A stretch of 64,000 nt of DNA from an uncultured cyanobacterium (GTDB lineage: Bacteria > Cyanobacteriota > Cyanobacteriia > Cyanobacteriales > CAWUOF01), in contig CAVUSO010000001.1 of NCBI GenBank assembly GCA_963744145.1, positions 1,504,001-1,568,000 on the forward strand, in the 5' to 3' direction. The notes beneath the pieces are model-generated. The model was not told where the DNA came from and did no database searches. It worked only from the letters and a program-made list of their open reading frames with translations. How positions within the stretch are numbered: position 1 is the first letter of the stretch; each line of letters opens with the position of its first letter. Shown here one piece after another: positions 1 to 64,000 of this stretch. The translations under genes were made by a program, and so were the position numbers.

Positions 1-1041
1 GAAAAAAGATTAAGACAAATATTAATGAATCTAGTAGGAAATGCCGTAAAATTTACAGAGCGCGGTAGTGTAACCTTAGAAACACAAGTATTACAAAAAC
101 ATGATGATAATGTCACAATTCGCTTTAGTGTTAGTGATACGGGAATTGGGATGACACCAGAACAAGTAGCCAAAATTTTTCTACCCTTTGAACAAGCTGG
201 GTCAGTATCTAAGCGACATGAAGGTACAGGATTGGGGTTAGCAATTTCTACAAAAATTGTACAGATGATGGGTAGTAAAATAGAACTAACTAGCACATTA
301 AATCAAGGTAGTAAATTTTGGATTGATCTCAAATTAATAATTTCTCAAGATTGGATTAGCACTGCTAGTCACAGCAGCAAAGGTAAAATTGCGGGTTATG
401 TTGGTGAACAGAAAAAAATCTTAGTAGTAGATGATAAAGAAGTAAATAGGGAAGTTTTAGTAGAGGTATTAAGACCATTAGGATTTATGATAGAAGAAGC
501 AGAAAACGGTGCAGAAGCATTAGAAAAAACCTTTTCTTTTCGACCAGACTTAATTATTACGGATATTGTTATGCCCGTAATGAATGGTTATGATTTCACC
601 CGTGAAGTTCGTCAGAAATATTTGCAAACAATACCGATTATTGCTTGTTCTGCTAGTGTTTCAGCTACTGATCGAGATTTAGCGATCGCATCCGGTTGTA
701 ATGATTTTATTGCTAAACCTGTCGAGATGGAAACTTTATTTACAATGTTACAACAATATTTGAAATTAAAATGGATTTATGAACAGCAGAAAGGGTTAAC
801 ATTAATAGATACTGAGGAAGAGAAAGAAATGGTTTTTCCTCAAGTAGAAGAAGTAATTAAGTTATATGAAGCTGCTCGAATTGGAGATGTTGATACGATT
901 AAAAGTGAAGCTGAAAGATTAGCACAAAGTAAACCGCAATATCAGCTTTTTGCGGCTCAAATTATTGAGCTTGCTGACCAATTTGATGATATTGGTATTA
1001 TGCGAATGATGCAGTCTATTTTAAATTCACCAACCAAGTAA
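1..1041 (+). CDS. Hybrid sensor histidine kinase/response regulator, C-terminal part (HATPase_c + receiver); 5' end outside window
   Basis: Frame open from base 1 (EKRLRQILMNLVGNAVKFT N-box); DTGIG and GTGLGL G-boxes; receiver motifs ILVVDD, DIVMP, KP. Confidence 0.93.
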   Translation, partial: EKRLRQILMNLVGNAVKFTERGSVTLETQVLQKHDDNVTIRFSVSDTGIGMTPEQVAKIFLPFEQAGSVSKRHEGTGLGLAISTKIVQMMGSKIELTSTLNQGSKFWIDLKLIISQDWISTASHSSKGKIAGYVGEQKKILVVDDKEVNREVLVEVLRPLGFMIEEAENGAEALEKTFSFRPDLIITDIVMPVMNGYDFTREVRQKYLQTIPIIACSASVSATDRDLAIASGCNDFIAKPVEMETLFTMLQQYLKLKWIYEQQKGLTLIDTEEEKEMVFPQVEEVIKLYEAARIGDVDTIKSEAERLAQSKPQYQLFAAQIIELADQFDDIGIMRMMQSILNSPTK

Positions 1042-1177
1042 TACCAATTTAATGTGAATTTGCATAGAGCTAGATCCCCCTAAATCCCCCTTAAAAAGGG
1101 GGACTTTAAATTCATGCTCCCCCTTTTTAAGGGGGCTGGGGGGATCAATTCTATGCACCCTCATCAAAAATTGGTAT
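1041..1177. mobile_element. MITE-like element with ATACCAATT...AATTGGTAT ends and internal CCCCCTTAAAAAGGGGG palindromes
   Basis: Terminal inverted repeat; same ends recur at 42344-42588. Confidence 0.65.
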
Positions 1178-1248
1178 AAGCAGTTGAGTAAAATCTCTAA
1201 AAAGCTACTTTTTGGTGAGCTGATTTGTAAGCATTATACATTTTTCGG

Positions 1249-1983
1249 TCATTCTGTTTTTAACCATTCTTGGTGAATTCTATTTGCTTCATTTGCAGAT
1301 AAGCTACCAGCTAATTTACCATTTTGCCAGAGCATACAATCATAGTCAAGCGATCGCCATCCAATCGTCATTCGGACTAACCCATCTGTCTGATCAGAGA
1401 TAAAGCTGTCAGCACCATGTTCACATTCAATATTATCAAATACCAATAAATCACCAGCTTCAGCGGATACTACTTCACTAGAACCATCTGAATAGAAAAG
1501 TCTTGTACCACCACTAGAGGTATGATTAACCAGAGTCAGGACTGCAACATATTTAGGTCTAATTGCATCAATGATATTTAAGGAATTATCTTCATTCACT
1601 TGAAAAGCTTGGAATTCACCATCAAAATGTTTACTCACAGGACTATTTGCTTGATGATAGAGCTGGATATTGAACAAGAGTCTAGTGGTGAGATCCGGAA
1701 TGTTCAAATAGGTTAAAATTTGATAGTTTAGATTAGCTATTTCCGGGGAACATTCAGCGATCAATTCGGTTCTAATTGCAGGTAAATCACCAGGGTGAGA
1801 TGCACTCCAAACATTAAAAGCGTAAGAATTACGTCCAGGTTTCTCATCGGAAAAATATGCAGAATGTTCGCGGAGATGATCTTCATTATAAAATCTATCA
1901 ATGATTTTATAAGTCCCGTTAATATAAGCTTCTAAGGACTGATTGCTGAGAAAATTTTTATAGAGAATATAGCGTAATGTCAT
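1249..1983 (-). CDS. 2OG-Fe(II) dioxygenase superfamily protein
   Basis: HxD (KHFDGE), distal His (CEHGAD), 2OG-binding Arg (RMTIGWRS), GGT and GDLLVFDN strands; ATGA overlap with upstream kinase. Confidence 0.8.
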   Translation of the reverse strand: MTLRYILYKNFLSNQSLEAYINGTYKIIDRFYNEDHLREHSAYFSDEKPGRNSYAFNVWSASHPGDLPAIRTELIAECSPEIANLNYQILTYLNIPDLTTRLLFNIQLYHQANSPVSKHFDGEFQAFQVNEDNSLNIIDAIRPKYVAVLTLVNHTSSGGTRLFYSDGSSEVVSAEAGDLLVFDNIECEHGADSFISDQTDGLVRMTIGWRSLDYDCMLWQNGKLAGSLSANEANRIHQEWLKTE

Positions 1984-2546
1984 AGATTCACTCCCACAAA
2001 TTTGAGAATATATTCAGGGGTACACTCGGCATTTTTTATTAAAAATATTTGGGTATATTGCTCAAACCATGCTTTCATTTTTGCTTGCATCTCTAAACAT
2101 TGTTCAAGCGTTTCATATCTACCACTTTGATGATAGCGTCGGCGATATTCAGATTCCTCCAGTTCGATAAAAAAGTTAAATATTTTAAAATCGTGTTGTT
2201 TGATTAGGTATTCTTCCCATTCTATTATAGCAGAGATGAGATGGGGAAAGGAATGCTCAGAGTAGTAGTTAGCGTAAAAAGCTGATAACATTAAACAGGT
2301 ATCAGATACGGCTAATTGGTATTTACTGGAAATTAAAGCTGTGATATAATGGCTTTGGTTTCCTAATACTGCTAACTGACCCAGCGGTGAGATCGGGATT
2401 TTTCTGATTGCCCAATCTTTAATAAATTCAGTAATCAGATGGGAATTAATCCCAGCTCGAGCAGTAGAAGCATAAATATCTGCTGCTAGGGTAGATTTAC
2501 CAACCCCTGGAGTACCAATCAAATTGATAATTTTAATGACTGTCAT
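1980..2546 (-). CDS. P-loop NTPase / putative nucleotide kinase (NadR/AAA_28-like, phage-type)
   Basis: N-terminal Walker A GTPGVGKST, VSDT strand, lid-like YHQSGRYE; 188 aa. Confidence 0.75.
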   Translation of the reverse strand: MTVIKIINLIGTPGVGKSTLAADIYASTARAGINSHLITEFIKDWAIRKIPISPLGQLAVLGNQSHYITALISSKYQLAVSDTCLMLSAFYANYYSEHSFPHLISAIIEWEEYLIKQHDFKIFNFFIELEESEYRRRYHQSGRYETLEQCLEMQAKMKAWFEQYTQIFLIKNAECTPEYILKFVGVNL

Positions 2547-2617
2547 TCCGAAAATAAGTTTTTGGTGGTAATTATATTATATTCTAAGTAAGTACAGGAG
2601 AAATCAGGGAGTAGTAA

Positions 2618-4405
2618 ATGTTCAAAAATTCCACCCATGCTTTTTGGTCAGGGTTAAGAACCATTTGGGAAACAGGAGCAACAATTACAGTGCGATCGCA
2701 AGAGACCAAAGAAGTGCGATCGCATCTGTGCAAAATTGCAGCTCCCTTAGAACGAGTTTATGTTATTCCCGATCGCCATAATAACATATTCGCTCAAATT
2801 GCCGAAAGTTTGTGGGTGATGGGAGGACGTAATGATCTGGAATTTTTATCCCCTTATTTACCCCGTGCGATTAATTTTTCTGATGATGGTAAAGTCTGGA
2901 GAGGTGCTTATGGTGCGAGATTAAGAAACTGGAAATGTTTCAACTCCGCTCAACATCCAGGTTTCGACTCCGCTCAACCTACAGGGTTTGACTCCGCTCA
3001 ACATTCAGGTTTCGACTCCGCTCAACCTACAGGGATAGATCAAATTAAAGAAGTAGTAAATATTTTAAATCAAGATCCCCATAGTCGTCGGGCTGTGATG
3101 ATTATATTTGATCCTGCACAAGATTATATAAACAGTAAAGATATTCCTTGTAACAATTGGCTTCATTTTCTGATTAGGGAAGGAAAACTTCATCTAAATG
3201 TATCCCTACGTTCTAATGATATTTGGTGGGGATTTTCAGGAATTAATACTTATGAATGGAGTGTCTTACAAGAAATGATCGCTTTTTGGACTGGTACTCA
3301 AGTAGGTGAGTATAGTCACTTTGCTAGTTCCTTTCATTTATACGATCGGCACTATCAATCAGCCCAAAAGATTCTAGCAAATACACCAGCTCAAACTTTA
3401 TATGATTTTGGGTTTACTCCTCCAAATTTTAGCACTCCTCTAACAGAGTTTGATCGGATAATGGAGGAATGGTTTGCGATCGAAAATAGAATGCGTCAAG
3501 GAAAATTCGACCTGACTCAAGCAATTAATAATTTTCCGGACAATTTGCTGAGAAATAGTTTAGAAATGCTAGAGATTTATAATCGCTTTTCTCACGGTGC
3601 TGCTCAGGAAGAAATAGTCAGATTAATAGAAGATTTACCAAGTAATGATTTTAAAGTTGCAGCAATTGAATATTTTTCCCGGAAATTTAAAAATCGACAG
3701 TTAATTAAACTAGAAGAGCAAGAGCGAGAATTTTTCCAATATTTTTGGTCAGACACTTTTTCTAGTAAGAAAGTAACTTGGATAGATTCCATTAATCATA
3801 ATCTGGTTGATAGATTTACCGCAATTTTCGCTCAATTAAGTATTCTGCACTATAAAAAAAGCTTGGTTTATAAAGATAGTTGGAAAAAGCATGGTGAGGT
3901 ACTAGGAGTTTTTTCAAATATCACCAGAAAATACGATCGAATTGAAACTGTATTCACTGAAGGGGTCAAAGCAACTTCCGATGAATCACTATTAGATACG
4001 ATCGCAGATTTAGCTGTTTATGCTACTAAATATCTTACTTACTTAGCCGAACATTATGAATCTATTTTCCAAGAATTTATTGAGCAATATTTACCAGCAG
4101 ATTCCATTGAAAACTACTACTATAATGAAGGTTTTGATGCAGTTGTAAAGATTTTAATTAAACGCTATAAAAGCACAAATAAATGGGAAGCGATCTCAAA
4201 TTATCCTGATTGCTTTACCACAATAAAAACTCATTACAAGGGATTAGAAGATGTACTAATCAATGGAGATTGGCGCAAAAGTGATCCTCGAAAATGTTCA
4301 CTAGCTGCGGATTTAGCAATTAGTGCAATGCACTATCTGGTCCTAGTATCAATGATTGAACCAGAAGATTTTAAACGGATTGTTAGCTTTATTGAAACCC
4401 TATGA
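2618..4405 (+). CDS. Thymidylate-synthase-fold enzyme (dUMP hydroxymethylase-like) fused to C-terminal DUF1599/Nmad1-like alpha-helical domain
   Basis: GAYGARLR, SRRAV, catalytic KDIPCN, RSNDIWWGFSGIN, SFHLY; C-terminal KKSLVYKDSW...RKYDRI...ESLLDTIADLAVY. Confidence 0.8.
   Translation: MFKNSTHAFWSGLRTIWETGATITVRSQETKEVRSHLCKIAAPLERVYVIPDRHNNIFAQIAESLWVMGGRNDLEFLSPYLPRAINFSDDGKVWRGAYGARLRNWKCFNSAQHPGFDSAQPTGFDSAQHSGFDSAQPTGIDQIKEVVNILNQDPHSRRAVMIIFDPAQDYINSKDIPCNNWLHFLIREGKLHLNVSLRSNDIWWGFSGINTYEWSVLQEMIAFWTGTQVGEYSHFASSFHLYDRHYQSAQKILANTPAQTLYDFGFTPPNFSTPLTEFDRIMEEWFAIENRMRQGKFDLTQAINNFPDNLLRNSLEMLEIYNRFSHGAAQEEIVRLIEDLPSNDFKVAAIEYFSRKFKNRQLIKLEEQEREFFQYFWSDTFSSKKVTWIDSINHNLVDRFTAIFAQLSILHYKKSLVYKDSWKKHGEVLGVFSNITRKYDRIETVFTEGVKATSDESLLDTIADLAVYATKYLTYLAEHYESIFQEFIEQYLPADSIENYYYNEGFDAVVKILIKRYKSTNKWEAISNYPDCFTTIKTHYKGLEDVLINGDWRKSDPRKCSLAADLAISAMHYLVLVSMIEPEDFKRIVSFIETL
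2938..3033 (+). repeat. Four tandem 24-bp units (core TTCGACTCCGCTCA) in frame inside the TS-like gene
   Basis: Translates as FNSAQHPG FDSAQPTG FDSAQHSG FDSAQPTG. Confidence 0.92.
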
Positions 4406-4528
4406 TTTGATGAAAAGCCTTAGTCATGGTGGATTTTTATTGTTCATTGTGTTTGAGCCAGTAAAAAATTGATAGAATAGAGGTAGTTAATCATCAATTT
4501 AGCCCCCCAATAGAGCAGGATTAGTAGC

Positions 4529-5398
4529 ATGGTTCAACAACTCCAACCAGAAATTATTTACCCGGAAAGCGACGGTCAACCAATGGCTGATAACACCGAA
4601 CAATTTAACTGGATTGTGATTATTAAAGAGAATTTAGAACGATTATTTGCTGGAATAGTTAATGTATTTATCGCGGGGAATCTGCTCTGGTATCCAGTCC
4701 AGGGAAGTTTACAGTCAATGGCACCCGATGTGATGGTCATCTTTGGTAGACCAAAAGGTAAAAGGGGTTCTTATCAACAATGGCTCGAAGCAAATATTCA
4801 CCCTCAAGTCGTCTTTGAAATTTTGTCTCCCAGCAATAAAGCTGCCGAAATGTCGAATAAATTCCTATTGTATCAACAATATGGGGTGGAAGAATATTAT
4901 ATTTATGATCCCCAACGAGTAGAATTGAGTGGCTTTTTACGTCGAGGAGAAATCTTAGAAGCGATCGACCAGATCCAAGGATGGGTTAGTCCCCGATTAG
5001 GAATCAGATTTGAACTCAAACCAGACACTTTGGAGATTTATCGTCCCGATGGAGAGAAGTTTCTTACCTCGATCGAACTCGATCAACTCACTCAGCAAGA
5101 ACGTCAACGTGCTGAACAAGAACATCAACGTGCTGAACAAGAACATCAACGTGCTGAGGTCGCTATGACCCAGCTTGAGCAAGAACGTCTTCGTGCTGAA
5201 CAAGAACGTCTTCGTGCTGAACAAGAACGTCTTCGTGCTGAACAAGAACATCAACGTGCTGAACAAGAACGTCTTCGTGCTGAACAAGAACATCAACGTG
5301 CTGAGGTCACTATGACCCAGCTTGAGCAAGAAAGACAGAATTATCAAGTTTTGCTGGCACTATTGCAAGCAAAGGGGATTGATTTAGAACAATTATAG
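4529..5398 (+). CDS. Uma2 family (DUF820) putative endonuclease with heptad coiled-coil tail, copy 1 (289 aa)
   Basis: YPESDGQPMADNT, APDVMV, VFEILSP, GVEEYY motifs; (RAEQERL/RAEQEHQ)n tail. Confidence 0.9.
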   Translation: MVQQLQPEIIYPESDGQPMADNTEQFNWIVIIKENLERLFAGIVNVFIAGNLLWYPVQGSLQSMAPDVMVIFGRPKGKRGSYQQWLEANIHPQVVFEILSPSNKAAEMSNKFLLYQQYGVEEYYIYDPQRVELSGFLRRGEILEAIDQIQGWVSPRLGIRFELKPDTLEIYRPDGEKFLTSIELDQLTQQERQRAEQEHQRAEQEHQRAEVAMTQLEQERLRAEQERLRAEQERLRAEQEHQRAEQERLRAEQEHQRAEVTMTQLEQERQNYQVLLALLQAKGIDLEQL

Positions 5399-5544
5399 CA
5401 ACTTGTCATGGCGTTTGATAGATTTGGTCATAAATTCTCTTAACCATCGGCTTTTGGTGGCGATCGGTATTCAACGGTGAAGAAATTTACTATATGTTTT
5501 CCAGTGCTGTTCACACACATAGTACCGAATTTATCAATCGAAAG

Positions 5545-6561
5545 CTAAAGTTGCCAAATTTTTACCAGACAATCCCCACCCACACTAACAAAAGTTTTAC
5601 CATCTGGGCTAATTGCTATATCACAAACCGCGCCTGAGTGTTCGGCATAAGTTTCTAATAATTCTCCAGTATTCACACACCATTTTTTAATAGTTGAATC
5701 CTTACTACCACTGAAAAGGAGTTTACCATCAGGACTAAATATTAAAGCATAAATATAGCCTGTATGCCCGCAAAAAGTCCGTAATAACTCCCCGTTAGAT
5801 AATTGTAATAACTCAATTATAGGTTGTTTAATACCGTTTTTCTTATGGTAGCTATAAGCAAATATTTTACTATCGTTACTGATAGTCATAGTACCTGATA
5901 TCCAAATGTCTACGCTACGAATCTTACGAATTAATTTTCCTGTTTTTAAATCATATAAATTTATCCATTTGTCTTTTTCAGTAATAAATAGTTTACGATC
6001 AGGAGTAATCGCGAAAAATGTATCATGTTGCGGATACATATCTAGTTCATATATTTCTAGTTGATAAATTTGTTTTTTTGTTGGTAGATCCCATACACTT
6101 ACATAACCTTCACCATAAAGAAGTAATATTTCACTATCTATGCCAATAACATCAGTACCATTATAACGATTCATCAGATCGAAATTACCTAAAGATTCTA
6201 TTGATGTTAGTTCCATCTTTAGCTCTCGCTTTATATAATATTGCTTTATATAATAACGATCCATCTCGAAATTACCTAAAGATTCCCCGGACTTTAAATC
6301 CCATAACATAATTATTTTTTCAGGTCCTCCACAGACAAGAGTTTGCCCATCTGGACTAATCGCTAGACAAGTGGCTCCATCATGATATTCTTTATGAACA
6401 TTAATAGTTTGCATTAATTCTCCTGTTGATAAATTCCATTGCTTGATAGTTCTATCACGACTTGCAGTAAAACAAGTTTGACTATCTGGTGTAATCACAA
6501 CAGACGTAACAATTGCGTTAATTAATGGATGATTGTGTCTAATACTATGAATACATTTCAT
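5545..6561 (-). CDS. WD40 repeat protein
   Basis: Repeated ISPDG...SGS.D.TIK.W units; short internal duplication ESLGNF. Confidence 0.9.
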   Translation of the reverse strand: MKCIHSIRHNHPLINAIVTSVVITPDSQTCFTASRDRTIKQWNLSTGELMQTINVHKEYHDGATCLAISPDGQTLVCGGPEKIIMLWDLKSGESLGNFEMDRYYIKQYYIKRELKMELTSIESLGNFDLMNRYNGTDVIGIDSEILLLYGEGYVSVWDLPTKKQIYQLEIYELDMYPQHDTFFAITPDRKLFITEKDKWINLYDLKTGKLIRKIRSVDIWISGTMTISNDSKIFAYSYHKKNGIKQPIIELLQLSNGELLRTFCGHTGYIYALIFSPDGKLLFSGSKDSTIKKWCVNTGELLETYAEHSGAVCDIAISPDGKTFVSVGGDCLVKIWQL

Positions 6562-6565
6562 AAAT

Positions 6566-6985
6566 GCGATCGCTTAATTCACGTAATCTACAAAGCTTTA
6601 ATACAGATCGCTAACATAATATCAGGACTTACGCAGTTGACGCAAGACACAGCCAATGGACCTCGCTGGTAAGAGCGGACTGCCTCACGCACAATGCTAG
6701 TACCAGGACTCATACCAACTGATACCAGTGTTTACCCATAATCATTATCTTAGGTGTACTCACTCATCATTATAGTTGATTTACTCCTGCTACCTACTCC
6801 TATCTTAAAGATGCGATCGCACCCATTCTCTCCAAGCTCGAATTATAGTAGTATCATCTCGAGTTTCGACCAATGGCAAAAACTGATTAATAATTGCGAT
6901 CGAGCCGATGGGAAAAGTAGAACTATATTCAGAGCTGATCTATTAAATTTTATTTCAACAACGATTAAACCATTAGGCGATCGCC
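6566..6985. repeat. Mosaic of fragments homologous to 21355-21510, 21974-22310 and 18630-18775; includes a 3' remnant of the Uma2 gene at 22173
   Basis: Direct nucleotide similarity, e.g. gatgcgatcgcacccattctctccaagctc at about 6810 and 22184. Confidence 0.8.
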
Positions 6986-7074
6986 GGTCAAATTGTGTTT
7001 GAGCCAGTCAAGAATTGATAGAATAGGGAGAGTTAATCATCAACTTAGCCCCCCAACAGCTTAGGAGTAGTAGC

Positions 7075-7860
7075 ATGGTCCAACAACTCCAACCAGAAAT
7101 TATCTATCCTGAGAGCGACGGTCAACCGATGGCTGATAACACCGAACAATTTAACTGGATTGTCATTATTAAAGAGAATTTAGAAAGATTATTTGCTGGG
7201 GTAGTTAATGTATTTATCGCGGGTAACCTGCTCTGGTATCCAGTCCAGGGAAGTTTACAATCAGCAGCACCCGATGTCATGGTCATCTTTGGTAGACCAA
7301 AAGGTAAACGCGGCTCTTATCAACAATGGCTCGAAGCAAATATTCACCCTCAAGTCGTCTTTGAAATTTTGTCTCCCAGCAATAGCGCTACCGAAATGTC
7401 GAATAAATTCCTCCTTTATCAACAATATGGGGTGGAAGAATATTACATTTATGATCCCCAAGGAGTGGAATTGAGTGGCTTTTTGCGTCGAGGAGAAATC
7501 TTAGAAGCGATCGAGCAGATCCAAGGATGGGTTAGTCCCAGATTAGGGATCAGATTTGAACTCAAACCAGACACTTTGGAGATTTATCGTCCCGATGGAG
7601 AGAAATTTCTTACCTCGATCGAACTCGATCAACTCACTCAGCAAGAGCGTCAACGTGCTGAACAAGCTATGACCCAGCTTGAGCAAGAACGTCAACTTAT
7701 TCAACAAGAACGTCTTCGTGCTGAACAAGAACATCAACGTGCTGAACAAGAACGTCTTCGTGCTGAGGTCGCTATAACCCAGCTTGAGCAAGAAAGACAG
7801 AATTATCAAGCTTTACTAGCACTATTGCAAGCCAAGGGTATTGATTTAGAACAATTATAA
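7075..7860 (+). CDS. Uma2 family protein, copy 2 (261 aa)
   Basis: Near-identical to copy 1. Confidence 0.9.
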   Translation: MVQQLQPEIIYPESDGQPMADNTEQFNWIVIIKENLERLFAGVVNVFIAGNLLWYPVQGSLQSAAPDVMVIFGRPKGKRGSYQQWLEANIHPQVVFEILSPSNSATEMSNKFLLYQQYGVEEYYIYDPQGVELSGFLRRGEILEAIEQIQGWVSPRLGIRFELKPDTLEIYRPDGEKFLTSIELDQLTQQERQRAEQAMTQLEQERQLIQQERLRAEQEHQRAEQERLRAEVAITQLEQERQNYQALLALLQAKGIDLEQL

Positions 7861-7862
7861 CA

Positions 7863-8042
7863 CAATACGGTTTAGTTAATTGTAGGGGCGTTTGCCTACG
7901 ACACGCTGCGCGAACGCGTAGCGTGCCGTAGGCATAGCATTCGGGCGACAATTGAACAATTAGAACCAATAATATTATATCCGAATGCTTCGCCCTTCTT
8001 CGCCGAGATATCCCAAAAAAAGATGGTAACTGAACCGTATTG
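7863..8042. mobile_element. MITE with IS4-type ends (CAATACGGTTTAGTTA...TAACTGAACCGTATTG)
   Basis: IRs resemble those of the IS at 33461; 10-bp TSD aattataaca/aattatagca (1 mismatch). Confidence 0.85.
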
Positions 8043-8175
8043 AATTATAGCAACGTTTGATCATTAATTTTCAGTAAGCACTTTCCCGTAATTGCGATCG
8101 CGGTTCAGTCATCTCCATTTAAACTTGACTCTATAAAGGATAATAAAGTGATCTGGAAAACTAGAATATCATTAT

Positions 8176-9609
8176 TTAACTATTTGCTAAAGCCGTTAAA
8201 TTCAAGCTATTTAAAATACTAGATTTAATTGGGCGTTTGTCATCCCAAAAAATTAGTGATGAATAGAAATTGATTGCTGATGGTAAATTTAACAGCGAGA
8301 ATGTACGAGATGCAATTTGTTCATCATCAAAACTGAGAAAATAAACAGTATCATCAAAAACAGTGGGTTTGTCATTTATTTTCCCTACCAATCTGAATTC
8401 TAACTTTTTATAAAGCCCACAAATTGCTATTTTCCAAGTTGCGAAAGTGTATGCACCAACTCCAAAAATAGAAAAACGAGGATTATTCTGATATATTTTA
8501 CTTTTCCGATGATCTAGGTATTTTGCGTGATCCTCTAGATAAGTCCAAGTTTTAGGAGCAAATTTCTGGATATTTTCAGTAGATTGACCAATGAACTTTT
8601 GAGTAACTAAAACATATCGCTCCGTCACCATAATTCGATTTTGAGCTACATCAGAACCTTTGATTAAAGGAAACAAATAAGTATCTTCAATTTCGACTAT
8701 TTCTCCTAGTCCATTGACAAAATGATTACCATTCTTATAAAGTTCCATTATATTTGAACAATCATGTTTTATCCCAGAACGCCATTTTAACCCAGCAGTT
8801 GGCTCGTATAATTTGTTGAGTTTGTCAAAGCAATCTACATCTCTGACAAGAATACTATTTCGATATGCTATTCGATGATAGTTGGAATTTTCCAAGTCAC
8901 TAAATACATCACAGAAGTATTTGGGTGGGCTTGAATCAAATTGACAAACTAATAAACAAGAGTCAACCGTTGCATTAAAATATTTTTTTGCATCTATTTT
9001 ATAAGTTGCACAATTAGAAATTTTCAGCTTTTTAGAGTACAAATAGCTCAGTAACTTTCTCGCAACCGAAGTTTTACAAAGCATCGCAAGAGAAGCATCA
9101 CGGTTTTGGAACCAATGAACAACCTGAATTAACATCCACTCAGAAATATCGAAGTTACTTTTTCCAGCGATCGCATCAAAACCATGATAATTTTGAAAGT
9201 TATTTTTTTTAGGTAAATTAACACCCCCAATTGTACCTTGCTGTGAATTAGTTACCCAAGGAAAATTTCCTAGGACTAATATTTTTCCATCTAAAGAGTT
9301 TACTAATGACCACCAATCAAAACTAAAAAAGTTTCCCTGCTTAATCTCAATTCTTTGATCCTTTAAAATTATCTTTTTTTCAAATTCTTGTAAATAATAA
9401 GAATTAAGTTCTACTCCAATAATTTTATGAACTGAGGGGAAACAGAGTGCAGCAGTTTCAAGAAAGTTACCTACTCCACAGGTTGGGTCTAATATCACAT
9501 CAGGATTTATCCTAAGTTCTACTAATTTTTGGCATACCATCTTAGCTAGTTCTAATGGTGTCTGAAAATCTCCGTATTCTACTTTATTTTTGCGAATAGT
9601 ACGAATCAT
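8176..9609 (-). CDS. Amino-DNA methyltransferase of a type II R-M system (NspV-like)
   Basis: YGDFQTP, motif I DPTCGVGNF, motif IV GNFPW; ATGA overlap with upstream endonuclease gene. Confidence 0.85.
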   Translation of the reverse strand: MIRTIRKNKVEYGDFQTPLELAKMVCQKLVELRINPDVILDPTCGVGNFLETAALCFPSVHKIIGVELNSYYLQEFEKKIILKDQRIEIKQGNFFSFDWWSLVNSLDGKILVLGNFPWVTNSQQGTIGGVNLPKKNNFQNYHGFDAIAGKSNFDISEWMLIQVVHWFQNRDASLAMLCKTSVARKLLSYLYSKKLKISNCATYKIDAKKYFNATVDSCLLVCQFDSSPPKYFCDVFSDLENSNYHRIAYRNSILVRDVDCFDKLNKLYEPTAGLKWRSGIKHDCSNIMELYKNGNHFVNGLGEIVEIEDTYLFPLIKGSDVAQNRIMVTERYVLVTQKFIGQSTENIQKFAPKTWTYLEDHAKYLDHRKSKIYQNNPRFSIFGVGAYTFATWKIAICGLYKKLEFRLVGKINDKPTVFDDTVYFLSFDDEQIASRTFSLLNLPSAINFYSSLIFWDDKRPIKSSILNSLNLTALANS

Positions 9610-10268
9610 AAATTAGCTCTGTAAACAGCAATTATCCCTTCTTCTTGACCAGCACGTTCGATTACTCTTCTATACTGAAGTCTCCATTGCAAAGCATTAG
9701 AAATAGTCAAAAATCCTTGGATCGGAGGATTACTGAGGATTTCATCTGCAATATTAGTTGCCTCAATTTCATCAACAGGTAAATTTCTGTCAAACATAAA
9801 AGCAATTAAATCATCCTGATTACCTTGATTTTCTAAAATATTACGAATTCCACAAGTCATCTGAAAATCTGCTGTTCTCTCGGCACTAACATAGATTGTA
9901 TGCAAAATATTTAGAGTGGCAGTTTGATGAGCAGTATTGTCTGTTTTTTCGTAAACAAAAATCAGCAACGAATAACCAAGTCCAAAAATCTTTTGTCGTG
10001 CAGATTTAAAAGGACATGATGATTGCGGTTGTTTAATACTTGTTACTTTAACATCAACAAGTAGTTCTGGAAAATCTATCCCACTAGCTGAATTCCCTTC
10101 TATAAATTCATACCGATCATTGAGATAAAGTCTGAATTTTTGTTCCAAATAAGTACCCACAGCTTTACCGTCTGTGATCCCGTAAAGTGAGGGTTCTTGG
10201 TGTCGAGACTCGACGACTGAGAATAGCGCTGCTTCAGAACATAAGGTTTTTATAGTTAGGATTGGCAT
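9606..10268 (-). CDS. Type II restriction endonuclease (PD-(D/E)xK, NspV-like)
   Basis: GIDFPELLVDVKVT catalytic-type motif; coupled to MTase; NspV-like assignment is from recollection only. Confidence 0.72.
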   Translation of the reverse strand: MPILTIKTLCSEAALFSVVESRHQEPSLYGITDGKAVGTYLEQKFRLYLNDRYEFIEGNSASGIDFPELLVDVKVTSIKQPQSSCPFKSARQKIFGLGYSLLIFVYEKTDNTAHQTATLNILHTIYVSAERTADFQMTCGIRNILENQGNQDDLIAFMFDRNLPVDEIEATNIADEILSNPPIQGFLTISNALQWRLQYRRVIERAGQEEGIIAVYRANL

Positions 10269-10443
10269 ATTTCAGTTAAAAATCATGTCAAAGGTGTGAG
10301 TTCAGTTTAAGAACTACTCGCACTGTTACTTGTCTCTATCTAGAATAGCGATGTTTCGACTACGCGAACCATACATAAGTCGCTAGTATTATTTCTCCAA
10401 GGTAAATTATGGCGATCGTCTAATTTGCTGTAAATTGGGGCTT

Positions 10444-11043
10444 TTATTCCCTCAGTTGTAACACATTTTTGTTAGTAGGATCAATCAGATTGTGGCGTTT
10501 TTCATAAAGATTTTTAGTAAAACTTACATCTTGTAAACAATAATCAATAACAGTGCCAATTTTTCCTCTTTGCCATAGTTCCGGAGCCATAGCACCAGTG
10601 ATCTTTTTACCATATCCCAGATTTACTTCAGCTAGTTTCCCCAGAGAATAACCGCGACGGGTAACATCTTTAGTATATGCCCGTGGCATTCCAGCAGCTA
10701 CCCACACTTCACACTGTAGATCATAGGTGGTTTTGATCTTAATTCCATTGATTGCACAGAGGCGATCGTCAAAATGGATACTATTAAAGCCAATTACTTC
10801 CTCTGATTTGTCTATCAGTATTTGAAAATCAGCTAAATTATCACTGAGGAAAACGTGACTGCTATCAGTAGCAAAATCATAAGCACAAATGCAGCTAATT
10901 CCCATGTTCTCAAAATCATCCCATCCAGCACAATAATCTAATGTGGGATCAGCAGCTACACCCGGAACTGGCATAGCACGGATAATTTCGCAGTCGTAAA
11001 CAATAGCATTTTTGGGTATTTGTGGGGGATCAATTGTTGGCAT
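10444..11043 (-). CDS. DEDD/RNase H-like 3'-5' exonuclease (YprB/RNase_H_2-like)
   Basis: ExoI YDCE, ExoII GFNSIHFD, ExoIII YCLQDV. Confidence 0.8.
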   Translation of the reverse strand: MPTIDPPQIPKNAIVYDCEIIRAMPVPGVAADPTLDYCAGWDDFENMGISCICAYDFATDSSHVFLSDNLADFQILIDKSEEVIGFNSIHFDDRLCAINGIKIKTTYDLQCEVWVAAGMPRAYTKDVTRRGYSLGKLAEVNLGYGKKITGAMAPELWQRGKIGTVIDYCLQDVSFTKNLYEKRHNLIDPTNKNVLQLRE

Positions 11044-12342
11044 GGGATAAATTATTTGTGGATAGCATTAGTCAAGCATCAAATTATATTTTAATCGCGA
11101 TCGTCACGCGCTCCAAGTCTTTTGAGAGTAGCTATAGTTGCCTCATTTAATCCTGTAACTCCAGTAATATTCATCCCATTGTATGGTTTTTTTGCAATCA
11201 GCTCTCTGATCAATTTACCTGTCTGGACATCCCACAATTTAATCGTCTCATCTTGACTACCATTAGCCAAAATTTTCCCATCAGGATGGAAAGAAACTGA
11301 CCGTACTTCACCCTCATGTTTCAAAGTATGAAGCAGTTCATTTGTCTTCGGTTGTGTTAAAGTTTGGTCAGATTGAATTAATGTAATATCCCACAGCTTG
11401 ACTGTTTGATCTTCACTAGCACTAGCAACAGTATGACCATCAGGACTATAGGCAATTTTCCAGATAGGAGCTTGATGGTTTTGGGATGGATCGGATGCAG
11501 ATAAAGTCTTTAGGCAATTACCTGTATTAATATCCCATAGCTTCAAAGTCTTATCATCACTAGCACTGACTAAGAGATTATCACTAATCGGACTAAACGC
11601 AACAAAACGCACATAATGTTGATGTCCTACCAAAATTTTGGTACATTCGCCTGTAGCGACATCCCATAATCTGATTGTCCTGTCATCACTGCTAGTAGCA
11701 AGCATTTTACCATCTCGGCTGAAAACTGCTGACCTGACTGCCTGTGTATGCCCTGTTAAAGTTTTTGCACATTTCCAATCACTAACATTCCATAACTTTA
11801 CCGTCGTATCTCCACTAGCACTAGCCAGAAATTGACCATCAGGACTAAACCTCACTGACCATACCCAACCTTGATGTTCCTCCAAAGGCTTGCTTAGTTT
11901 TCTATCAGTTTTAGCATTCCAGAGACTAATAATGTTATCACCACCCCCACAAGCAAGAATTTGACCATCAGGGCTGAACGCTAGAGACCATGCCCAATTT
12001 GTATGCACCTTTTCTGTTTCACTTTCTGTAGGTGGATCAGTAGTCAAATTCCATAATCTGATAATTTGGTCATCACTACCACTAGCGAGGGTATTACCAT
12101 CAGGACTAAATGCAACTGCACAGATCCCATAGGTTAGTCCCTGTAAAACTTTCAGGGGTGTACCATCCTTAAAATCCCACAATCTGATTGTTTGATCATT
12201 ACTACCACTTACAAGAATATTAGTATTTGGATCGGGAGTGAAAGCTAATGTATTAACGCGAGTCTTATGACCTTGCAAAGTTTTCAAAGCTTGACCCGTT
12301 TGTACATCCCATACCCTCAAATTTTTATCATCACTGCTACTA

Positions 12343-13922
12343 AGTAGTCGGACATAAATAAAGTTAACTATGTTAACTTTATTTAAGAGTAAATTTGACC
12401 CACAAATTTACCAGAGAAAAGCATATAAAAGTATTCCCTCCGTCCAACTGAATAGGTTTCACTAGAGAGTAAGAAAACTGCATTTCCAGATTTTCTATTA
12501 ACTATAAATATGGTCAGTTTTGCCTCAGCCTCTCATTAAACAATTAATGGAATTTTTCCGGTTGACTAGAACTAGAATAAACCCGATTAGGATTTTTGTT
12601 CATCCTGGCTAGGCTGACCACCAAATCTAAATCTTTTTACTTCTAAGCCCTTACTAGTTTGACGAGCTTCGATTGCTGCTCTTACCGCGATGGTTAATTC
12701 ATATTCATTCTCAAACATTTGACCAGCTAATTCATCTTCTTTGATTCTTTCCCACTCCGTTTCAATCAGATTTAATTCGGGAGAGTAACTGGATAATAGG
12801 AATATATATAATCCTTGTTTTTCCCATTGATCATAGTTGCTCTTCGTCAATTTACTTACGTGAACGGAATATTGGTCTTGGACAATTACAGTTATTTTGC
12901 CCGTTTCTTTCAATCTAGTTTCCGCTTGCGCGGCTTGCCAATCCATTAATTTGATATAATTCTTACTGTCAAAACTCTTAAAACTTAATCCATATTCAAA
13001 GCTTTCTCCCACGGCCAAAAATCCACATATATTTAATCTTTTCCCTTTCTTTTTAGGCTGTTTGATCTGTTTCTGTTGGCCGATTTTCCCCCAGGTATAT
13101 ACAGGTTCAGCCCACAGGCTAAATCCTGATTCATCCAAATATTTTAAACATATTTCACCCGCGGCTGCCGCGAATTCCAACATCTCTAAATCATTTCTTT
13201 TAGTTGCTCTTTTTTCCTGGTCTTGCTTTCCTTTTAGAGATGTTCTCGTTCTTTTCCACCGATAGTTTTTTTTGAGGATTCGACGCAACTGTCTTTGGCT
13301 CAGTTTTACTTGCCTTTCCTGGGCTAGATATTTCACTAACTGACGACTATTATAAGCTCGTTCCTCTGTCTCTAGTTTTTTTTCAATTTCTGCCAAATCT
13401 GCCTGACTCCATTTTCTTTTCCTGCCCGGACGAGGCGCATCCCATAATCCTGCTAATCCCTGTTTTTCCCAACGATGTATTGTGGCTCTCACTGTCTTAA
13501 TTGACCAGTTCAGATACTTGCCGATCTGTTCCACTTTCCATCCCATTGATGATAATCTCAAGTTCGCAGCCCAATCTCTTGTTCTTAGTGGAACTCCCTC
13601 GGCTCTATTTAATTCCCATAAGGTTTGATTTTCCGCAGATGTTAAAAATATTCTCAAAGGAGGAGATGACATTTTCTTCAAACTTTTAAGTTAGCTCTAT
13701 AATTATTTCACAATCAGGGTGTTTTTTTTGAAGCTAAAATCGACCTCACTTATCCCCTTAATTACCAAAATAAGTCTAATTTTTTGCTCCCATTGTCCAG
13801 CCACTTCTTTGGCCAATCTTCCCCAGATTGGACTAATTTTTCGATGACTTTGTCCAGCTTATTGCTTGACCCATACGTTTTACAAAAGTTAATACAGTAC
13901 CTATTACTTTTGTCCGACTACT
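12343..13922 (-). mobile_element. IS630-family insertion sequence
   Basis: Terminal IR AGTAGTCGGACA at both ends; TA target duplicated at 12341-12342 and 13923-13924. Confidence 0.93.
12587..13681 (-). CDS. IS630 family transposase
   Basis: HTH N-terminus; DESGF, VQDQ..VH, SPELNLIE DDE triad. Confidence 0.93.
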   Translation of the reverse strand: MKKMSSPPLRIFLTSAENQTLWELNRAEGVPLRTRDWAANLRLSSMGWKVEQIGKYLNWSIKTVRATIHRWEKQGLAGLWDAPRPGRKRKWSQADLAEIEKKLETEERAYNSRQLVKYLAQERQVKLSQRQLRRILKKNYRWKRTRTSLKGKQDQEKRATKRNDLEMLEFAAAAGEICLKYLDESGFSLWAEPVYTWGKIGQQKQIKQPKKKGKRLNICGFLAVGESFEYGLSFKSFDSKNYIKLMDWQAAQAETRLKETGKITVIVQDQYSVHVSKLTKSNYDQWEKQGLYIFLLSSYSPELNLIETEWERIKEDELAGQMFENEYELTIAVRAAIEARQTSKGLEVKRFRFGGQPSQDEQKS

Positions 13923-16061
13923 TAGCAATAGTTTTCCCATCAGCACTAAAAGCTACCGAGAAAACTGGATCTGAATGTCCCGATAAACTCCGTAAGCATT
14001 TCCCTGTATCGACATCCCACAGTTTCACCATTTTATCATTACTACCACTCGCAAGTATTTTACCATCTGGACTGAATGCAACTGACCTTACTTGTTCGGT
14101 ATGTCCATCGATAGTTTTGAGACATTTTTCAGTCTCAACATCCCATAACTTCACCAATTTGTCTTCGCTACCAGTCGACCAAACGTTTACCATCTGGATG
14201 GAAGACAACAGACCGTACTGCTTTACCAGGTTCATCAGTTACCTTCAAAGTCTTTAAGCATTCACCTGTATTGACTGACCATAACATTACATTTTGGTCT
14301 GCACTTCCACTCGCTAAAATTTCACTGTCAGCACTGAAAACCACTGATCTGACTTGGTTAGTATGTCCTGACAAAGTTTTATGACTTTCAAATAAATTAC
14401 TATTAGATGACTTTCTATATAAACGCACCTTTAGGTCAGTACAAGCACTAGCTAAAAATTCACCATTAGGACTAAAAGCAACAGACCAGACCCACTGAGG
14501 ATGTTTAATCACCTGAATTTCTTTACCATCAGGCATTTCCCATAAACGGAGTTCATGCTTAGAATCACCTGTCGCGAAAATTTTTCCATCGGAGCTAAAA
14601 GCAACTGATAATATATTGCCAATAGTTTCAGCAAAAACCGAATTTTGAAAATCAGCGTTAGCAAAATTTACATCATATAGTTTAGCATTCCTTAGATCGG
14701 CTTGCCAAACAGGCAAATTAGAGAAATCATATCCGTTTAAATCAGACTTTAAATAGCCAAGCAAGTTAAGGATGTTTCCTGCTGCATATCCCTTTGCTCC
14801 TGGTAATTTTCGGAGATTTGATAGAATCTGCTTTAGCTGATTTTCCACATTTATTTCTTCAGTAAGTTTACTTACTGGGTCTAGTATGAGACGTATTTGA
14901 AAATCTCTCACATAATCTTTTGCTTGAGCTTTAATCAAAGCATGAGTCTTAAAAATTTTAATCTTATCAGTTTTAATTTCTTCACATATTATCTCAACTA
15001 ATTGCTTGGTCATATACTCCATAATTACAGGCTGTAATGAAAAACGAGTTCCAGCCTTCTCAAGTGGTAAGCGTCGTTCTAGCGATTCGATCGTGTCCGG
15101 TATTTCTTGTTGATTTTTAGAGAAGAGTGTATCTGTCTTTAATTCAGAGAGTAAACAATACTCACGATTAATTGCTAACCAGTACATAATCTCTTTTTCT
15201 GACTCATTCAAACGTTCTTCAAAATACCACTTTAACAAATCTTCAATACTGCGAATAGTTCTATTATGTTGTTGTAAAAAAGCCCTAATATTACCATTAT
15301 AAATGGCTTTAATATGTTTGGCGACAAGTTCTAATGCTAATGGATTGCCATCATAATCTGTAATGATTTGGTTCCAGTCATTCTCTGAGCCGTCAAAGCT
15401 TCCTATAGCGGTAAAAATTTTTTGTCCGTCTAACAACTTCAGTCCTGACAATGGTAGTACACGAACTGATCCTGTTGGGCTTTCCAGCACTTCAATATCT
15501 TGAGGTTTTTCACGACTTGTTAATAATAAACAACTTTTATGAGATTCTTTCCCTACTCGCTCCAGCAACTGACCATACCCTTCATATCCACTTCGGTATT
15601 GCCCAGATATTTCACCACCTTGTAAAATTGATTCTGCATTATCTAATATCACTAGACAGCGACGCGATCTTAAAGAGTCAAGCAAGAGTGATATTTGTTG
15701 CTCTGGCTTGTTTGGTAAATCAATTTTCTTGTTATCAGAAAGAAATTGGATCAGGTCTCTCAAAATTTCTTCTAACCGTGGAGCATTTAATAGCGATCGC
15801 CATATTAAATATTGAAAGTTGTCTTTAATATGTTTGGCTAATTTCAGGGAGAGATCCGTTTTACCTATCCCACCCAAGACTAGATTTGTTTTACCTATCC
15901 CACGCATCCCTATAATCGCCACCAGTTTGCATTTATCTTTAATAATCCATTGTTCTAAATCCTCTAGTTCTTTAGTGCGTCCATAGAAAACGGGTACATC
16001 AGGCGCATCGTCCAAGTTTTGATGGCATATATTGTTCTCGTTTTTTACTCCATAAATTAAT

Positions 16062-16496
16062 TTAATAGCCACAATCTAACCAAATTACTTGTTGTTTAAC
16101 TTCACTTTCTAGTAAGATATCTTGCAGCCATGATAAAGAAACACCATATACTTCTTTTCTAGGACAAGCCTCGCTAGTAGCTAAAAATCCTTCTTTTAAT
16201 CCTCGTGGTTCTCGCAAACCGTGTCCAGCAAAAAATAGCAGGGCTGTATCAGGGCAATTTTTTTCTCCGATCGCGAACAGTTTGATGATTGCTTCTTTTA
16301 GCTCTGGTGCTGTAACATTTCCTTTGGGATCGATTTTGAATGTTCCGTCCGGGATAGTAGGAATCTGATGGACTACTGAAAAGTGGCCATAATTTTTTAG
16401 TAGATCAGCGATCGCTTCTGCATCAGATGCTGGTTTGTCTAAATTGTTTAGGAAAGGATATCGATTGATGCCCACGACCAGTGCTTGACGGTTCAT
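16062..16496 (-). pseudogene. Caspase-like (peptidase C14) domain, truncated
   Basis: MNRQALVVGINRY...DAEAIA...FFAGHG...IWLDC then GY-stop; probable ATG at 16496. Confidence 0.8.
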
Positions 16497-16732
16497 CTTA
16501 CTTGCCTCAACACGCTTATGACCTAGTATGATAGCACTTATGAGATATTTTAACCATATTTGCCAATACAAGTTAACACAGGACGCTAGTATAGAACAGC
16601 AAGGAAAACAAGAAACAGAATTGCTAATGTCCAAATTTTCTCAGGAGTAGCGATCGCGACTCTATAAATAAACCAAGTGCTAAATTATGATAAAATATTA
16701 CTATACGTGCAGTTAATGCCACTCACAAGACT

Positions 16733-17767
16733 ATGCCCGCATTCTATTTTAGCCAAATCGATACAGAAGCAGAAGCCTATCTTTTAGGTCGTATTGCTAG
16801 CGATACCAGCGTCATTACCAAAGACTCGCTCATCATCCAATTTCACCCAAATGAAAAAGAGCTGATCGAAAAAATCAGCTACAAGCTAAAAATTACCTTA
16901 AGTCCCAGAGCGTTAACAATTACTTCTCCAGAAATATTACAAAATATCTGCAAAATTCTCGATATAGAACCCGAAACCAAATCTACAGATGTTAACTTTC
17001 CTTCCTTAGATTTAGAGGAATTAACATGGGCATTTATTAGAGGTTATTTTGATGGTAATGGTGAAATATCTAGGGTTGATAATAATCGCTCACCTCACTG
17101 TAAAATAGTCACAAATTCAATCAAAATAATAGCTGGAATTAGAGATTTCTGTAAGATTAAATCTAGGGAAACTAATGAAGGATTAGTATGGGATGATAAT
17201 AATGCCCTCGATTTCTTAGGAAAACTCTACGAAAATGCCAAAATTTACTTTCCTAGAAATCGCGAGTTATATTTAGATTGGGCTTCTTGGGTTCCTGCTC
17301 TTTCCGGATCTAACAATTATGGTAGACTCAAAAGTTTCCGATGGACAAAAAGTCACCCAAAAGCGTTCCCCCCTTTCAAACAAAGAGTTTCAGACTCTGG
17401 TTTTGATTTAACGTTAATTGATATTGTCGAACAAATTGGTAATGTGCAAGTTTACGATACTGGGATCAAAGTTCAACCGGAATATGGATGGTATTTCATT
17501 ATTGCTCCCCGTAGTTCCCTATTCAAAAAAGGATATATCCCAGCAATTACTACTGGAATTATCGATCGCACTTATGTCGGTTCTATCAAAGTACCCTTAA
17601 TAAAATTTGACCAGAATGCTCCTGATTTAGAATTGCCCTATCGTGCTATGCAAATCATTCCTACACCCATAGTTCATGTTGATCTTGTAGAAGTTGATGA
17701 TTTGGAAGAAACTAACAGAGGAACTGGTGGTTTGGGTTCGAGTGGTGATGCAATTTATCCCAAATGA
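16733..17767 (+). CDS. dut: LAGLIDADG-like domain fused to trimeric dUTPase
   Basis: AYLLGRIASD and FIRGYFDGNG helices; dUTPase motifs SGFDL, PRSS, GIIDRTYVG, AMQII, RGTGGLGSSG. Confidence 0.85.
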   Translation: MPAFYFSQIDTEAEAYLLGRIASDTSVITKDSLIIQFHPNEKELIEKISYKLKITLSPRALTITSPEILQNICKILDIEPETKSTDVNFPSLDLEELTWAFIRGYFDGNGEISRVDNNRSPHCKIVTNSIKIIAGIRDFCKIKSRETNEGLVWDDNNALDFLGKLYENAKIYFPRNRELYLDWASWVPALSGSNNYGRLKSFRWTKSHPKAFPPFKQRVSDSGFDLTLIDIVEQIGNVQVYDTGIKVQPEYGWYFIIAPRSSLFKKGYIPAITTGIIDRTYVGSIKVPLIKFDQNAPDLELPYRAMQIIPTPIVHVDLVEVDDLEETNRGTGGLGSSGDAIYPK

Positions 17768-17818
17768 TTTGAAAAATTTATTTTAGTCTGTTCATTTTCG
17801 ACTTGCAACTAAACAGAT

Positions 17819-18241
17819 TTATGTTATTGGTGGATGCCAACCAGCCTTAACCCAATTGCGACGTACAGTTACGGCTAAACTATTATTTAGTTTTAGAGCT
17901 ATAACTGTTGCTCGACCACAAGCCGTTATTCCCATAATTATTGTACCATCTTCAGTCCAAGCAAAATGTTCTTGCCACTTTTGTTGACGAGGATTAAATA
18001 TCTGTACTCTTACCCCATTTTCAGGATCTAATTCTTCTGTTTTTGTCCACTTATATTGATTGCACAACTCACAAGACAAACAGAGATTATCTGACCTATC
18101 GTCTCCTCCCTTAGCAAGAGGATAAATATGGTCAATCTGAAGTCAACCCATAATATAGTCTTGATGACTTAAGCAGTATTCACATCTATTTCCTGCGCGT
18201 TGTGTGACTAATGTGCGTAAGTTTTCAGAAAAGTTGCTCAT
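17819..18241 (-). pseudogene. HNH endonuclease with in-frame TGA at 18143-18145
   Basis: MSNFSENLRTLVTQRAGNRCEYC...IMG*LQIDHIYPLAKGG..NLCLSCELCNQYK; ATGA overlap with upstream gene. Confidence 0.85.
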
Positions 18242-18627
18242 GGGTGCAAAGGAGAACGTAAACCTCGTTTTACTGCTTCAGCCAAAGCTTCTGATTTACG
18301 CAGTTGACCCAGTTGATAAATGGAAATTAAAGTTAGCAGTTCGTCCCTTTCTGCTTGGGTGAGTTCAGTAGTTTTCCCTTTTTCTTGCAGTTTTCTTAGT
18401 CGTTGATTAGACATCGAATCCATTTTAGCATCGGCTAAAGCAACTACTTGAGGATCAGAAAGATTAGCTACTACTGGATATAAGTTACTATCTGCTAGAG
18501 TTTCCAGGGTTGGTAATAACACCTCTAAAATATCGAGAATGATAGTTGATACATCTGCTTGGGTTGATTCTCCCAGTTGTTTCGCTGATTTGACTAGGTT
18601 GTCTGATAAGTTAAGTTTAATTTCCAT
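18238..18627 (-). CDS. Small protein coupled to HNH gene (putative antitoxin/partner)
   Basis: Probable start MEIKLNLSD; stop overlaps HNH ATG; ends LRKSEALAEAVKRG. Confidence 0.65.
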   Translation of the reverse strand: MEIKLNLSDNLVKSAKQLGESTQADVSTIILDILEVLLPTLETLADSNLYPVVANLSDPQVVALADAKMDSMSNQRLRKLQEKGKTTELTQAERDELLTLISIYQLGQLRKSEALAEAVKRGLRSPLHP

Positions 18628-18863
18628 ACCCATCATTATCTTAGGTGTATTCACAGGTTATTATAGTTGATGTACTCCTATCTTACAGATGCGATCGCAA
18701 TTCAAGTTAGTAGCGAAAAGCCTTCCTTCACATAAATTTTCCTTCAACAACGATTAAACCATTACGCGATCGCCGATCAAATTGTGTTTGAGTCAGTCAA
18801 GAATTGATAGAATAGGGATAGTTAATCATCAACTTAGCCCCCCAACAGCTTAGGAGTAGTAGC

Positions 18864-19607
18864 ATGGTCCAACAACTCCAACCAGAAATTATTTACCCAG
18901 AGAGCGACGGTCAACCGATGGCTGATAATACTGAACAATTTAACTGGATTGTGATTATTAAGGAGAATTTAGAAAGATTATTTGCTGGGATAGCTAATGT
19001 ATTTATCGCGGGTAATCTGCTCTGGTATCCAGTTCAGGGAAGTTCACAATCAGCAGCGCCCGATGTGATGGTCATCTTTGGGAGACCAAAAGGTAAACGG
19101 GGTTCCTATCAACAATGGCTCGAAGAAAATATTCACCCTCAAGTAGTATTTGAAATTTTGTCTCCTAGCAATAACGCTACCGAAATGTTGAATAAATTCC
19201 TATTCTATCAACAATATGGGGTGGAAGAATATTACATTTATTATCCCCAACGAGTGGAATTGAGTGGCTTTTTGCGTCGAGGAGAAATCTTAGAAGCGAT
19301 CGACCAGATCCAAGGATGGGTTAGTCCCAGATTAGGAATCAGATTTGAACTCAAACCAGACACTTTGGAGATTTATCGTCCCGATGGAGAGAAGTTTCTC
19401 ACCTCGATCGAACTCGATCAACTCACTCAACAAGAGCGTCAACGTGCCCAACAAGAACATCAACGTGCTGAACAAGAACATCAACGTGCCCAACAAGCTA
19501 TAACCCAGCTTGAGCAAGCTATGACCCAGCTTGAGCAAGAAAGACAGAATTATCAAGCTTTACTAGCACTATTGCAAGCCAAGGGGATTGATTTAGAACA
19601 ATTATAG
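18864..19607 (+). CDS. Uma2 family protein, copy 3 (247 aa)
   Basis: Near-identical to copies 1-2. Confidence 0.9.
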   Translation: MVQQLQPEIIYPESDGQPMADNTEQFNWIVIIKENLERLFAGIANVFIAGNLLWYPVQGSSQSAAPDVMVIFGRPKGKRGSYQQWLEENIHPQVVFEILSPSNNATEMLNKFLFYQQYGVEEYYIYYPQRVELSGFLRRGEILEAIDQIQGWVSPRLGIRFELKPDTLEIYRPDGEKFLTSIELDQLTQQERQRAQQEHQRAEQEHQRAQQAITQLEQAMTQLEQERQNYQALLALLQAKGIDLEQL

Positions 19608-19758
19608 CAACTTATCATGACGTTTGAGCATTAATTTTCAGTCAGTATTTCCCCGTAATTGCGATCGCCGGTCAAATTGTGTTTGAGCCAGTCAAGAATT
19701 GATAGAATAGGGATAGTTAATCATCAACTTAGCCCCCCAATAGAGCAGGAGTAGTAGC

Positions 19759-20460
19759 ATGGTCCAACAACTCCAACCAGAAATTATCTATCCTGAGAGC
19801 GACGGTCAACCGATGGCTGATAACACCGAACAATTTAACTGGATTGTGATTATTAAAGAGAATTTAGAAAGATTATTTGCTGGGATAGCTAATGTATTTA
19901 TCGCGGGTAATCTGCTCTGGTATCCAGTTCAGGGAAGTTCACAATCAGCAGCGCCCGATGTGATGGTCATCTTTGGGAGACCAAAAGGTAAACGAGGTTC
20001 CTATCAACAATGGCTCGAAGAAAATATTCACCCTCAAGTAGTATTTGAAATTTTGTCTCCTAGCAATAACGCTACCGAAATGTTGAATAAATTCCTATTC
20101 TATCAACAATATGGGGTAGAAGAATATTACATTTATGATCCCCAACGAGTGGAATTGAGTGGCTTTTTGCGTCGAGGAGAAATCTTAGAAGCGATCGATC
20201 AGATCCAAGGATGGGTTAGTCCCAGATTAGGAATCAGATTTGAACTCACACCAGACACTTTGGAGATTTATCGTCCCGATGGAGAGAAATTTCTTACCTC
20301 GATCGAACTAGATCAACTCACTCAACAAGAACGTCAACGTGCTGAACAAGCTATAACCCAGCTTGAGCAAGCTATGACCCAGCTTGAGCAAGAAAGACAG
20401 AATTATCAAGCTTTACTAGCACTATTGCAAGCAAAAGGTATTGATTTAGAGCAATTATAG
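19759..20460 (+). CDS. Uma2 family protein, copy 4 (233 aa)
   Basis: Tandem duplicate including intergenic DNA. Confidence 0.9.
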   Translation: MVQQLQPEIIYPESDGQPMADNTEQFNWIVIIKENLERLFAGIANVFIAGNLLWYPVQGSSQSAAPDVMVIFGRPKGKRGSYQQWLEENIHPQVVFEILSPSNNATEMLNKFLFYQQYGVEEYYIYDPQRVELSGFLRRGEILEAIDQIQGWVSPRLGIRFELTPDTLEIYRPDGEKFLTSIELDQLTQQERQRAEQAITQLEQAMTQLEQERQNYQALLALLQAKGIDLEQL

Positions 20461-20611
20461 CAACTTGTCATGGCGTTTGAGCATTAATTTTCAGTCAGTA
20501 TTTCCCCGTAATTGCGATCGCGGGTCAAATTGTGTTTGAGCCAGTCAAGAATTGATAGAATAGGGATAGTTAATCATCAACTTAGCCCCCCAACAGCTTA
20601 GGAGTAGTAGC

Positions 20612-21334
20612 ATGGTTCAACAACTCCAACCAGAAATTATCTATCCTGAGAGCGACGGTCAACCGATGGCTGATAACACTGAACAATTTAACTGGATTGT
20701 AATTATTAAAGAGAATTTAGAAAGATTATTTGCTGGGATAGTTAATGTATTTATCGCGGGTAATCTGCTCTGGTATCCAGTTCAGGGAAGTTTACAATCA
20801 GCAGCGCCCGATGTGATGGTCATCTTTGGGAGACCAAAAGGTAAACGGGGTTCTTATCAACAATGGCTCGAAGCAAATATTTACCCTCAAGTCGTCTTTG
20901 AAATTTTGTCTCCCAGCAATAACGCTACCGAAATGTTGAATAAATTCCTATTCTATCAACAATATGGGGTGGAAGAATATTACATTTATGATCCCCAACG
21001 AGTCGAATTGAGTGGCTTTTTGCGTCGAGGAGAAATCTTAGAAGCGATCGATCAGATCCAAGGATGGGTTAGTCCCAGATTAGGAATCAGATTTGAACTC
21101 AAACCAGACACTTTGGAGATTTATCGTCCCGATGGAGAGAAGTTTCTTACCTCGATCGAACTAGATCAACTCACTCAACAAGAGCGTCAACGTGCTGAAC
21201 AAGAACGTCAACGTGCTGAACAAGCTATAACCCAGCTTGAGCAAGCTATGACCCAGCTTGAGCAAGAAAGACAGAATTATCAAGCTTTACTAGCACTATT
21301 GCAAGCAAAGGGTATTGATTTAGAGCAATTATAG
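20612..21334 (+). CDS. Uma2 family protein, copy 5 (240 aa)
   Basis: Tandem duplicate; 853-bp period from copy 4. Confidence 0.9.
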   Translation: MVQQLQPEIIYPESDGQPMADNTEQFNWIVIIKENLERLFAGIVNVFIAGNLLWYPVQGSLQSAAPDVMVIFGRPKGKRGSYQQWLEANIYPQVVFEILSPSNNATEMLNKFLFYQQYGVEEYYIYDPQRVELSGFLRRGEILEAIDQIQGWVSPRLGIRFELKPDTLEIYRPDGEKFLTSIELDQLTQQERQRAEQERQRAEQAITQLEQAMTQLEQERQNYQALLALLQAKGIDLEQL

Positions 21335-21365
21335 CAACTTGTCATGGTGTTTGAGCGATCGCTTA

Positions 21366-21464
21366 GGAATAGAAATTAAATAATTTGCTTGTTTGTAGGA
21401 AACCATGAGAGTTCGCTTTGCGCTTACTACAAACCAAATCATCAAGTTATTTATTTTTCATTCC
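21366..21464. mobile_element. MITE (GGAAT...ATTCC ends) with TTA target duplication
   Basis: TTA at 21363-65 and 21465-67; empty site gcgatcgc-tta-attcacgt at about 6566; related copy at about 43012-43110. Confidence 0.8.
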
Positions 21465-21523
21465 TTAATTCACGTAATTTACCAAGGTTTAATCCAGATC
21501 GCTAACATAAAGTTAACAAAAGC

Positions 21524-21943
21524 TCAAACCGATATATTCAACCCAGGAGTAATTTCAACTACATTAATCGTTGCATTCTCAATCACAGTGTTTCCCAAAA
21601 TTGTATCGTGTATTGCATCAAATTTTGATTTTGCTCTAGCAATTCTTTCATAATACAAAGTTACATGATAGCGTTTATTAACAGGTTTTCCTGCCTCGTT
21701 TAACTCTACTGTATCCCATTTTTGATTCTGACACTCTTCAGTTATCTGACGATAATGGGCAGCTAATTTTTCTAATGCGATCGCGATCGAATGTTCTTTA
21801 GTTTGACCATGACAAGATATGTCAGAAGTTGGAGCATCACTTAACGTTGTTGATATTTCGCAGGTATACTGTCCATTAGGTTGAGATCCTAAAATTAAAG
21901 TAATCGTTTCGGTAATAGGATCAGAATTTATTTCAGACATCAA
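21524..21943 (-). CDS. Hypothetical protein with HicB-like N-terminal fold
   Basis: GQYTCEI...ISCHGQTKEHSIAIALE resembles the HicB beta-beta-beta-alpha pattern. Confidence 0.5.
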   Translation of the reverse strand: MMSEINSDPITETITLILGSQPNGQYTCEISTTLSDAPTSDISCHGQTKEHSIAIALEKLAAHYRQITEECQNQKWDTVELNEAGKPVNKRYHVTLYYERIARAKSKFDAIHDTILGNTVIENATINVVEITPGLNISV

Positions 21944-22055
21944 TTTACTCCTCTTCTTCTAATTCTTCTTCTTACGCAAGAGACAGCCAATGTCGTTTGT
22001 AAGAGCAGGCTGCCTCACGCACATAATAATACCAGGACTCATTATAGTTGATTTA

Positions 22056-22147
22056 GGCGTTGCTTAATCAGGGTATAAAAATCCTGTAGGGGCGTATGGC
22101 CATACGCCCCTAAAAATTATTTATTCATACCGTAAATCAGCAACGCC
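22056..22147. mobile_element. 92-bp MITE (GGCGTTGC...GCAACGCC)
   Basis: 9-bp TSD gttgattta at 22047-55 and 22148-56; empty site in paralogous DNA at about 6776. Confidence 0.88.
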
Positions 22148-22172
22148 GTTGATTTACTCCTGCTACCTACTC

Positions 22173-22820
22173 CTATCTTAACAGATGCGATCGCACCCAT
22201 TCTCTCCAAGCTCTAATTATAGTAGTATCGTCTTCAATTTCGATCAATTGCAAAAACTGATTAATAATCGCGATCGAGACGATAGGAAAATTATAACTAT
22301 ATTCAGAGCTGATATATTCCCCATTTTGAAGTTGATAAAATTCAACCATCTCTCCTCGACAACGCCAAATTTCTGGAATTCCGAGCTGTGTGTAAATTGC
22401 CAATCTGCTACTTGATAAACTGGTAATATCAACTTCAATTACTAAATCGGGTGGAGGATCAGTAGATAGATCAATTCTGCGACCCTGAATCCGGTCAACA
22501 TTTTTTATATAATAGCAGGAATCAGGTTCAGATCCCCGTTGCAAATCTTCCCGATTCAAAGTTACTGAAGCAAATCCTTTTACTCGTAAATTCAGCTCCT
22601 CGGTTAAAGTATTTACCATTCTTTCTAAGAGTTGCTTGTAAGTTTCATGACGATCTGATGGCATTGTTATTTCTAGTGATCCCTGAACATAAGCAAGACG
22701 TAAAGCGCGATGATCTCCCAATTCTACTAACAGCGTTTTGTAAGTTTGCCAGCTAATATTTTGTAAAATAATCCTCTGGGTAGGTGACTGAGGTAAATTT
22801 TCTAGGGCAGTAATTATCAT
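22173..22820 (-). CDS. Uma2 family endonuclease (different subfamily)
   Basis: ISWQTY, EPDSCYY, PPPDLVIEVD, GIPEIW. Confidence 0.9.
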   Translation of the reverse strand: MIITALENLPQSPTQRIILQNISWQTYKTLLVELGDHRALRLAYVQGSLEITMPSDRHETYKQLLERMVNTLTEELNLRVKGFASVTLNREDLQRGSEPDSCYYIKNVDRIQGRRIDLSTDPPPDLVIEVDITSLSSSRLAIYTQLGIPEIWRCRGEMVEFYQLQNGEYISSEYSYNFPIVSIAIINQFLQLIEIEDDTTIIRAWREWVRSHLLR

Positions 22821-22823
22821 AAC

Positions 22824-23798
22824 TTACTCCAAATATATGTGAATTGAAGCGCGTCCAACTTGTTCTTCAAAAGCTTGTTTTCTGGTGACTATAGTTCGGC
22901 TAATAATTTGCTCGATCGCATTGACAATCCACATATAAGTATGGGTATCTTTTCGATAATCAGCTGGTCCAAAGGAATCAACTCGATCTTGTTGCTGAAG
23001 TGTATTTACTTGGGCAAATTCTTTTTTGGAACCAGGTTTATAAACTCCAAAAGTTTGTCCCCCATTTTGTTTAATGATTGAAAAAGCTGGAATATCTCCT
23101 CCACCATCACCAATATAGATCATATTTTGAAAAGGAATTCTTCTGTCTTCAGGACGCATTTTAGCATTTACATCAATATCAGGGTTTTTGTTGGTGCCTT
23201 TATTAATCTCAAACAAAGCTCTAGTTTTAGTGGTATTATCTATTATATAGGCAACTGCTGCGATCGCATTTGATTCTTCGATCGCAGGTAAATCAGTTGC
23301 TTTCAAATATCCCGGTAAAGGTATTTTTTCCACAAACTCACAACCCCAAACTCCATCAACATAATTTGCAATCTGACTACCCAAAATCATTTGTCTGAGT
23401 CCAGAACTGACTATATAGTGTTCAAGTTTCAAGTCGTACTTAGCATATTGAGGATCTTTTTCTACCAGATTTTTGAGCGTCACAAAAAATTCTGGTAGTC
23501 CTTGATAAAACTCCAGTTGCGCTCCAAACTCGCGTAGCATTTTGTTATTCAATCCTGGAAAAATTTGCGATCGCACATAAGTCAGAATATGATTAAGATA
23601 TAGGGAATCTCTAGAAATTAAATCTAAATTATTTTCCCGTTTATGAAATTCAACAATTCCATTCACTTCATCCCAAAAAGCAGTTGCATCGACATGAAAA
23701 TGCTGAAATAATGGGTCTTGCATATAATTTGGGATCAGGGTTTTGTCGAAATCCCATATTAGTGCGATGATATTTTGTGGAAAGAGGGTGCGTGACAT
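22824..23798 (-). CDS. HAD-superfamily hydrolase
   Basis: Motif I WDFDKTL, motif II VSSG, motif IV YIGDGGGD. Confidence 0.85.
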   Translation of the reverse strand: MSRTLFPQNIIALIWDFDKTLIPNYMQDPLFQHFHVDATAFWDEVNGIVEFHKRENNLDLISRDSLYLNHILTYVRSQIFPGLNNKMLREFGAQLEFYQGLPEFFVTLKNLVEKDPQYAKYDLKLEHYIVSSGLRQMILGSQIANYVDGVWGCEFVEKIPLPGYLKATDLPAIEESNAIAAVAYIIDNTTKTRALFEINKGTNKNPDIDVNAKMRPEDRRIPFQNMIYIGDGGGDIPAFSIIKQNGGQTFGVYKPGSKKEFAQVNTLQQQDRVDSFGPADYRKDTHTYMWIVNAIEQIISRTIVTRKQAFEEQVGRASIHIYLE

Positions 23799-23913
23799 TT
23801 AACCAGTTTTTTTTATGGATAGATTTATGCTATCTTAAATTATCACACAACGGAGGAGATTGAACCCAGCCCCCACGGACAATCTTTAATTGAGGTGGGG
23901 TAAGTTTAACATT

Positions 23914-24035
23914 AGACCTCTTGCAAAAGTCCTTATTGATCTATTTATTGACAGGCAAGATGCCTGTCCCACCAGAAAAAATCCCTTTTGTGGGACAGGC
24001 ATCTTGCCTGTCCTATTTATTTTTGCAAGAGGTCT
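23914..24035. mobile_element. MITE (AGACCTCTTGCAAAA ends) immediately after the dcd stop
   Basis: 15-bp IR; ATT flanks at 23911-13 and 24036-38; internal ACAGGCAAGATGCCTGT hairpins. Confidence 0.8.
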
Positions 24036-24036
24036 A

Positions 24037-24630
24037 TTAAACTTTGGGTAGCACCACTTTTTCCGGTTGATCTTGATATTTACCTGATCTTTGTGCGTAG
24101 GTAGTCTGACAAGAATCTCCTTCCAAAAAAAGTAATTGACAAACACCTTCATTAGCATATATACGTGCATCAGCAGGAGAAGAATTAGAAAATTCTAAAG
24201 TTAAATGTCCTCTCCATCCTGCTTCACCGGGAGTGACATTAGCAATAATCCCACATCGAGCTAGGGTACTTTTTCCCATACAAATCACTGTAATATTTCC
24301 CGGTATTTCTAATCGCTCTAAAGCTACTCCTAACCCGTAGGATCTTCCTGGTAAAATAAAAAACTCTCCATCGCGATCGCGGTGTAGTGCTGTGACTTCT
24401 AAATTATCAGGATTAAACCGTTTGGGATTAACAATCGTCCCCGGTACATGACGAAAAATCCGAAACTCTTGGGGCGATAATCTGATATCATAACCATAAC
24501 TGGAACATCCATAGGATAACACCGATATAGTTTGATCCTCAAATTGCATACTTCGCACCAATTTAGGCTCATAAGGCTCAATCATACCTTGAGCGGCCAT
24601 TTGGGCGATCCAAATATCATTTTTAATCAT
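24037..24630 (-). CDS. dcd: dCTP deaminase
   Basis: MIKNDIWI, SYGCSSYGYDIRL, GKSTLARCG, EAGWRGHLTLE; start probably 24630 or 24633. Confidence 0.95.
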   Translation of the reverse strand: MIKNDIWIAQMAAQGMIEPYEPKLVRSMQFEDQTISVLSYGCSSYGYDIRLSPQEFRIFRHVPGTIVNPKRFNPDNLEVTALHRDRDGEFFILPGRSYGLGVALERLEIPGNITVICMGKSTLARCGIIANVTPGEAGWRGHLTLEFSNSSPADARIYANEGVCQLLFLEGDSCQTTYAQRSGKYQDQPEKVVLPKV

Positions 24631-24650
24631 CATCAATCCTCTAGTGACAT

Positions 24651-24687
24651 AAAAACCGGGTGAGTTAAAAAACACCCGGTCTTTTTT
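24651..24687 (-). terminator. Stem-loop with T-tract between the cobO-like gene and dcd
   Basis: ACCGGGTG/CACCCGGT stem flanked by A/T runs on both sides. Confidence 0.5.
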
Positions 24688-24707
24688 GATCTCATTACCA
24701 ATATTAT

Positions 24708-25235
24708 CTACGGTCGATGACTACGACGTAGTTCAGTAATTTGATCAGCTACTTCCAAAATTGCTGGTGGCATTTCGGGTCCAGTTAAAATAATATCGAT
24801 ATGACCTGGACGTTTTTGTAAAAATTCTAATACCTCTATTTCTGGAATTAAGCCAAATTTAATTGCTAAACTTAACTCATCTAACACTACAAGTTCATAT
24901 TTTCCTTGCAAGACCATTTCCTGGGTATATTCCCACAACTGGTGCAATGATTTAGTTTCTACCTCATCTAGTTGAGGAGTATCAATACAACGAGGTAAAT
25001 CACACCGAATCCAATCTAAATTTTGTCCTAATTGCATAGGATGGAGATGTCCCTGACCAATACCTCCTTTCAAAAATTGGACTACTAGCACAGGTGTCCC
25101 CTGACCAGCAATTCTTAAAGCTTGGGCTATTACATGGGTAAAAAAACTGCGCTGACAACAAGTAAATACTTGAACAAGTCCTTCAATATCATAATGAGAA
25201 TGAGCAGTAGGTCGAATTTCTAACTGTGCCACCAT
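24708..25235 (-). CDS. Cob(I)alamin adenosyltransferase-like P-loop protein (CobA/CobO/BtuR family)
   Basis: GLVQVFT, VVQFLKGG, LVVLDEL, IILTG, ADQITE. Confidence 0.85.
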   Translation of the reverse strand: MVAQLEIRPTAHSHYDIEGLVQVFTCCQRSFFTHVIAQALRIAGQGTPVLVVQFLKGGIGQGHLHPMQLGQNLDWIRCDLPRCIDTPQLDEVETKSLHQLWEYTQEMVLQGKYELVVLDELSLAIKFGLIPEIEVLEFLQKRPGHIDIILTGPEMPPAILEVADQITELRRSHRP

Positions 25236-25300
25236 AGGGTCAATCCAATCAGTTTTTGAGTTTTAAGGGCGGATATCATCTTTACACAGATTCGCCAAGT

Positions 25301-25357
25301 AAACAAGATATAGTGTCCAATGGTCTTTTTTTCTTAATAAAACACTATATCTATATA
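25301..25357 (-). promoter_or_regulatory. Pair of candidate NrdR boxes upstream of the cobO-like/dcd operon
   Basis: AAACAAGATATAGTGT (25301-16) and ACACTATATCTATATA (25342-57), 41 bp apart, resemble acaCwAtATaTwGtg. Confidence 0.6.
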
Positions 25358-25466
25358 TATTGACCTAAATAACTCTCAGATTTCCGGAAAAATAAAATCA
25401 GTCTCGAGACACCAGACACCAGACACCTGTAAACTTGGCAATGTTGCTTAATAACATCAAATCAAT

Positions 25467-26216
25467 ATGTCTTGGCAGCGTCCTGATGGTAGACTAGCAA
25501 ATCAACTGCGTCCAATTAGGTTTGAACGCGAATTTACTCGCTTTGCTTTGGGTTCAGTGCTAACTCGGTGTGGAGATACTCAGGTTCTTTGTACAGTTAC
25601 CGTGCAACCGGGGGTGCCAAAGTTTTTAGAAAATAGTGGTCAGGGATGGTTAACAGCTGAATACCGGATGTTACCAGGGTCTACTCCCCAAAGACAAGAA
25701 CGGGAATTTATGAAACTCTCTGGTCGAACTCAAGAAATTCAACGGTTAATTGGACGGAGTTTACGATCGGCTTTGGATTTAAAAGCACTCGGAGAACGTA
25801 CCATCATTATCGATGCAGATGTGATTCAAGCCGATGCAGGGACTCGCACCACTGCCATTACTGGGGGATTTGTGGCTTTAGTTGATGCGATCGCCAAATT
25901 AGTTGAGCGAGGAGAATTAGCGCGATCGCCCATTTGCCACCAAGTTGCGGCTATTTCTGTGGGTTTATTAGAAAATGAGGCATTTTTGGATCTCAATTAC
26001 TTAGAAGATGTTGCTGCTACCGTCGATTTTAATATTGTGATGAATGAGCAAATGGGTATTATTGAAACTCAAGGAACTGCTGAATCAGGAACTTTTAGCC
26101 GTTCTCATTTAAATCAAATTATGGATTTAGCGGAACAAGGTATTCAAGAATTATTTATCTTGCAACGCCAAATTATTGGCAATTCCCGAGGTTATAATGC
26201 AATCCGATTCAGTTAA
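25467..26216 (+). CDS. rph: Ribonuclease PH
   Basis: [43 protein letters not shown]; last codons supplied by a MITE. Confidence 0.96.
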
Positions 26217-26332
26217 CTGTAGGGGCGAAGCATTCGGGCGATAGTTGAACGCTTAAACGAGTAATATTAGACCCGAATGCTTCGCCCTTCTTCGCCGATA
26301 TCTCCCAAAATATTCTTAACTGAACTGGATTG
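26200..26332. mobile_element. IS4-type MITE inserted in the rph 3' end
   Basis: CAATCCGATTCAGTTAA...TTAACTGAACTGGATTG; perfect 10-bp TSD ggttataatg (26190-99, 26333-42). Confidence 0.9.
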
Positions 26333-26441
26333 GGTTATAATGACAAAATTGAGGAAATGTAGCAGAGTTGTTTCAGCTTACTAGAACAATTGTTTGACCT
26401 CTCCCCCAACCCCTCTCCTAAGAGGAAAGGGGAGCAAGAAT

Positions 26442-26621
26442 CAATCTGGTTCGGTTAAGTGTAGGGGCGAACGCGAGAGCGTGCCGGAGGCATAGCATTC
26501 GGGCGATAATTGAACACTTAAACTTTACCCTGAGCGGAGTCGAAGGGGAGTAATATTAGACCCGAATGCTTCGCCCTTCTTCGCCGATATCTCCCAAAAT
26601 ATTCTTAACTGAACTGTATTG
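26442..26621. mobile_element. Second IS4-type MITE carrying two nested small insertions
   Basis: Same ends and body as 26200-26332 plus about 23-nt and 24-nt inserts; no clear TSD. Confidence 0.8.
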
Positions 26622-26710
26622 GGGAGTATACGAGAATCGAGCATGAAACATCCCTGCTACATTCAAGAATATTAATACACCCTGAGAATTTTTTGATCAA
26701 AGACGTTTTG

Positions 26711-28138
26711 CTAATAAGCACCCTCTTTGCGAAGCACAACTTTCACGGTCTGTAACAAGATTTGGAAATCAAGTCCAAGAGACCAGTTTTGAATGTAGGC
26801 TAAGTCAAGACGGAAAACATCTTCAAAATCGATCAGATCCGAACGACCAGAAACTTGCCAAAGACCAGTTATTCCGGGTAATACTTCCTGACGAATAAAG
26901 TGTCTTTCTGAAAAGCGTTCCACATCACGTAGGGGAAACGGACGGGGACCAACTAAACTCATTTCACCCATCAAAACGTTAATGATTTGTGGTAATTCAT
27001 CCAAGCTATAACGACGCAGAAATTTGCCAATGCGGGTAACGCGAGGGTCTTCTTTCAGCTTGAACATAATTCCATCTTTCATTTCATTTCTTGATTCTAA
27101 ATCCTTCAACAATTGTTCTGCATTAGTCACCATAGTGCGGAATTTCCACACTTTAAAATGACGACCTTTTAATCCAACGCGATTTTGTTTATAAAAGATT
27201 GGACCATCTGAATCAATTTTGATGAGAATTGCTAACAACAGAAACAAAGGACTAGCAAGAGTTAAAATCAAAGCCGCGATCAAAACATCAAAGCCACGCT
27301 TCAACCAAAAATCACTACCAAGAATTGGGGGAGAACGAAAGCGTAGGGTCGTAAAACCATCAATCATCTTAATTTCCGACCATTGACTAGGTAATTCCAA
27401 TCCAATTGGTACTACCCGTAAGTCGATCCCAGCATTTTTTAACTCCCAAAATAGGAAAATTGGATCTTTAACAGATTGCCAAGAACAAACAAAAACTTCA
27501 CTAACTTGTAGTTGCTGGATATTTACCAGAATTTCTGCCCAATGTTCTTCACTATCTCTAGAGGATATATCTGCTTGTCCTCGGACATCAAACTGCGCTC
27601 GTTTATCTAGTAATTTTCGCGCTTTTTGAATATCTTCTGGGTCTCCAATTAAAAAAACTGGCTGACGTACTATCCCTTGACGACGTAAGCCAATGATTGT
27701 TAAATGGAGAATTAGACGCTCTGTAAAAACAAAAATTAAAGTAAATATCCAAGACAACAAGAATGTTGAACGGGATATATTGTTTCCCTGTTTAGACAGA
27801 AAAGCAATTATCAATAATACACCTTGAGCGAGAGTCAAAGATTTGATTAGACTCAAGAAATCGCGTCTTCTGTCGTCCGTTCCGTACAGTCCTGAAGCCG
27901 CAACTATGCCCAAGGTGATTACCAAAATTGTTGGCAAAAACTTTAGCCCTTGGCTAGACTCGGCGAATAGTTCAAAAGCTGTGCTAGAACTTCCCAACAA
28001 GTCTGCTAAGAGCCAAGATATGGACAATATTAGGCTATCAAGAATCACCAAAGTGGCTACTCGAAGCCAGCCAATGCCGGTACCGCGACGAAGTTTTGCA
28101 ACTATCGGAGCGCGTAGGTCAATCCCATTTTTGTGCAT
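26711..28138 (-). CDS. Polyprenyl glycosylphosphotransferase (priming sugar transferase, WcaJ/CpsE type)
   Basis: N-terminal TM helices; KRGFD, KFRTM, DPRVTRIG, DELPQ, MSLVGPRP, PGITGLWQVSGR. Confidence 0.93.
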   Translation of the reverse strand: MHKNGIDLRAPIVAKLRRGTGIGWLRVATLVILDSLILSISWLLADLLGSSSTAFELFAESSQGLKFLPTILVITLGIVAASGLYGTDDRRRDFLSLIKSLTLAQGVLLIIAFLSKQGNNISRSTFLLSWIFTLIFVFTERLILHLTIIGLRRQGIVRQPVFLIGDPEDIQKARKLLDKRAQFDVRGQADISSRDSEEHWAEILVNIQQLQVSEVFVCSWQSVKDPIFLFWELKNAGIDLRVVPIGLELPSQWSEIKMIDGFTTLRFRSPPILGSDFWLKRGFDVLIAALILTLASPLFLLLAILIKIDSDGPIFYKQNRVGLKGRHFKVWKFRTMVTNAEQLLKDLESRNEMKDGIMFKLKEDPRVTRIGKFLRRYSLDELPQIINVLMGEMSLVGPRPFPLRDVERFSERHFIRQEVLPGITGLWQVSGRSDLIDFEDVFRLDLAYIQNWSLGLDFQILLQTVKVVLRKEGAY

Positions 28139-28205
28139 TGTCTTGTCATTTAGATCGAGCTAAGGATAGTTAAAAGTGTATATTCACCCTTTTTTCACAA
28201 TCTAA

Positions 28206-31052
28206 TTAAAGTTGCAGTTGATTGAGGGCTTCCATCGCTTTTTGATAATTACCCTCATCTCCTTGCTGAGAAAAAAGGTTAGCAGCATTCTGGACATCTT
28301 CAAGGGCACCATGTAAATCTCCAGTTTTAGCTCGAGCTAGACCTCTTTGATGGTAAGCACTGGCATATTCAGGATGAATTTTTAGGGCCTGATTGAAATC
28401 CTCAATGCTGCCATGATAGTCGGTAATTTCATAACGGGCAATTGCTCTATTAAAATATACTACTGCATCCTGAGGATTGATGGCCAATGCTTGGGTGTAA
28501 TCAGCAATTGCTCCTTGGCGATCGCCTAAATCAAATCTAGCTCTACCTCGATTATTATAAGCTACCGCATCTTCTGGTGACAGTTTTATGCCTTGAGTAT
28601 AATCTTCGATCGCTCCGGTCACATCGCCCATTTCATAACGGGCCACACCTTGATTAAAATAAACTACAGGGTTATGAGCATCTAATTCGATCGACTGTTG
28701 GTAATCAGCTATGGCTAATTGGTGTTCTCCCAGACTCGCATGGGCCACTCCTCGATCATTGTAATCATTAGCATTATTGCCATTAATGCTGATTGCTTGG
28801 GTATAATCACCAATGGCTGCGGGATAGTCCCCAATGTATAATCGCTCAAATCCTCGTTTTCGGTAAGCATCCGCACTACTAGGATGCAATAGTGGGTCTT
28901 CAAACCGATTGATTAAACCTTCAATTATGCGCTGATCGCTAGTCCATACGGCTACTTCCCGCTCTGGAAAACTGTCATCAACTGCTAAAAAGTGATAACT
29001 CGAGACTAACCCAAAACTGCGATCGCAGACTAAAAAATTCTCGTTAGTTCCCAGAATCTTTAATTTTAGCTGATGGGGATATTTTTTCCTTAATTCTTCT
29101 AAATCATTTAAGGCATTATAGGCAATTTTGTTTCCTTGCTCATTGATTTGCCATCTAGTTTGATCAATCCGGATGGGTAATTCACCTTGCTCAATATCTT
29201 TTAACTGACCCCACCCTAGCTCAATTTGACCATTGCGTTTGAGGAGAGCTGCAAATTTAGCGATCATCTCCTGGTTAATTGCTGGTTGCGATAACCAGGG
29301 ACAGACCATGATTAATCTTTCTTTTGTTTGATCAATTGCTTCAGTGACAATTCTCCGAATATTAGGTCGATCAAAGACTAGCTGATAATCACTAGGTTGG
29401 ATTTTTTGCAATTGCTGATTAATTTCACCAATATAACTTTGGACTGTTTGATTTACCAATCCTTGAATATCTGTGATTCCAGTTGCACCACTGATGAAAG
29501 CGGTTTCTGGATCTTGCCGATCGTGTTCAATCTCTTGCTGGATTGCGGCGATTTCCGGTTCAGTTTCATTGGCAAAATTGGTTAAGTTACTTTGTAAATG
29601 GGCGATCGCGGTTTGTAAAGCTGCTAGATGTCTTGTCTCTAACCGAATCAAAGATTTCTGAACATGGGAAATATCTTGACGAACCGATTCTAATTCCAGA
29701 CTTTCTAAGGGAGCAATTTGAGTTTTTAGGGCGGCAATTTCTGACTGTAATACTGTAATTTGTTCTGTAATCTTTGCTACAGTTTCTCCAATATTTTCAG
29801 ATGTTTTAGTTGGCTCGGCAGTTGATAAAACTTGCTGTCGTAACTTTTCTATACTCTCAACTATCACTTCATGAACATGAGTAATAGCCTTAACCGAGTT
29901 TTGCCAATTCTCGGCAATTAAATCTTCTATTTCTACTCGTTGTTGTTCTAGTTGAGTTGGGGAAACGATTGATTGAGTGACAGGTAAACTAGATTGATGT
30001 TCACTTACTACCTCAATTTGCGCTTGGAGAGTTGCCGCAGCTCCTTCTAAGTCTTTTAGCCTCTTTTCTAATAACAAATCTGCTGGATTTGGAGTTGTTG
30101 CGGTGGGAGACTCCTGCACCTTGGACGGAACCGCTAATTGGGTGACTGTGTTTTGCAGTTGGGTAACTTTTTCTCCTAACTGAGATAATCCCTGATCTAA
30201 CCCATCTATTTTCGCTACACTAGCTTCTAAACTACTCAGATTAGCTAGTGCAGGAGCGACAGGTAAACTAGATTGATGTTCACTTACTACCTCAATTTGC
30301 GCTTGGAGAGTTGCCGCAGCTCCTTCTAAGTCTTTTAGCCTCTTTTCTAATAACAAATCTGCTGGATTTGGAGTTGTTGCGATGGGAGACTCCTCCACCT
30401 TGGGCGGAACTGCTAATTGGGTGACTGTGTTTTGCAGTTGGGTGACTTTTTCTCCTAATTGAGATAATCCCTGATCTAATCCATCTATCTTCGCTACACT
30501 AGCTTCTAAACTACTCAGATTAGCTGGTGCAGGAGCAACAGGTAAACTAGATTGATGTTCACTTAGTACCTCAATTTGTGCTTGGAGAGTTGCCGCAGCT
30601 GTTTCTAAGTCTTTTAGCTTCTTTTCTAATAACAAATCTGATGAATTTGGAGTTGTTTCAGGTTTAACTACCTGCAAACTTGCATATTCTGCTTTTAATT
30701 CTCCGAGCTGTTGCTCAATAGCACTTAGATCAACTGCTTCTAAAGGACTAATGCGTTTTTCTAGTTCAGAAATTATTTGGGTAGTGCTAGTTTGAGTAGG
30801 TAAAGCTGATAGAGAAGTCCGCAGAGATTCGACTTCTTGGGATAGTCGCTCATCCACTTGGGTAATCTTTGTGGTAGCATCTGGTGCGATCGTTTGCTCA
30901 AAACGGTGACGATTGACTAAATTTAAGAATAAGGAAAGTGACAGCGGTGTTGCAGCATAAGCTACTTGCTGTGATGCTACAGCAACCGTTGACCCCACGA
31001 TCGAGCCAGCAATGGACACATACTCAGCAACATCTAGCCAACTATTTTTCAT
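28206..31052 (-). CDS. Membrane-anchored coiled-coil + degenerate PLD-like + TPR protein
   Basis: Hydrophobic N-terminus, 93-aa repeats, LIMVCPWL...GTNENFLVCD PLD-like segment, C-terminal TPRs. Confidence 0.8.
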   Translation of the reverse strand: MKNSWLDVAEYVSIAGSIVGSTVAVASQQVAYAATPLSLSLFLNLVNRHRFEQTIAPDATTKITQVDERLSQEVESLRTSLSALPTQTSTTQIISELEKRISPLEAVDLSAIEQQLGELKAEYASLQVVKPETTPNSSDLLLEKKLKDLETAAATLQAQIEVLSEHQSSLPVAPAPANLSSLEASVAKIDGLDQGLSQLGEKVTQLQNTVTQLAVPPKVEESPIATTPNPADLLLEKRLKDLEGAAATLQAQIEVVSEHQSSLPVAPALANLSSLEASVAKIDGLDQGLSQLGEKVTQLQNTVTQLAVPSKVQESPTATTPNPADLLLEKRLKDLEGAAATLQAQIEVVSEHQSSLPVTQSIVSPTQLEQQRVEIEDLIAENWQNSVKAITHVHEVIVESIEKLRQQVLSTAEPTKTSENIGETVAKITEQITVLQSEIAALKTQIAPLESLELESVRQDISHVQKSLIRLETRHLAALQTAIAHLQSNLTNFANETEPEIAAIQQEIEHDRQDPETAFISGATGITDIQGLVNQTVQSYIGEINQQLQKIQPSDYQLVFDRPNIRRIVTEAIDQTKERLIMVCPWLSQPAINQEMIAKFAALLKRNGQIELGWGQLKDIEQGELPIRIDQTRWQINEQGNKIAYNALNDLEELRKKYPHQLKLKILGTNENFLVCDRSFGLVSSYHFLAVDDSFPEREVAVWTSDQRIIEGLINRFEDPLLHPSSADAYRKRGFERLYIGDYPAAIGDYTQAISINGNNANDYNDRGVAHASLGEHQLAIADYQQSIELDAHNPVVYFNQGVARYEMGDVTGAIEDYTQGIKLSPEDAVAYNNRGRARFDLGDRQGAIADYTQALAINPQDAVVYFNRAIARYEITDYHGSIEDFNQALKIHPEYASAYHQRGLARAKTGDLHGALEDVQNAANLFSQQGDEGNYQKAMEALNQLQL
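29979..30657. repeat. About 2.4 tandem copies of a 279-bp (93-aa) unit
   Basis: tcactta.tacctcaatttg recurs at 30001, 30280 and 30559. Confidence 0.9.
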
Positions 31053-31156
31053 CTTTCCCCCTGTAAATATAGGCCACACTTAGACTATAATAATCAATTA
31101 CAGCACTAAATTTTAATCAGGTGTCAAGTCGGCTGGCGATACCTAATTGAGAAATC

Positions 31157-33328
31157 ATGGTTAATCTACTACTAATCGAGTCCCCTGGAAAAATTAAAAA
31201 ACTCAGTCAAATTTTAGGATCGGGTTGGATGATCAAAGCGAGCATGGGTCATGTACGCGAATTAGCCAATGATGGAGAAGATGCTTTAGGTTTTGATCTA
31301 AATGGTGATCAGGTAATTTGTCGCTATGAACCTAGGGGCGATCGCGGTAAAAAAGTCCTGAAAGAACTCCAAGAAGCAGTTCGTCATTGTACCCAAATTT
31401 ATATTGCCACTGATGCGGATCGGGAAGGTGAAACGATTGGTTGGCACCTCGCTCAAGCACTAAAATTAAAACAACCTCTCCGGATTACTTATACCGAAAT
31501 TACTAAACCTGCTTTGATGTCTGCGATCGCTAAACCTCACTCTCTTGATCAAAACTTAATCGCTGCTGGTCGTGCGCGGGATTGTCTAGATAAGTTAGTT
31601 GGTTATAAAGGAAGTAAACATTTAGTTTGGGCTTTAAAGAACGGTGCTAAATCAATGGGAAGAGTGCAAAGCGCCACTTTGCATTTATTATGTTTACGAG
31701 AACAAGAGATTTTCAAGTTTAAGCCAGAAAATTATTGGAGTGTTTGGGTAGATTATCAAGCCGGATTTCGAGCTTTTTATCGTGGAAATATTAAGGAAGT
31801 AGACCATCAGATAACTCCTGATGATGCTGATGATCATAGCGATCGCCAGCTCCCAGAGTCAGAACGAGTGCATACTCAAGCAGAAGCCGATCGCTTAGTA
31901 AATATAGCACGTTCTTATCCCCATCAAGTAGTTAAGCTCGAATCAAAAAATACCAGTCAATCACCTCCACCACCTTTCACCACTTCCACACTTCAACAAG
32001 CTGCTGGGGCTAAATTGCGATTTAGTTCAGAACAAACGATGAAAATAGCTCAATCTCTTTATGAAGCAGGCTATATTACTTATATGCGAACTGATTCAGT
32101 CGCACTTTCTGAACAATTTTGTGCTACAGTGCGTCAATATTTAGAACAACATGATCCGGACAATATTCCTGTCACAGTAACCCAATATCGGGCTTCTAAA
32201 AATGCTCAAGAAGCACATGAAGCAATCAGACCAACAGATATTTATCGTCATCCTGAACAATTGCAATTAGCAGATCATGAAAATCATCTATATCAATTAA
32301 TTTGGAATCGCACGATTGCTTCCCAATGTAAACCAGCGCAATTAGCAAAAACTCGGATTATTAGTCAATCGGAGTCGGTATTTTGGGAAGCAAAAGGACA
32401 AGTTTTAATCTTTGCTGGATATACTAAATATTGGCATAATATTAGTAACGATCATGTATTACCGCAAGTCAAAATAAATCAAACTCTCACCGTTAAAGAA
32501 GCTAACTCAGAAAAGAAACAAACTCAACCCCCACCTCGATATACGGAACCGAAATTAGTGCAATTAATGGAACGGAAAGGAATTGGAAGACCCAGTACCT
32601 ATTCCCCGACTATTAAAACTCTCAAAGAAAGAGAATATGTCCAATTAATCAAAAGTAAATTACAACCAACTCAACTCGGAATGGAGTTAGATCGGTTTTT
32701 AGATCAAGCAATTCCAGATTTAATTCAAGCAGATTTTACCGCGCAAATGGAAACTCAACTCGATGCGATCGCATCTGGTAACCTGAACTGGGAGAAATAT
32801 TTAACTAGCTGGAATCGAGATTATTTTACCCCAGCAATTGGTAAAGCAATAGCAGAAATTAAACATTTTCAACCTCATATTAAGCAACAAGATTGTCTAC
32901 CCAACCAAACCGAATCAGTAAAAATCCAGTGTCCTAATTGTGGTAAATTAATGAGCAAAGTATTTTCTAAATCTCCCAAATTAAAAGCAGATCATTTTCT
33001 CAAATGTCATCAAGAAAATCAGGGTTGTGGAACAGTCATGTTTTTAAATGTGAAGACTAAAAATTATGAACTTCCTTATGTTGCACCTAAAATTACTCCG
33101 GAAATAAAAATTACTAAATCCGAGTTATCAACTCAGCTTAAATGTCCAATTTGTGAATCAATTTTAGAAACTCACCCATATATGAAAAATGGTCAATCTA
33201 AGATCATGTTGCGTTGTACTAATCCGAAAACTAGACAAACTAAATGTAAAGAAGTAGCATTTTTTGAAAGTAAAACTGGTAACTGGTGGTCTCCTAAATT
33301 TGGGGAAATGAAAAAATCCCAACTTTAA
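31157..33328 (+). CDS. topA: Type IA DNA topoisomerase with C-terminal Zn ribbons
   Basis: LIESPGK, ATDADREGE, GRVQS, catalytic ITYMRTD, AHEAIRPT, GIGRPSTY; CxxC motifs at the C-terminus. Confidence 0.9.
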   Translation: MVNLLLIESPGKIKKLSQILGSGWMIKASMGHVRELANDGEDALGFDLNGDQVICRYEPRGDRGKKVLKELQEAVRHCTQIYIATDADREGETIGWHLAQALKLKQPLRITYTEITKPALMSAIAKPHSLDQNLIAAGRARDCLDKLVGYKGSKHLVWALKNGAKSMGRVQSATLHLLCLREQEIFKFKPENYWSVWVDYQAGFRAFYRGNIKEVDHQITPDDADDHSDRQLPESERVHTQAEADRLVNIARSYPHQVVKLESKNTSQSPPPPFTTSTLQQAAGAKLRFSSEQTMKIAQSLYEAGYITYMRTDSVALSEQFCATVRQYLEQHDPDNIPVTVTQYRASKNAQEAHEAIRPTDIYRHPEQLQLADHENHLYQLIWNRTIASQCKPAQLAKTRIISQSESVFWEAKGQVLIFAGYTKYWHNISNDHVLPQVKINQTLTVKEANSEKKQTQPPPRYTEPKLVQLMERKGIGRPSTYSPTIKTLKEREYVQLIKSKLQPTQLGMELDRFLDQAIPDLIQADFTAQMETQLDAIASGNLNWEKYLTSWNRDYFTPAIGKAIAEIKHFQPHIKQQDCLPNQTESVKIQCPNCGKLMSKVFSKSPKLKADHFLKCHQENQGCGTVMFLNVKTKNYELPYVAPKITPEIKITKSELSTQLKCPICESILETHPYMKNGQSKIMLRCTNPKTRQTKCKEVAFFESKTGNWWSPKFGEMKKSQL

Positions 33329-33460
33329 TACATGATCACATCAAATTCGCAGTGCATTAGCCTTTTACAGATTATCTCTCTACTATCGGCTCCAATGCAG
33401 TGTTAAATCACGACCAACTTGGCAATTTTTGCCAGCAATCGTAAAATATTACTCTAGTTG

Positions 33461-34932
33461 CAATACGGTTCGGTTAAGCTAAAAATCAGGTAAAATGAAA
33501 GTGTCACCTAAATGGAATGAGTAGGAATGCAGCTCAAAGAATTCACTGTAATATCACCTGTGGTCGAATCAGGGATGATCCTCAAAGCGTTAGAAACAGC
33601 GATTCCATCGACAGCAATTGAAAAAGCCATTGAAGATACCAATAGAAAAGAGGAACGACAAAGAGCATTACCAACGCATCTGGTTATCTGTCTAATCATT
33701 GGGATGAGTCTATGGTCTAGGGGGTCAATGAGGACAGTGTTGAAAAATCTGGTTGATGGCTTAAATGAAGCATGGGTCAGAGTTAGTTATTATTGGCGAA
33801 TACCATGTAAATCATCAATTACAGAAGCTAGACAGCGAGTAGGTGCAGGGGTAATGCGGCATCTGTTTCACATAGTAGTTAGACCACAGGCTACTAGGGA
33901 AACCCCAGGGGCTTTTTTAGGTGAAAAGCGAATTATGGCTGTAGATGGAACAGTGTTTGATGTGCCAGATAGCGACACAAATGCCAGAGTATTTGGATAT
34001 CCAGCTAGTCGTCCTGGAACTAGAGCCGCGTTTCCCAAGGTGCGTTTGGTTCTATTGATTGAAGCAGGAACACATTTAATTGTAGATGCCTTGATCTGCC
34101 CTTACCGAATCGGTGAGCGAGTCAGAGTGAAAAGGTTACTACGGTCAGTCACCACTGGAATGTTATTAATGTGGGATCGTGGATTGCATTCTTATGCAAT
34201 GGTGCAAGCCACCTTGTCCCAAAAATGTGATTATTTGGGACGCATCCCCAAAAATGTTAAATTTCCTGTGGAGCAGGTATTGGATGATGGTTCCTATCTC
34301 TCCTGGATTGCTCCCGACGGCAAGTCGAAAAAACAGGGCATGACCAAAATTATGGTTCGAGTCATTGAATACACTATTGATAATGGCGAAGCACAAACTT
34401 ACCGTCTGATTACCAGTTTGACGGACATCGCTTTATTTCCAGCTTTATTATTAGCCACAGAATATCATCGTCGTTGGGAAGTTGAAAATACTATCGATGA
34501 ATTGAAGGTTCATCAATTGGGACGTAAAACTCTGATTCGTTCTCTTCATCCCCGTGAAGTGGTTCAGGAAATTTATGGTTGGCTCCTCGGACATTGGGCG
34601 GTTCGTTCTCTCATGTTGACCGCGGCCACCTCTGCTCACATCTCCCCTTTACGATTGAGTTTTACTGGTACTCTCAATGTTGTCCGTCGTGCTATTCCCA
34701 AATTTCAGCGCCTTCAACCAGAAGAATTTCCCCTTTTTTTTAGTTGGTTGATCAGGGAAATTTTGGATGAACCAATTCCCAAACGTGAAGGTAGAAGTAA
34801 CCCTCGTGTTATTAAAAAAACTCGCGCCAAATTTCCATCCAAGAAACCAATTCATAGAGGTCAGGGAGTTAAACATGAAACCCTCAATTTTTCTATCCTC
34901 AATACTGCTTAAAGCTTAACCGAACCGTATTG
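33461..34932 (+). mobile_element. IS4-family insertion sequence
   Basis: Perfect 20-bp IR CAATACGGTTCGGTTAAGCT; 10-bp TSD actctagttg (33451-60, 34933-42). Confidence 0.95.
33527..34912 (+). CDS. IS4 family transposase
   Basis: AVDGT, WDRG, YHRRWEVE..IDELK (YREK motif). Confidence 0.95.
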   Translation: MQLKEFTVISPVVESGMILKALETAIPSTAIEKAIEDTNRKEERQRALPTHLVICLIIGMSLWSRGSMRTVLKNLVDGLNEAWVRVSYYWRIPCKSSITEARQRVGAGVMRHLFHIVVRPQATRETPGAFLGEKRIMAVDGTVFDVPDSDTNARVFGYPASRPGTRAAFPKVRLVLLIEAGTHLIVDALICPYRIGERVRVKRLLRSVTTGMLLMWDRGLHSYAMVQATLSQKCDYLGRIPKNVKFPVEQVLDDGSYLSWIAPDGKSKKQGMTKIMVRVIEYTIDNGEAQTYRLITSLTDIALFPALLLATEYHRRWEVENTIDELKVHQLGRKTLIRSLHPREVVQEIYGWLLGHWAVRSLMLTAATSAHISPLRLSFTGTLNVVRRAIPKFQRLQPEEFPLFFSWLIREILDEPIPKREGRSNPRVIKKTRAKFPSKKPIHRGQGVKHETLNFSILNTA

Positions 34933-35037
34933 ACTCTAGTTGTGCTAAACGATGATCACCCCTCTGACGCAAGATTGCCCATAGTATAAACCTCACCATT
35001 ATCTTAATTCTACTCTAGGATACTCAGTTTGAGTATA

Positions 35038-35388
35038 CAACCTATTCCAGGTTTATGAAGTTCATCAAGTTGATCTGTGGGGCAGGGCGGGTTCATTAAG
35101 GTTATTTGTGTGTGGCAAATTCAACGGTGAACCCGCCCCTACAGAGATTCACCAAAAAATCGATCAGGATTAGAGGATGACAAGATTAACAGGATTTGTA
35201 GGGGCAGGTGAATGAATTTATGATCACAATCAACCGGGATTTGTAGGGGCAGGTTCACCAATCAATTCTGCTCCAAACCGATCACGATCATAAACCTGCC
35301 CAACCAACACAGATCACTCACAAGCGACTTTAACCGATCGCCATTCATGCTAAATCTTACTGTACTTCATCAACCACCGAATCCGCTG
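35038..35388. mobile_element. TA-flanked MITE filled with REP-like GTAGGGGCAGG palindromes
   Basis: Imperfect IR; TA at 35036-37 and 35389-90; empty site visible in the repeat at about 37330. Confidence 0.7.
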
Positions 35389-35563
35389 TAGTTCAGAATT
35401 TGGCAATCCCCAAGCCAAAATTACAGGGCGATCGCTTCCGGCACTTGCGCCATAATCGTTAAGTTTTATAGAGATTTTTAGGATCAACAGCGATCGCGCT
35501 GTAACCCTTACGAAGAATTACTAAAAGTTCAGTTTTTAGAAGTGCTGAAAGTTTGACTTTAAC

Positions 35564-36049
35564 TTAACTAAAAAGAAATGGCTTGACAGAAGAAATCATC
35601 CGATCTAATTCAGTTTTGTTATGTTTGAGAAGATCGTGGTTCCATAATTCATCTGTATGATCGGAACAATCAGTTGCAAGAGTCTCTCCAATTTCTTCAA
35701 AACTCTTTCTAAGGTTTCTCTTTAAGTCTTCTGGTTCAGATAACACTCCAAGTATAAATACTCGGTCATTTAAATCTTCTGGAATCTGTTGCTTGACATA
35801 ATCCAATCGATTTTCATCCTGATCAAAATCAATCAGCAATACAATTTTTCTGTTTGGGTATTGCCGCATTGTAGGTACAAAATCATCCGTAAACTTTTCC
35901 ACTACTGTTTTCCAACCACGGACAAATGGCAAAACCTGCATTAAACGCCCATTCAGCCTAGGATGAAGCCAAAATCCGTTTGCCATCTCTGAATTAGCGC
36001 AATCTTCAGGTAACACAATGATATGTGGTTGATACTTGTTAACGCTCAT
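35564..36049 (-). CDS. Small TOPRIM-like protein coupled to ABC ATPase
   Basis: IIVLPED and VLLIDFD acidic motifs; ATGA overlap. Confidence 0.6.
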   Translation of the reverse strand: MSVNKYQPHIIVLPEDCANSEMANGFWLHPRLNGRLMQVLPFVRGWKTVVEKFTDDFVPTMRQYPNRKIVLLIDFDQDENRLDYVKQQIPEDLNDRVFILGVLSEPEDLKRNLRKSFEEIGETLATDCSDHTDELWNHDLLKHNKTELDRMISSVKPFLFS

Positions 36050-37149
36050 AATTCTAGGTCACCAAGAATCAAACTATCTATCAGATCGCCTCCGATAGAT
36101 AGTTCACTAAGCGATCTAATTAAAGTTGGCTCTAGATGACTTTTTCGATCAAGTACAAAGGTATTTTCACTCTGAAATTTTCGGATCGCTTCCTGATTGT
36201 GTGAGGTCGCTAAAATTTGACCCCTATGATTAAACGAGCGTCGTAATGATATAACAAAATGCCCAACCTCTGACAAGGAAAGGTAATTGTCAGGCTCGTC
36301 CCAGAAGCAAAAAAGCGGACCGTAGTATTTGTTAGCAGCTAAGACAATGGCACAAAGAAAAAAGCATTTCTCCCCATCAGATAAATCTTTAAAGTCAACA
36401 TTCAGATTGGTGTTATTCTTTTCAAATCTAACCACCATATTCTTGAAGTCTTTACCAATCAATTCATTCTGGATATCGCTAATATCAGTCATTACTTCAT
36501 GGAGGTATTTGTCAACATCTTTATAAGCAGCAGGATAGCGACTGAGCAATCCAGAAAACCACTCTCCAAAGTTTGAACCGTCTCGCTTTGGTTCCAAAGT
36601 TTCACCGTTAGAGTCTCCAGTCATCAGGCTTGGAATCGGGGCTAAGATGATCATGTGTGCAAGCCAAATTCTGAAAATACGAAGCGGATCAGTTTCTGAT
36701 TGCTCCTGAATTACTGGAAGGGCAATCAGATGCCAATCTACTAAAAACTGAGCCTCACGATTTCCTGAAGTAAGAGTGACTTGAGCTTCTTTTCTGGAGT
36801 AAACTGGCTCTCCTGCGACTAACAATTGTTCTTCAAATACTCGAAGTTCTCTAAAGCTTTCTGGTAACTCCAGTGCCAGGACATACTTGTACAATTTCTC
36901 TTGAAGCAGTACTTCTATTTCAAATCGAATTGGAATATTAAATCTTCGAGGAGCAAAGTCCTTAGATTGAATTAGTTGCCCAACTCTATTGCTCCCTCTA
37001 CCAATGCTCTGAAGTAACTCTAGCACACTAGCAATTGTTGATTTACCTACACCGTTTCTTCCAATTAAAAGTGCGGATGATATTCCCTTGAGGGACAATT
37101 CAAAATTCTCTAGACATCGGAAATTATGTATATACAGCCTTTGGAGCAT
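36046..37149 (-). CDS. ABC-type ATPase (AAA_21/AAA_15 family)
   Basis: MLQRLYIHNFR, Walker A GRNGVGKS, signature LSDGEK, Walker B FWDEPD, H-loop TSH. Confidence 0.88.
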   Translation of the reverse strand: MLQRLYIHNFRCLENFELSLKGISSALLIGRNGVGKSTIASVLELLQSIGRGSNRVGQLIQSKDFAPRRFNIPIRFEIEVLLQEKLYKYVLALELPESFRELRVFEEQLLVAGEPVYSRKEAQVTLTSGNREAQFLVDWHLIALPVIQEQSETDPLRIFRIWLAHMIILAPIPSLMTGDSNGETLEPKRDGSNFGEWFSGLLSRYPAAYKDVDKYLHEVMTDISDIQNELIGKDFKNMVVRFEKNNTNLNVDFKDLSDGEKCFFLCAIVLAANKYYGPLFCFWDEPDNYLSLSEVGHFVISLRRSFNHRGQILATSHNQEAIRKFQSENTFVLDRKSHLEPTLIRSLSELSIGGDLIDSLILGDLEL

Positions 37150-37574
37150 AGGAAAATAACAAGGTGATGTCAGTATTGATCGACAGAAGATTCTTGAAAT
37201 AGTCAAATTACCTCTTGGCACTGTTACCCCAGGAAGGTGATGAAGTCATCAATTGAGTCTTCTTCAGATCCAAAAGTCAGCCGCGAGATCCTTGAGGTTA
37301 TCTATTCTATTCTAGGATACTCAGTTTGATTATAGTTAAGACGTTAAATCCCCAAGCCAAAATTTTCGGGCGATCGCCTCATCCTCAAATCTACATTGTC
37401 ATAACTTTTCCTGAGCGACTTTCCCCTAGCGAGGGCTAGTCCATTAATCACTATTGACTGCCATCAACATAATGTAATATGTAGGGGCGAAGCATTCCGG
37501 TAGATATTGATTGATCAAAAGCAGTGATTTATTTCCGGAATGCTTCGCCCCTGATTTTTATAACTAACAAACCA

Positions 37575-38342
37575 ATGACAACATTATTGACCATCGATCA
37601 CCTGTCAGTCCGCATCTATGACTCAGAAAATAGCATCGCACAGGATGCAGCACAAATAGTCCAAAGCTACTTACAAACAGTCATCTCTGAGCAAAATGAA
37701 GCTAGAATTATGCTCGCAACTGGTAACGCTCAAATTAAATTTCTTGAAAATTTAATTGCTCTGGGTGGAATCGATTGGTCAAAAATTACCTTTTTTCATC
37801 TTGACGAATACTTAGGAATTGATCCTAACCACTCAGCTAGTTTCCATCGTTATTTATGCGATCGCGTCGAAAAATTAGTCAACCCAGGAGCATTTCATTA
37901 TATTAAAGGAGATGTTTTAGAACCACTAGAGGAATGCGATCGCTACGCTCAATTACTAGCAGAACAACCCATCGATCTTTGCTGTTTAGGACTAGGAGAA
38001 AACGGACATATAGCTTTTAACGATCCCGCTGTCGCTAATTTTGATGACCCGCGCACTATAAAATTAATCAAACTGGATCAAGTTAGCTGTCAACAATTAG
38101 TTAAACAAGGACATTTCCCGAATTTGGAATCAGTTCCTCAATATGCTTTTACGATCACCATACCTGCTATTTGTCAAGCTAAAAAAATTATTTGTTTAGC
38201 ACCAGAAAAACGCAAAGCTGCAATTGTCAAATCTATGTTAGAGACAGAAATTAGCACAAAGATTCCAGCATCAATCTTGCGTAAATGTGATCAAGCAACA
38301 TTATTTTTAGATCTAGATTCAGCTGGTTTACTGGAAAAATAG
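37575..38342 (+). CDS. nagB: Glucosamine-6-phosphate deaminase
   Basis: LATGN, FHLDEY, LGLGENGHIAFNDP, PASIL; probable start MTTLL. Confidence 0.88.
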   Translation: MTTLLTIDHLSVRIYDSENSIAQDAAQIVQSYLQTVISEQNEARIMLATGNAQIKFLENLIALGGIDWSKITFFHLDEYLGIDPNHSASFHRYLCDRVEKLVNPGAFHYIKGDVLEPLEECDRYAQLLAEQPIDLCCLGLGENGHIAFNDPAVANFDDPRTIKLIKLDQVSCQQLVKQGHFPNLESVPQYAFTITIPAICQAKKIICLAPEKRKAAIVKSMLETEISTKIPASILRKCDQATLFLDLDSAGLLEK

Positions 38343-38358
38343 CAATTTAGGTCTTCAG

Positions 38359-39174
38359 TCAATTATCATGGGGTAATTGCGGTTTAATTTGCTTAGCCTT
38401 ATAAAAAGTTTCTAAACTTTGGCGATCGCCCACAAACCGCCAGTGCCAAGGTTCATAACTAACCCCTTGAGCATTATTTTTGGGAAAAGATAATTCAAAA
38501 CTAAAATGGGCTGCATTAGCTTTTAACCATTTATAAGCCGCAGTATTTTCAAAATCAGGACTAAGATTAGTTGCTGGGACATCTCCAGCCCCAATATCAA
38601 CAGCATAACCAGTATGATGTTCACTATAACCAGGGGGGGCACTCACTGCTGCTCGTTCTGCGGCTACTTCTCCACGTTCAGCTTTAACATCAAAAAATAA
38701 ATATTGCTGATCGGAGATCGATCGAAAACCGGAAATTGGCACTAAGCTAATCCCTTCTGCTGCTGCTGCTGTGACCATTTCTTGCCATTTCTGGGCTGCT
38801 GCCTTTCGCATTTTAATAGTACCATCAGGCACAATAGACTCTAGTTCAGCAGCAGGGGCTTCTTGATAAGGAAAATGTCCCAGAAGGGTATTTTGGACAG
38901 CTGGATGACTAGGTGAAGGTGGTTCTACCAATACCGATGGAGATGGTACTGAAGTAGGTGGGTGGATATCCGCAGTTTGACCAGCAAATTGGGTGCTATA
39001 CCACACCAAGACAATGCTGATCACACCAATACCGACAATTCCCCCAAACCACCATCTGATCGGGAATTTGGACGATGTTTCCCCAGACTGATTTTCCCGC
39101 AAAGCTTCAGGGATATCATCAGTCGGGGACAAGGGTAACTGGGACGCTTTTGACGATAAACCAGCTTTATCCAA
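38359..39174 (-). CDS. D-Ala-D-Ala carboxypeptidase (M15B/VanY family)
   Basis: SGFRS, APPGYSEHHTGYAVD, YEPWHWRF; single TM helix. Confidence 0.92.
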   Translation of the reverse strand: MDKAGLSSKASQLPLSPTDDIPEALRENQSGETSSKFPIRWWFGGIVGIGVISIVLVWYSTQFAGQTADIHPPTSVPSPSVLVEPPSPSHPAVQNTLLGHFPYQEAPAAELESIVPDGTIKMRKAAAQKWQEMVTAAAAEGISLVPISGFRSISDQQYLFFDVKAERGEVAAERAAVSAPPGYSEHHTGYAVDIGAGDVPATNLSPDFENTAAYKWLKANAAHFSFELSFPKNNAQGVSYEPWHWRFVGDRQSLETFYKAKQIKPQLPHDN

Positions 39175-39266
39175 AGCTATACTCCTGCACTTAGATCAAT
39201 CAATGTTAAAAATTGTAGACTGAGACGGTTCTCTGGTGGTGGAGGGTTTAGTGATGGGCCATAACT

Positions 39267-40199
39267 ATGTCCAATTTGGAAAATCAACTCCTAGAACTCT
39301 ACGGTAAGCTTGGGGGAGGAATTCTGCTGGGATTTATTCTCGGTCGCGCACTTCCTCCTGATCTGCCCGTTTATTTGGGTAAATTTCTCTTTTGGATTGG
39401 AGTACCAATTAGTGTTGTCGCTTTTATGCGACGAGCTGACTTATCTGGAGCTATTTGGGTAGCTCCGGTTTTAGCTTGGGTGGCGATCTTACTAGCAGGC
39501 TTATGTGCCAAACTGTGGATTACCATTCCAGGTAAGCAAATAGAGAATAAACAGACTCTAGGCAGTTTTTTTCTCTTATCCATGTTTGGGAATACGGGTT
39601 ATGTTGGCTATCCAGTGATTCTGGCATTAGTAGGAGAAAAATATTTCGGTTGGGCGATATTTTATGATCTAATCGGCAGTGCATTGGGTGCATACGGGTT
39701 AGGGGTGGCGATCGCTGCTCGCTTTAGTACAGCAGAAAAACGACAATGGCAATTAGCCCTAGCAATATTTAAAAGTCCAACTTTGTGGAGTTTTGGTTTT
39801 GGTGTGATGTTCCGAGAAGTCCCCTTACCGTCCTCCATTGAACAAACTTTACAATTATTGGCTTGGATCTCATTGGGTCTATCCTTAGTTCTGATCGGAA
39901 TGAGAATTAGTCAGCTCAAATCTTGGGTGAATTTTCAATTAGCTTTCATCAGTCTGGGCATTAAAATGTTCTTTGTGCCTCTAGTTTTGGGATTAGTGCT
40001 AGTCGGTTGCGGATTTACTGGTCCACCTCAACTCGTCATCATCCTCCAAATAGCTATGCCCCCAGCATTTGCTACTTTAGTGCTGGCTGAAACTTATCAT
40101 CTTGACCAAGACTTAACGGTTACTACCTTAGCGATCGGTTCCATTGGCTTATTATGTACTCTTCCCATCTGGTTATGGCTATTTGGCATAAACTCTTAG
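39267..40199 (+). CDS. AEC (auxin efflux carrier) family transporter
   Basis: About 10 TM helices; GNTGYVGYP, AMPPA. Confidence 0.9.
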   Translation: MSNLENQLLELYGKLGGGILLGFILGRALPPDLPVYLGKFLFWIGVPISVVAFMRRADLSGAIWVAPVLAWVAILLAGLCAKLWITIPGKQIENKQTLGSFFLLSMFGNTGYVGYPVILALVGEKYFGWAIFYDLIGSALGAYGLGVAIAARFSTAEKRQWQLALAIFKSPTLWSFGFGVMFREVPLPSSIEQTLQLLAWISLGLSLVLIGMRISQLKSWVNFQLAFISLGIKMFFVPLVLGLVLVGCGFTGPPQLVIILQIAMPPAFATLVLAETYHLDQDLTVTTLAIGSIGLLCTLPIWLWLFGINS

Positions 40200-40735
40200 C
40201 AGAGAGAATCTTTCAACTGTTTAGTAGCCAAATAATCTACGGCTAATTCCTTTGGACTCATTTGTTCATAACGTTCAAAAGGTTGATGAATCCAGGGGTT
40301 ATCAGGTAAATAATCTACATAATAATCAGGAGTAAACACCGAGCAAGCCTTATACCAGAGGACAGCAGTGCGAATTTCCTTGATTGACAGCCCATAATGA
40401 TCCTTGAGCCAATTAATTGTCTCTTGCAAAGTAATTCCCGAATCGACTAAATCATCGACTAGCAAAATGCGACTACCTAAATTATCAGTAGTCATGGTCA
40501 AATGACGGGAAAACTTAATCGAACCGCGAACTTGGCCCCCAGCACCACTATAGGAGGAAACGGCAAAAATGGCCAGCGGTTGGTCATAAATCCGGGCTAG
40601 AATATCCCCGACTCGCAATCCACCCTTAGCTAGACAGATAATTTGATTAAAATGCCAGTTAGAGTGATAAATTTTGCTTGCTAGTTGCTCAATCTTTTGA
40701 TGGTACTCTGACCAAGATATGTAGAGATCGGACAT
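40196..40735 (-). CDS. Purine phosphoribosyltransferase family protein
   Basis: LAKGG, PRPP-binding LLVDDLVDSGIT, WIHQPFE. Confidence 0.9.
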   Translation of the reverse strand: MSDLYISWSEYHQKIEQLASKIYHSNWHFNQIICLAKGGLRVGDILARIYDQPLAIFAVSSYSGAGGQVRGSIKFSRHLTMTTDNLGSRILLVDDLVDSGITLQETINWLKDHYGLSIKEIRTAVLWYKACSVFTPDYYVDYLPDNPWIHQPFERYEQMSPKELAVDYLATKQLKDSLC

Positions 40736-40916
40736 AATTGGTTTAATTGGTAAAAAACTAGGAAAATCATAATGTTATCAACTATTGTGGATAGTTACCA
40801 AGCTTACCAGAACTAAAAAATAATAAATTTAGCTAATCAATGCTACGGTTATGAGCGGATTTCGATTTTCTAATTTCATTGATCAGGTTGGCTTTAATGG
40901 ATTTTTATTGGACAAT

Positions 40917-42305
40917 ATGAAGCCAAAAATTTTTAATCTGCTTTTATGGTCTTTAGCTGGTTTTACCAGTCTGATCGCACTCTGGTTCATTGGTGGTAAT
41001 ATTATTGCTAGCCAACAAGAGCAAGAGATGAATGTGGCGAAAAGAGAATTTTTCCAGCAGTTTGCCAAAGCCGATGCTAATGATTCGGCTTTGAAATTAG
41101 CAGAATTAATATCTCAATTAGGGATAGAGCCTTTATTAGGTATGAAAGAAAAATCAGCGAAAATTTTTTCATCCTATCAAGCCGATCGACAAGCTTTTAA
41201 AAAAATTCAATCCTCCTTAAAAATTTATCTGGCAAATCAATTAATGAAGCCAAATAATGACGTAGATATTCCTCCAGAAAAATTACGTCAATATTTAAAA
41301 TTACAAGAAGATTCTTTAGAAGCCATCCGGACGCATATTCTTAATAATGAACAACCACGCTGGCCAATAGATTTAAGTGCTAAAGTTAATAATCAATCTT
41401 TTACTAATTTTACTAGTCTGATTGATCTGCAAAGAATCCTGGCTCTAGAAATGCTAGAACGAAATCGGCAAAAACAGGTAAAAGAAATGCTACAAACTTT
41501 AGAAGTTTCTTGGCAATTAAATCGAGCGTTAATGGCAAGACCTGAATTTATGTCTCAATTGGTAGCATTGATCATAGCCAGAATGCAAGCAGGAGTGATG
41601 CGAAAATTAGATGGTGTTCCATCTGAGTGGCAAGAACGTCTAGATGATTTCGCTCAAGAAGATTATCCCAAAAGTTTTTTGCGATCGATGAATGGTGAAA
41701 TTCGCGATGGAGCTAATCTGATTAAAGATCATTTTTGGGAAACCTTAGAGGGTAGTAAAATTAGTAAAAAAGATTTTTCTGATCTAGGAGATATCGAAAA
41801 AGCCGAATGGTTAAGAACTTTATCCACTTTTGATTTTATCCTGCAACCCTATTTTCGCTTTGCCGCTATAGATTATTGGCAAAAAATGCAAAAAACTATC
41901 AATGAATTACCCAAGCAAGATATCTGTTTATTTGCACCGGATAAATTTACTAAAGAAAATGAATTATTAGTTGCTAACTGGAATATTCCTGGTCAAACAG
42001 CACAGAGCAGTTGGGTAAAGATGTGGCAAAATTTTGCTCATTTGTCCCTAGACTTGGAATTGACAAGGAAAATACTTCGGGTCAAAGAAATTGCTGCGAA
42101 AAACCGACATTGGTCAGAAGCAATTCCCGGGATTTCTCTCTCTCATTGTCTTGATGGTAAATGGATCTACCAAGTTTCTGCTGATGGTATTATGTCACTT
42201 ACTTATAACCAAAAACCAGACTGGTTAGAAGAAAAAACCGGATTACCCTTGAGTTATACAGCTAAAGAAATTGAAAAGGAGCAAAAACCTATCTCACCAA
42301 AATAA
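40917..42305 (+). CDS. Hypothetical protein with N-terminal membrane anchor
   Basis: Long ORF; hydrophobic segment after probable start MKPKIF. Confidence 0.7.
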   Translation: MKPKIFNLLLWSLAGFTSLIALWFIGGNIIASQQEQEMNVAKREFFQQFAKADANDSALKLAELISQLGIEPLLGMKEKSAKIFSSYQADRQAFKKIQSSLKIYLANQLMKPNNDVDIPPEKLRQYLKLQEDSLEAIRTHILNNEQPRWPIDLSAKVNNQSFTNFTSLIDLQRILALEMLERNRQKQVKEMLQTLEVSWQLNRALMARPEFMSQLVALIIARMQAGVMRKLDGVPSEWQERLDDFAQEDYPKSFLRSMNGEIRDGANLIKDHFWETLEGSKISKKDFSDLGDIEKAEWLRTLSTFDFILQPYFRFAAIDYWQKMQKTINELPKQDICLFAPDKFTKENELLVANWNIPGQTAQSSWVKMWQNFAHLSLDLELTRKILRVKEIAAKNRHWSEAIPGISLSHCLDGKWIYQVSADGIMSLTYNQKPDWLEEKTGLPLSYTAKEIEKEQKPISPK

Positions 42306-42343
42306 GTATTTTATTGAAGTTTCACTAATAAATTCAAACCATC

Positions 42344-42588
42344 ATACCAATTGATGATGAAGATACATTGATAGGATTGATCTGTGGGTCGGGGTGGGTT
42401 TTGATGATTAGTGGGTAAATAGCAAAAATCTCGGTGAACCCACCCCTACAAAAACCCGCAAATAGAGGATAAAATTGGTAGGGGCAGGTTCACCAGTCAA
42501 TTCTGCTACCAACAGATCACCATTATAAACCTGCCCTGACCTAACAGATCAATCTCAGATTAAGTTCAATTTCATAGTTAATTGGTAT
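42344..42588. mobile_element. MITE-like element (ATACCAATT ends) with REP-like palindromes
   Basis: Same termini as 1041-1177; cargo similar to 35038-35388. Confidence 0.6.
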
Positions 42589-42645
42589 AACCGAGTTGTT
42601 TGTAGGTGGTGTTTCAATCGCGATCGCCTATTTTGATATCTATGC

Positions 42646-42816
42646 TTATGATTCCAATTCCAATCTGACATTATCTTTAGCGATACAGTAGAGAATTTTC
42701 AGAATGTAAGTTTTACCCGTATCGTTTTCTCCAATCAAAATATTAACTTTAGCGTGATCTTGCCACTCAAAATGCTCGAAGATACCAAAATTTTCAATTA
42801 CTAATTTAGAAAACAT
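42646..42816 (-). pseudogene. N-terminal fragment of an AAA_15/AAA_21-type ATPase
   Basis: MFSKLVIENFG...ILIGENDTGKT then early stop. Confidence 0.75.
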
Positions 42817-43125
42817 CAATCTTCTCCCAAGTATATTATTATGTATTATAGCTCGATCTGATTCAGTTACCTGTAGGGGCAAAGCATTTCGGCAAATCAA
42901 TAATTGTTTCAACGAAGAATAATATTACCGAAATGCTTTGCCCTCACCATTTATGCAGCCAACAGATCAACTATATAATTAGCAAATAGTCATCAATTTT
43001 CCATTGAGCAGTAAGGTATAAAAATTTAATAATTTGTTTGTAGTAAGTGATGAGAGCGATAAATCGCTTACTACAAACCAAATCATCAAGTGATGTATTT
43101 TCATTTCTAATTAACATAATCTAGA

Positions 43126-44430
43126 TTAATTTTTAATTCCTTTAAATTGCTCTTTAGCTGTTTTAAATGCTTCTTTCATAGCTGACTGAATTTTTTCAGG
43201 ATCGGGTTTTTTCCCTCCCATTAAATCACCAAAGTAAACACAAGCACCTTCTCCTAATGTCCAAGTATAAGCAGCAGCCCAAGATGCAGCAATCACACTA
43301 CCAAAACCAGGTAAAAATTTAATCAATTCCCGTCCGATCGCTTGGGCTAAAAAACCACCAGCGATCGCACTGACAATCCCACCAGCTTGAGATGGAGTGA
43401 TAGTTTGTCCGTACAATTTCCCTAAAGAAACTACCATTGATACTTGTAATGCTGTCAAAGCGGGCATCGTAGCAAAGGGTAACGGTACAGCAGCTAATGT
43501 AGCAGCCATGACCGCAAATGCTAAGATATAACGTCTAGCTACATCTCGATATAAATTACCAATTTGACTGGTAGTTGTTTGATCTAATAATTGATAAATT
43601 GCTTGTGCTTCTGCTTCGGGTAATAACTCAGCTAGGTGATCTCGAAATAATTCTAAGCCATAAAATACAGGATGATAACCATCTTCTTCCAGAGTAAAAT
43701 CAATTAAAACTGCTCGATCAAATATCCCAGCAAAAGCTGATTTAATCGCCGTAAAAGCACGGTTAACTTCCTCCACATTGGGTGGATAATCAGGATGATC
43801 AGTCAGACTCGATGGATAAACTTCATGTAAACAGGTGACAGCTAATAGACAGGGAATTTCTGGATATTTTTGACGCAATTTCTGAAGAATTTGGTACAGC
43901 GTATCGGTAGCAAAATCATTAATCTTAATCGTTAAAATCAGCACTCGTGCTTGACGATTTGATTGTTGCAAATCGCCAATCAGTTCTTCAATAATGCCTG
44001 GGGTATCCTGATTAACATCCCCTAATCCTACCGTATCAGTAAAAATTAGTAATGGGAGTTCAGATGAAGGATAAGCATAGCGTTCAGTATGTTGGGTGTG
44101 GGGGCGAAATCCTTGACCAATAATTTCCCCTGACACACCAGTTAAACCGCGCACAATGGAACTTTTCCCAGCTTGGGTTTTACCAATTAGTAAAGCTTCT
44201 GTGGTCGGTAATTGCGATCGCACTGTGACTAAAATTTCTGCAATCTTGTCTTCACTAACACTAAACCATTTCAGTGCTGTCTGTGCTAATTCATCTAACG
44301 GGATCACTTGTTTTAATCGAGTGGTGGTATTGGCCAAAATCTGCCCCAGGCGATCGGGTTGAGAATTTTTTCCCAAATTACTAGATGGGTTAGAATCAGG
44401 TAGTGGCGAGTTTTCTGGTTCATTAGTCAT
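43126..44430 (-). CDS. GTPase with YcjF/DUF697-like C-terminal domain
   Basis: GKTQAGKSS, DTVG; AAVPLPFA hydrophobic region. Confidence 0.8.
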   Translation of the reverse strand: MTNEPENSPLPDSNPSSNLGKNSQPDRLGQILANTTTRLKQVIPLDELAQTALKWFSVSEDKIAEILVTVRSQLPTTEALLIGKTQAGKSSIVRGLTGVSGEIIGQGFRPHTQHTERYAYPSSELPLLIFTDTVGLGDVNQDTPGIIEELIGDLQQSNRQARVLILTIKINDFATDTLYQILQKLRQKYPEIPCLLAVTCLHEVYPSSLTDHPDYPPNVEEVNRAFTAIKSAFAGIFDRAVLIDFTLEEDGYHPVFYGLELFRDHLAELLPEAEAQAIYQLLDQTTTSQIGNLYRDVARRYILAFAVMAATLAAVPLPFATMPALTALQVSMVVSLGKLYGQTITPSQAGGIVSAIAGGFLAQAIGRELIKFLPGFGSVIAASWAAAYTWTLGEGACVYFGDLMGGKKPDPEKIQSAMKEAFKTAKEQFKGIKN

Positions 44431-44511
44431 AAGATTTAAAATGCCAGATTTGATCAGTAATCGATCCTAGGTTGCATCAGTATTTTTTTTCTAGTTTACC
44501 TTTTTTGAACA

Positions 44512-46425
44512 ATGGGAATATTAAAGGTTTGGCAATGGGCAGTCTTAGCACTCCCAATCATCACGATCATTACTTTCTTGCTCATCGCAGCAGCACAACA
44601 AATCCACACATGGGGGATTAGTTGGATTTGGGCTGTATTTACCTTAGTATTTGTGGGTTGGCGTTGGTTACTGGTTACATGGACTAAACCAGTTCGATCG
44701 CAGGTCGAAGCGATCGTCTTAGAAGTCCAACAAGAATTGGAGTCTATCCCTGATGTTAGTCCAATGGAGTTGAGTGGAAATGATCCCATTATCCAAGCAG
44801 AAACTGCATTGCAACAAATTATCAAAAATGCCCAAAATGATCCCCCCATTTGGGAAAATTGGCCAATTTTTTGGCAACGATGTCAGGAATTAGTCACAGC
44901 GATCGCCTATATTTATTATCCTCAAGTCAAACATCCCCTCTTAAATATATATATTCCCCAAGCATCAACTTTAATGCGGGGAACTGTAGATGATTTAGAT
45001 CGATGGATGCAGAAATTATCACCTGCACTTAATCAAGTCACGATCGGACAAGCATACCAAGCTTATGAACTTTACCATCAACTCGAACCATCAGTCCGCA
45101 AGTTTTGGCAAGTATGGAGCTGGGCACAATGGATCTTTAATCCAACAGCAGCGATCGCTAAAACTGCGAGTCAGCGTTATAGCACTCAAGCTAATCAAGA
45201 ATTATTAGGAAATTTAAGCCAACTCTTACGAGAAGTAGCACTAAAAAACTTATGTCGGCAAGCGATCATTCTGTATAGTGGTAGCCAACCACCAACTTTA
45301 GTAACAGGTGTGACTACACCAACTTTACCTAAAGCCAATACTAAAACCCTGCGAGAAATATTAGAACAAGCTGAACCTATTGCAGAAATTGAGCAAAAAC
45401 CAGTTAATATTTTGTTAGTTGGTAGAACTGGCGCAGGAAAAAGTAGCCTAATTAATACTTTATTTCAAGCCGACTTAGCTGAGGTTGATGTTTTACCAAG
45501 TACAGATCAAATTAAAAATTATCATTGGCAAATCCAAGGAAAAGAAACCCTCACCCTTTGGGATACTCCCGGTTACGAACAAATTAATCGATCTGATTTC
45601 CGGACAGAAGTATTAAATTATGTTCATCATTGTGATTTATTACTATTAGTGACTCCAGCTCTTGATCCTGCCTTACAAATGGATCTAGATTTACTCAAAG
45701 AAATCAAAACTGAAGTAGCTGATTTACCTGCGATCGCTGTTGTTACCCAAGTCGATCGGCTTCGTCCGCTCCGGGAATGGGAACCACCTTACTATTGGCA
45801 ATTAGGGGAAAAACCAAAAGAAATTTCGATTCGATCGGCAACCCAATATCGGACTGAACTATTAGGAGAATATTGCAATTTAGTCTTACCAGTAGTTACC
45901 AGTGATCTAAAAACCAATCGCTCTAGTTGGGGTGTTGAGGCAATATCATTAGCATTAATGACAGCGATCGCACCAGCTAAACAACTTCGCTTTGCCCGAT
46001 TTTTGTGTGATTTAGAAGCCCGAACTGTAGCTGCTGGTCAAATTATCGATCGCTACACTTTGCAAATGACAACTACCCAAGGAATCACAGCCCTCCTCAA
46101 AAGTCCAGTGCTTCAGTTTATTTCTACCTTATCAACTGGTTCCCCTACCCTAGCTTACTTGCTCGCAGAACAAATTCCCATTGAAAAATTACCAATAGTC
46201 ATTGGTAAATTGCAAATGGCTTACGATTTATTTTCCCTGTTGAGTCCCGCAACAACTAATATTGCTAAATTCGACCTCTTATCTTTGTGGCCATTGCTGT
46301 TAGAAAATTCCAGTACACCAGATCGTAATGCTTGGGCATTTGGTCATGCTCTGGTCGAATATTGGACTAAAAAACTAGCGATCGCCCAACTCCAAGAACG
46401 ATTTAATTACTATCTAAATATCTAA
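44512..46425 (+). CDS. Membrane-anchored GTPase (Era/YeeP-like G domain)
   Basis: Two N-terminal TMs; GRTGAGKSS, DTPG, TQVD. Confidence 0.8.
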   Translation: MGILKVWQWAVLALPIITIITFLLIAAAQQIHTWGISWIWAVFTLVFVGWRWLLVTWTKPVRSQVEAIVLEVQQELESIPDVSPMELSGNDPIIQAETALQQIIKNAQNDPPIWENWPIFWQRCQELVTAIAYIYYPQVKHPLLNIYIPQASTLMRGTVDDLDRWMQKLSPALNQVTIGQAYQAYELYHQLEPSVRKFWQVWSWAQWIFNPTAAIAKTASQRYSTQANQELLGNLSQLLREVALKNLCRQAIILYSGSQPPTLVTGVTTPTLPKANTKTLREILEQAEPIAEIEQKPVNILLVGRTGAGKSSLINTLFQADLAEVDVLPSTDQIKNYHWQIQGKETLTLWDTPGYEQINRSDFRTEVLNYVHHCDLLLLVTPALDPALQMDLDLLKEIKTEVADLPAIAVVTQVDRLRPLREWEPPYYWQLGEKPKEISIRSATQYRTELLGEYCNLVLPVVTSDLKTNRSSWGVEAISLALMTAIAPAKQLRFARFLCDLEARTVAAGQIIDRYTLQMTTTQGITALLKSPVLQFISTLSTGSPTLAYLLAEQIPIEKLPIVIGKLQMAYDLFSLLSPATTNIAKFDLLSLWPLLLENSSTPDRNAWAFGHALVEYWTKKLAIAQLQERFNYYLNI

Positions 46426-46466
46426 TCAGTTTGAAGTTGGCCTACCGTTAACCGCACCGAATTGAC

Positions 46467-46850
46467 TTATAACTTACCGAGCAGACTACTGACAGATTTT
46501 TCAGCGTGACTGTGAGTAACTATGCCCGGACCATATTCACCGGGTTTGATTTGATATTTGACTAGATCGGCTAATTCTTGTAATTGCGAGATTGCTTCGG
46601 CACCTTCTAACTTCATCAGTTCCCGATCATCTCGCATTTCCGTCCAGGTGATGCCATAGTCTGATACTAAAAAGCGAATCAGATGATTATCACCTAAGCT
46701 GACCATAAAAGACCCACTATTCATTTGGCCACCGCAGGTATAGCAAGATGCTAAGTATCCCCGTCGCTCTAACACTATTGCTAGAGCTTGGAGATTCATC
46801 ACCAAGTCTTGAACAAATTGTCGGTGTTGCTCTGCTAATCTTACAAACAC
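46467..46850 (-). CDS. DUF1815 family protein
   Basis: MFVRLAEQHRQFVQDLVMNLQAL...ASCYTC...YGITWTEMR; GTG start. Confidence 0.8.
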   Translation of the reverse strand: MFVRLAEQHRQFVQDLVMNLQALAIVLERRGYLASCYTCGGQMNSGSFMVSLGDNHLIRFLVSDYGITWTEMRDDRELMKLEGAEAISQLQELADLVKYQIKPGEYGPGIVTHSHAEKSVSSLLGKL

Positions 46851-46966
46851 TTTTTTTCCTCCAGTGACCACACTTAATCTGATAACTTTTTAATCTTTTC
46901 TTCAGAGTTTAGCTGCGAAAATTTCTTAAGCCCGGACCAGTAATTGGCAGCTAGCCTCTAATGATT

Positions 46967-47010
46967 AAAGTAACTGACCCTCCTAAATAAGCAATGTATA
47001 TACAGTTACA
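46967..47010 (-). promoter_or_regulatory. Candidate NtcA-activated promoter for the DUF1815 gene
   Basis: TGTA-N8-TACA at 46995-47010; TACTTT -10 element 23 nt downstream on the minus strand. Confidence 0.5.
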
Positions 47011-47097
47011 GTCTATTTAGCATCCTTACTTTGTTCGATTCAGTTTTCGCTAATTAAGTTCCGGACAAAAACTTCCCTAAGTAATTCATCCTGAGCG

Positions 47098-47310
47098 TTA
47101 ATTAACGTGCCACCAACCGAGACCAGGGCCAATTACCCGTACAGTTAGCCAAGCCACCACTAAAAAACCAATTCCAATCCAGGCACCTTTGGTAGACCAT
47201 TTTACAAATTGTTCTGCTTGAGTTTTAGTAATTGGTAGCCAAGGTAAAATGGTGGTTTCTTGGCCATATTTTTCACCTAAAGCAGTCTGACGACGTTTTG
47301 CTTCGCCCAT
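47098..47310 (-). CDS. DUF2839 family protein
   Basis: MGEAKRR...GAWIGIG...IGPGLGWW. Confidence 0.85.
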   Translation of the reverse strand: MGEAKRRQTALGEKYGQETTILPWLPITKTQAEQFVKWSTKGAWIGIGFLVVAWLTVRVIGPGLGWWHVN

Positions 47311-47401
47311 AATCTAAGAATCAGATGACAATTTATGTTCAAATTGATAATAGCCTTTGCTTGGTAATAATGGTTAGTTATTTAGGAAAATTAAAGGTAA
47401 A

Positions 47402-48934
47402 TTACCCAGTAGGGTGATCTGAATGGGTAAACAAAGTAGCATCTAAATAATTAATTCGAGCTAGAGGACTTAGAGCTGCTAAGACCTGATGTCCATAGCT
47501 ACGGTGGTTGACGCGATTATCCAGGATTGCCACAATTCCTTGATGTTCTCTCAACGGAGCGATCGCCCGAGTGAGTTCATTTAAAGCGACCGGTAGTAAA
47601 TACAACCGAAACCAATCTTGACGCAACTGCTTATAATAAGCGACTCGACCTGCTACTAGGGGATTTTCTAAAGAAGGAATGGGCAAAGTGGCTACAATTA
47701 ACAATCTTGGTACTGGTAAAACTGCTTGATGTTCTTGCCAAAATTTCCAACCGCTGATTAGTACCCCATTATCATCTAAACAAGTTTTTTCTACTTGAAC
47801 CCGTGAACCAAAATCCGCCGCTAGAGACGCCCCCACCTGATATTTCAGGGGCATATCGCTAATTAACAGGACTGTTAACCCAAAATCTGGAGGACTAACG
47901 CAAATCAAGGAACTAACTTCACGAATTAGGGCACTTTGAAACTGGGGTGTATTGGGCATGGGCAACCGATCGGGTAGGTAAAGCTGAATCATTTCATGCT
48001 GGCGATCGGTGGAAAATTTCACTGCAGTCAGATCCCCGAGTCCCATTTGCTGACGAAAAATGGGTGCTGCTGCGGTCAAATCCAACATTCCACCAATTAA
48101 TACAATTGGCTGCTTATACCAGATCGGTGCTAAAGCCGAGGCTACTTCAACCGCACCACAAAATAGGGAAAAAAAACCTTGCTGACGATAAATCTCTGCC
48201 CACAATAGTTGACTATTGGTCTGAAAACGCTGCCAAAAATACTGCCAAGCTGGTGGCCAAATTTGCGGGGTGGGTGGGAATACTTGAGCCAGCAATTTTA
48301 CATAGTCAATTTCCGCACCATCAAGCAAACAACACTGATAGGGATTGGGAGGATGTTGGAAAATTGCTCGCGTTAATTTTACCCACAGATCCCGAATTCT
48401 GTCTGCTTGGTCTGGATAGAGTTGCATTAATTGATGCCAATCAGCGGGACTGATTTTAGCCGTTAGTTGGTCACAAGCCCATGTTTCTAAATCATCAGCA
48501 CCATCAATAATCGTGGTAATTCCCCCTGGGATCGATTGATTAGATGCCAACCGCTCTCCTAACCAAGCACTAGGGGAAATCAACAATAGACCCTGAAAAT
48601 GATCATAAGGCCAGCGATCGCCTATCTGAATTGGTTTTTCGCTACCGATCCACTGCTGCAATTGGGGAATTTCTACCATCAGCAAACGTTGCTGCACTGC
48701 TTCGGTGGCGACCAAAACCACTGGTTCTGGCCATAATAGCACTGACATTAAATAGCTTAATCGATAGGACCCTTGGGTGTTCAGAGAGGGTACACCTGTT
48801 TGGATCAGGGCGCTCCGTCCCAATCGTAAAGCCCGGGCTACCAATCGGGCCATGGTCAAATGATGGGGCCAGTAAGGACGGGGATGCGATCGTAAGAAAG
48901 CACGCAAGGATTGATGGACTTCTGCTTCAATCAC
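47402..48934 (-). CDS. DinG-like helicase C-terminal-domain protein (cyanobacterial)
   Basis: MIEAEVHQSLRAFLR, WPHHLTMARLVARAL, AILDNRV..RSYG. Confidence 0.8.
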   Translation of the reverse strand: MIEAEVHQSLRAFLRSHPRPYWPHHLTMARLVARALRLGRSALIQTGVPSLNTQGSYRLSYLMSVLLWPEPVVLVATEAVQQRLLMVEIPQLQQWIGSEKPIQIGDRWPYDHFQGLLLISPSAWLGERLASNQSIPGGITTIIDGADDLETWACDQLTAKISPADWHQLMQLYPDQADRIRDLWVKLTRAIFQHPPNPYQCCLLDGAEIDYVKLLAQVFPPTPQIWPPAWQYFWQRFQTNSQLLWAEIYRQQGFFSLFCGAVEVASALAPIWYKQPIVLIGGMLDLTAAAPIFRQQMGLGDLTAVKFSTDRQHEMIQLYLPDRLPMPNTPQFQSALIREVSSLICVSPPDFGLTVLLISDMPLKYQVGASLAADFGSRVQVEKTCLDDNGVLISGWKFWQEHQAVLPVPRLLIVATLPIPSLENPLVAGRVAYYKQLRQDWFRLYLLPVALNELTRAIAPLREHQGIVAILDNRVNHRSYGHQVLAALSPLARINYLDATLFTHSDHPTG

Positions 48935-48955
48935 GATGAGACCAATGACTTTTAC

Positions 48956-49807
48956 TTATCGGCGTCGTCTACTACCGAATGCTCTGCGGTTAGGAGCAGA
49001 TCGTTTACTGCCAAAACTACTGGAACTGGATTTTCTCTGACTAAATTGATTGTTAGATTTAAGGTTGCTTGAACCATAGCCAGAACCAGTAGAGCGACTA
49101 TTAGTAGAAGAGGTGGAGGAAGGCTTACTCACCTCTGGGCTTGAGTTAGATTTGTTTAATTGACCAGTAGTCCGGAGACGAGCATTTTGAACTACAGCCG
49201 CAGGTGGTGGTGTTTGATAGCGATTTTGGTATTGTCCCACTGCTTGATTATAAGTATTGCCATAACCACCATAGCCACTCAACGTTACTCCTGGGTGATA
49301 TACGGGTGGGATGTAGTATTGGGGAGTAAACAACATATTACCGACCATCTGACCAGCCAAAGCACCAGCGAAAGGAGTCCAAAAACTAGATTCTTGGCGA
49401 ACTACTACGACTTCTCGCTGTCCAGTTTGAGGGTTAGTTTGGGTTTCTGTCACCGCATGAATATATTGGATTTTAAAGTCCTCACTCAGGTGCAAGCTCG
49501 TTTTACCACTTGTAACTTGTAGATAGGTTTTTTTACCCTGAGATACTTCTGTATCGGTCAAACGAGCCATCATCACATCTTTAGTCCGAACTACTGGTGG
49601 ATTACTGTTGAGTAAGAACAGACTATATTCACCATTGACATCATTATAAGTAGCTTGTTGGACTAGATATTGGCCATCAGTTAAGTTTTGCGCGAGATTG
49701 TTGGGCTGGTTAACATTAGTAAATTGATTGGTATTACTTCTACCACAAGCAACCATGATGATGGCAAAACTCAAAGTCATTAACAGGACAAGTAATTTGC
49801 GAAACAT
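48956..49807 (-). CDS. Conserved putative lipoprotein with Ser/Arg-rich tail
   Basis: Lipobox MVAC; FWTPFAGALAG. Confidence 0.75.
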   Translation of the reverse strand: MFRKLLVLLMTLSFAIIMVACGRSNTNQFTNVNQPNNLAQNLTDGQYLVQQATYNDVNGEYSLFLLNSNPPVVRTKDVMMARLTDTEVSQGKKTYLQVTSGKTSLHLSEDFKIQYIHAVTETQTNPQTGQREVVVVRQESSFWTPFAGALAGQMVGNMLFTPQYYIPPVYHPGVTLSGYGGYGNTYNQAVGQYQNRYQTPPPAAVVQNARLRTTGQLNKSNSSPEVSKPSSTSSTNSRSTGSGYGSSNLKSNNQFSQRKSSSSSFGSKRSAPNRRAFGSRRRR

Positions 49808-49913
49808 AATAAATGATGGTAACAACAACTAAAAACCAGTTAACCAGAATAAATTGTAGATCCCTGAGCTGATTTTTCCCAAGATTGACCAATTTCCAAG
49901 ATCAGGAATTGGA

Positions 49914-50522
49914 TTAGAGAGGAATTAATTCGGGAAAGTTACTCAAAATTTGGTCTGCCGTTAATTCATCACCTAATCGAGCTGGGGAAAAATGAATTTG
50001 GATGGCTCGCAAATTGTTTTGGTAGTGCAGATTCATTAAGGTTTTTAATCCAACTCTTAAAGCATTTATATCTGCTAAATCTGTTTCCAATTCCGCTCTT
50101 TCGCCTTCATAAGCAACTGTAATAATCACGACGATATTACGAGTTATTGGTATCGATAAAGGTGAATCTACACTAACATCATCATTCATTTCTACCAGTC
50201 CGCTTAAGTAGCGAGTGCCGGAATCTGTAAAAAGTTCATTTACATAATCAGCCGCTTCACCCTCTGACCAAAATACCTCACCTTCGTTAGCTGCCGATTG
50301 CCAATAGATATCATATTCTAATAATTTTTGGCAGATTTCTACGAGTCCTTCCCCAAGAACACTCAGGTCTCCTTCTGCATCGATCGCTTCTCTTCCCTTC
50401 TGATTTAGTACACCTAGTATTGGTGCTATTTCTGCTCCTACCAGGTGAATAAATAAACGACAGACTACAAACCTGGTTTTGCCTCTAAGTCGATTCAGAC
50501 TATCACTCCATGATGTCATCAT
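49914..50522 (-). CDS. DUF1517-like protein
   Basis: TRFVVCRLFIHL...IHFSPARLGDELT; typical neighbour of the lipoprotein gene. Confidence 0.7.
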   Translation of the reverse strand: MMTSWSDSLNRLRGKTRFVVCRLFIHLVGAEIAPILGVLNQKGREAIDAEGDLSVLGEGLVEICQKLLEYDIYWQSAANEGEVFWSEGEAADYVNELFTDSGTRYLSGLVEMNDDVSVDSPLSIPITRNIVVIITVAYEGERAELETDLADINALRVGLKTLMNLHYQNNLRAIQIHFSPARLGDELTADQILSNFPELIPL

Positions 50523-50566
50523 TAGTTTCCTCTTGTTTGTATATAATTGACAATTAAAGATGACTT

Positions 50567-52126
50567 CTATTGCTCTAGGTAGTGAAAACCTTTGACAAAA
50601 TCAATAACAATTTTTCCAGTTGGCAAAGCGAACTTTGTCGCTGTTGATGTTTCTTTGGAGATGTTATTAGTGTTAGTTTGATTGATGAATCGTTTGCCAA
50701 AGGATGCGTTATGATGAATGGTTAAGGTCTGAGCACTAGAATTAGTTAAAACTAACTGAGTTGGTGACTGAAATAGGTTGCCGCGTTTGATCGTTCTGGC
50801 ATAATTTTTGGAATTGGTAATTTCTCCAACCTTGGCGATCGCTTGATTGATTTCTACTCTTAACTGCTCAATTCTTTGGGGATTTTTGGAGGTGAAGCTA
50901 TCGACTTCTTCCGATTCAATCAGCTTTAAAAAAGCTGTAATGTTTTCTTGGGTAGCTTCGGCATCAGTAAAGGGAAGAATGGCTAAATAAGCAGTAGATA
51001 ATAGTTGATCATCCGCCGCAATTCTAAAGGTAATGGTAGTGCGTCTCGGTCCGACTTCGATACTAGGAGGTTGACTCATTACCGGGTAAACTTGGGCAAT
51101 TTGGTAGTAAGTCGCAGCCAGAGCAAAATTGGATTCTTGCTCTAAAGGTGCATCGACAATAATTTGGATTGTGGGTAGGGTAGCATTAAAAAATTTCTTG
51201 GAATCTTCTGCACTCAAGCGATAAATTTCCGAGCGATCGCCATCGGGACTTAGATCAACCCATTCACAAGTCATCCCTTCAGTTTTTAACCCTAACCGCG
51301 ATACTGCATACAGTTTCGCTCCAGTTAAAATTGCGCCGGTTAAATCAGCACCAACCCAATCAGCTTGGATCAAGTTAGCTTGGGTTAAATCAGCGTGAAC
51401 TAAACTAGCATTCAATAAGTTGGCATTACTTAAGTCTGCACCCATTAAGTTGGCACCACTTAATTTAGCTTCGCTTAAGTCAGCCCAGCGTAAATTGGTG
51501 CCACTCAAATCAGCCCAGCGCATATTCGCTCCACTGAGATCAGCCCCACTCAGATTAGCCCGACTCAGATTAGCTTGTCTCAGTTCTGCATCTTTGAGAT
51601 TAGCCCCACTTAGATTAGCTCGGCTTAGATCAGTACCATGTAAATTTGCTTGTCCGAGATTAGCTGCGGTCATTGAAGTCCCTCTGAGATTGACTCCACT
51701 CAAATTAGCCCGACTGAGATTAGCTTGTCTCAGTTTGGCTTCGCGTAGATCCGCACCGCTAAAATTAGCACCATTAAGGTTAGCTCCACTGAGTTCAGCC
51801 CGAATTAATTCAGCGCGAATCAAGGTAGCTTGAATTAGTTGGGCACCAGTCAGATCCGCCCGAATCAAGTTAGCCACATTGATACAGGCACCATTTAAGT
51901 TAGCTCGACAGAGATTCGCACCACTCATCCGGGCCACATTCAATTTGGCACCACTTAAGTTAGCATCACTGAGATTGGCCCCACTCAGGTTAGCCACACA
52001 GAGATTTACCTGACTGAGATTGGCACCACTGAGATTGGCCCCACTTAAGTTGGCCTCACTGAGATTGATAGCAGTAAAGTCTCTTACTCCAGCTGCGTAT
52101 TTTTTTAAGAGTTCCTCGACTTCCAT
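50567..52126 (-). CDS. Pentapeptide repeat protein
   Basis: A(N/D)LSG repeats plus C-terminal globular domain. Confidence 0.93.
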   Translation of the reverse strand: MEVEELLKKYAAGVRDFTAINLSEANLSGANLSGANLSQVNLCVANLSGANLSDANLSGAKLNVARMSGANLCRANLNGACINVANLIRADLTGAQLIQATLIRAELIRAELSGANLNGANFSGADLREAKLRQANLSRANLSGVNLRGTSMTAANLGQANLHGTDLSRANLSGANLKDAELRQANLSRANLSGADLSGANMRWADLSGTNLRWADLSEAKLSGANLMGADLSNANLLNASLVHADLTQANLIQADWVGADLTGAILTGAKLYAVSRLGLKTEGMTCEWVDLSPDGDRSEIYRLSAEDSKKFFNATLPTIQIIVDAPLEQESNFALAATYYQIAQVYPVMSQPPSIEVGPRRTTITFRIAADDQLLSTAYLAILPFTDAEATQENITAFLKLIESEEVDSFTSKNPQRIEQLRVEINQAIAKVGEITNSKNYARTIKRGNLFQSPTQLVLTNSSAQTLTIHHNASFGKRFINQTNTNNISKETSTATKFALPTGKIVIDFVKGFHYLEQ

Positions 52127-52629
52127 TGGGGCTACCTTGCAAACATTTTTATACTTCGACTACGCTCAGTACAAGGGTTTTAATACCACCCAGTCATAAT
52201 TTTGGGGGATTATTATCTTTTGCCAAGAAAACCATCCTTTTGGTTTGGGTGGAGCCGCAGCAAGCCACTTTGAGCTAAATGCTCGCAGCAACGGCAAAAT
52301 GCTGATGCTAGAATTAAGTTCTAGTGGCCACTTTTTTTAGCTTAACTGTGTTGATCTACTTATTTATGCTGGGCAACATTATGTTGTTTATCCCGACATG
52401 GTTCTTCTTATCCTAAACTTTTTCTGTGATTTTGAGAAATAATCAGATGGAATTTTTTCTCAAGACCTGCTTGTTGGGTTTGATCAGCCTTAAAAAAACA
52501 CATCGTCTTGTTGTCAATCAACGGTTTTTCGGAAATATTGGGATGGGAAATTATTTGATTTTTTACTGGTCAGAGTAAAATAAGGATAGGATCAGATATA
52601 AATTATCTAATAACTTTTCTCAATAGTGA

Positions 52630-54222
52630 TTAAATATCGTCAATCTCTTGATTAAATCCTTTGAGAAAATCAACTACTATTCTCATATTAGTAAGTTTAA
52701 ATTTGCTAGTTTTAATCGCCGGTAGAGTTCCCGCACTAATCCCCATTGAACTATTGGGAAAATGTTTACCAAAAGATGGGTGACGATGGATACTTAATGC
52801 TTGGTTACTGGAATTAGTTAATATGGTTTGAGTAGGAGCTTGAAAAAATTTCCCTCTTTTCGCCATTTTATCATATATTTTTGTATTTTTTAATTCACTC
52901 ACATTACTAATGGATTTTTTCAGGGCGTTACTGACTTGTTCAATTAGCTTTGGATACCTAGTTATTGATTCATCAAATTCGGAAACTTGAATTTGTTTGA
53001 CTAAAGTGGTGAGATTTTCCTGAGTATCGACCGCATCTTGAAAAGGTAGAATTGCTAGATAAGCAGCAGAAAATAATTGCTCATCACTGGAAAGCCGAAA
53101 AGTAATAATGGTACGACGATGACTAACTTCGATGCTGGGAGGATAGCTGCTGATCGGATAAGTTTGGATGATTTGTTGATAAATAGCAGCTAAAGCACAA
53201 TTAGCGTTTAAGTCTAATGGTGCATCAATGACAATGCGGACTGTGGGTAAAATGGCATTAAAAAACTTTTTCGAGTTTTCGGAGGTAAATCGGTAAATTT
53301 GAGAGCGATCGCCCGTGGGACTTAAATCTACCCATTCACAGGTCATTCCTTCAGTTTTTAATCCAAATCGAGATACCGCATGGAGTTTGGCTCCGGTTAA
53401 AATTGCGCCGGTTAAGTCTGCACCGACCCAATCCGCATGAATGAAATTAGCTTGGGTAAGATTGGCATGAACTAAACTAGCATTCATTAGATTAGCATTG
53501 CTTAAGTCTGCACCGACTAAATTGGCACCACTTAATTTGGCTTCACTCAGATCAGCCCAACGGAGATTCACACCACTCAGATCAGCCCACCGCAAATTGG
53601 CACCACTTAAATCTGCCCCACTCAGGTTAGCGAGAGTTAAATTAGTTTGTCTGAGTTCTGCATCTCGGAGATTAGCACCACTAAGATCACAACGACTTAA
53701 ATCTGTTCCTTTTAAGTTTGCTTGTTCTAAGTTAACTGCAATCATCGAAGTACCACTAAGATCGGCTTCACTTAAATTCGCTCCACTTAAGTTCGCTTGT
53801 CTAAGTTTGGCTTCCCGAATTACTGCCCCGATTAAATTAGCACCACTGAGATCCGCACCACTGAGATCCGCTCTCATTAATTCTGCCCGAATTAAAGCGG
53901 CTTCAATCAATTCTGCTCCGCTCAGGTCAGCCCGAATTAAATTGGCAACGTTTAGATCTGCCCCATTTAAGATGGCATTATTGAGATTGGCACCACTGAG
54001 TCTGGCGACATTGAGTTTGGCTTGGGTTAAGTTAGCTGATCCCAAATTCGCTCCACTGAGATTGGCTACACTCAAAACCGCATAAGATAAATTGGCATTA
54101 CTGAGATTGACTCCACTCAAATTGGCTTCACTGACGTTAATCGCGATGAAGTCCCTGACTCCTGCCGCATATTGTTTAAGGAGTTCCTCGGCTTCCATTG
54201 ACGCTACCTTTGACAAACTCAT
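52630..54222 (-). CDS. Pentapeptide repeat protein (tandem paralogue)
   Basis: Collinear with 50567-52126; start may be 54198. Confidence 0.93.
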   Translation of the reverse strand: MSLSKVASMEAEELLKQYAAGVRDFIAINVSEANLSGVNLSNANLSYAVLSVANLSGANLGSANLTQAKLNVARLSGANLNNAILNGADLNVANLIRADLSGAELIEAALIRAELMRADLSGADLSGANLIGAVIREAKLRQANLSGANLSEADLSGTSMIAVNLEQANLKGTDLSRCDLSGANLRDAELRQTNLTLANLSGADLSGANLRWADLSGVNLRWADLSEAKLSGANLVGADLSNANLMNASLVHANLTQANFIHADWVGADLTGAILTGAKLHAVSRFGLKTEGMTCEWVDLSPTGDRSQIYRFTSENSKKFFNAILPTVRIVIDAPLDLNANCALAAIYQQIIQTYPISSYPPSIEVSHRRTIITFRLSSDEQLFSAAYLAILPFQDAVDTQENLTTLVKQIQVSEFDESITRYPKLIEQVSNALKKSISNVSELKNTKIYDKMAKRGKFFQAPTQTILTNSSNQALSIHRHPSFGKHFPNSSMGISAGTLPAIKTSKFKLTNMRIVVDFLKGFNQEIDDI

Positions 54223-54375
54223 AGTTAGGTTTAAACGCTATTGCCAGCTTAAAATTACATCTGGGGTAAAGATTTGTTAGACGCAATAGCATTTGCTACT
54301 GCCTATTGCTTTTGCCTCTTTCACCTCTATGATGGTTTGACAATCTGATTAGCTAGTTTTTGTTGGATATAGTAA

Positions 54376-55233
54376 ATGAATATTGGCATTGTTGGGTTAG
54401 GTTTAATTGGTGGTTCTCTCGGCTTAGATTTACGATCGCTTGGCCATCGGGTCTTGGGGGTTAGTCGTAGTCCCCAAACTTGTACTCAGGCGATCGCTCG
54501 ATCAATTGTGGATGAAGCTAGTGTGGATTTGTCTTTGTTGACAGGTGCTGATCTGGTTTTTATTTGTACCCCCTTGATGGCCATTGTTCCCACAGTTGAG
54601 CAATTGATTCCTTTTCTTTCTCCTCAAACTATTTTGACTGATGTTGGTTCAGTAAAAACCCCTCTGGTGCAAGCAATTACTCCTCTTTGGTCTAATTTTG
54701 TTGGTGGTCATCCCATGGCTGGGTTATCTGAAAGCGGTTTGGATGCGGCCCAATCCCATTTATTTGTCCATGCACCTTATGTTACCACCCCTGTCCCCAG
54801 TACCCCCGCCCTGGCCCTGACCATCGTCGAGGAACTGGTGGGATCGCTCCAAGCGAGAGTTTATCGCTGTAGTCCGGAAAATCACGATCGGGCGGTTGCT
54901 TGGATTTCCCATCTACCTGTGATGATTAGTGCTAGTTTAATTGCTGCGGCGATGAGTGAAAATGATGCAGCAATTCTCTCTTTGGCCCAATCCTTAGCGA
55001 GCTCTGGTTTCCGTGATACCAGTCGTGTTGGTGGTGGCAATCCAGAGTTAGGGGTAATGATGGCTCAATTTAATCGCACTTCTCTGTTACTTTCATTACA
55101 ATCCTACCGCGATCGCCTGGACCAATTTATTACTCAGATTGAGGAGGAAAATTGGCCAGATTTAGCCCAACAACTAATCGCCACTCAACGGGCTAGACCT
55201 GATTTTATCCAGAAAAACTCGCTGGTTCCATGA
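54376..55233 (+). CDS. tyrA: Prephenate/arogenate dehydrogenase
   Basis: GLGLIGGS, DVGSVK, GGHPMAG, HDRAVAWISHLP, GFRDTSRV. Confidence 0.95.
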   Translation: MNIGIVGLGLIGGSLGLDLRSLGHRVLGVSRSPQTCTQAIARSIVDEASVDLSLLTGADLVFICTPLMAIVPTVEQLIPFLSPQTILTDVGSVKTPLVQAITPLWSNFVGGHPMAGLSESGLDAAQSHLFVHAPYVTTPVPSTPALALTIVEELVGSLQARVYRCSPENHDRAVAWISHLPVMISASLIAAAMSENDAAILSLAQSLASSGFRDTSRVGGGNPELGVMMAQFNRTSLLLSLQSYRDRLDQFITQIEEENWPDLAQQLIATQRARPDFIQKNSLVP

Positions 55234-55269
55234 TTAATTTGGTGAGGTTTAATCTTTTACCAACTCTAG

Positions 55270-55716
55270 CTAATCAATCTCATGAGTCAATAAGTACCAA
55301 AATACAGCCACATTCAGGAGAAAAACCACTAATTTTAATGATGATATACCTTTGAATAGTTCATAGATCTCTAATGGTATACTAATCCCAACGATTCCGA
55401 CCACTAATAATTTTGCCCATTTTTTCTGATACCACAAGCCCACCGCTTCAATTCCGTTTAAGGTTGCATATATAGCTGTGGCACTAACCGCAAATATGTA
55501 ATGTTTTGGATTTACACTTAAAATCTTTTCTAAAAACCATTTGACAATTTCTCGTTTACCTGATAGAACGTAGTCTTCTGCATAATCATATAGTTCATTT
55601 TGGCTTTTGAGTGCCAGAAATAAACTGAGGGAAGTAATAGTCAACAGCAAAGCTTGAAGACCTTTGTAAGCAACAATCAGCTTCAATGCGTTTGGACGTT
55701 TATGATGTCTATTCAC
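55270..55716 (-). CDS. DUF2127 family membrane protein
   Basis: IVAYKG, EAVGLW..K.WA, IPLEIYE. Confidence 0.8.
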   Translation of the reverse strand: MNRHHKRPNALKLIVAYKGLQALLLTITSLSLFLALKSQNELYDYAEDYVLSGKREIVKWFLEKILSVNPKHYIFAVSATAIYATLNGIEAVGLWYQKKWAKLLVVGIVGISIPLEIYELFKGISSLKLVVFLLNVAVFWYLLTHEID

Positions 55717-56070
55717 GTCAGTTATGGTTAGCTTAAATCTATGGGTTAATCGAGTCTACTTTATTTTAATGTCAAAAAAAGCTGCGAGCTATAGTAATTT
55801 ATTATTGTTCAATCTGGAGGTTTGACTGAGTTGCGATCGCAGTCCGCACGTTTGTACGTCCGCATTGCCAGTTAATTCTATATGATCAATTTATTTTTAT
55901 TTCTAAGAAGCATATTAATGCTGGTAGCGATCGCAGTCGGTCTAATTATACCTTGTGAAAATTACCTTTTCTTTTGTTCCTGGAGTAGCATATTAGCCCA
56001 TTCCCGGTTTTTTGATGGTAAAGGTGGTACAGGTTCGAGTCGATCATCTATAACCTCGCTTCGACGACAT

Positions 56071-56697
56071 TTATTTTTCCAAACTCTCTCTCAACTTTTG
56101 ACGAAACTCTAAAACTAGATCTCTTGGTTTACCAGGTTTCATCATGTAATGAGCGAGTAAACTTAAATCTAAATTTGGTAACAACTCACTTTGATCAATC
56201 TGCTCATAGCCATTTTCTCGCAGAGAATATAAAGAAAATTGATGATTTTCCCAAAACCAAACTTCAGGAAGTTGCAACCCTTGATAAATTTCTAAGGAAT
56301 TAATTCCTCCACTGGTAATAACTACTTCAATAGCAAGATCTGGGATTAATTTTTCTGAACCAAAACAATAAGATTCATCAGGTTCTATTCCTTTGGCTAT
56401 TTTTTGTTCTCTAAAAGTAGTTGACCCTAAAGGATAGAAATCAATCCCCTCTTCTAAAAAATAGCATTCCAACAACATCGCCATTAGTTTTTTATTAAAT
56501 TCATGACGACGACTAGGTGACATAATTTCTAAAACTCCGGCTAGATAACTGACTCGATAACCAGAGCGATCGCCTAATTTATTGAGCAATTTTTCATACT
56601 GTTCCCAACTTACTCCAGAAGTGATTAACCTTGATTCAGGATCATCTGCTAATAATCCCAATTCATCTGATATATCTTTAAATAAAATTCTAGTCAT
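56071..56697 (-). CDS. Uma2 family endonuclease
   Basis: VSWEQY, EPDESY, PDLAIEVV, PEVWFW. Confidence 0.9.
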   Translation of the reverse strand: MTRILFKDISDELGLLADDPESRLITSGVSWEQYEKLLNKLGDRSGYRVSYLAGVLEIMSPSRRHEFNKKLMAMLLECYFLEEGIDFYPLGSTTFREQKIAKGIEPDESYCFGSEKLIPDLAIEVVITSGGINSLEIYQGLQLPEVWFWENHQFSLYSLRENGYEQIDQSELLPNLDLSLLAHYMMKPGKPRDLVLEFRQKLRESLEK

Positions 56698-56737
56698 AAT
56701 TTTAGCTACCTGGCGATCGCTTCTCTAAAATTTTGAT

Positions 56738-57100
56738 TCATATCGGTAATTTTCTCACTCTGAATGTTTCATCTGTTACAGAAATAATTGCTCCTGCTGC
56801 CAAATTCTCTGCACATAAATTCAGTATTTCATCCAAACGTTCGTTGATTATTTGATAGCTTTCATTTCCTAGCCGAAATAAAATCACACTGGGTAATTCT
56901 GCGCCACTTGTAGCTAACAAATAACCAAAATCTAAATCAACAGTTAACACAATTCTTTCCTCATCCTTAGCTTTGACTAGAATTTCATCATCAGGTAATC
57001 TTTCTAAACCTTCTTCAACTAAATGAATAGCATCGTAACCGCGATTTCTAAGCCAATTAACAGTACGCGGTGAAATCCCCATATCTGCTAAAAATTTCAT
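56738..57100 (-). CDS. DUF5615 PIN-like toxin
   Basis: MKFLADMGIS, DDEIL, LTVDLDFG. Confidence 0.85.
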   Translation of the reverse strand: MKFLADMGISPRTVNWLRNRGYDAIHLVEEGLERLPDDEILVKAKDEERIVLTVDLDFGYLLATSGAELPSVILFRLGNESYQIINERLDEILNLCAENLAAGAIISVTDETFRVRKLPI

Positions 57101-57339
57101 TAGACTTTTTCCACAGTTGTAAAAGCATAAACTCGTTCTTCAGTTAGCCACGCTGCATAAAGCAAAGATTGACGAATATCCTCTGGTTCTAAATAAGGAT
57201 AATCCTCAATAATGTCTGCTACTGTTTTACCATTTGCGACTAAGTTCACCACTAAAGAAACAGGCACCCGCATTCCCCGAATACAAGCTTTACCTGCCAT
57301 AATCCGAGGATTAAATGTAATGCGATCTAGACCTAACAT
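57100..57339 (-). CDS. DUF433 antitoxin
   Basis: RITFNPRIMAGKACIRGMRVPV...YPYLEPEDI. Confidence 0.9.
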   Translation of the reverse strand: MLGLDRITFNPRIMAGKACIRGMRVPVSLVVNLVANGKTVADIIEDYPYLEPEDIRQSLLYAAWLTEERVYAFTTVEKV

Positions 57340-57618
57340 AAATTAACTCTCCAAAATACTTTTAATTTCAATTATAATCTAATCTATCCTATTAAACGAG
57401 CAATGGTTTTAGCTATTTTCAAGGGCGATCACTGAGCGATCAGATCCTTCTTAGTAGCTGATTTATTCCCAGATATGAGATTATTTTATCCCAACTAATA
57501 AAGATTCTATCTAAAATCTACTTCTCAACGCCACCATTTGGTTACATCCTGAAGCACCCACACCTTCCCCCAGTTTTTTACCTGCTTCTTCTGTGGCTTT
57601 TTCCCCTGCTTTCACTAG

Positions 57619-59046
57619 CTACGGTGTACACACAACCATACCTAGAGCGAGTTTCCAGCCATCAAAAAAGGATTGAAATTGGCTTAGTCCGCGCACTAAA
57701 GTAGTAATTCCTGGCGGTTTTTGAGACCGATAGCCAGACCAACCACCCAGTCGAGCAATAATCCAAGTTGCCCAAGGTAAAGAATGAGGTGGATAAGGAT
57801 TTTGTTGTGCTAAAGTTGGTCCGGAAACAGTGGGAGCAATCTGGGATAAACATTGCTGTTGTTCATCATTGAATGCGTAGGTTGCAGGTAATTCAGGCTG
57901 GTCACGCCCGACAATTAACTGCAAAATTCTGACAGCTACCGATAAAGCTAAAACACACAATTTTTGAATAGATTTAATTGACTCTAATTGAGTTGCTTCG
58001 AGATCTAAGCCAACGGATTTGAGGGTAGCAAACAGTTGTTCAATCCGCCAGCGCCATTTGTACCATTCAATTACTTGTAATGCTTGTTCAATACAAACTA
58101 CTCTATGTGTAGTGAGTAATCGCCAGTGAATCGGTTGTTGACCTTTTGGTGGATTGACTTCTACAGCTTCCACTGCGTAAAGATTGACACTTTCTGGATA
58201 ATCTGCGGCAGATAAATGCTCAGGACGCTGAATTTGAACGAGGGCACAACGTACTAACATGAATGCTTCTCTCGCTGTTCGTCCAACCCGTGAGTCAGCC
58301 TGGACTTCAATGGCATAAGTTCCTTCACAATGTTGCTGACTTAAATAGGTATACAGAGACTCAGACTGCTCTTTGAGCCGACGGTTCTGTCCGACTCTAA
58401 TTAAGAGATGATGCTGTTGATTAGGTACTCTGACAAATTCTTCAAATATATCGCTTTCCCGATCGCCTATATGAGTCACCATTTTCATATTAGACCAGCT
58501 GAAACAGGTGCGGGTTTGAGCGGCTGACTTGAGCCATTTATAGGATTCTTTTTCTTCAATCGGTAAGTTTTTATATTTTCTTTCATGCTTATCCTGATGG
58601 TCAGGTTCTCTTGTCCACAATTGCACTGTACTTAATCCAAGTGGGAATCCATTTTCTGCATCTAATACCAGTGTGGGATGAATATAAAATCCGATATCTT
58701 GATTGTTTCCTACTACTCCAATTCCCTCGGATTTCAATCTCCCTTTGTGAGACTCTAAGTTAATTTCACTACTATCACTTATCGCTAAGACGTGGTGTTT
58801 TCCATCTACCTGTAAGGCGCAATGCTCTCCTAAACTTACGACTAATTCTCCAGTTTTTACATTCTCATTCCCTAAAAATCGGTAATATCCAACTTGCTCG
58901 GCTCGATTTTTACTGATTTTCCGAATATTTACTGATTGATGTTGTGCCATTGCTGCATACAATGAAGCCCCTCTTTTTCCCAGTCTTGGATCTCCGAATG
59001 CTGTTCTCTCACATTGTTGCACATGAATTAAAATTGGATTTTCCAC
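57619..59046 (-). CDS. IS4 family transposase (Tn5-like)
   Basis: FGDPRLGKR, GDRESD, WYKWRWRIEQLFATLK, IARLGGW; stop codon lies in the terminal IR. Confidence 0.95.
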   Translation of the reverse strand: MENPILIHVQQCERTAFGDPRLGKRGASLYAAMAQHQSVNIRKISKNRAEQVGYYRFLGNENVKTGELVVSLGEHCALQVDGKHHVLAISDSSEINLESHKGRLKSEGIGVVGNNQDIGFYIHPTLVLDAENGFPLGLSTVQLWTREPDHQDKHERKYKNLPIEEKESYKWLKSAAQTRTCFSWSNMKMVTHIGDRESDIFEEFVRVPNQQHHLLIRVGQNRRLKEQSESLYTYLSQQHCEGTYAIEVQADSRVGRTAREAFMLVRCALVQIQRPEHLSAADYPESVNLYAVEAVEVNPPKGQQPIHWRLLTTHRVVCIEQALQVIEWYKWRWRIEQLFATLKSVGLDLEATQLESIKSIQKLCVLALSVAVRILQLIVGRDQPELPATYAFNDEQQQCLSQIAPTVSGPTLAQQNPYPPHSLPWATWIIARLGGWSGYRSQKPPGITTLVRGLSQFQSFFDGWKLALGMVVCTP

Positions 59047-59108
59047 TACTTTTTTCTCCTTACTTCCCTTCTCTCCTTACTCTATCTCAACTTGTGTGTA
59101 CACCGTAG
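57619..59108 (-). mobile_element. IS4-family (IS50/Tn5-like) insertion sequence
   Basis: Perfect 17-bp IR CTACGGTGTACACACAA; 11-bp TSD gctttcactag (57608-18, 59109-19). Confidence 0.95.
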
Positions 59109-59281
59109 GCTTTCACTAGATAGGGTAAGAAAGGAGTTAAAAAAGCGGTCAAAGTTACTACATCCATCAGCTAGCTCCTGTGCAATTGTTCATGTAATAC
59201 AGACTAACCTAGCAAACTTCCAGATTTTGTCCAGCAAATATTTACTTTTTTTAAGTTAATTCGCGATCGCGCCATTTTCAG

Positions 59282-59434
59282 TCAACAACAAAAATTAACA
59301 ATAGCTGCTAATGCTAAGGATAACATTTGCTCATTATCTAAATCTTCACGACTTTTATCTTTAACAAAATTAATTGCTGTCATAGCAGAATCTCGTATAT
59401 GTTTAAGGCGCGTTAAATCGTCAATTTTGCTCAT
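59282..59434 (-). pseudogene. Truncated HEPN/DUF86 (HepT-like) toxin
   Basis: MSKIDDLTRLKHIRDSAMTAINFVKDKSREDLDNEQMLSLAL then unrelated tail and stop after 50 codons; overlaps MNT stop. Confidence 0.78.
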
Positions 59435-59723
59435 AGATTACCATCGCTTCTTGTAAAACTTGATCGCGAAAATAACGACTTAAATCGGCGCTAGTCCTTA
59501 AATCTACTATCCGTCCTAATAAGTGGCTTAATTCATCTTCCATACTTACAATCGCCAGCCCAGGGGTTTTTCCTGATTCAAACTCCACTAATACATCTAT
59601 ATCACTTTCAACTGTAAAATCATCACGTAAAACTGAACCAAATAAAGACAATTTACGAATATGATGTCGCTGACAAAATTGATTAATCTCTGTCTTTGGT
59701 AAATCAATTGGTAAGGTTTTCAT
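59421..59723 (-). CDS. Minimal nucleotidyltransferase (MNT/MntA antitoxin)
   Basis: LFGSVLRDD...SDIDVLVEF...VDL. Confidence 0.9.
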   Translation of the reverse strand: MKTLPIDLPKTEINQFCQRHHIRKLSLFGSVLRDDFTVESDIDVLVEFESGKTPGLAIVSMEDELSHLLGRIVDLRTSADLSRYFRDQVLQEAMVIYEQN

Positions 59724-59885
59724 ATTCCCAATTCCTTAAAATTATTAGCGAACGCTACCATATTAAACGAGCGATGGTTCGGGCTATTGTGAATGTACCC
59801 CAACTTGGATCAGAAATTTTAGTTGGGTTGTGTTCAATGATATTATATAAGACTCAGAAGTTAATTTTAGCAACGAAAAAATTTT

Positions 59886-60650
59886 ATGAGTCTGCATCAA
59901 CCCCTACATCGGGCTTTTGATCAAGGTAATGCCCTGAAAATTATCAGTGGTTTGACCAACTTTAATCACCACCATGTTGCAGCGATCGTCCGAGCTGCTG
60001 ATTTAGGTGGTGCTACCTTTGTCGATATTGCTGCCGATCGCGATTTAGTTAAACTGGCCAAAAGCTTGACAAATTTACCAATCTGTGTATCAGCGGTAGA
60101 AGCAGAAAAATTTGGACCCGCAGTAGCAGCAGGTGCGGATCTAATTGAAATTGGTAATTTTGATGCTTTTTATGCCCAAGGAATTCGGTTTGAAGCAGCA
60201 GAAGTATTAGCAATTACCAAAGAAACCCGATCGCTTTTCCCGGAAATCACCCTCTCTGTCACTGTTCCCCACATTCTCGAACTTGATCGTCAAGTCCAAC
60301 TAGCAGAAGCTCTCGTTCAAGCTGGTGCAGATATCATCCAAACCGAAGGGGGAACTAGCAGCACTCCCACCCATCCCGGTACTTTAGGATTAATTGAAAA
60401 AGCTGCCCCCACTTTAGCCGCAGCCGCAGAAATATCCCGCGCGATCGCTGTCCCAGTTCTTTGTGCTTCAGGAATTTCTAACATTACCGCTCCGATGGCG
60501 ATCGCTGTAGGTGCTTCAGGAGTTGGTGTTGGTTCTGCGATCAATCGCTTAGATAGCGAAATTGCCATGATTGCTGCTGTGCGTAGTTTAGTTGAAGCCT
60601 TAGCAAGTGTCAAGAACAGGCAAGATGCCTGTTCCACGATCCATGCCTAA
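59886..60650 (+). CDS. DUF561/Ycf23 family protein
   Basis: LKIISGLTNF, GGATFVDIA, EIGNFDAFY, QTEGG. Confidence 0.88.
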   Translation: MSLHQPLHRAFDQGNALKIISGLTNFNHHHVAAIVRAADLGGATFVDIAADRDLVKLAKSLTNLPICVSAVEAEKFGPAVAAGADLIEIGNFDAFYAQGIRFEAAEVLAITKETRSLFPEITLSVTVPHILELDRQVQLAEALVQAGADIIQTEGGTSSTPTHPGTLGLIEKAAPTLAAAAEISRAIAVPVLCASGISNITAPMAIAVGASGVGVGSAINRLDSEIAMIAAVRSLVEALASVKNRQDACSTIHA

Positions 60651-60747
60651 CCTATCTAGCAAAAATAACTAGAACAGGCAAGATGCCTGTTCCACAATAA
60701 TAATTTGTTCTGGTGGGATGGGCATCTTGCCCATCCCATCAATCAAG

Positions 60748-63354
60748 TTAGGATTTAGTCTTAGCTTCTAAGTTCTCCAGACGACTTTTTAAATCCTGAT
60801 TGTCTTTTTTCAACTGATCAATTTCTTGACGTAACTGTTTTACAGCTCGCTCTGCACCCGCATTTTTTTGCACCTTTTCCATCGCTTCTTCTGCCATTCG
60901 TCTGATTCGACCATCAGTTGTTTGCTCAAGCAAAGAACTAATAATGCCGATCGCTTTTGTTGTTTCCATTTGACCTAAAGCAGATACCACAGCTCCTTGA
61001 ATTAAAAAGAAAGATTCGCGAGCTAATTCTCCTAAACGCTGCAAAATTCGTTCGACATTAGTTGAATTTTGCCCCACAGAAATGGGACCTAACGCTCGAA
61101 TGGCTGCCAAACGTAAAGCTTGAGGTACACCTAATGCTGTATATTCTAAAACCAATTCCAGCGCAGTTTCAGAAGTTTTCATTTGACTTAAACCACCGAT
61201 CGCACTTCCACGTACTATCTCATTCCAACCTGGTCTTTCTGTCAAAACTGATTTCAGTAATTTCAAGACCTTTTCTTCTTTCGGCTTTTCCATAAAGATA
61301 GTGCCAGCGATCGCCCCTAAAGCTCGAATAGCAGCAGCTTCTACATAATAACTTTGATCACCTTTTTCTGCCAAGGGTTTGAGAGCTTTAAAACTTTCTT
61401 TAGTTTTAATTTCTGCTAAAGCTTCTACCACAGCACGACGGACTCGAGCATCTTCATCCTTCAACCCCAGAATTAAACTATCCACAGCTTGATTTAGTTT
61501 AATTTCGGCTAAATTTTTGGCTACTTCTACTCGTACCCCCCAAAATTTTTCATTTTTCAGAGCATCTGTCAGTGCTTTAACTGCTTCCAACCCACCTTTT
61601 TTCGCTAATGCTTCAGCTGCATAAATACGAGACAAAGGATCAGGATCAAACTTTAATTGAGCTTTTAGTTCCGGTAGGGCATAATCTAGGGTAACTTTTT
61701 TCAAATAATGGTTACCAACATCAAAACTGACAAAATCTGGTTTTTCCGTCAGGGGAAAGTAAAAACTCTGTTCCCGTTCCTGGATTCGGACTACAAAAAC
61801 CGGAATTTTCGGACGATCGCTAGATTTTTTCGACTGAGCATAACCAAAACTAATGGGTAACTTTAAATCAAACAAATCCTGATGATTACTATCTACACCC
61901 TCCGGAACTTGGGTTTGACACACTGTCACTTTAGCTAACTTACTATCTTCATCCCAAGCATAAGAAACCTGATATTCTGGATGACCACCACGATAAACAA
62001 ATTGGTCAAACAAAAATAACATATTCCGACCAGTAGCTTGATCAATCGATCGCAATAAATCAATTGTTTCTACAGTTTGATAAGCATTGGTCTGAACAAA
62101 GGTCTGAATAGCTTGAAAAAATAGCTCATCTCCTAATTCAGCCCGGAGCATATGATAAACACAAGCACCTTTTTCATACAAATGTCGATCATAAAGCTCG
62201 ATCGCTTCTCGATAAATATGAGTAACAATTGGACGTTTATAGCGAGAACTATCTTCGGTAAAGTAACTCCGAGCTTCATTTAAGCGATAATAAGCAGCAT
62301 CATCCCTACCATATTCTTGTTCTAGCCACAACACTTCAGCATAACTAGCCATACCCTCTTTAATCCAAGCATGAGACCAATGCTTAATTACCACTAAATC
62401 CCCAAACCACTGGTGTGCTAGTTCATGAGCTACTAAGCTTTCCGTATTCCGATTATCTAAAGCGGCTCGTTCATCTAGCAAACATCGATCTGTGAGCAGA
62501 GTGGTGGAGGTATTTTCCATTCCTCCAAAAATAAAATCATCCACACAAACTTGGGCATATTTAGGAAAGGGATAAGGATAGCCAAATTTTGTGCTGAAAA
62601 ACTCAATCATCTGGGGTGTTTTTCCCATACTCCGACGAGCATCATCTTCTCGTCCTTTTTCCACATAATAAGTAACTGGTTTACCATTCCATTCGTCTTG
62701 GATTTCGGCAAAATTACCTACCGCTAAAGTCATCAAATAAGTAGGATGAGGTTGGGTTTGAGACCAGTGATAAATTTTATCTTTACCAGTTTCTTGGGTA
62801 TTAATCAGTTCTCCATTGGAAATAACCAGGAAGTTTTTCGGTACTCTTACCCGAATTTCCGAAGTAGCTAATTGACCCGGATAGTCAAAACAGGGAAACC
62901 AAAAGCGTGAGTCTTCATCTTCACCCTGAGTCCAGACTTGGGTCGGTTTATCGGGATAGTCTTTGTCAGGATTAATAAAATATAGTCCACGTTGAGGTTG
63001 TTCTAGACTATAGGCAATGGTTAATTTTACTAGCTGACCAGCTACCATTCCAGTTGGTTGGTAAATTTGTAATTTTTGTCCATCATAGTCAAATTTTTGT
63101 TCAACTTCATCTACTTCTACGGATAGGATATTGAGATTTACCGCATCTAAGATCAATTTATCAATTCCATTCCGCAGGAGCGTTAACTGAAGGGTACAAG
63201 TACCTTGACATTGTTGTTTAGCAATATTGAGGGTCAAATCCAAAAAAATATGAGTTACCTGTCCCGGACGATCCGGACTATAGTGTGGGCGTGCGCCCGG
63301 TAGCTCAAAGGACTTATGACCATTAGTTTCGAGATCAAAATAAGACTGCGACAT
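60748..63354 (-). CDS. pepN: M1 family aminopeptidase with HEAT repeats
   Basis: GGMEN, HELAHQWFG...E zinc motif, YEKG; probable start MSQSYF. Confidence 0.92.
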   Translation of the reverse strand: MSQSYFDLETNGHKSFELPGARPHYSPDRPGQVTHIFLDLTLNIAKQQCQGTCTLQLTLLRNGIDKLILDAVNLNILSVEVDEVEQKFDYDGQKLQIYQPTGMVAGQLVKLTIAYSLEQPQRGLYFINPDKDYPDKPTQVWTQGEDEDSRFWFPCFDYPGQLATSEIRVRVPKNFLVISNGELINTQETGKDKIYHWSQTQPHPTYLMTLAVGNFAEIQDEWNGKPVTYYVEKGREDDARRSMGKTPQMIEFFSTKFGYPYPFPKYAQVCVDDFIFGGMENTSTTLLTDRCLLDERAALDNRNTESLVAHELAHQWFGDLVVIKHWSHAWIKEGMASYAEVLWLEQEYGRDDAAYYRLNEARSYFTEDSSRYKRPIVTHIYREAIELYDRHLYEKGACVYHMLRAELGDELFFQAIQTFVQTNAYQTVETIDLLRSIDQATGRNMLFLFDQFVYRGGHPEYQVSYAWDEDSKLAKVTVCQTQVPEGVDSNHQDLFDLKLPISFGYAQSKKSSDRPKIPVFVVRIQEREQSFYFPLTEKPDFVSFDVGNHYLKKVTLDYALPELKAQLKFDPDPLSRIYAAEALAKKGGLEAVKALTDALKNEKFWGVRVEVAKNLAEIKLNQAVDSLILGLKDEDARVRRAVVEALAEIKTKESFKALKPLAEKGDQSYYVEAAAIRALGAIAGTIFMEKPKEEKVLKLLKSVLTERPGWNEIVRGSAIGGLSQMKTSETALELVLEYTALGVPQALRLAAIRALGPISVGQNSTNVERILQRLGELARESFFLIQGAVVSALGQMETTKAIGIISSLLEQTTDGRIRRMAEEAMEKVQKNAGAERAVKQLRQEIDQLKKDNQDLKSRLENLEAKTKS

Positions 63355-63542
63355 TGGCAAATACAGAGATTATAACTGAATTGTCTTTCAATATCGGACG
63401 GTTGGGTGTTATCCCTTAAAGGTGATCTTGTCTGAGTACAGCTTTTACTAGAAACAAAACCAGATTTGTCCCCTCTAGTAGTAGCAGTAGGAGGGTATTA
63501 TACGCTTCCTACATAAATTAAAAAAAACTCTTGGAGAAAAAA

Positions 63543-64000
63543 ATGTCGATCAAAAAAACGTTGATCACTATTAGTACAGTAATTGTAGCTGGTGGTGTGG
63601 CTACTTATGTTTATTTGAAATGGGCACCTGGGGATGTATTAACAGCGATCGGTGGAGCGCGGATTGTTCCCGATCGCGCGTTGATGTCTGGTTTTATCTC
63701 TACTGATCCTTCTGCTTGGTCTAAATTACAGCAGTTTGGTACAGATCCAGCCCAAAAGTTGATTACTGAGCAGATTAAGAAAGTTCAACAGGATCTAGCT
63801 AGTAAAATCCAAGTTGATTTTGACAAAGATATTCAACCTTGGGTCGGAGGAGTCACTATGGCGATTTTACCCTCTAAATCACCTCAAGATCAAACCCAAA
63901 ATGTCCTGATGGTGATTGGGATTAAGGATAAGTTGAATGCTTGGAATTTTGGGATGAAGTTGAAAAATGTCCAAAAAAATGTTAAAGTTGTGGAAAGTCA
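63543..64000 (+). CDS. DUF3352-like membrane-anchored protein, 3' end outside window
   Basis: MSIKKTLITISTVIVAGGVATY...WSKLQQFGT...DIQPWVG; frame open to window end. Confidence 0.7.
   Translation, partial: MSIKKTLITISTVIVAGGVATYVYLKWAPGDVLTAIGGARIVPDRALMSGFISTDPSAWSKLQQFGTDPAQKLITEQIKKVQQDLASKIQVDFDKDIQPWVGGVTMAILPSKSPQDQTQNVLMVIGIKDKLNAWNFGMKLKNVQKNVKVVES

Follow-up and report, generated by a model that had tools for sequence, protein, structure and literature searches.

The assembly of an uncultured cyanobacterium carries a phage-style set of nucleotide genes, and searches of it turned up neither an ordinary thymidylate synthase nor an ordinary thymidylate kinase; the set may therefore supply, or replace, the thymine of this cyanobacterium's DNA. 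To our knowledge, ThyA or ThyX plus thymidylate kinase (Tmk) is treated as near-universal in free-living bacteria, and we know of full replacement of thymine by 5-hydroxymethyluracil (5-hmU) only in phages. The assembly, with neither enzyme and only a phage-type dUMP hydroxymethylase, points to either a new enzymatic way of making dTTP or a cell whose genome contains 5-hmU as a building block. We read the set, tentatively and with a little less than even confidence, as a domesticated hmU-phage nucleotide pathway located in the cyanobacterial thymidylate locus.

Layout of the Locus

The window analysed is a stretch of 64,000 nucleotides (positions 1,504,001 to 1,568,000 of contig CAVUSO010000001.1). 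A sequence-only reading had placed three genes around a 71-bp divergent spacer, two of them joined by an ATGA overlap; coordinates, motifs, overlap and spacer all agree with the ORF list. The features discussed below are these:

1249..1983, minus strand: 2OG-Fe(II) oxygenase-fold protein, 244 aa, translationally coupled to the kinase
1980..2546, minus strand: P-loop kinase, 188 aa, AAA_28 or NadR-RNK-like, weakly like phage 'thymidylate kinase'
2547..2617: divergent spacer between kinase and fusion gene, 71 bp (ORF coordinates)
2618-4405, plus strand: fusion gene, 595 aa (ORF list)
2618..3757, plus strand: fusion N-terminal domain, residues 1-380, phage-type dUMP 5-hydroxymethylase-like thymidylate synthase (TS) fold
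2937..3033, plus strand: 24-bp x 4 in-frame tandem repeat in the fusion gene (Tandem Repeats Finder)
3758..4405, plus strand: fusion C-terminal domain, residues 381-595 (215 residues), all-helical, gp30/Nmad1(DUF1599)-like
16733..17767, plus strand: one ORF with an endonuclease-like N-terminus and a trimeric-type dUTPase domain (Pfam, PHROGs)
24037..24675, minus strand: dCTP deaminase-like gene (PF22769, 1.9e-24)
24708-25235: CobO, far-end marker of the thymidylate locus
25467-26216: RNase PH, far-end marker of the thymidylate locus

The kinase and 244-aa ORFs overlap by 4 nt, the plus-strand 'tcat' at 1980-1983 being ATGA on the minus strand. No promoter-like sites were found in the spacer (2547-2617), and the interval 1000-4700 held 12 such sites versus 13.9 expected. 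The motifs KDIPCN and RSNDIWWGFSGIN are present in the 595-aa translation, as had been claimed. The claim that the window holds no phage structural genes is consistent with our scans, in which the window ORFs covered by PHROGs (26 further ORFs) and Pfam (6 + 17 ORFs) yielded no coherent module for heads, tails or packaging.

The Fusion N-terminal Domain Resembles Phage dUMP Hydroxymethylases

The N-terminal domain matches PF00303 (2.2e-24, Pfam), and residues 3-361 of the fusion match phrog_5131 (4.8e-76). In tblastn comparisons it showed 29% identity to SPO1 gp29 (93% of the query, residues 4-357, 6e-41) and 32% identity to the SP-10 dUMP hydroxymethylase (95% of the query, residues 4-364, 2e-39), and both matches span an extension of ~100 residues beyond the TS core. 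A total of 650 phage records match, their commonest first words being Salmonella (162), Bacillus (105) and Pseudomonas (73); the phages among the matches listed include SPO1-like, SP-10, ViI-like and Yua/M6-like phages. The best relative of solved structure is the CMP hydroxymethylase MilA (3.5e-25), with canonical TS reaching 2.4e-15 at best.

The key residues are Cys178, Asp175 (at Cys-3), Arg199 and Asn210. Cys178 and the phosphate-binding Arg199 align with their counterparts in SPO1, SP10 and ThyA. The Cys-3 motif reads KDIPC in the fusion, KDRPC in SPO1, LDRPC in SP10, KDLPC in Yua and KDMVC in Det7, against KLPPC in cyanobacterial ThyA; the Cys-3 residue is thus Asp in the fusion and in all four phages, Leu in canonical ThyA, and Ser or Gly in type B enzymes. 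An Asp upstream of the catalytic Cys by three residues has been proposed as a water-activating hydroxymethylase signature (PMC6400193). The Ser-x-Tyr part of the signature given there is missing in the fusion and equally in SPO1 gp29. At the base-specificity position (GFSGIN), Asn aligns with Asp of MilA and with Asn of both SPO1 gp29 and ThyA. T4 dCMP hydroxymethylase and MilA share the TS fold, the catalytic Cys and the upstream Asp with the fusion, but at the base-specificity position both carry Asp (cytosine) and the fusion Asn (uracil).

All 8 NCBIfam TS models scored below cut-off (best 95.4 bits versus 174.55), so that the equivalog level of canonical ThyA was not reached. The fusion has neither the LPPCH motif of ThyA, having Asp at Cys-3, nor a free C-terminal tail, since ~335 residues follow the core. 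A tree of 27 rows placed the fusion-type sequences (type A) with the phage hydroxymethylases, apart from ThyA and type B; the split uniting them had a support of 88/93, which is under the tool's threshold for strong support. Structure and sequence matches, signature residues and tree together uphold the earlier view that the TS-fold protein belongs with the phage dUMP hydroxymethylases rather than with canonical ThyA, and family membership and signature residues support its assignment as a putative dUMP hydroxymethylase of SPO1 gp29 type. We found no literature joining dUMP hydroxymethylases with cyanobacteria.

The C-terminal Domain Is a Counterpart of SPO1 gp30

SPO1 gp30 and SP10 gp189 are homologues of the C-terminal domain; these Nmad1/DUF1599-like helical proteins carry only the label 'DNA replication' in phage records, and their genes follow that of the phage hydroxymethylase, either at once or a few genes further downstream. 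The similarity of the N-terminal domain to SPO1 gp29 and SP-10 gp188 covers 93-95% of its length, with the K-D-x-P-C motif and the Asn; in SPO1 and SP-10 the two counterparts are separate proteins, whereas here they form one chromosomal fusion of 595 aa with 29-32% identity and a 32-residue repeat insert. PF07659 (Nmad1/DUF1599) did not match our protein at E≤0.1 and matched a relative (P0202) at 2.8e-4, below cut-off; the nearest ESM Atlas clusters carry DUF1599 with a score of 0.92. Foldseek against the PDB gave no match for this domain. Yua gp18 and Det7 gp109, also considered as homologues, showed no likeness. In 5 of 8 annotated loci, stand-alone homologues of the domain adjoin HMUDK_hel; of these 8 loci, one has a TS-like gene by Pfam match and one more by tblastn.

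Homology thus makes the domain the gp30 counterpart, and we infer that it handles the phosphate state of 5-substituted dUMP. One candidate activity is that of an all-alpha dUTP/dUDP pyrophosphatase supplying dUMP, the other the missing monophosphate-kinase step; the latter is favoured because of the domain's anticorrelation with Tmk, described below. We found no literature on the biochemistry of SPO1 gp30. Gene 30 is reportedly required for SPO1 DNA synthesis.

The Kinase and the 2OG-Fe(II) Oxygenase Form a Probable Phage-Type Pair

The 188-aa protein matches AAA_28 (1.5e-7, Pfam) and phrog_2107 (8.5e-11), as expected for the P-loop kinase that had been proposed, and is of phage type. PF02223 (Tmk) did not match it at E≤0.1, nor anything else in the genome. 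Its sole link to Tmk is phrog_2107 'thymidylate kinase', a profile that also matches NadR-like proteins. Among the 301 genomes of the order that we surveyed, the kinase was found only in this genome and in one other (G003), with a weak match in a third (G011). As a general substitute for Tmk it was rejected, being unseen in the other Tmk-less genomes with either the single protein or a 7-sequence profile; the phrog_2107 matches in those genomes are NadR-like. A PDB sequence search gave nothing significant for the kinase or for the 244-aa protein.

In the 244-aa protein H119, D121, H189 and R204 (HxD...H...R) are invariant across 36 family members. Its predicted structure (AF2, pLDDT 94.8) resembles most closely prolyl hydroxylases, AlkB-like proteins and SnoK/N (Foldseek, E from 5e-8, probability 1.0), and at least 500 PDB structures match at E≤0.001, those listed being nearly all of 2OG-oxygenase type. 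Pfam gave no match for the protein itself and a match to PF13640 at 4.2e-4 for a relative. Fold and motif thus bear out the prediction of a 2OG-Fe(II) oxygenase. The ORF stops at a TGA in place of a family-conserved Trp, with loss of ~17 C-terminal residues: it ends '...EWLKTE*PKNV*' against 'EWPKMFENY...KVAF' in the family, and the frame beyond the TGA is decayed. It does not have the full-length family architecture (~262 aa, EWP...KAAF tail). The suggestion that this protein oxidises hmdUMP is unsupported, and its tail is truncated.

In metagenome loci, kinase homologues (34-38% identical) lie immediately upstream of homologues of the 244-aa protein in 5 of 11, and 3 others of the 11 have a short TS-like gene. 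The overlapping genes for the kinase and the 244-aa protein are conserved as a pair in metagenome contigs that look phage-like. Co-occurrence held for this pair and failed for the complete three-gene set: across 55 loci with fusion relatives, the 244-aa protein was found in none and the kinase in one.

Ordinary Thymidylate Genes Were Not Found in the Assembly

Profile searches of the genome gave no PF02511, PF02223, PF00186 or PF00265 and no second PF00303; ThyX, any other ThyA (type B included), Tmk, DHFR and thymidine kinase were not found in the assembly. Relatives' ThyX, type B and Tmk, used as tblastn queries against the genome, gave only weak matches, which fell mainly on the fusion gene itself. 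Because these genes were not found, the module appears to carry the entire thymidylate branch rather than to be an accessory. The assembly is scored 96.3% complete, and contig C1 ends without overlap, leaving circularity unsupported. It is probably metagenome-derived, since the sole sequencing run listed as containing this DNA is one soil metagenome DNA run; no RNA run is listed.

In the survey of 301 genomes, Tmk was counted missing by E≤1e-10. The C-terminal domain was present in 17 genomes and Tmk missing in 18, with 14 genomes in both groups, so that Tmk was missing in 14/17 genomes with the domain versus 4/284 without it. Two of the 14, G138 (3 contigs) and G236 (1 contig), have completeness scores of 100%. 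The surveyed genomes are kin and the 14 fall in 4 families, which implies few independent events. What is more, 12 of the 14 have a catalytically dead hydroxymethylase domain and keep ThyX or type B; these still must make dTTP, and Tmk loss alone therefore does not mean hmU chemistry. Laspinema-like genomes keep ThyX, lack Tmk, and have a C-terminal domain of ~60% identity beside a decaying hydroxymethylase domain. In G129 (Oscillatoria princeps-like), type A is the only TS-family gene; its Tmk-like ORF, considered as a possible broken tmk, is merely short at the C-terminus, so breakage is unsupported. Weak Tmk matches in G018 and G001 proved to be an adenylate kinase and a 134-aa mini kinase.

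Neighbourhood and Comparison with Known Systems

Upstream of the module lie genes matching DUF1643 (6e-46) and HMUDK_hel (9.1e-106), the latter 7.4 kb away with two histidine-kinase genes between. The HMUDK_hel protein here has no Walker A motif and matches only the Pfam helical-domain model of 5-hmdU DNA kinase. HMUDK_hel adjoins fusion relatives in 8 of 12 annotated loci, and the other 4 are those with degenerate hydroxymethylase residues. In line with the hypermodification context that had been suspected, fusion relatives sit by 5-hmdU DNA-modification genes. In the closest relative (L013) the order is kinase, type-B thymidylate synthase, fusion gene; the type-B gene is absent from our genome. 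The end of the locus with the dCTP deaminase-like gene, CobO and RNase PH is syntenic with L013, L014, L015 and L018. The ORF at 16733..17767, part of the same expanded locus, matches PF00692 (9.8e-16, residues 216-338), phrog_135 dUTPase (2.1e-27) and phrog_4645 endonuclease (2.8e-14), and a role of its dUTPase domain in dUMP supply is possible. Actinobacterial and alphaproteobacterial fusion relatives lie with Nmad2, TIR, resolvase or relaxase genes, and Tmk is present in all 5 of their genomes that were tested. A type II R-M pair and Uma2 genes are also nearby in the window.

In phages ViI, M6, SP10 and PhiW-14, dUMP hydroxymethylase forms a functional set with a dNMP kinase and a 5-hmdU DNA kinase, and the 5-HMUDKs of phage thymidine-hypermodification clusters are described as P-loop kinases (PMC8989533), unlike the HMUDK_hel protein here. 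No aGPT-Pplase/AADT, PLP or radical-SAM genes were present among the annotated neighbours.

According to the DefensePredictor paper (PMC13092281), DS-4 of E. coli comprises a thymidylate synthase, an 'adenylate kinase', HMUDK_hel, TIR and Nmad2 and was validated as anti-phage. It shares with our module a TS-like protein of the KD(I/V)PCNN type, a P-loop kinase (likened by description) and HMUDK_hel, but is a compact five-gene unit whose TS has 361 aa and no gp30-like domain (same source). Here the kinase gene neighbours the TS-like gene, HMUDK_hel lies beside DUF1643 past the two histidine-kinase genes, a 2OG oxygenase is added, and the host thymidylate genes were not found. A tblastn search of the whole genome with an Nmad2 protein gave no match, and annotation of the ORFs between 14 kb upstream of the window and window position 31079 revealed no TIR domain. 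PADLOC assigned neither the fusion nor the kinase to a family.

Possible Roles of the Module

In the pathway that we tentatively prefer, the N-terminal domain would make 5-hydroxymethyl-dUMP from dUMP and methylene-tetrahydrofolate, with THF instead of DHF as the released cofactor. The divergent kinase and its coupled oxygenase would work on that same pool of nucleotides as a phage cassette, and the product would enter DNA, where the HMUDK_hel and DUF1643 proteins may act on 5-hmU residues. Against an hmU pathway stand the dead hydroxymethylase in 12 of the 14 Tmk-less genomes, whose kinship limits their weight, and the chance that the product is dTMP; the distant HMUDK_hel without Walker A and the truncated oxygenase; the Tmk-like ORF still found in G129, where type A is the only TS-family gene; and the incomplete, probably metagenome-derived assembly. 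A bolder form, speculative and unlikely in our judgement, is that this chromosome, and perhaps also that of G129, has 5-hmU or a derivative for most or all of its thymine, through a domesticated hmU-phage pathway that followed loss of thymidylate synthase and Tmk, with the gp30/Nmad1-like domain as a new non-P-loop (hm)dUMP-to-diphosphate enzyme.

The product could instead be ordinary dTMP, a possible though rather unlikely case of non-orthologous displacement: the fusion would be a true thymidylate synthase, its C-terminal domain and/or the 188-aa kinase would replace Tmk, and the DNA would contain normal thymine. The cell needs a T-like nucleotide and the fusion is the only TS-family gene found; the genes occupy a conserved dTMP locus, beside type B or ThyX in relatives; the Laspinema-like pattern agrees with a C-terminal domain that handles dTMP; and G129 combines type A as its only TS-family gene with a Tmk-like ORF. 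However, Cys-3 is Asp where TS enzymes have Leu (PMC6400193), the tree places the domain with experimentally known hydroxymethylases, a free TS C-terminus is replaced by the ~335 residues after the core, the DHFR needed for DHF recycling was not found in the genome, and intact hydroxymethylase residues accompany HMUDK_hel.

We consider it decidedly unlikely that the module is a DS-4-like island for anti-phage defence or DNA marking that has no housekeeping role, acting on infection or marking few T positions, with the canonical genes absent from the assembly only. The defensive score of DS-4 in E. coli (PMC13092281), the Nmad2, TIR, resolvase or relaxase neighbours of the actinobacterial and alphaproteobacterial relatives with Tmk in 5/5 genomes, the nearby R-M and Uma2 genes and the completeness of 96.3% are in line with such an island; yet 13 other genomes with the C-terminal domain lack Tmk, two of them scored 100% complete, the type-B gene is gone exactly from its syntenic place, and Nmad2 and TIR were not found in the regions searched. 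That MilA is the best solved-structure match, and that oxygenases and kinases are common tailoring enzymes, would suit a nucleoside-antibiotic or secondary-metabolite pathway acting on a ribonucleotide, as MilA does in mildiomycin. The Asn in place of MilA's Asp, the links of the relatives to DNA-modification genes and the finding of no biosynthetic cluster genes among the annotated neighbours make this scarcely credible.

The finding gives the SPO1 gp30/Nmad1 family, whose presence tracks Tmk loss across 301 cyanobacterial genomes, a testable function, and links the recently validated DS-4 defence system to core nucleotide metabolism. It also bears on the interpretation of long-read data and on the restriction and cloning of the DNA of these cyanobacteria.

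A Tandem Repeat in the Fusion Gene

The tandem repeat in the fusion gene (period 24, 4.0 copies, score 145) adds ~32 residues (SAQHPGFDSAQPTGFD...) to a loop of the TS domain, between 'RLRNWK' and 'GIDQIKEV'. The insert is missing in relatives, the closest of which reads RLRNWQGIDQIEEV. Contig C1 contains 11 copies of the repeat's 13-nt core, grouped in 7 clusters.

Gene Layout and Family of the TS-Fold Domain

The three genes lie as the sequence-only reading had placed them, the minus-strand pair overlapping by ATGA and a 71-bp spacer separating it from the divergent gene, and the two motifs quoted there are both found in the 595-aa protein. The ORF listing gives:

1249-1983, minus strand, 244-aa ORF (the oxygenase)
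1980-2546, minus strand, 188-aa ORF (the kinase)
2618-4405, plus strand, 595-aa ORF (the fusion)

The fusion joins a hydroxymethylase (HMase)-like domain of thymidylate synthase (TS) fold, residues 1-380, to a C-terminal domain, residues 381-595. Within the TS domain a tandem repeat (24 bp x 4, at 2937-3033) adds ~32 residues in frame; the closest relative is without this insert. The 13-nt core of the repeat occurs 11 times, in 7 clusters, in contig C1 (CAVUSO010000001.1), where another 3-copy cluster lies at C1:139775.

Residues 11-259 match PF00303 (2.2e-24), every NCBIfam thymidylate synthase equivalog model stayed below its cut-off for the fusion, and phrog_5131 from PHROG matched residues 3-361 (4.8e-76). 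The top match among solved structures was the MilA CMP hydroxymethylase (3.5e-25). Canonical TS reached at best 2.4e-15, over residues 128-257 only. A search of 50,697 phage records with the HMase domain yielded 650 with a match, at least 80% of the domain being covered in 106. These include SPO1 gp29, annotated as dUMP hydroxymethylase (29% identity, 93% coverage, 6e-41), and the SP-10 dUMP hydroxymethylase (32% identity, 95% coverage). The remaining phages among the matches listed are largely ViI-like, Yua/M6-like and SPO1-like, the 5-hydroxymethyluracil (hmU) and hypermodified-T groups.

A study of T4 dCMP hydroxymethylase (PMC6400193) proposes as a hydroxymethylation signature an Asp at Cys-3, three positions ahead of the catalytic residue; TS enzymes carry Leu there. 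In our alignment this Asp is present in the window protein (KDIPC), SPO1 gp29 (KDRPC), SP10, Yua, Det7 and the ~360-aa bacterial relatives; the same column holds Leu in cyanobacterial ThyA and Ser or Gly in type B, a separate ~500-aa cyanobacterial TS-like enzyme. The window protein and SPO1 gp29 alike lack the signature's Ser-x-Tyr part, which therefore does not discriminate among dUMP enzymes. In a maximum-likelihood tree of 27 rows, type A (the TS-fold domain of the fusion and its kin) clusters with phage hydroxymethylases and not with ThyA or type B, at moderate split support (88/93). The profile and structure matches, the Asp signature and the tree thus bear out the proposal that the TS-fold protein is of the phage dUMP hydroxymethylase kind, and the predicted membership of the fusion enzyme in that family is well supported.

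The C-Terminal Domain and Its Neighbors

No Pfam model matched residues 381-595. The family is a large one, with 1198 cluster representatives at E<=1e-3, in which the domain stands alone (~195 aa) or is joined to TS-like, MazG_C, HMUDK_hel (the helical domain of 5-hmdU DNA kinase) or protein-kinase domains. By profile comparison it is homologous to SPO1 gp30 (98.5%, E 3.3e-15) and SP10 gp189 (98.9%, E 1.2e-17), whose sole annotation is "DNA replication". The gene for each follows shortly after the hydroxymethylase gene of its phage, so that the fusion amounts to gp29 and gp30 joined in one chain. In fold, the gp30-like domain seems closer to a pyrophosphatase than to any known kinase.

An HMUDK_hel gene adjoins the fusion in 8 of 12 annotated loci; the other 4 are the loci in which catalytic Cys and Arg are gone from the HMase domain. 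Several fusion loci also carry DUF1643, Nmad2, ThsB-type TIR or TylF-type methyltransferase genes. We liken this gene set to DS-4 of E. coli, which the DefensePredictor study (PMC13092281) reports as validated and as made up of a thymidylate synthase (361 aa), an "adenylate kinase", HMUDK_hel, TIR and Nmad2. HMUDK_hel likewise adjoins stand-alone homologues of the C-terminal domain in 5 of 8 annotated loci (four Solirubrobacterales MAGs and one Actinomycetes MAG), and the gene that follows is a TylF-type methyltransferase in 3 of the 5 and MazG in the other 2. Across the 8 loci, Pfam matched a TS-like gene in 1 and tblastn in 1 more. In the own genome, profile matches locate the corresponding genes at:

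C1:1497636-1499220, DUF1643 (6e-46) and HMUDK_hel (9.1e-106)

Two histidine-kinase genes separate them from the fusion gene, which starts 7.4 kb downstream, and the HMUDK_hel protein (325 aa) is without a Walker A motif.

Kinase and Oxygenase

Matches to AAA_28 (1.5e-7) and phrog_2107 (8.5e-11) mark the 188-aa protein as a P-loop kinase; PF02223 gave none. A search of 5.8 billion proteins found 40 that make up the small family of the 244-aa protein. H119, D121, H189 and R204 are invariant in it, and the model of the 244-aa protein (pLDDT 94.8) matches 2OG-Fe(II) oxygenases, among them prolyl hydroxylases, AlkB-like proteins and SnoK/N (E from 5e-8). Its ORF ends at a TGA in place of a family-conserved Trp, with a decayed frame past the stop.

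In 5 of 11 metagenome loci carrying relatives of the 244-aa protein, the gene directly upstream overlaps the relative's and codes for a homologue of the kinase (34-38% identity); 3 others have a ~280-aa TS-like gene with a KDVPC motif. Further neighbors are dUTPase, weak Tmk-like, HAD phosphatase, NUDIX and phage-like genes, and this company, together with the pairing itself, suggests that kinase and oxygenase form a phage nucleotide-metabolism cassette. Conservation of the exact trio as a module was not borne out, since across 55 loci with fusion relatives the 244-aa protein occurs in none and the kinase in one. The 188-aa kinase is ruled out as a general Tmk substitute, being confined in the order survey to the own genome (G000) and G003.

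The Thymidylate Locus and Missing Genes

In cyanobacterial relatives the fusion lies inside a conserved locus that holds either ThyX or type B, together with dUTPase, dCMP deaminase or DCD, CobO and RNase PH. Type B consists of a ~200-aa N-terminal domain, an archaeal-like TS core (PPCLNH...RSNDMF) and PterinBD-DUF4346. Of 30 sampled relatives, 14 have ThyX and 14 match PF00303 (through type B at every locus read), never both, and 2 genomes have neither. Tmk adjoins ThyX or type B in three loci, and type B appears to serve many cyanobacteria as their housekeeping thymidylate synthase. The closest relative has type B between the kinase and fusion genes; the window lacks it at this syntenic place, where only 71 bp are left.

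Type B was seen at relatives' loci L005, L006, L010-L012, L013:5125-6651 (the closest relative) and L015:7974-9467, the gene adjoining tmk. The closest relative also has an intein-bearing dCTP deaminase (L013:10064-11122). In many relatives ThyX was matched in two pieces (profile 1-85 and 86-191), and as the open frames concerned are 440-700 aa long, these ThyX genes may contain inteins or inserts.

The own assembly (7.70 Mb, 4 contigs) is scored 96.3% complete. Its single PF00303 match is the fusion gene; a profile search of the genome gave no match to PF02511 (ThyX), PF02223 (Tmk), PF00186 (DHFR) or PF00265 (TK), and tblastn with the relatives' ThyX, type B and Tmk gave weak matches alone, mainly to the fusion gene. 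The window does hold a DCD gene and an endonuclease-dUTPase fusion.

In the order survey of 301 genomes, with Tmk scored at E<=1e-10, the C-terminal domain is present in 17 and Tmk in 283. Tmk is missing in 14 of the 17 carriers (G000, G003, G025 and 11 Laspinema-like genomes), which are kin from four families and so represent few independent events; they include G138 (3 contigs) and G236 (1 contig), both Laspinema-like and each scored 100% complete. It is also missing in 4 of the 284 genomes without the domain (completeness 92, 94, 77 and 84%). The 3 carriers with both domain and Tmk belong to one genus, the fusion being truncated or fragmented in two; in G129, the remaining one, the fusion is intact and the Tmk-like ORF is short at its C-terminus. 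ThyX was found in 177 genomes and PF00303 in 125, and comparison of the two lists gives 8 genomes with both and 7 with neither. The fusion is the sole TS-family gene in G000 and G129; all other carriers of the C-terminal domain retain ThyX or type B. Actinobacterial or alphaproteobacterial fusion carriers had Tmk in all five tested. G001, the one other genome of the window's family, is without a normal Tmk, its only Tmk-like match being a 134-aa mini P-loop protein (IDGNDGTGKTT, L089:778-1182).

What the Module Makes

Judged from these absences, the module appears to have taken over the thymidylate branch in this organism. The assembly is probably metagenome-derived, and the large contig C1 shows no end overlap; the locus might be a defence island in a genome whose housekeeping genes are merely unassembled. 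With type B deleted at its syntenic place and Tmk lost repeatedly, also from genomes scored complete, an assembly artefact is unlikely, and we consider the defence-island reading improbable.

A pathway to hmdUMP that feeds DNA is the reading toward which we tentatively lean, given the Asp signature, the tree, the failure to find DHFR and the company of HMUDK_hel. These same observations speak against an ordinary dTMP route through non-orthologous enzymes, which we hold to be possible though somewhat doubtful. On the other hand, any cell needs a T-like nucleotide, and the Laspinema-like genomes combine a dead HMase domain, ThyX and no Tmk with a conserved C-terminal domain; both points favor dTMP, or at least a C-terminal domain that handles dTMP. 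The gp30-like domain is the one candidate for dTMP phosphorylation that we saw shared by the genomes lacking Tmk but retaining ThyX or type B. A metabolite pathway seems very improbable. The boldest reading that the data allow, a cellular genome with 5-hmU replacing thymine, is in our judgment rather unlikely.

Other Features of the Window

Further features are:

4529-5398, 7075-7860, 18864-21334, 22173-22820, six Uma2-family paralogues (putative restriction endonuclease)
8176-10268, minus strand, type II restriction-modification pair (PADLOC: MTase_II 1.4e-221, REase_II 1.5e-131)
12587-13681, DDE_3 transposase, adjoining the NB-ARC/caspase genes
14168-16634, minus strand, NB-ARC/WD40 protein (634 aa) overlapping a caspase-domain protein (190 aa)
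16733-17767, plus strand, unusual fusion of an endonuclease-like N-terminus (phrog_4645) and a trimeric-type dUTPase domain

In the first two Uma2 paralogues the N-termini are nearly identical, and the 21-bp tandem repeats at the end of each code for EQERLRAEQEHQRA-type heptads. Downstream of a histidine-kinase gene, at 1060-1140, lies a G/C-run palindromic element (CCCCCTTAAAAAGGGGG and related copies) that was also scored as terminator-like.
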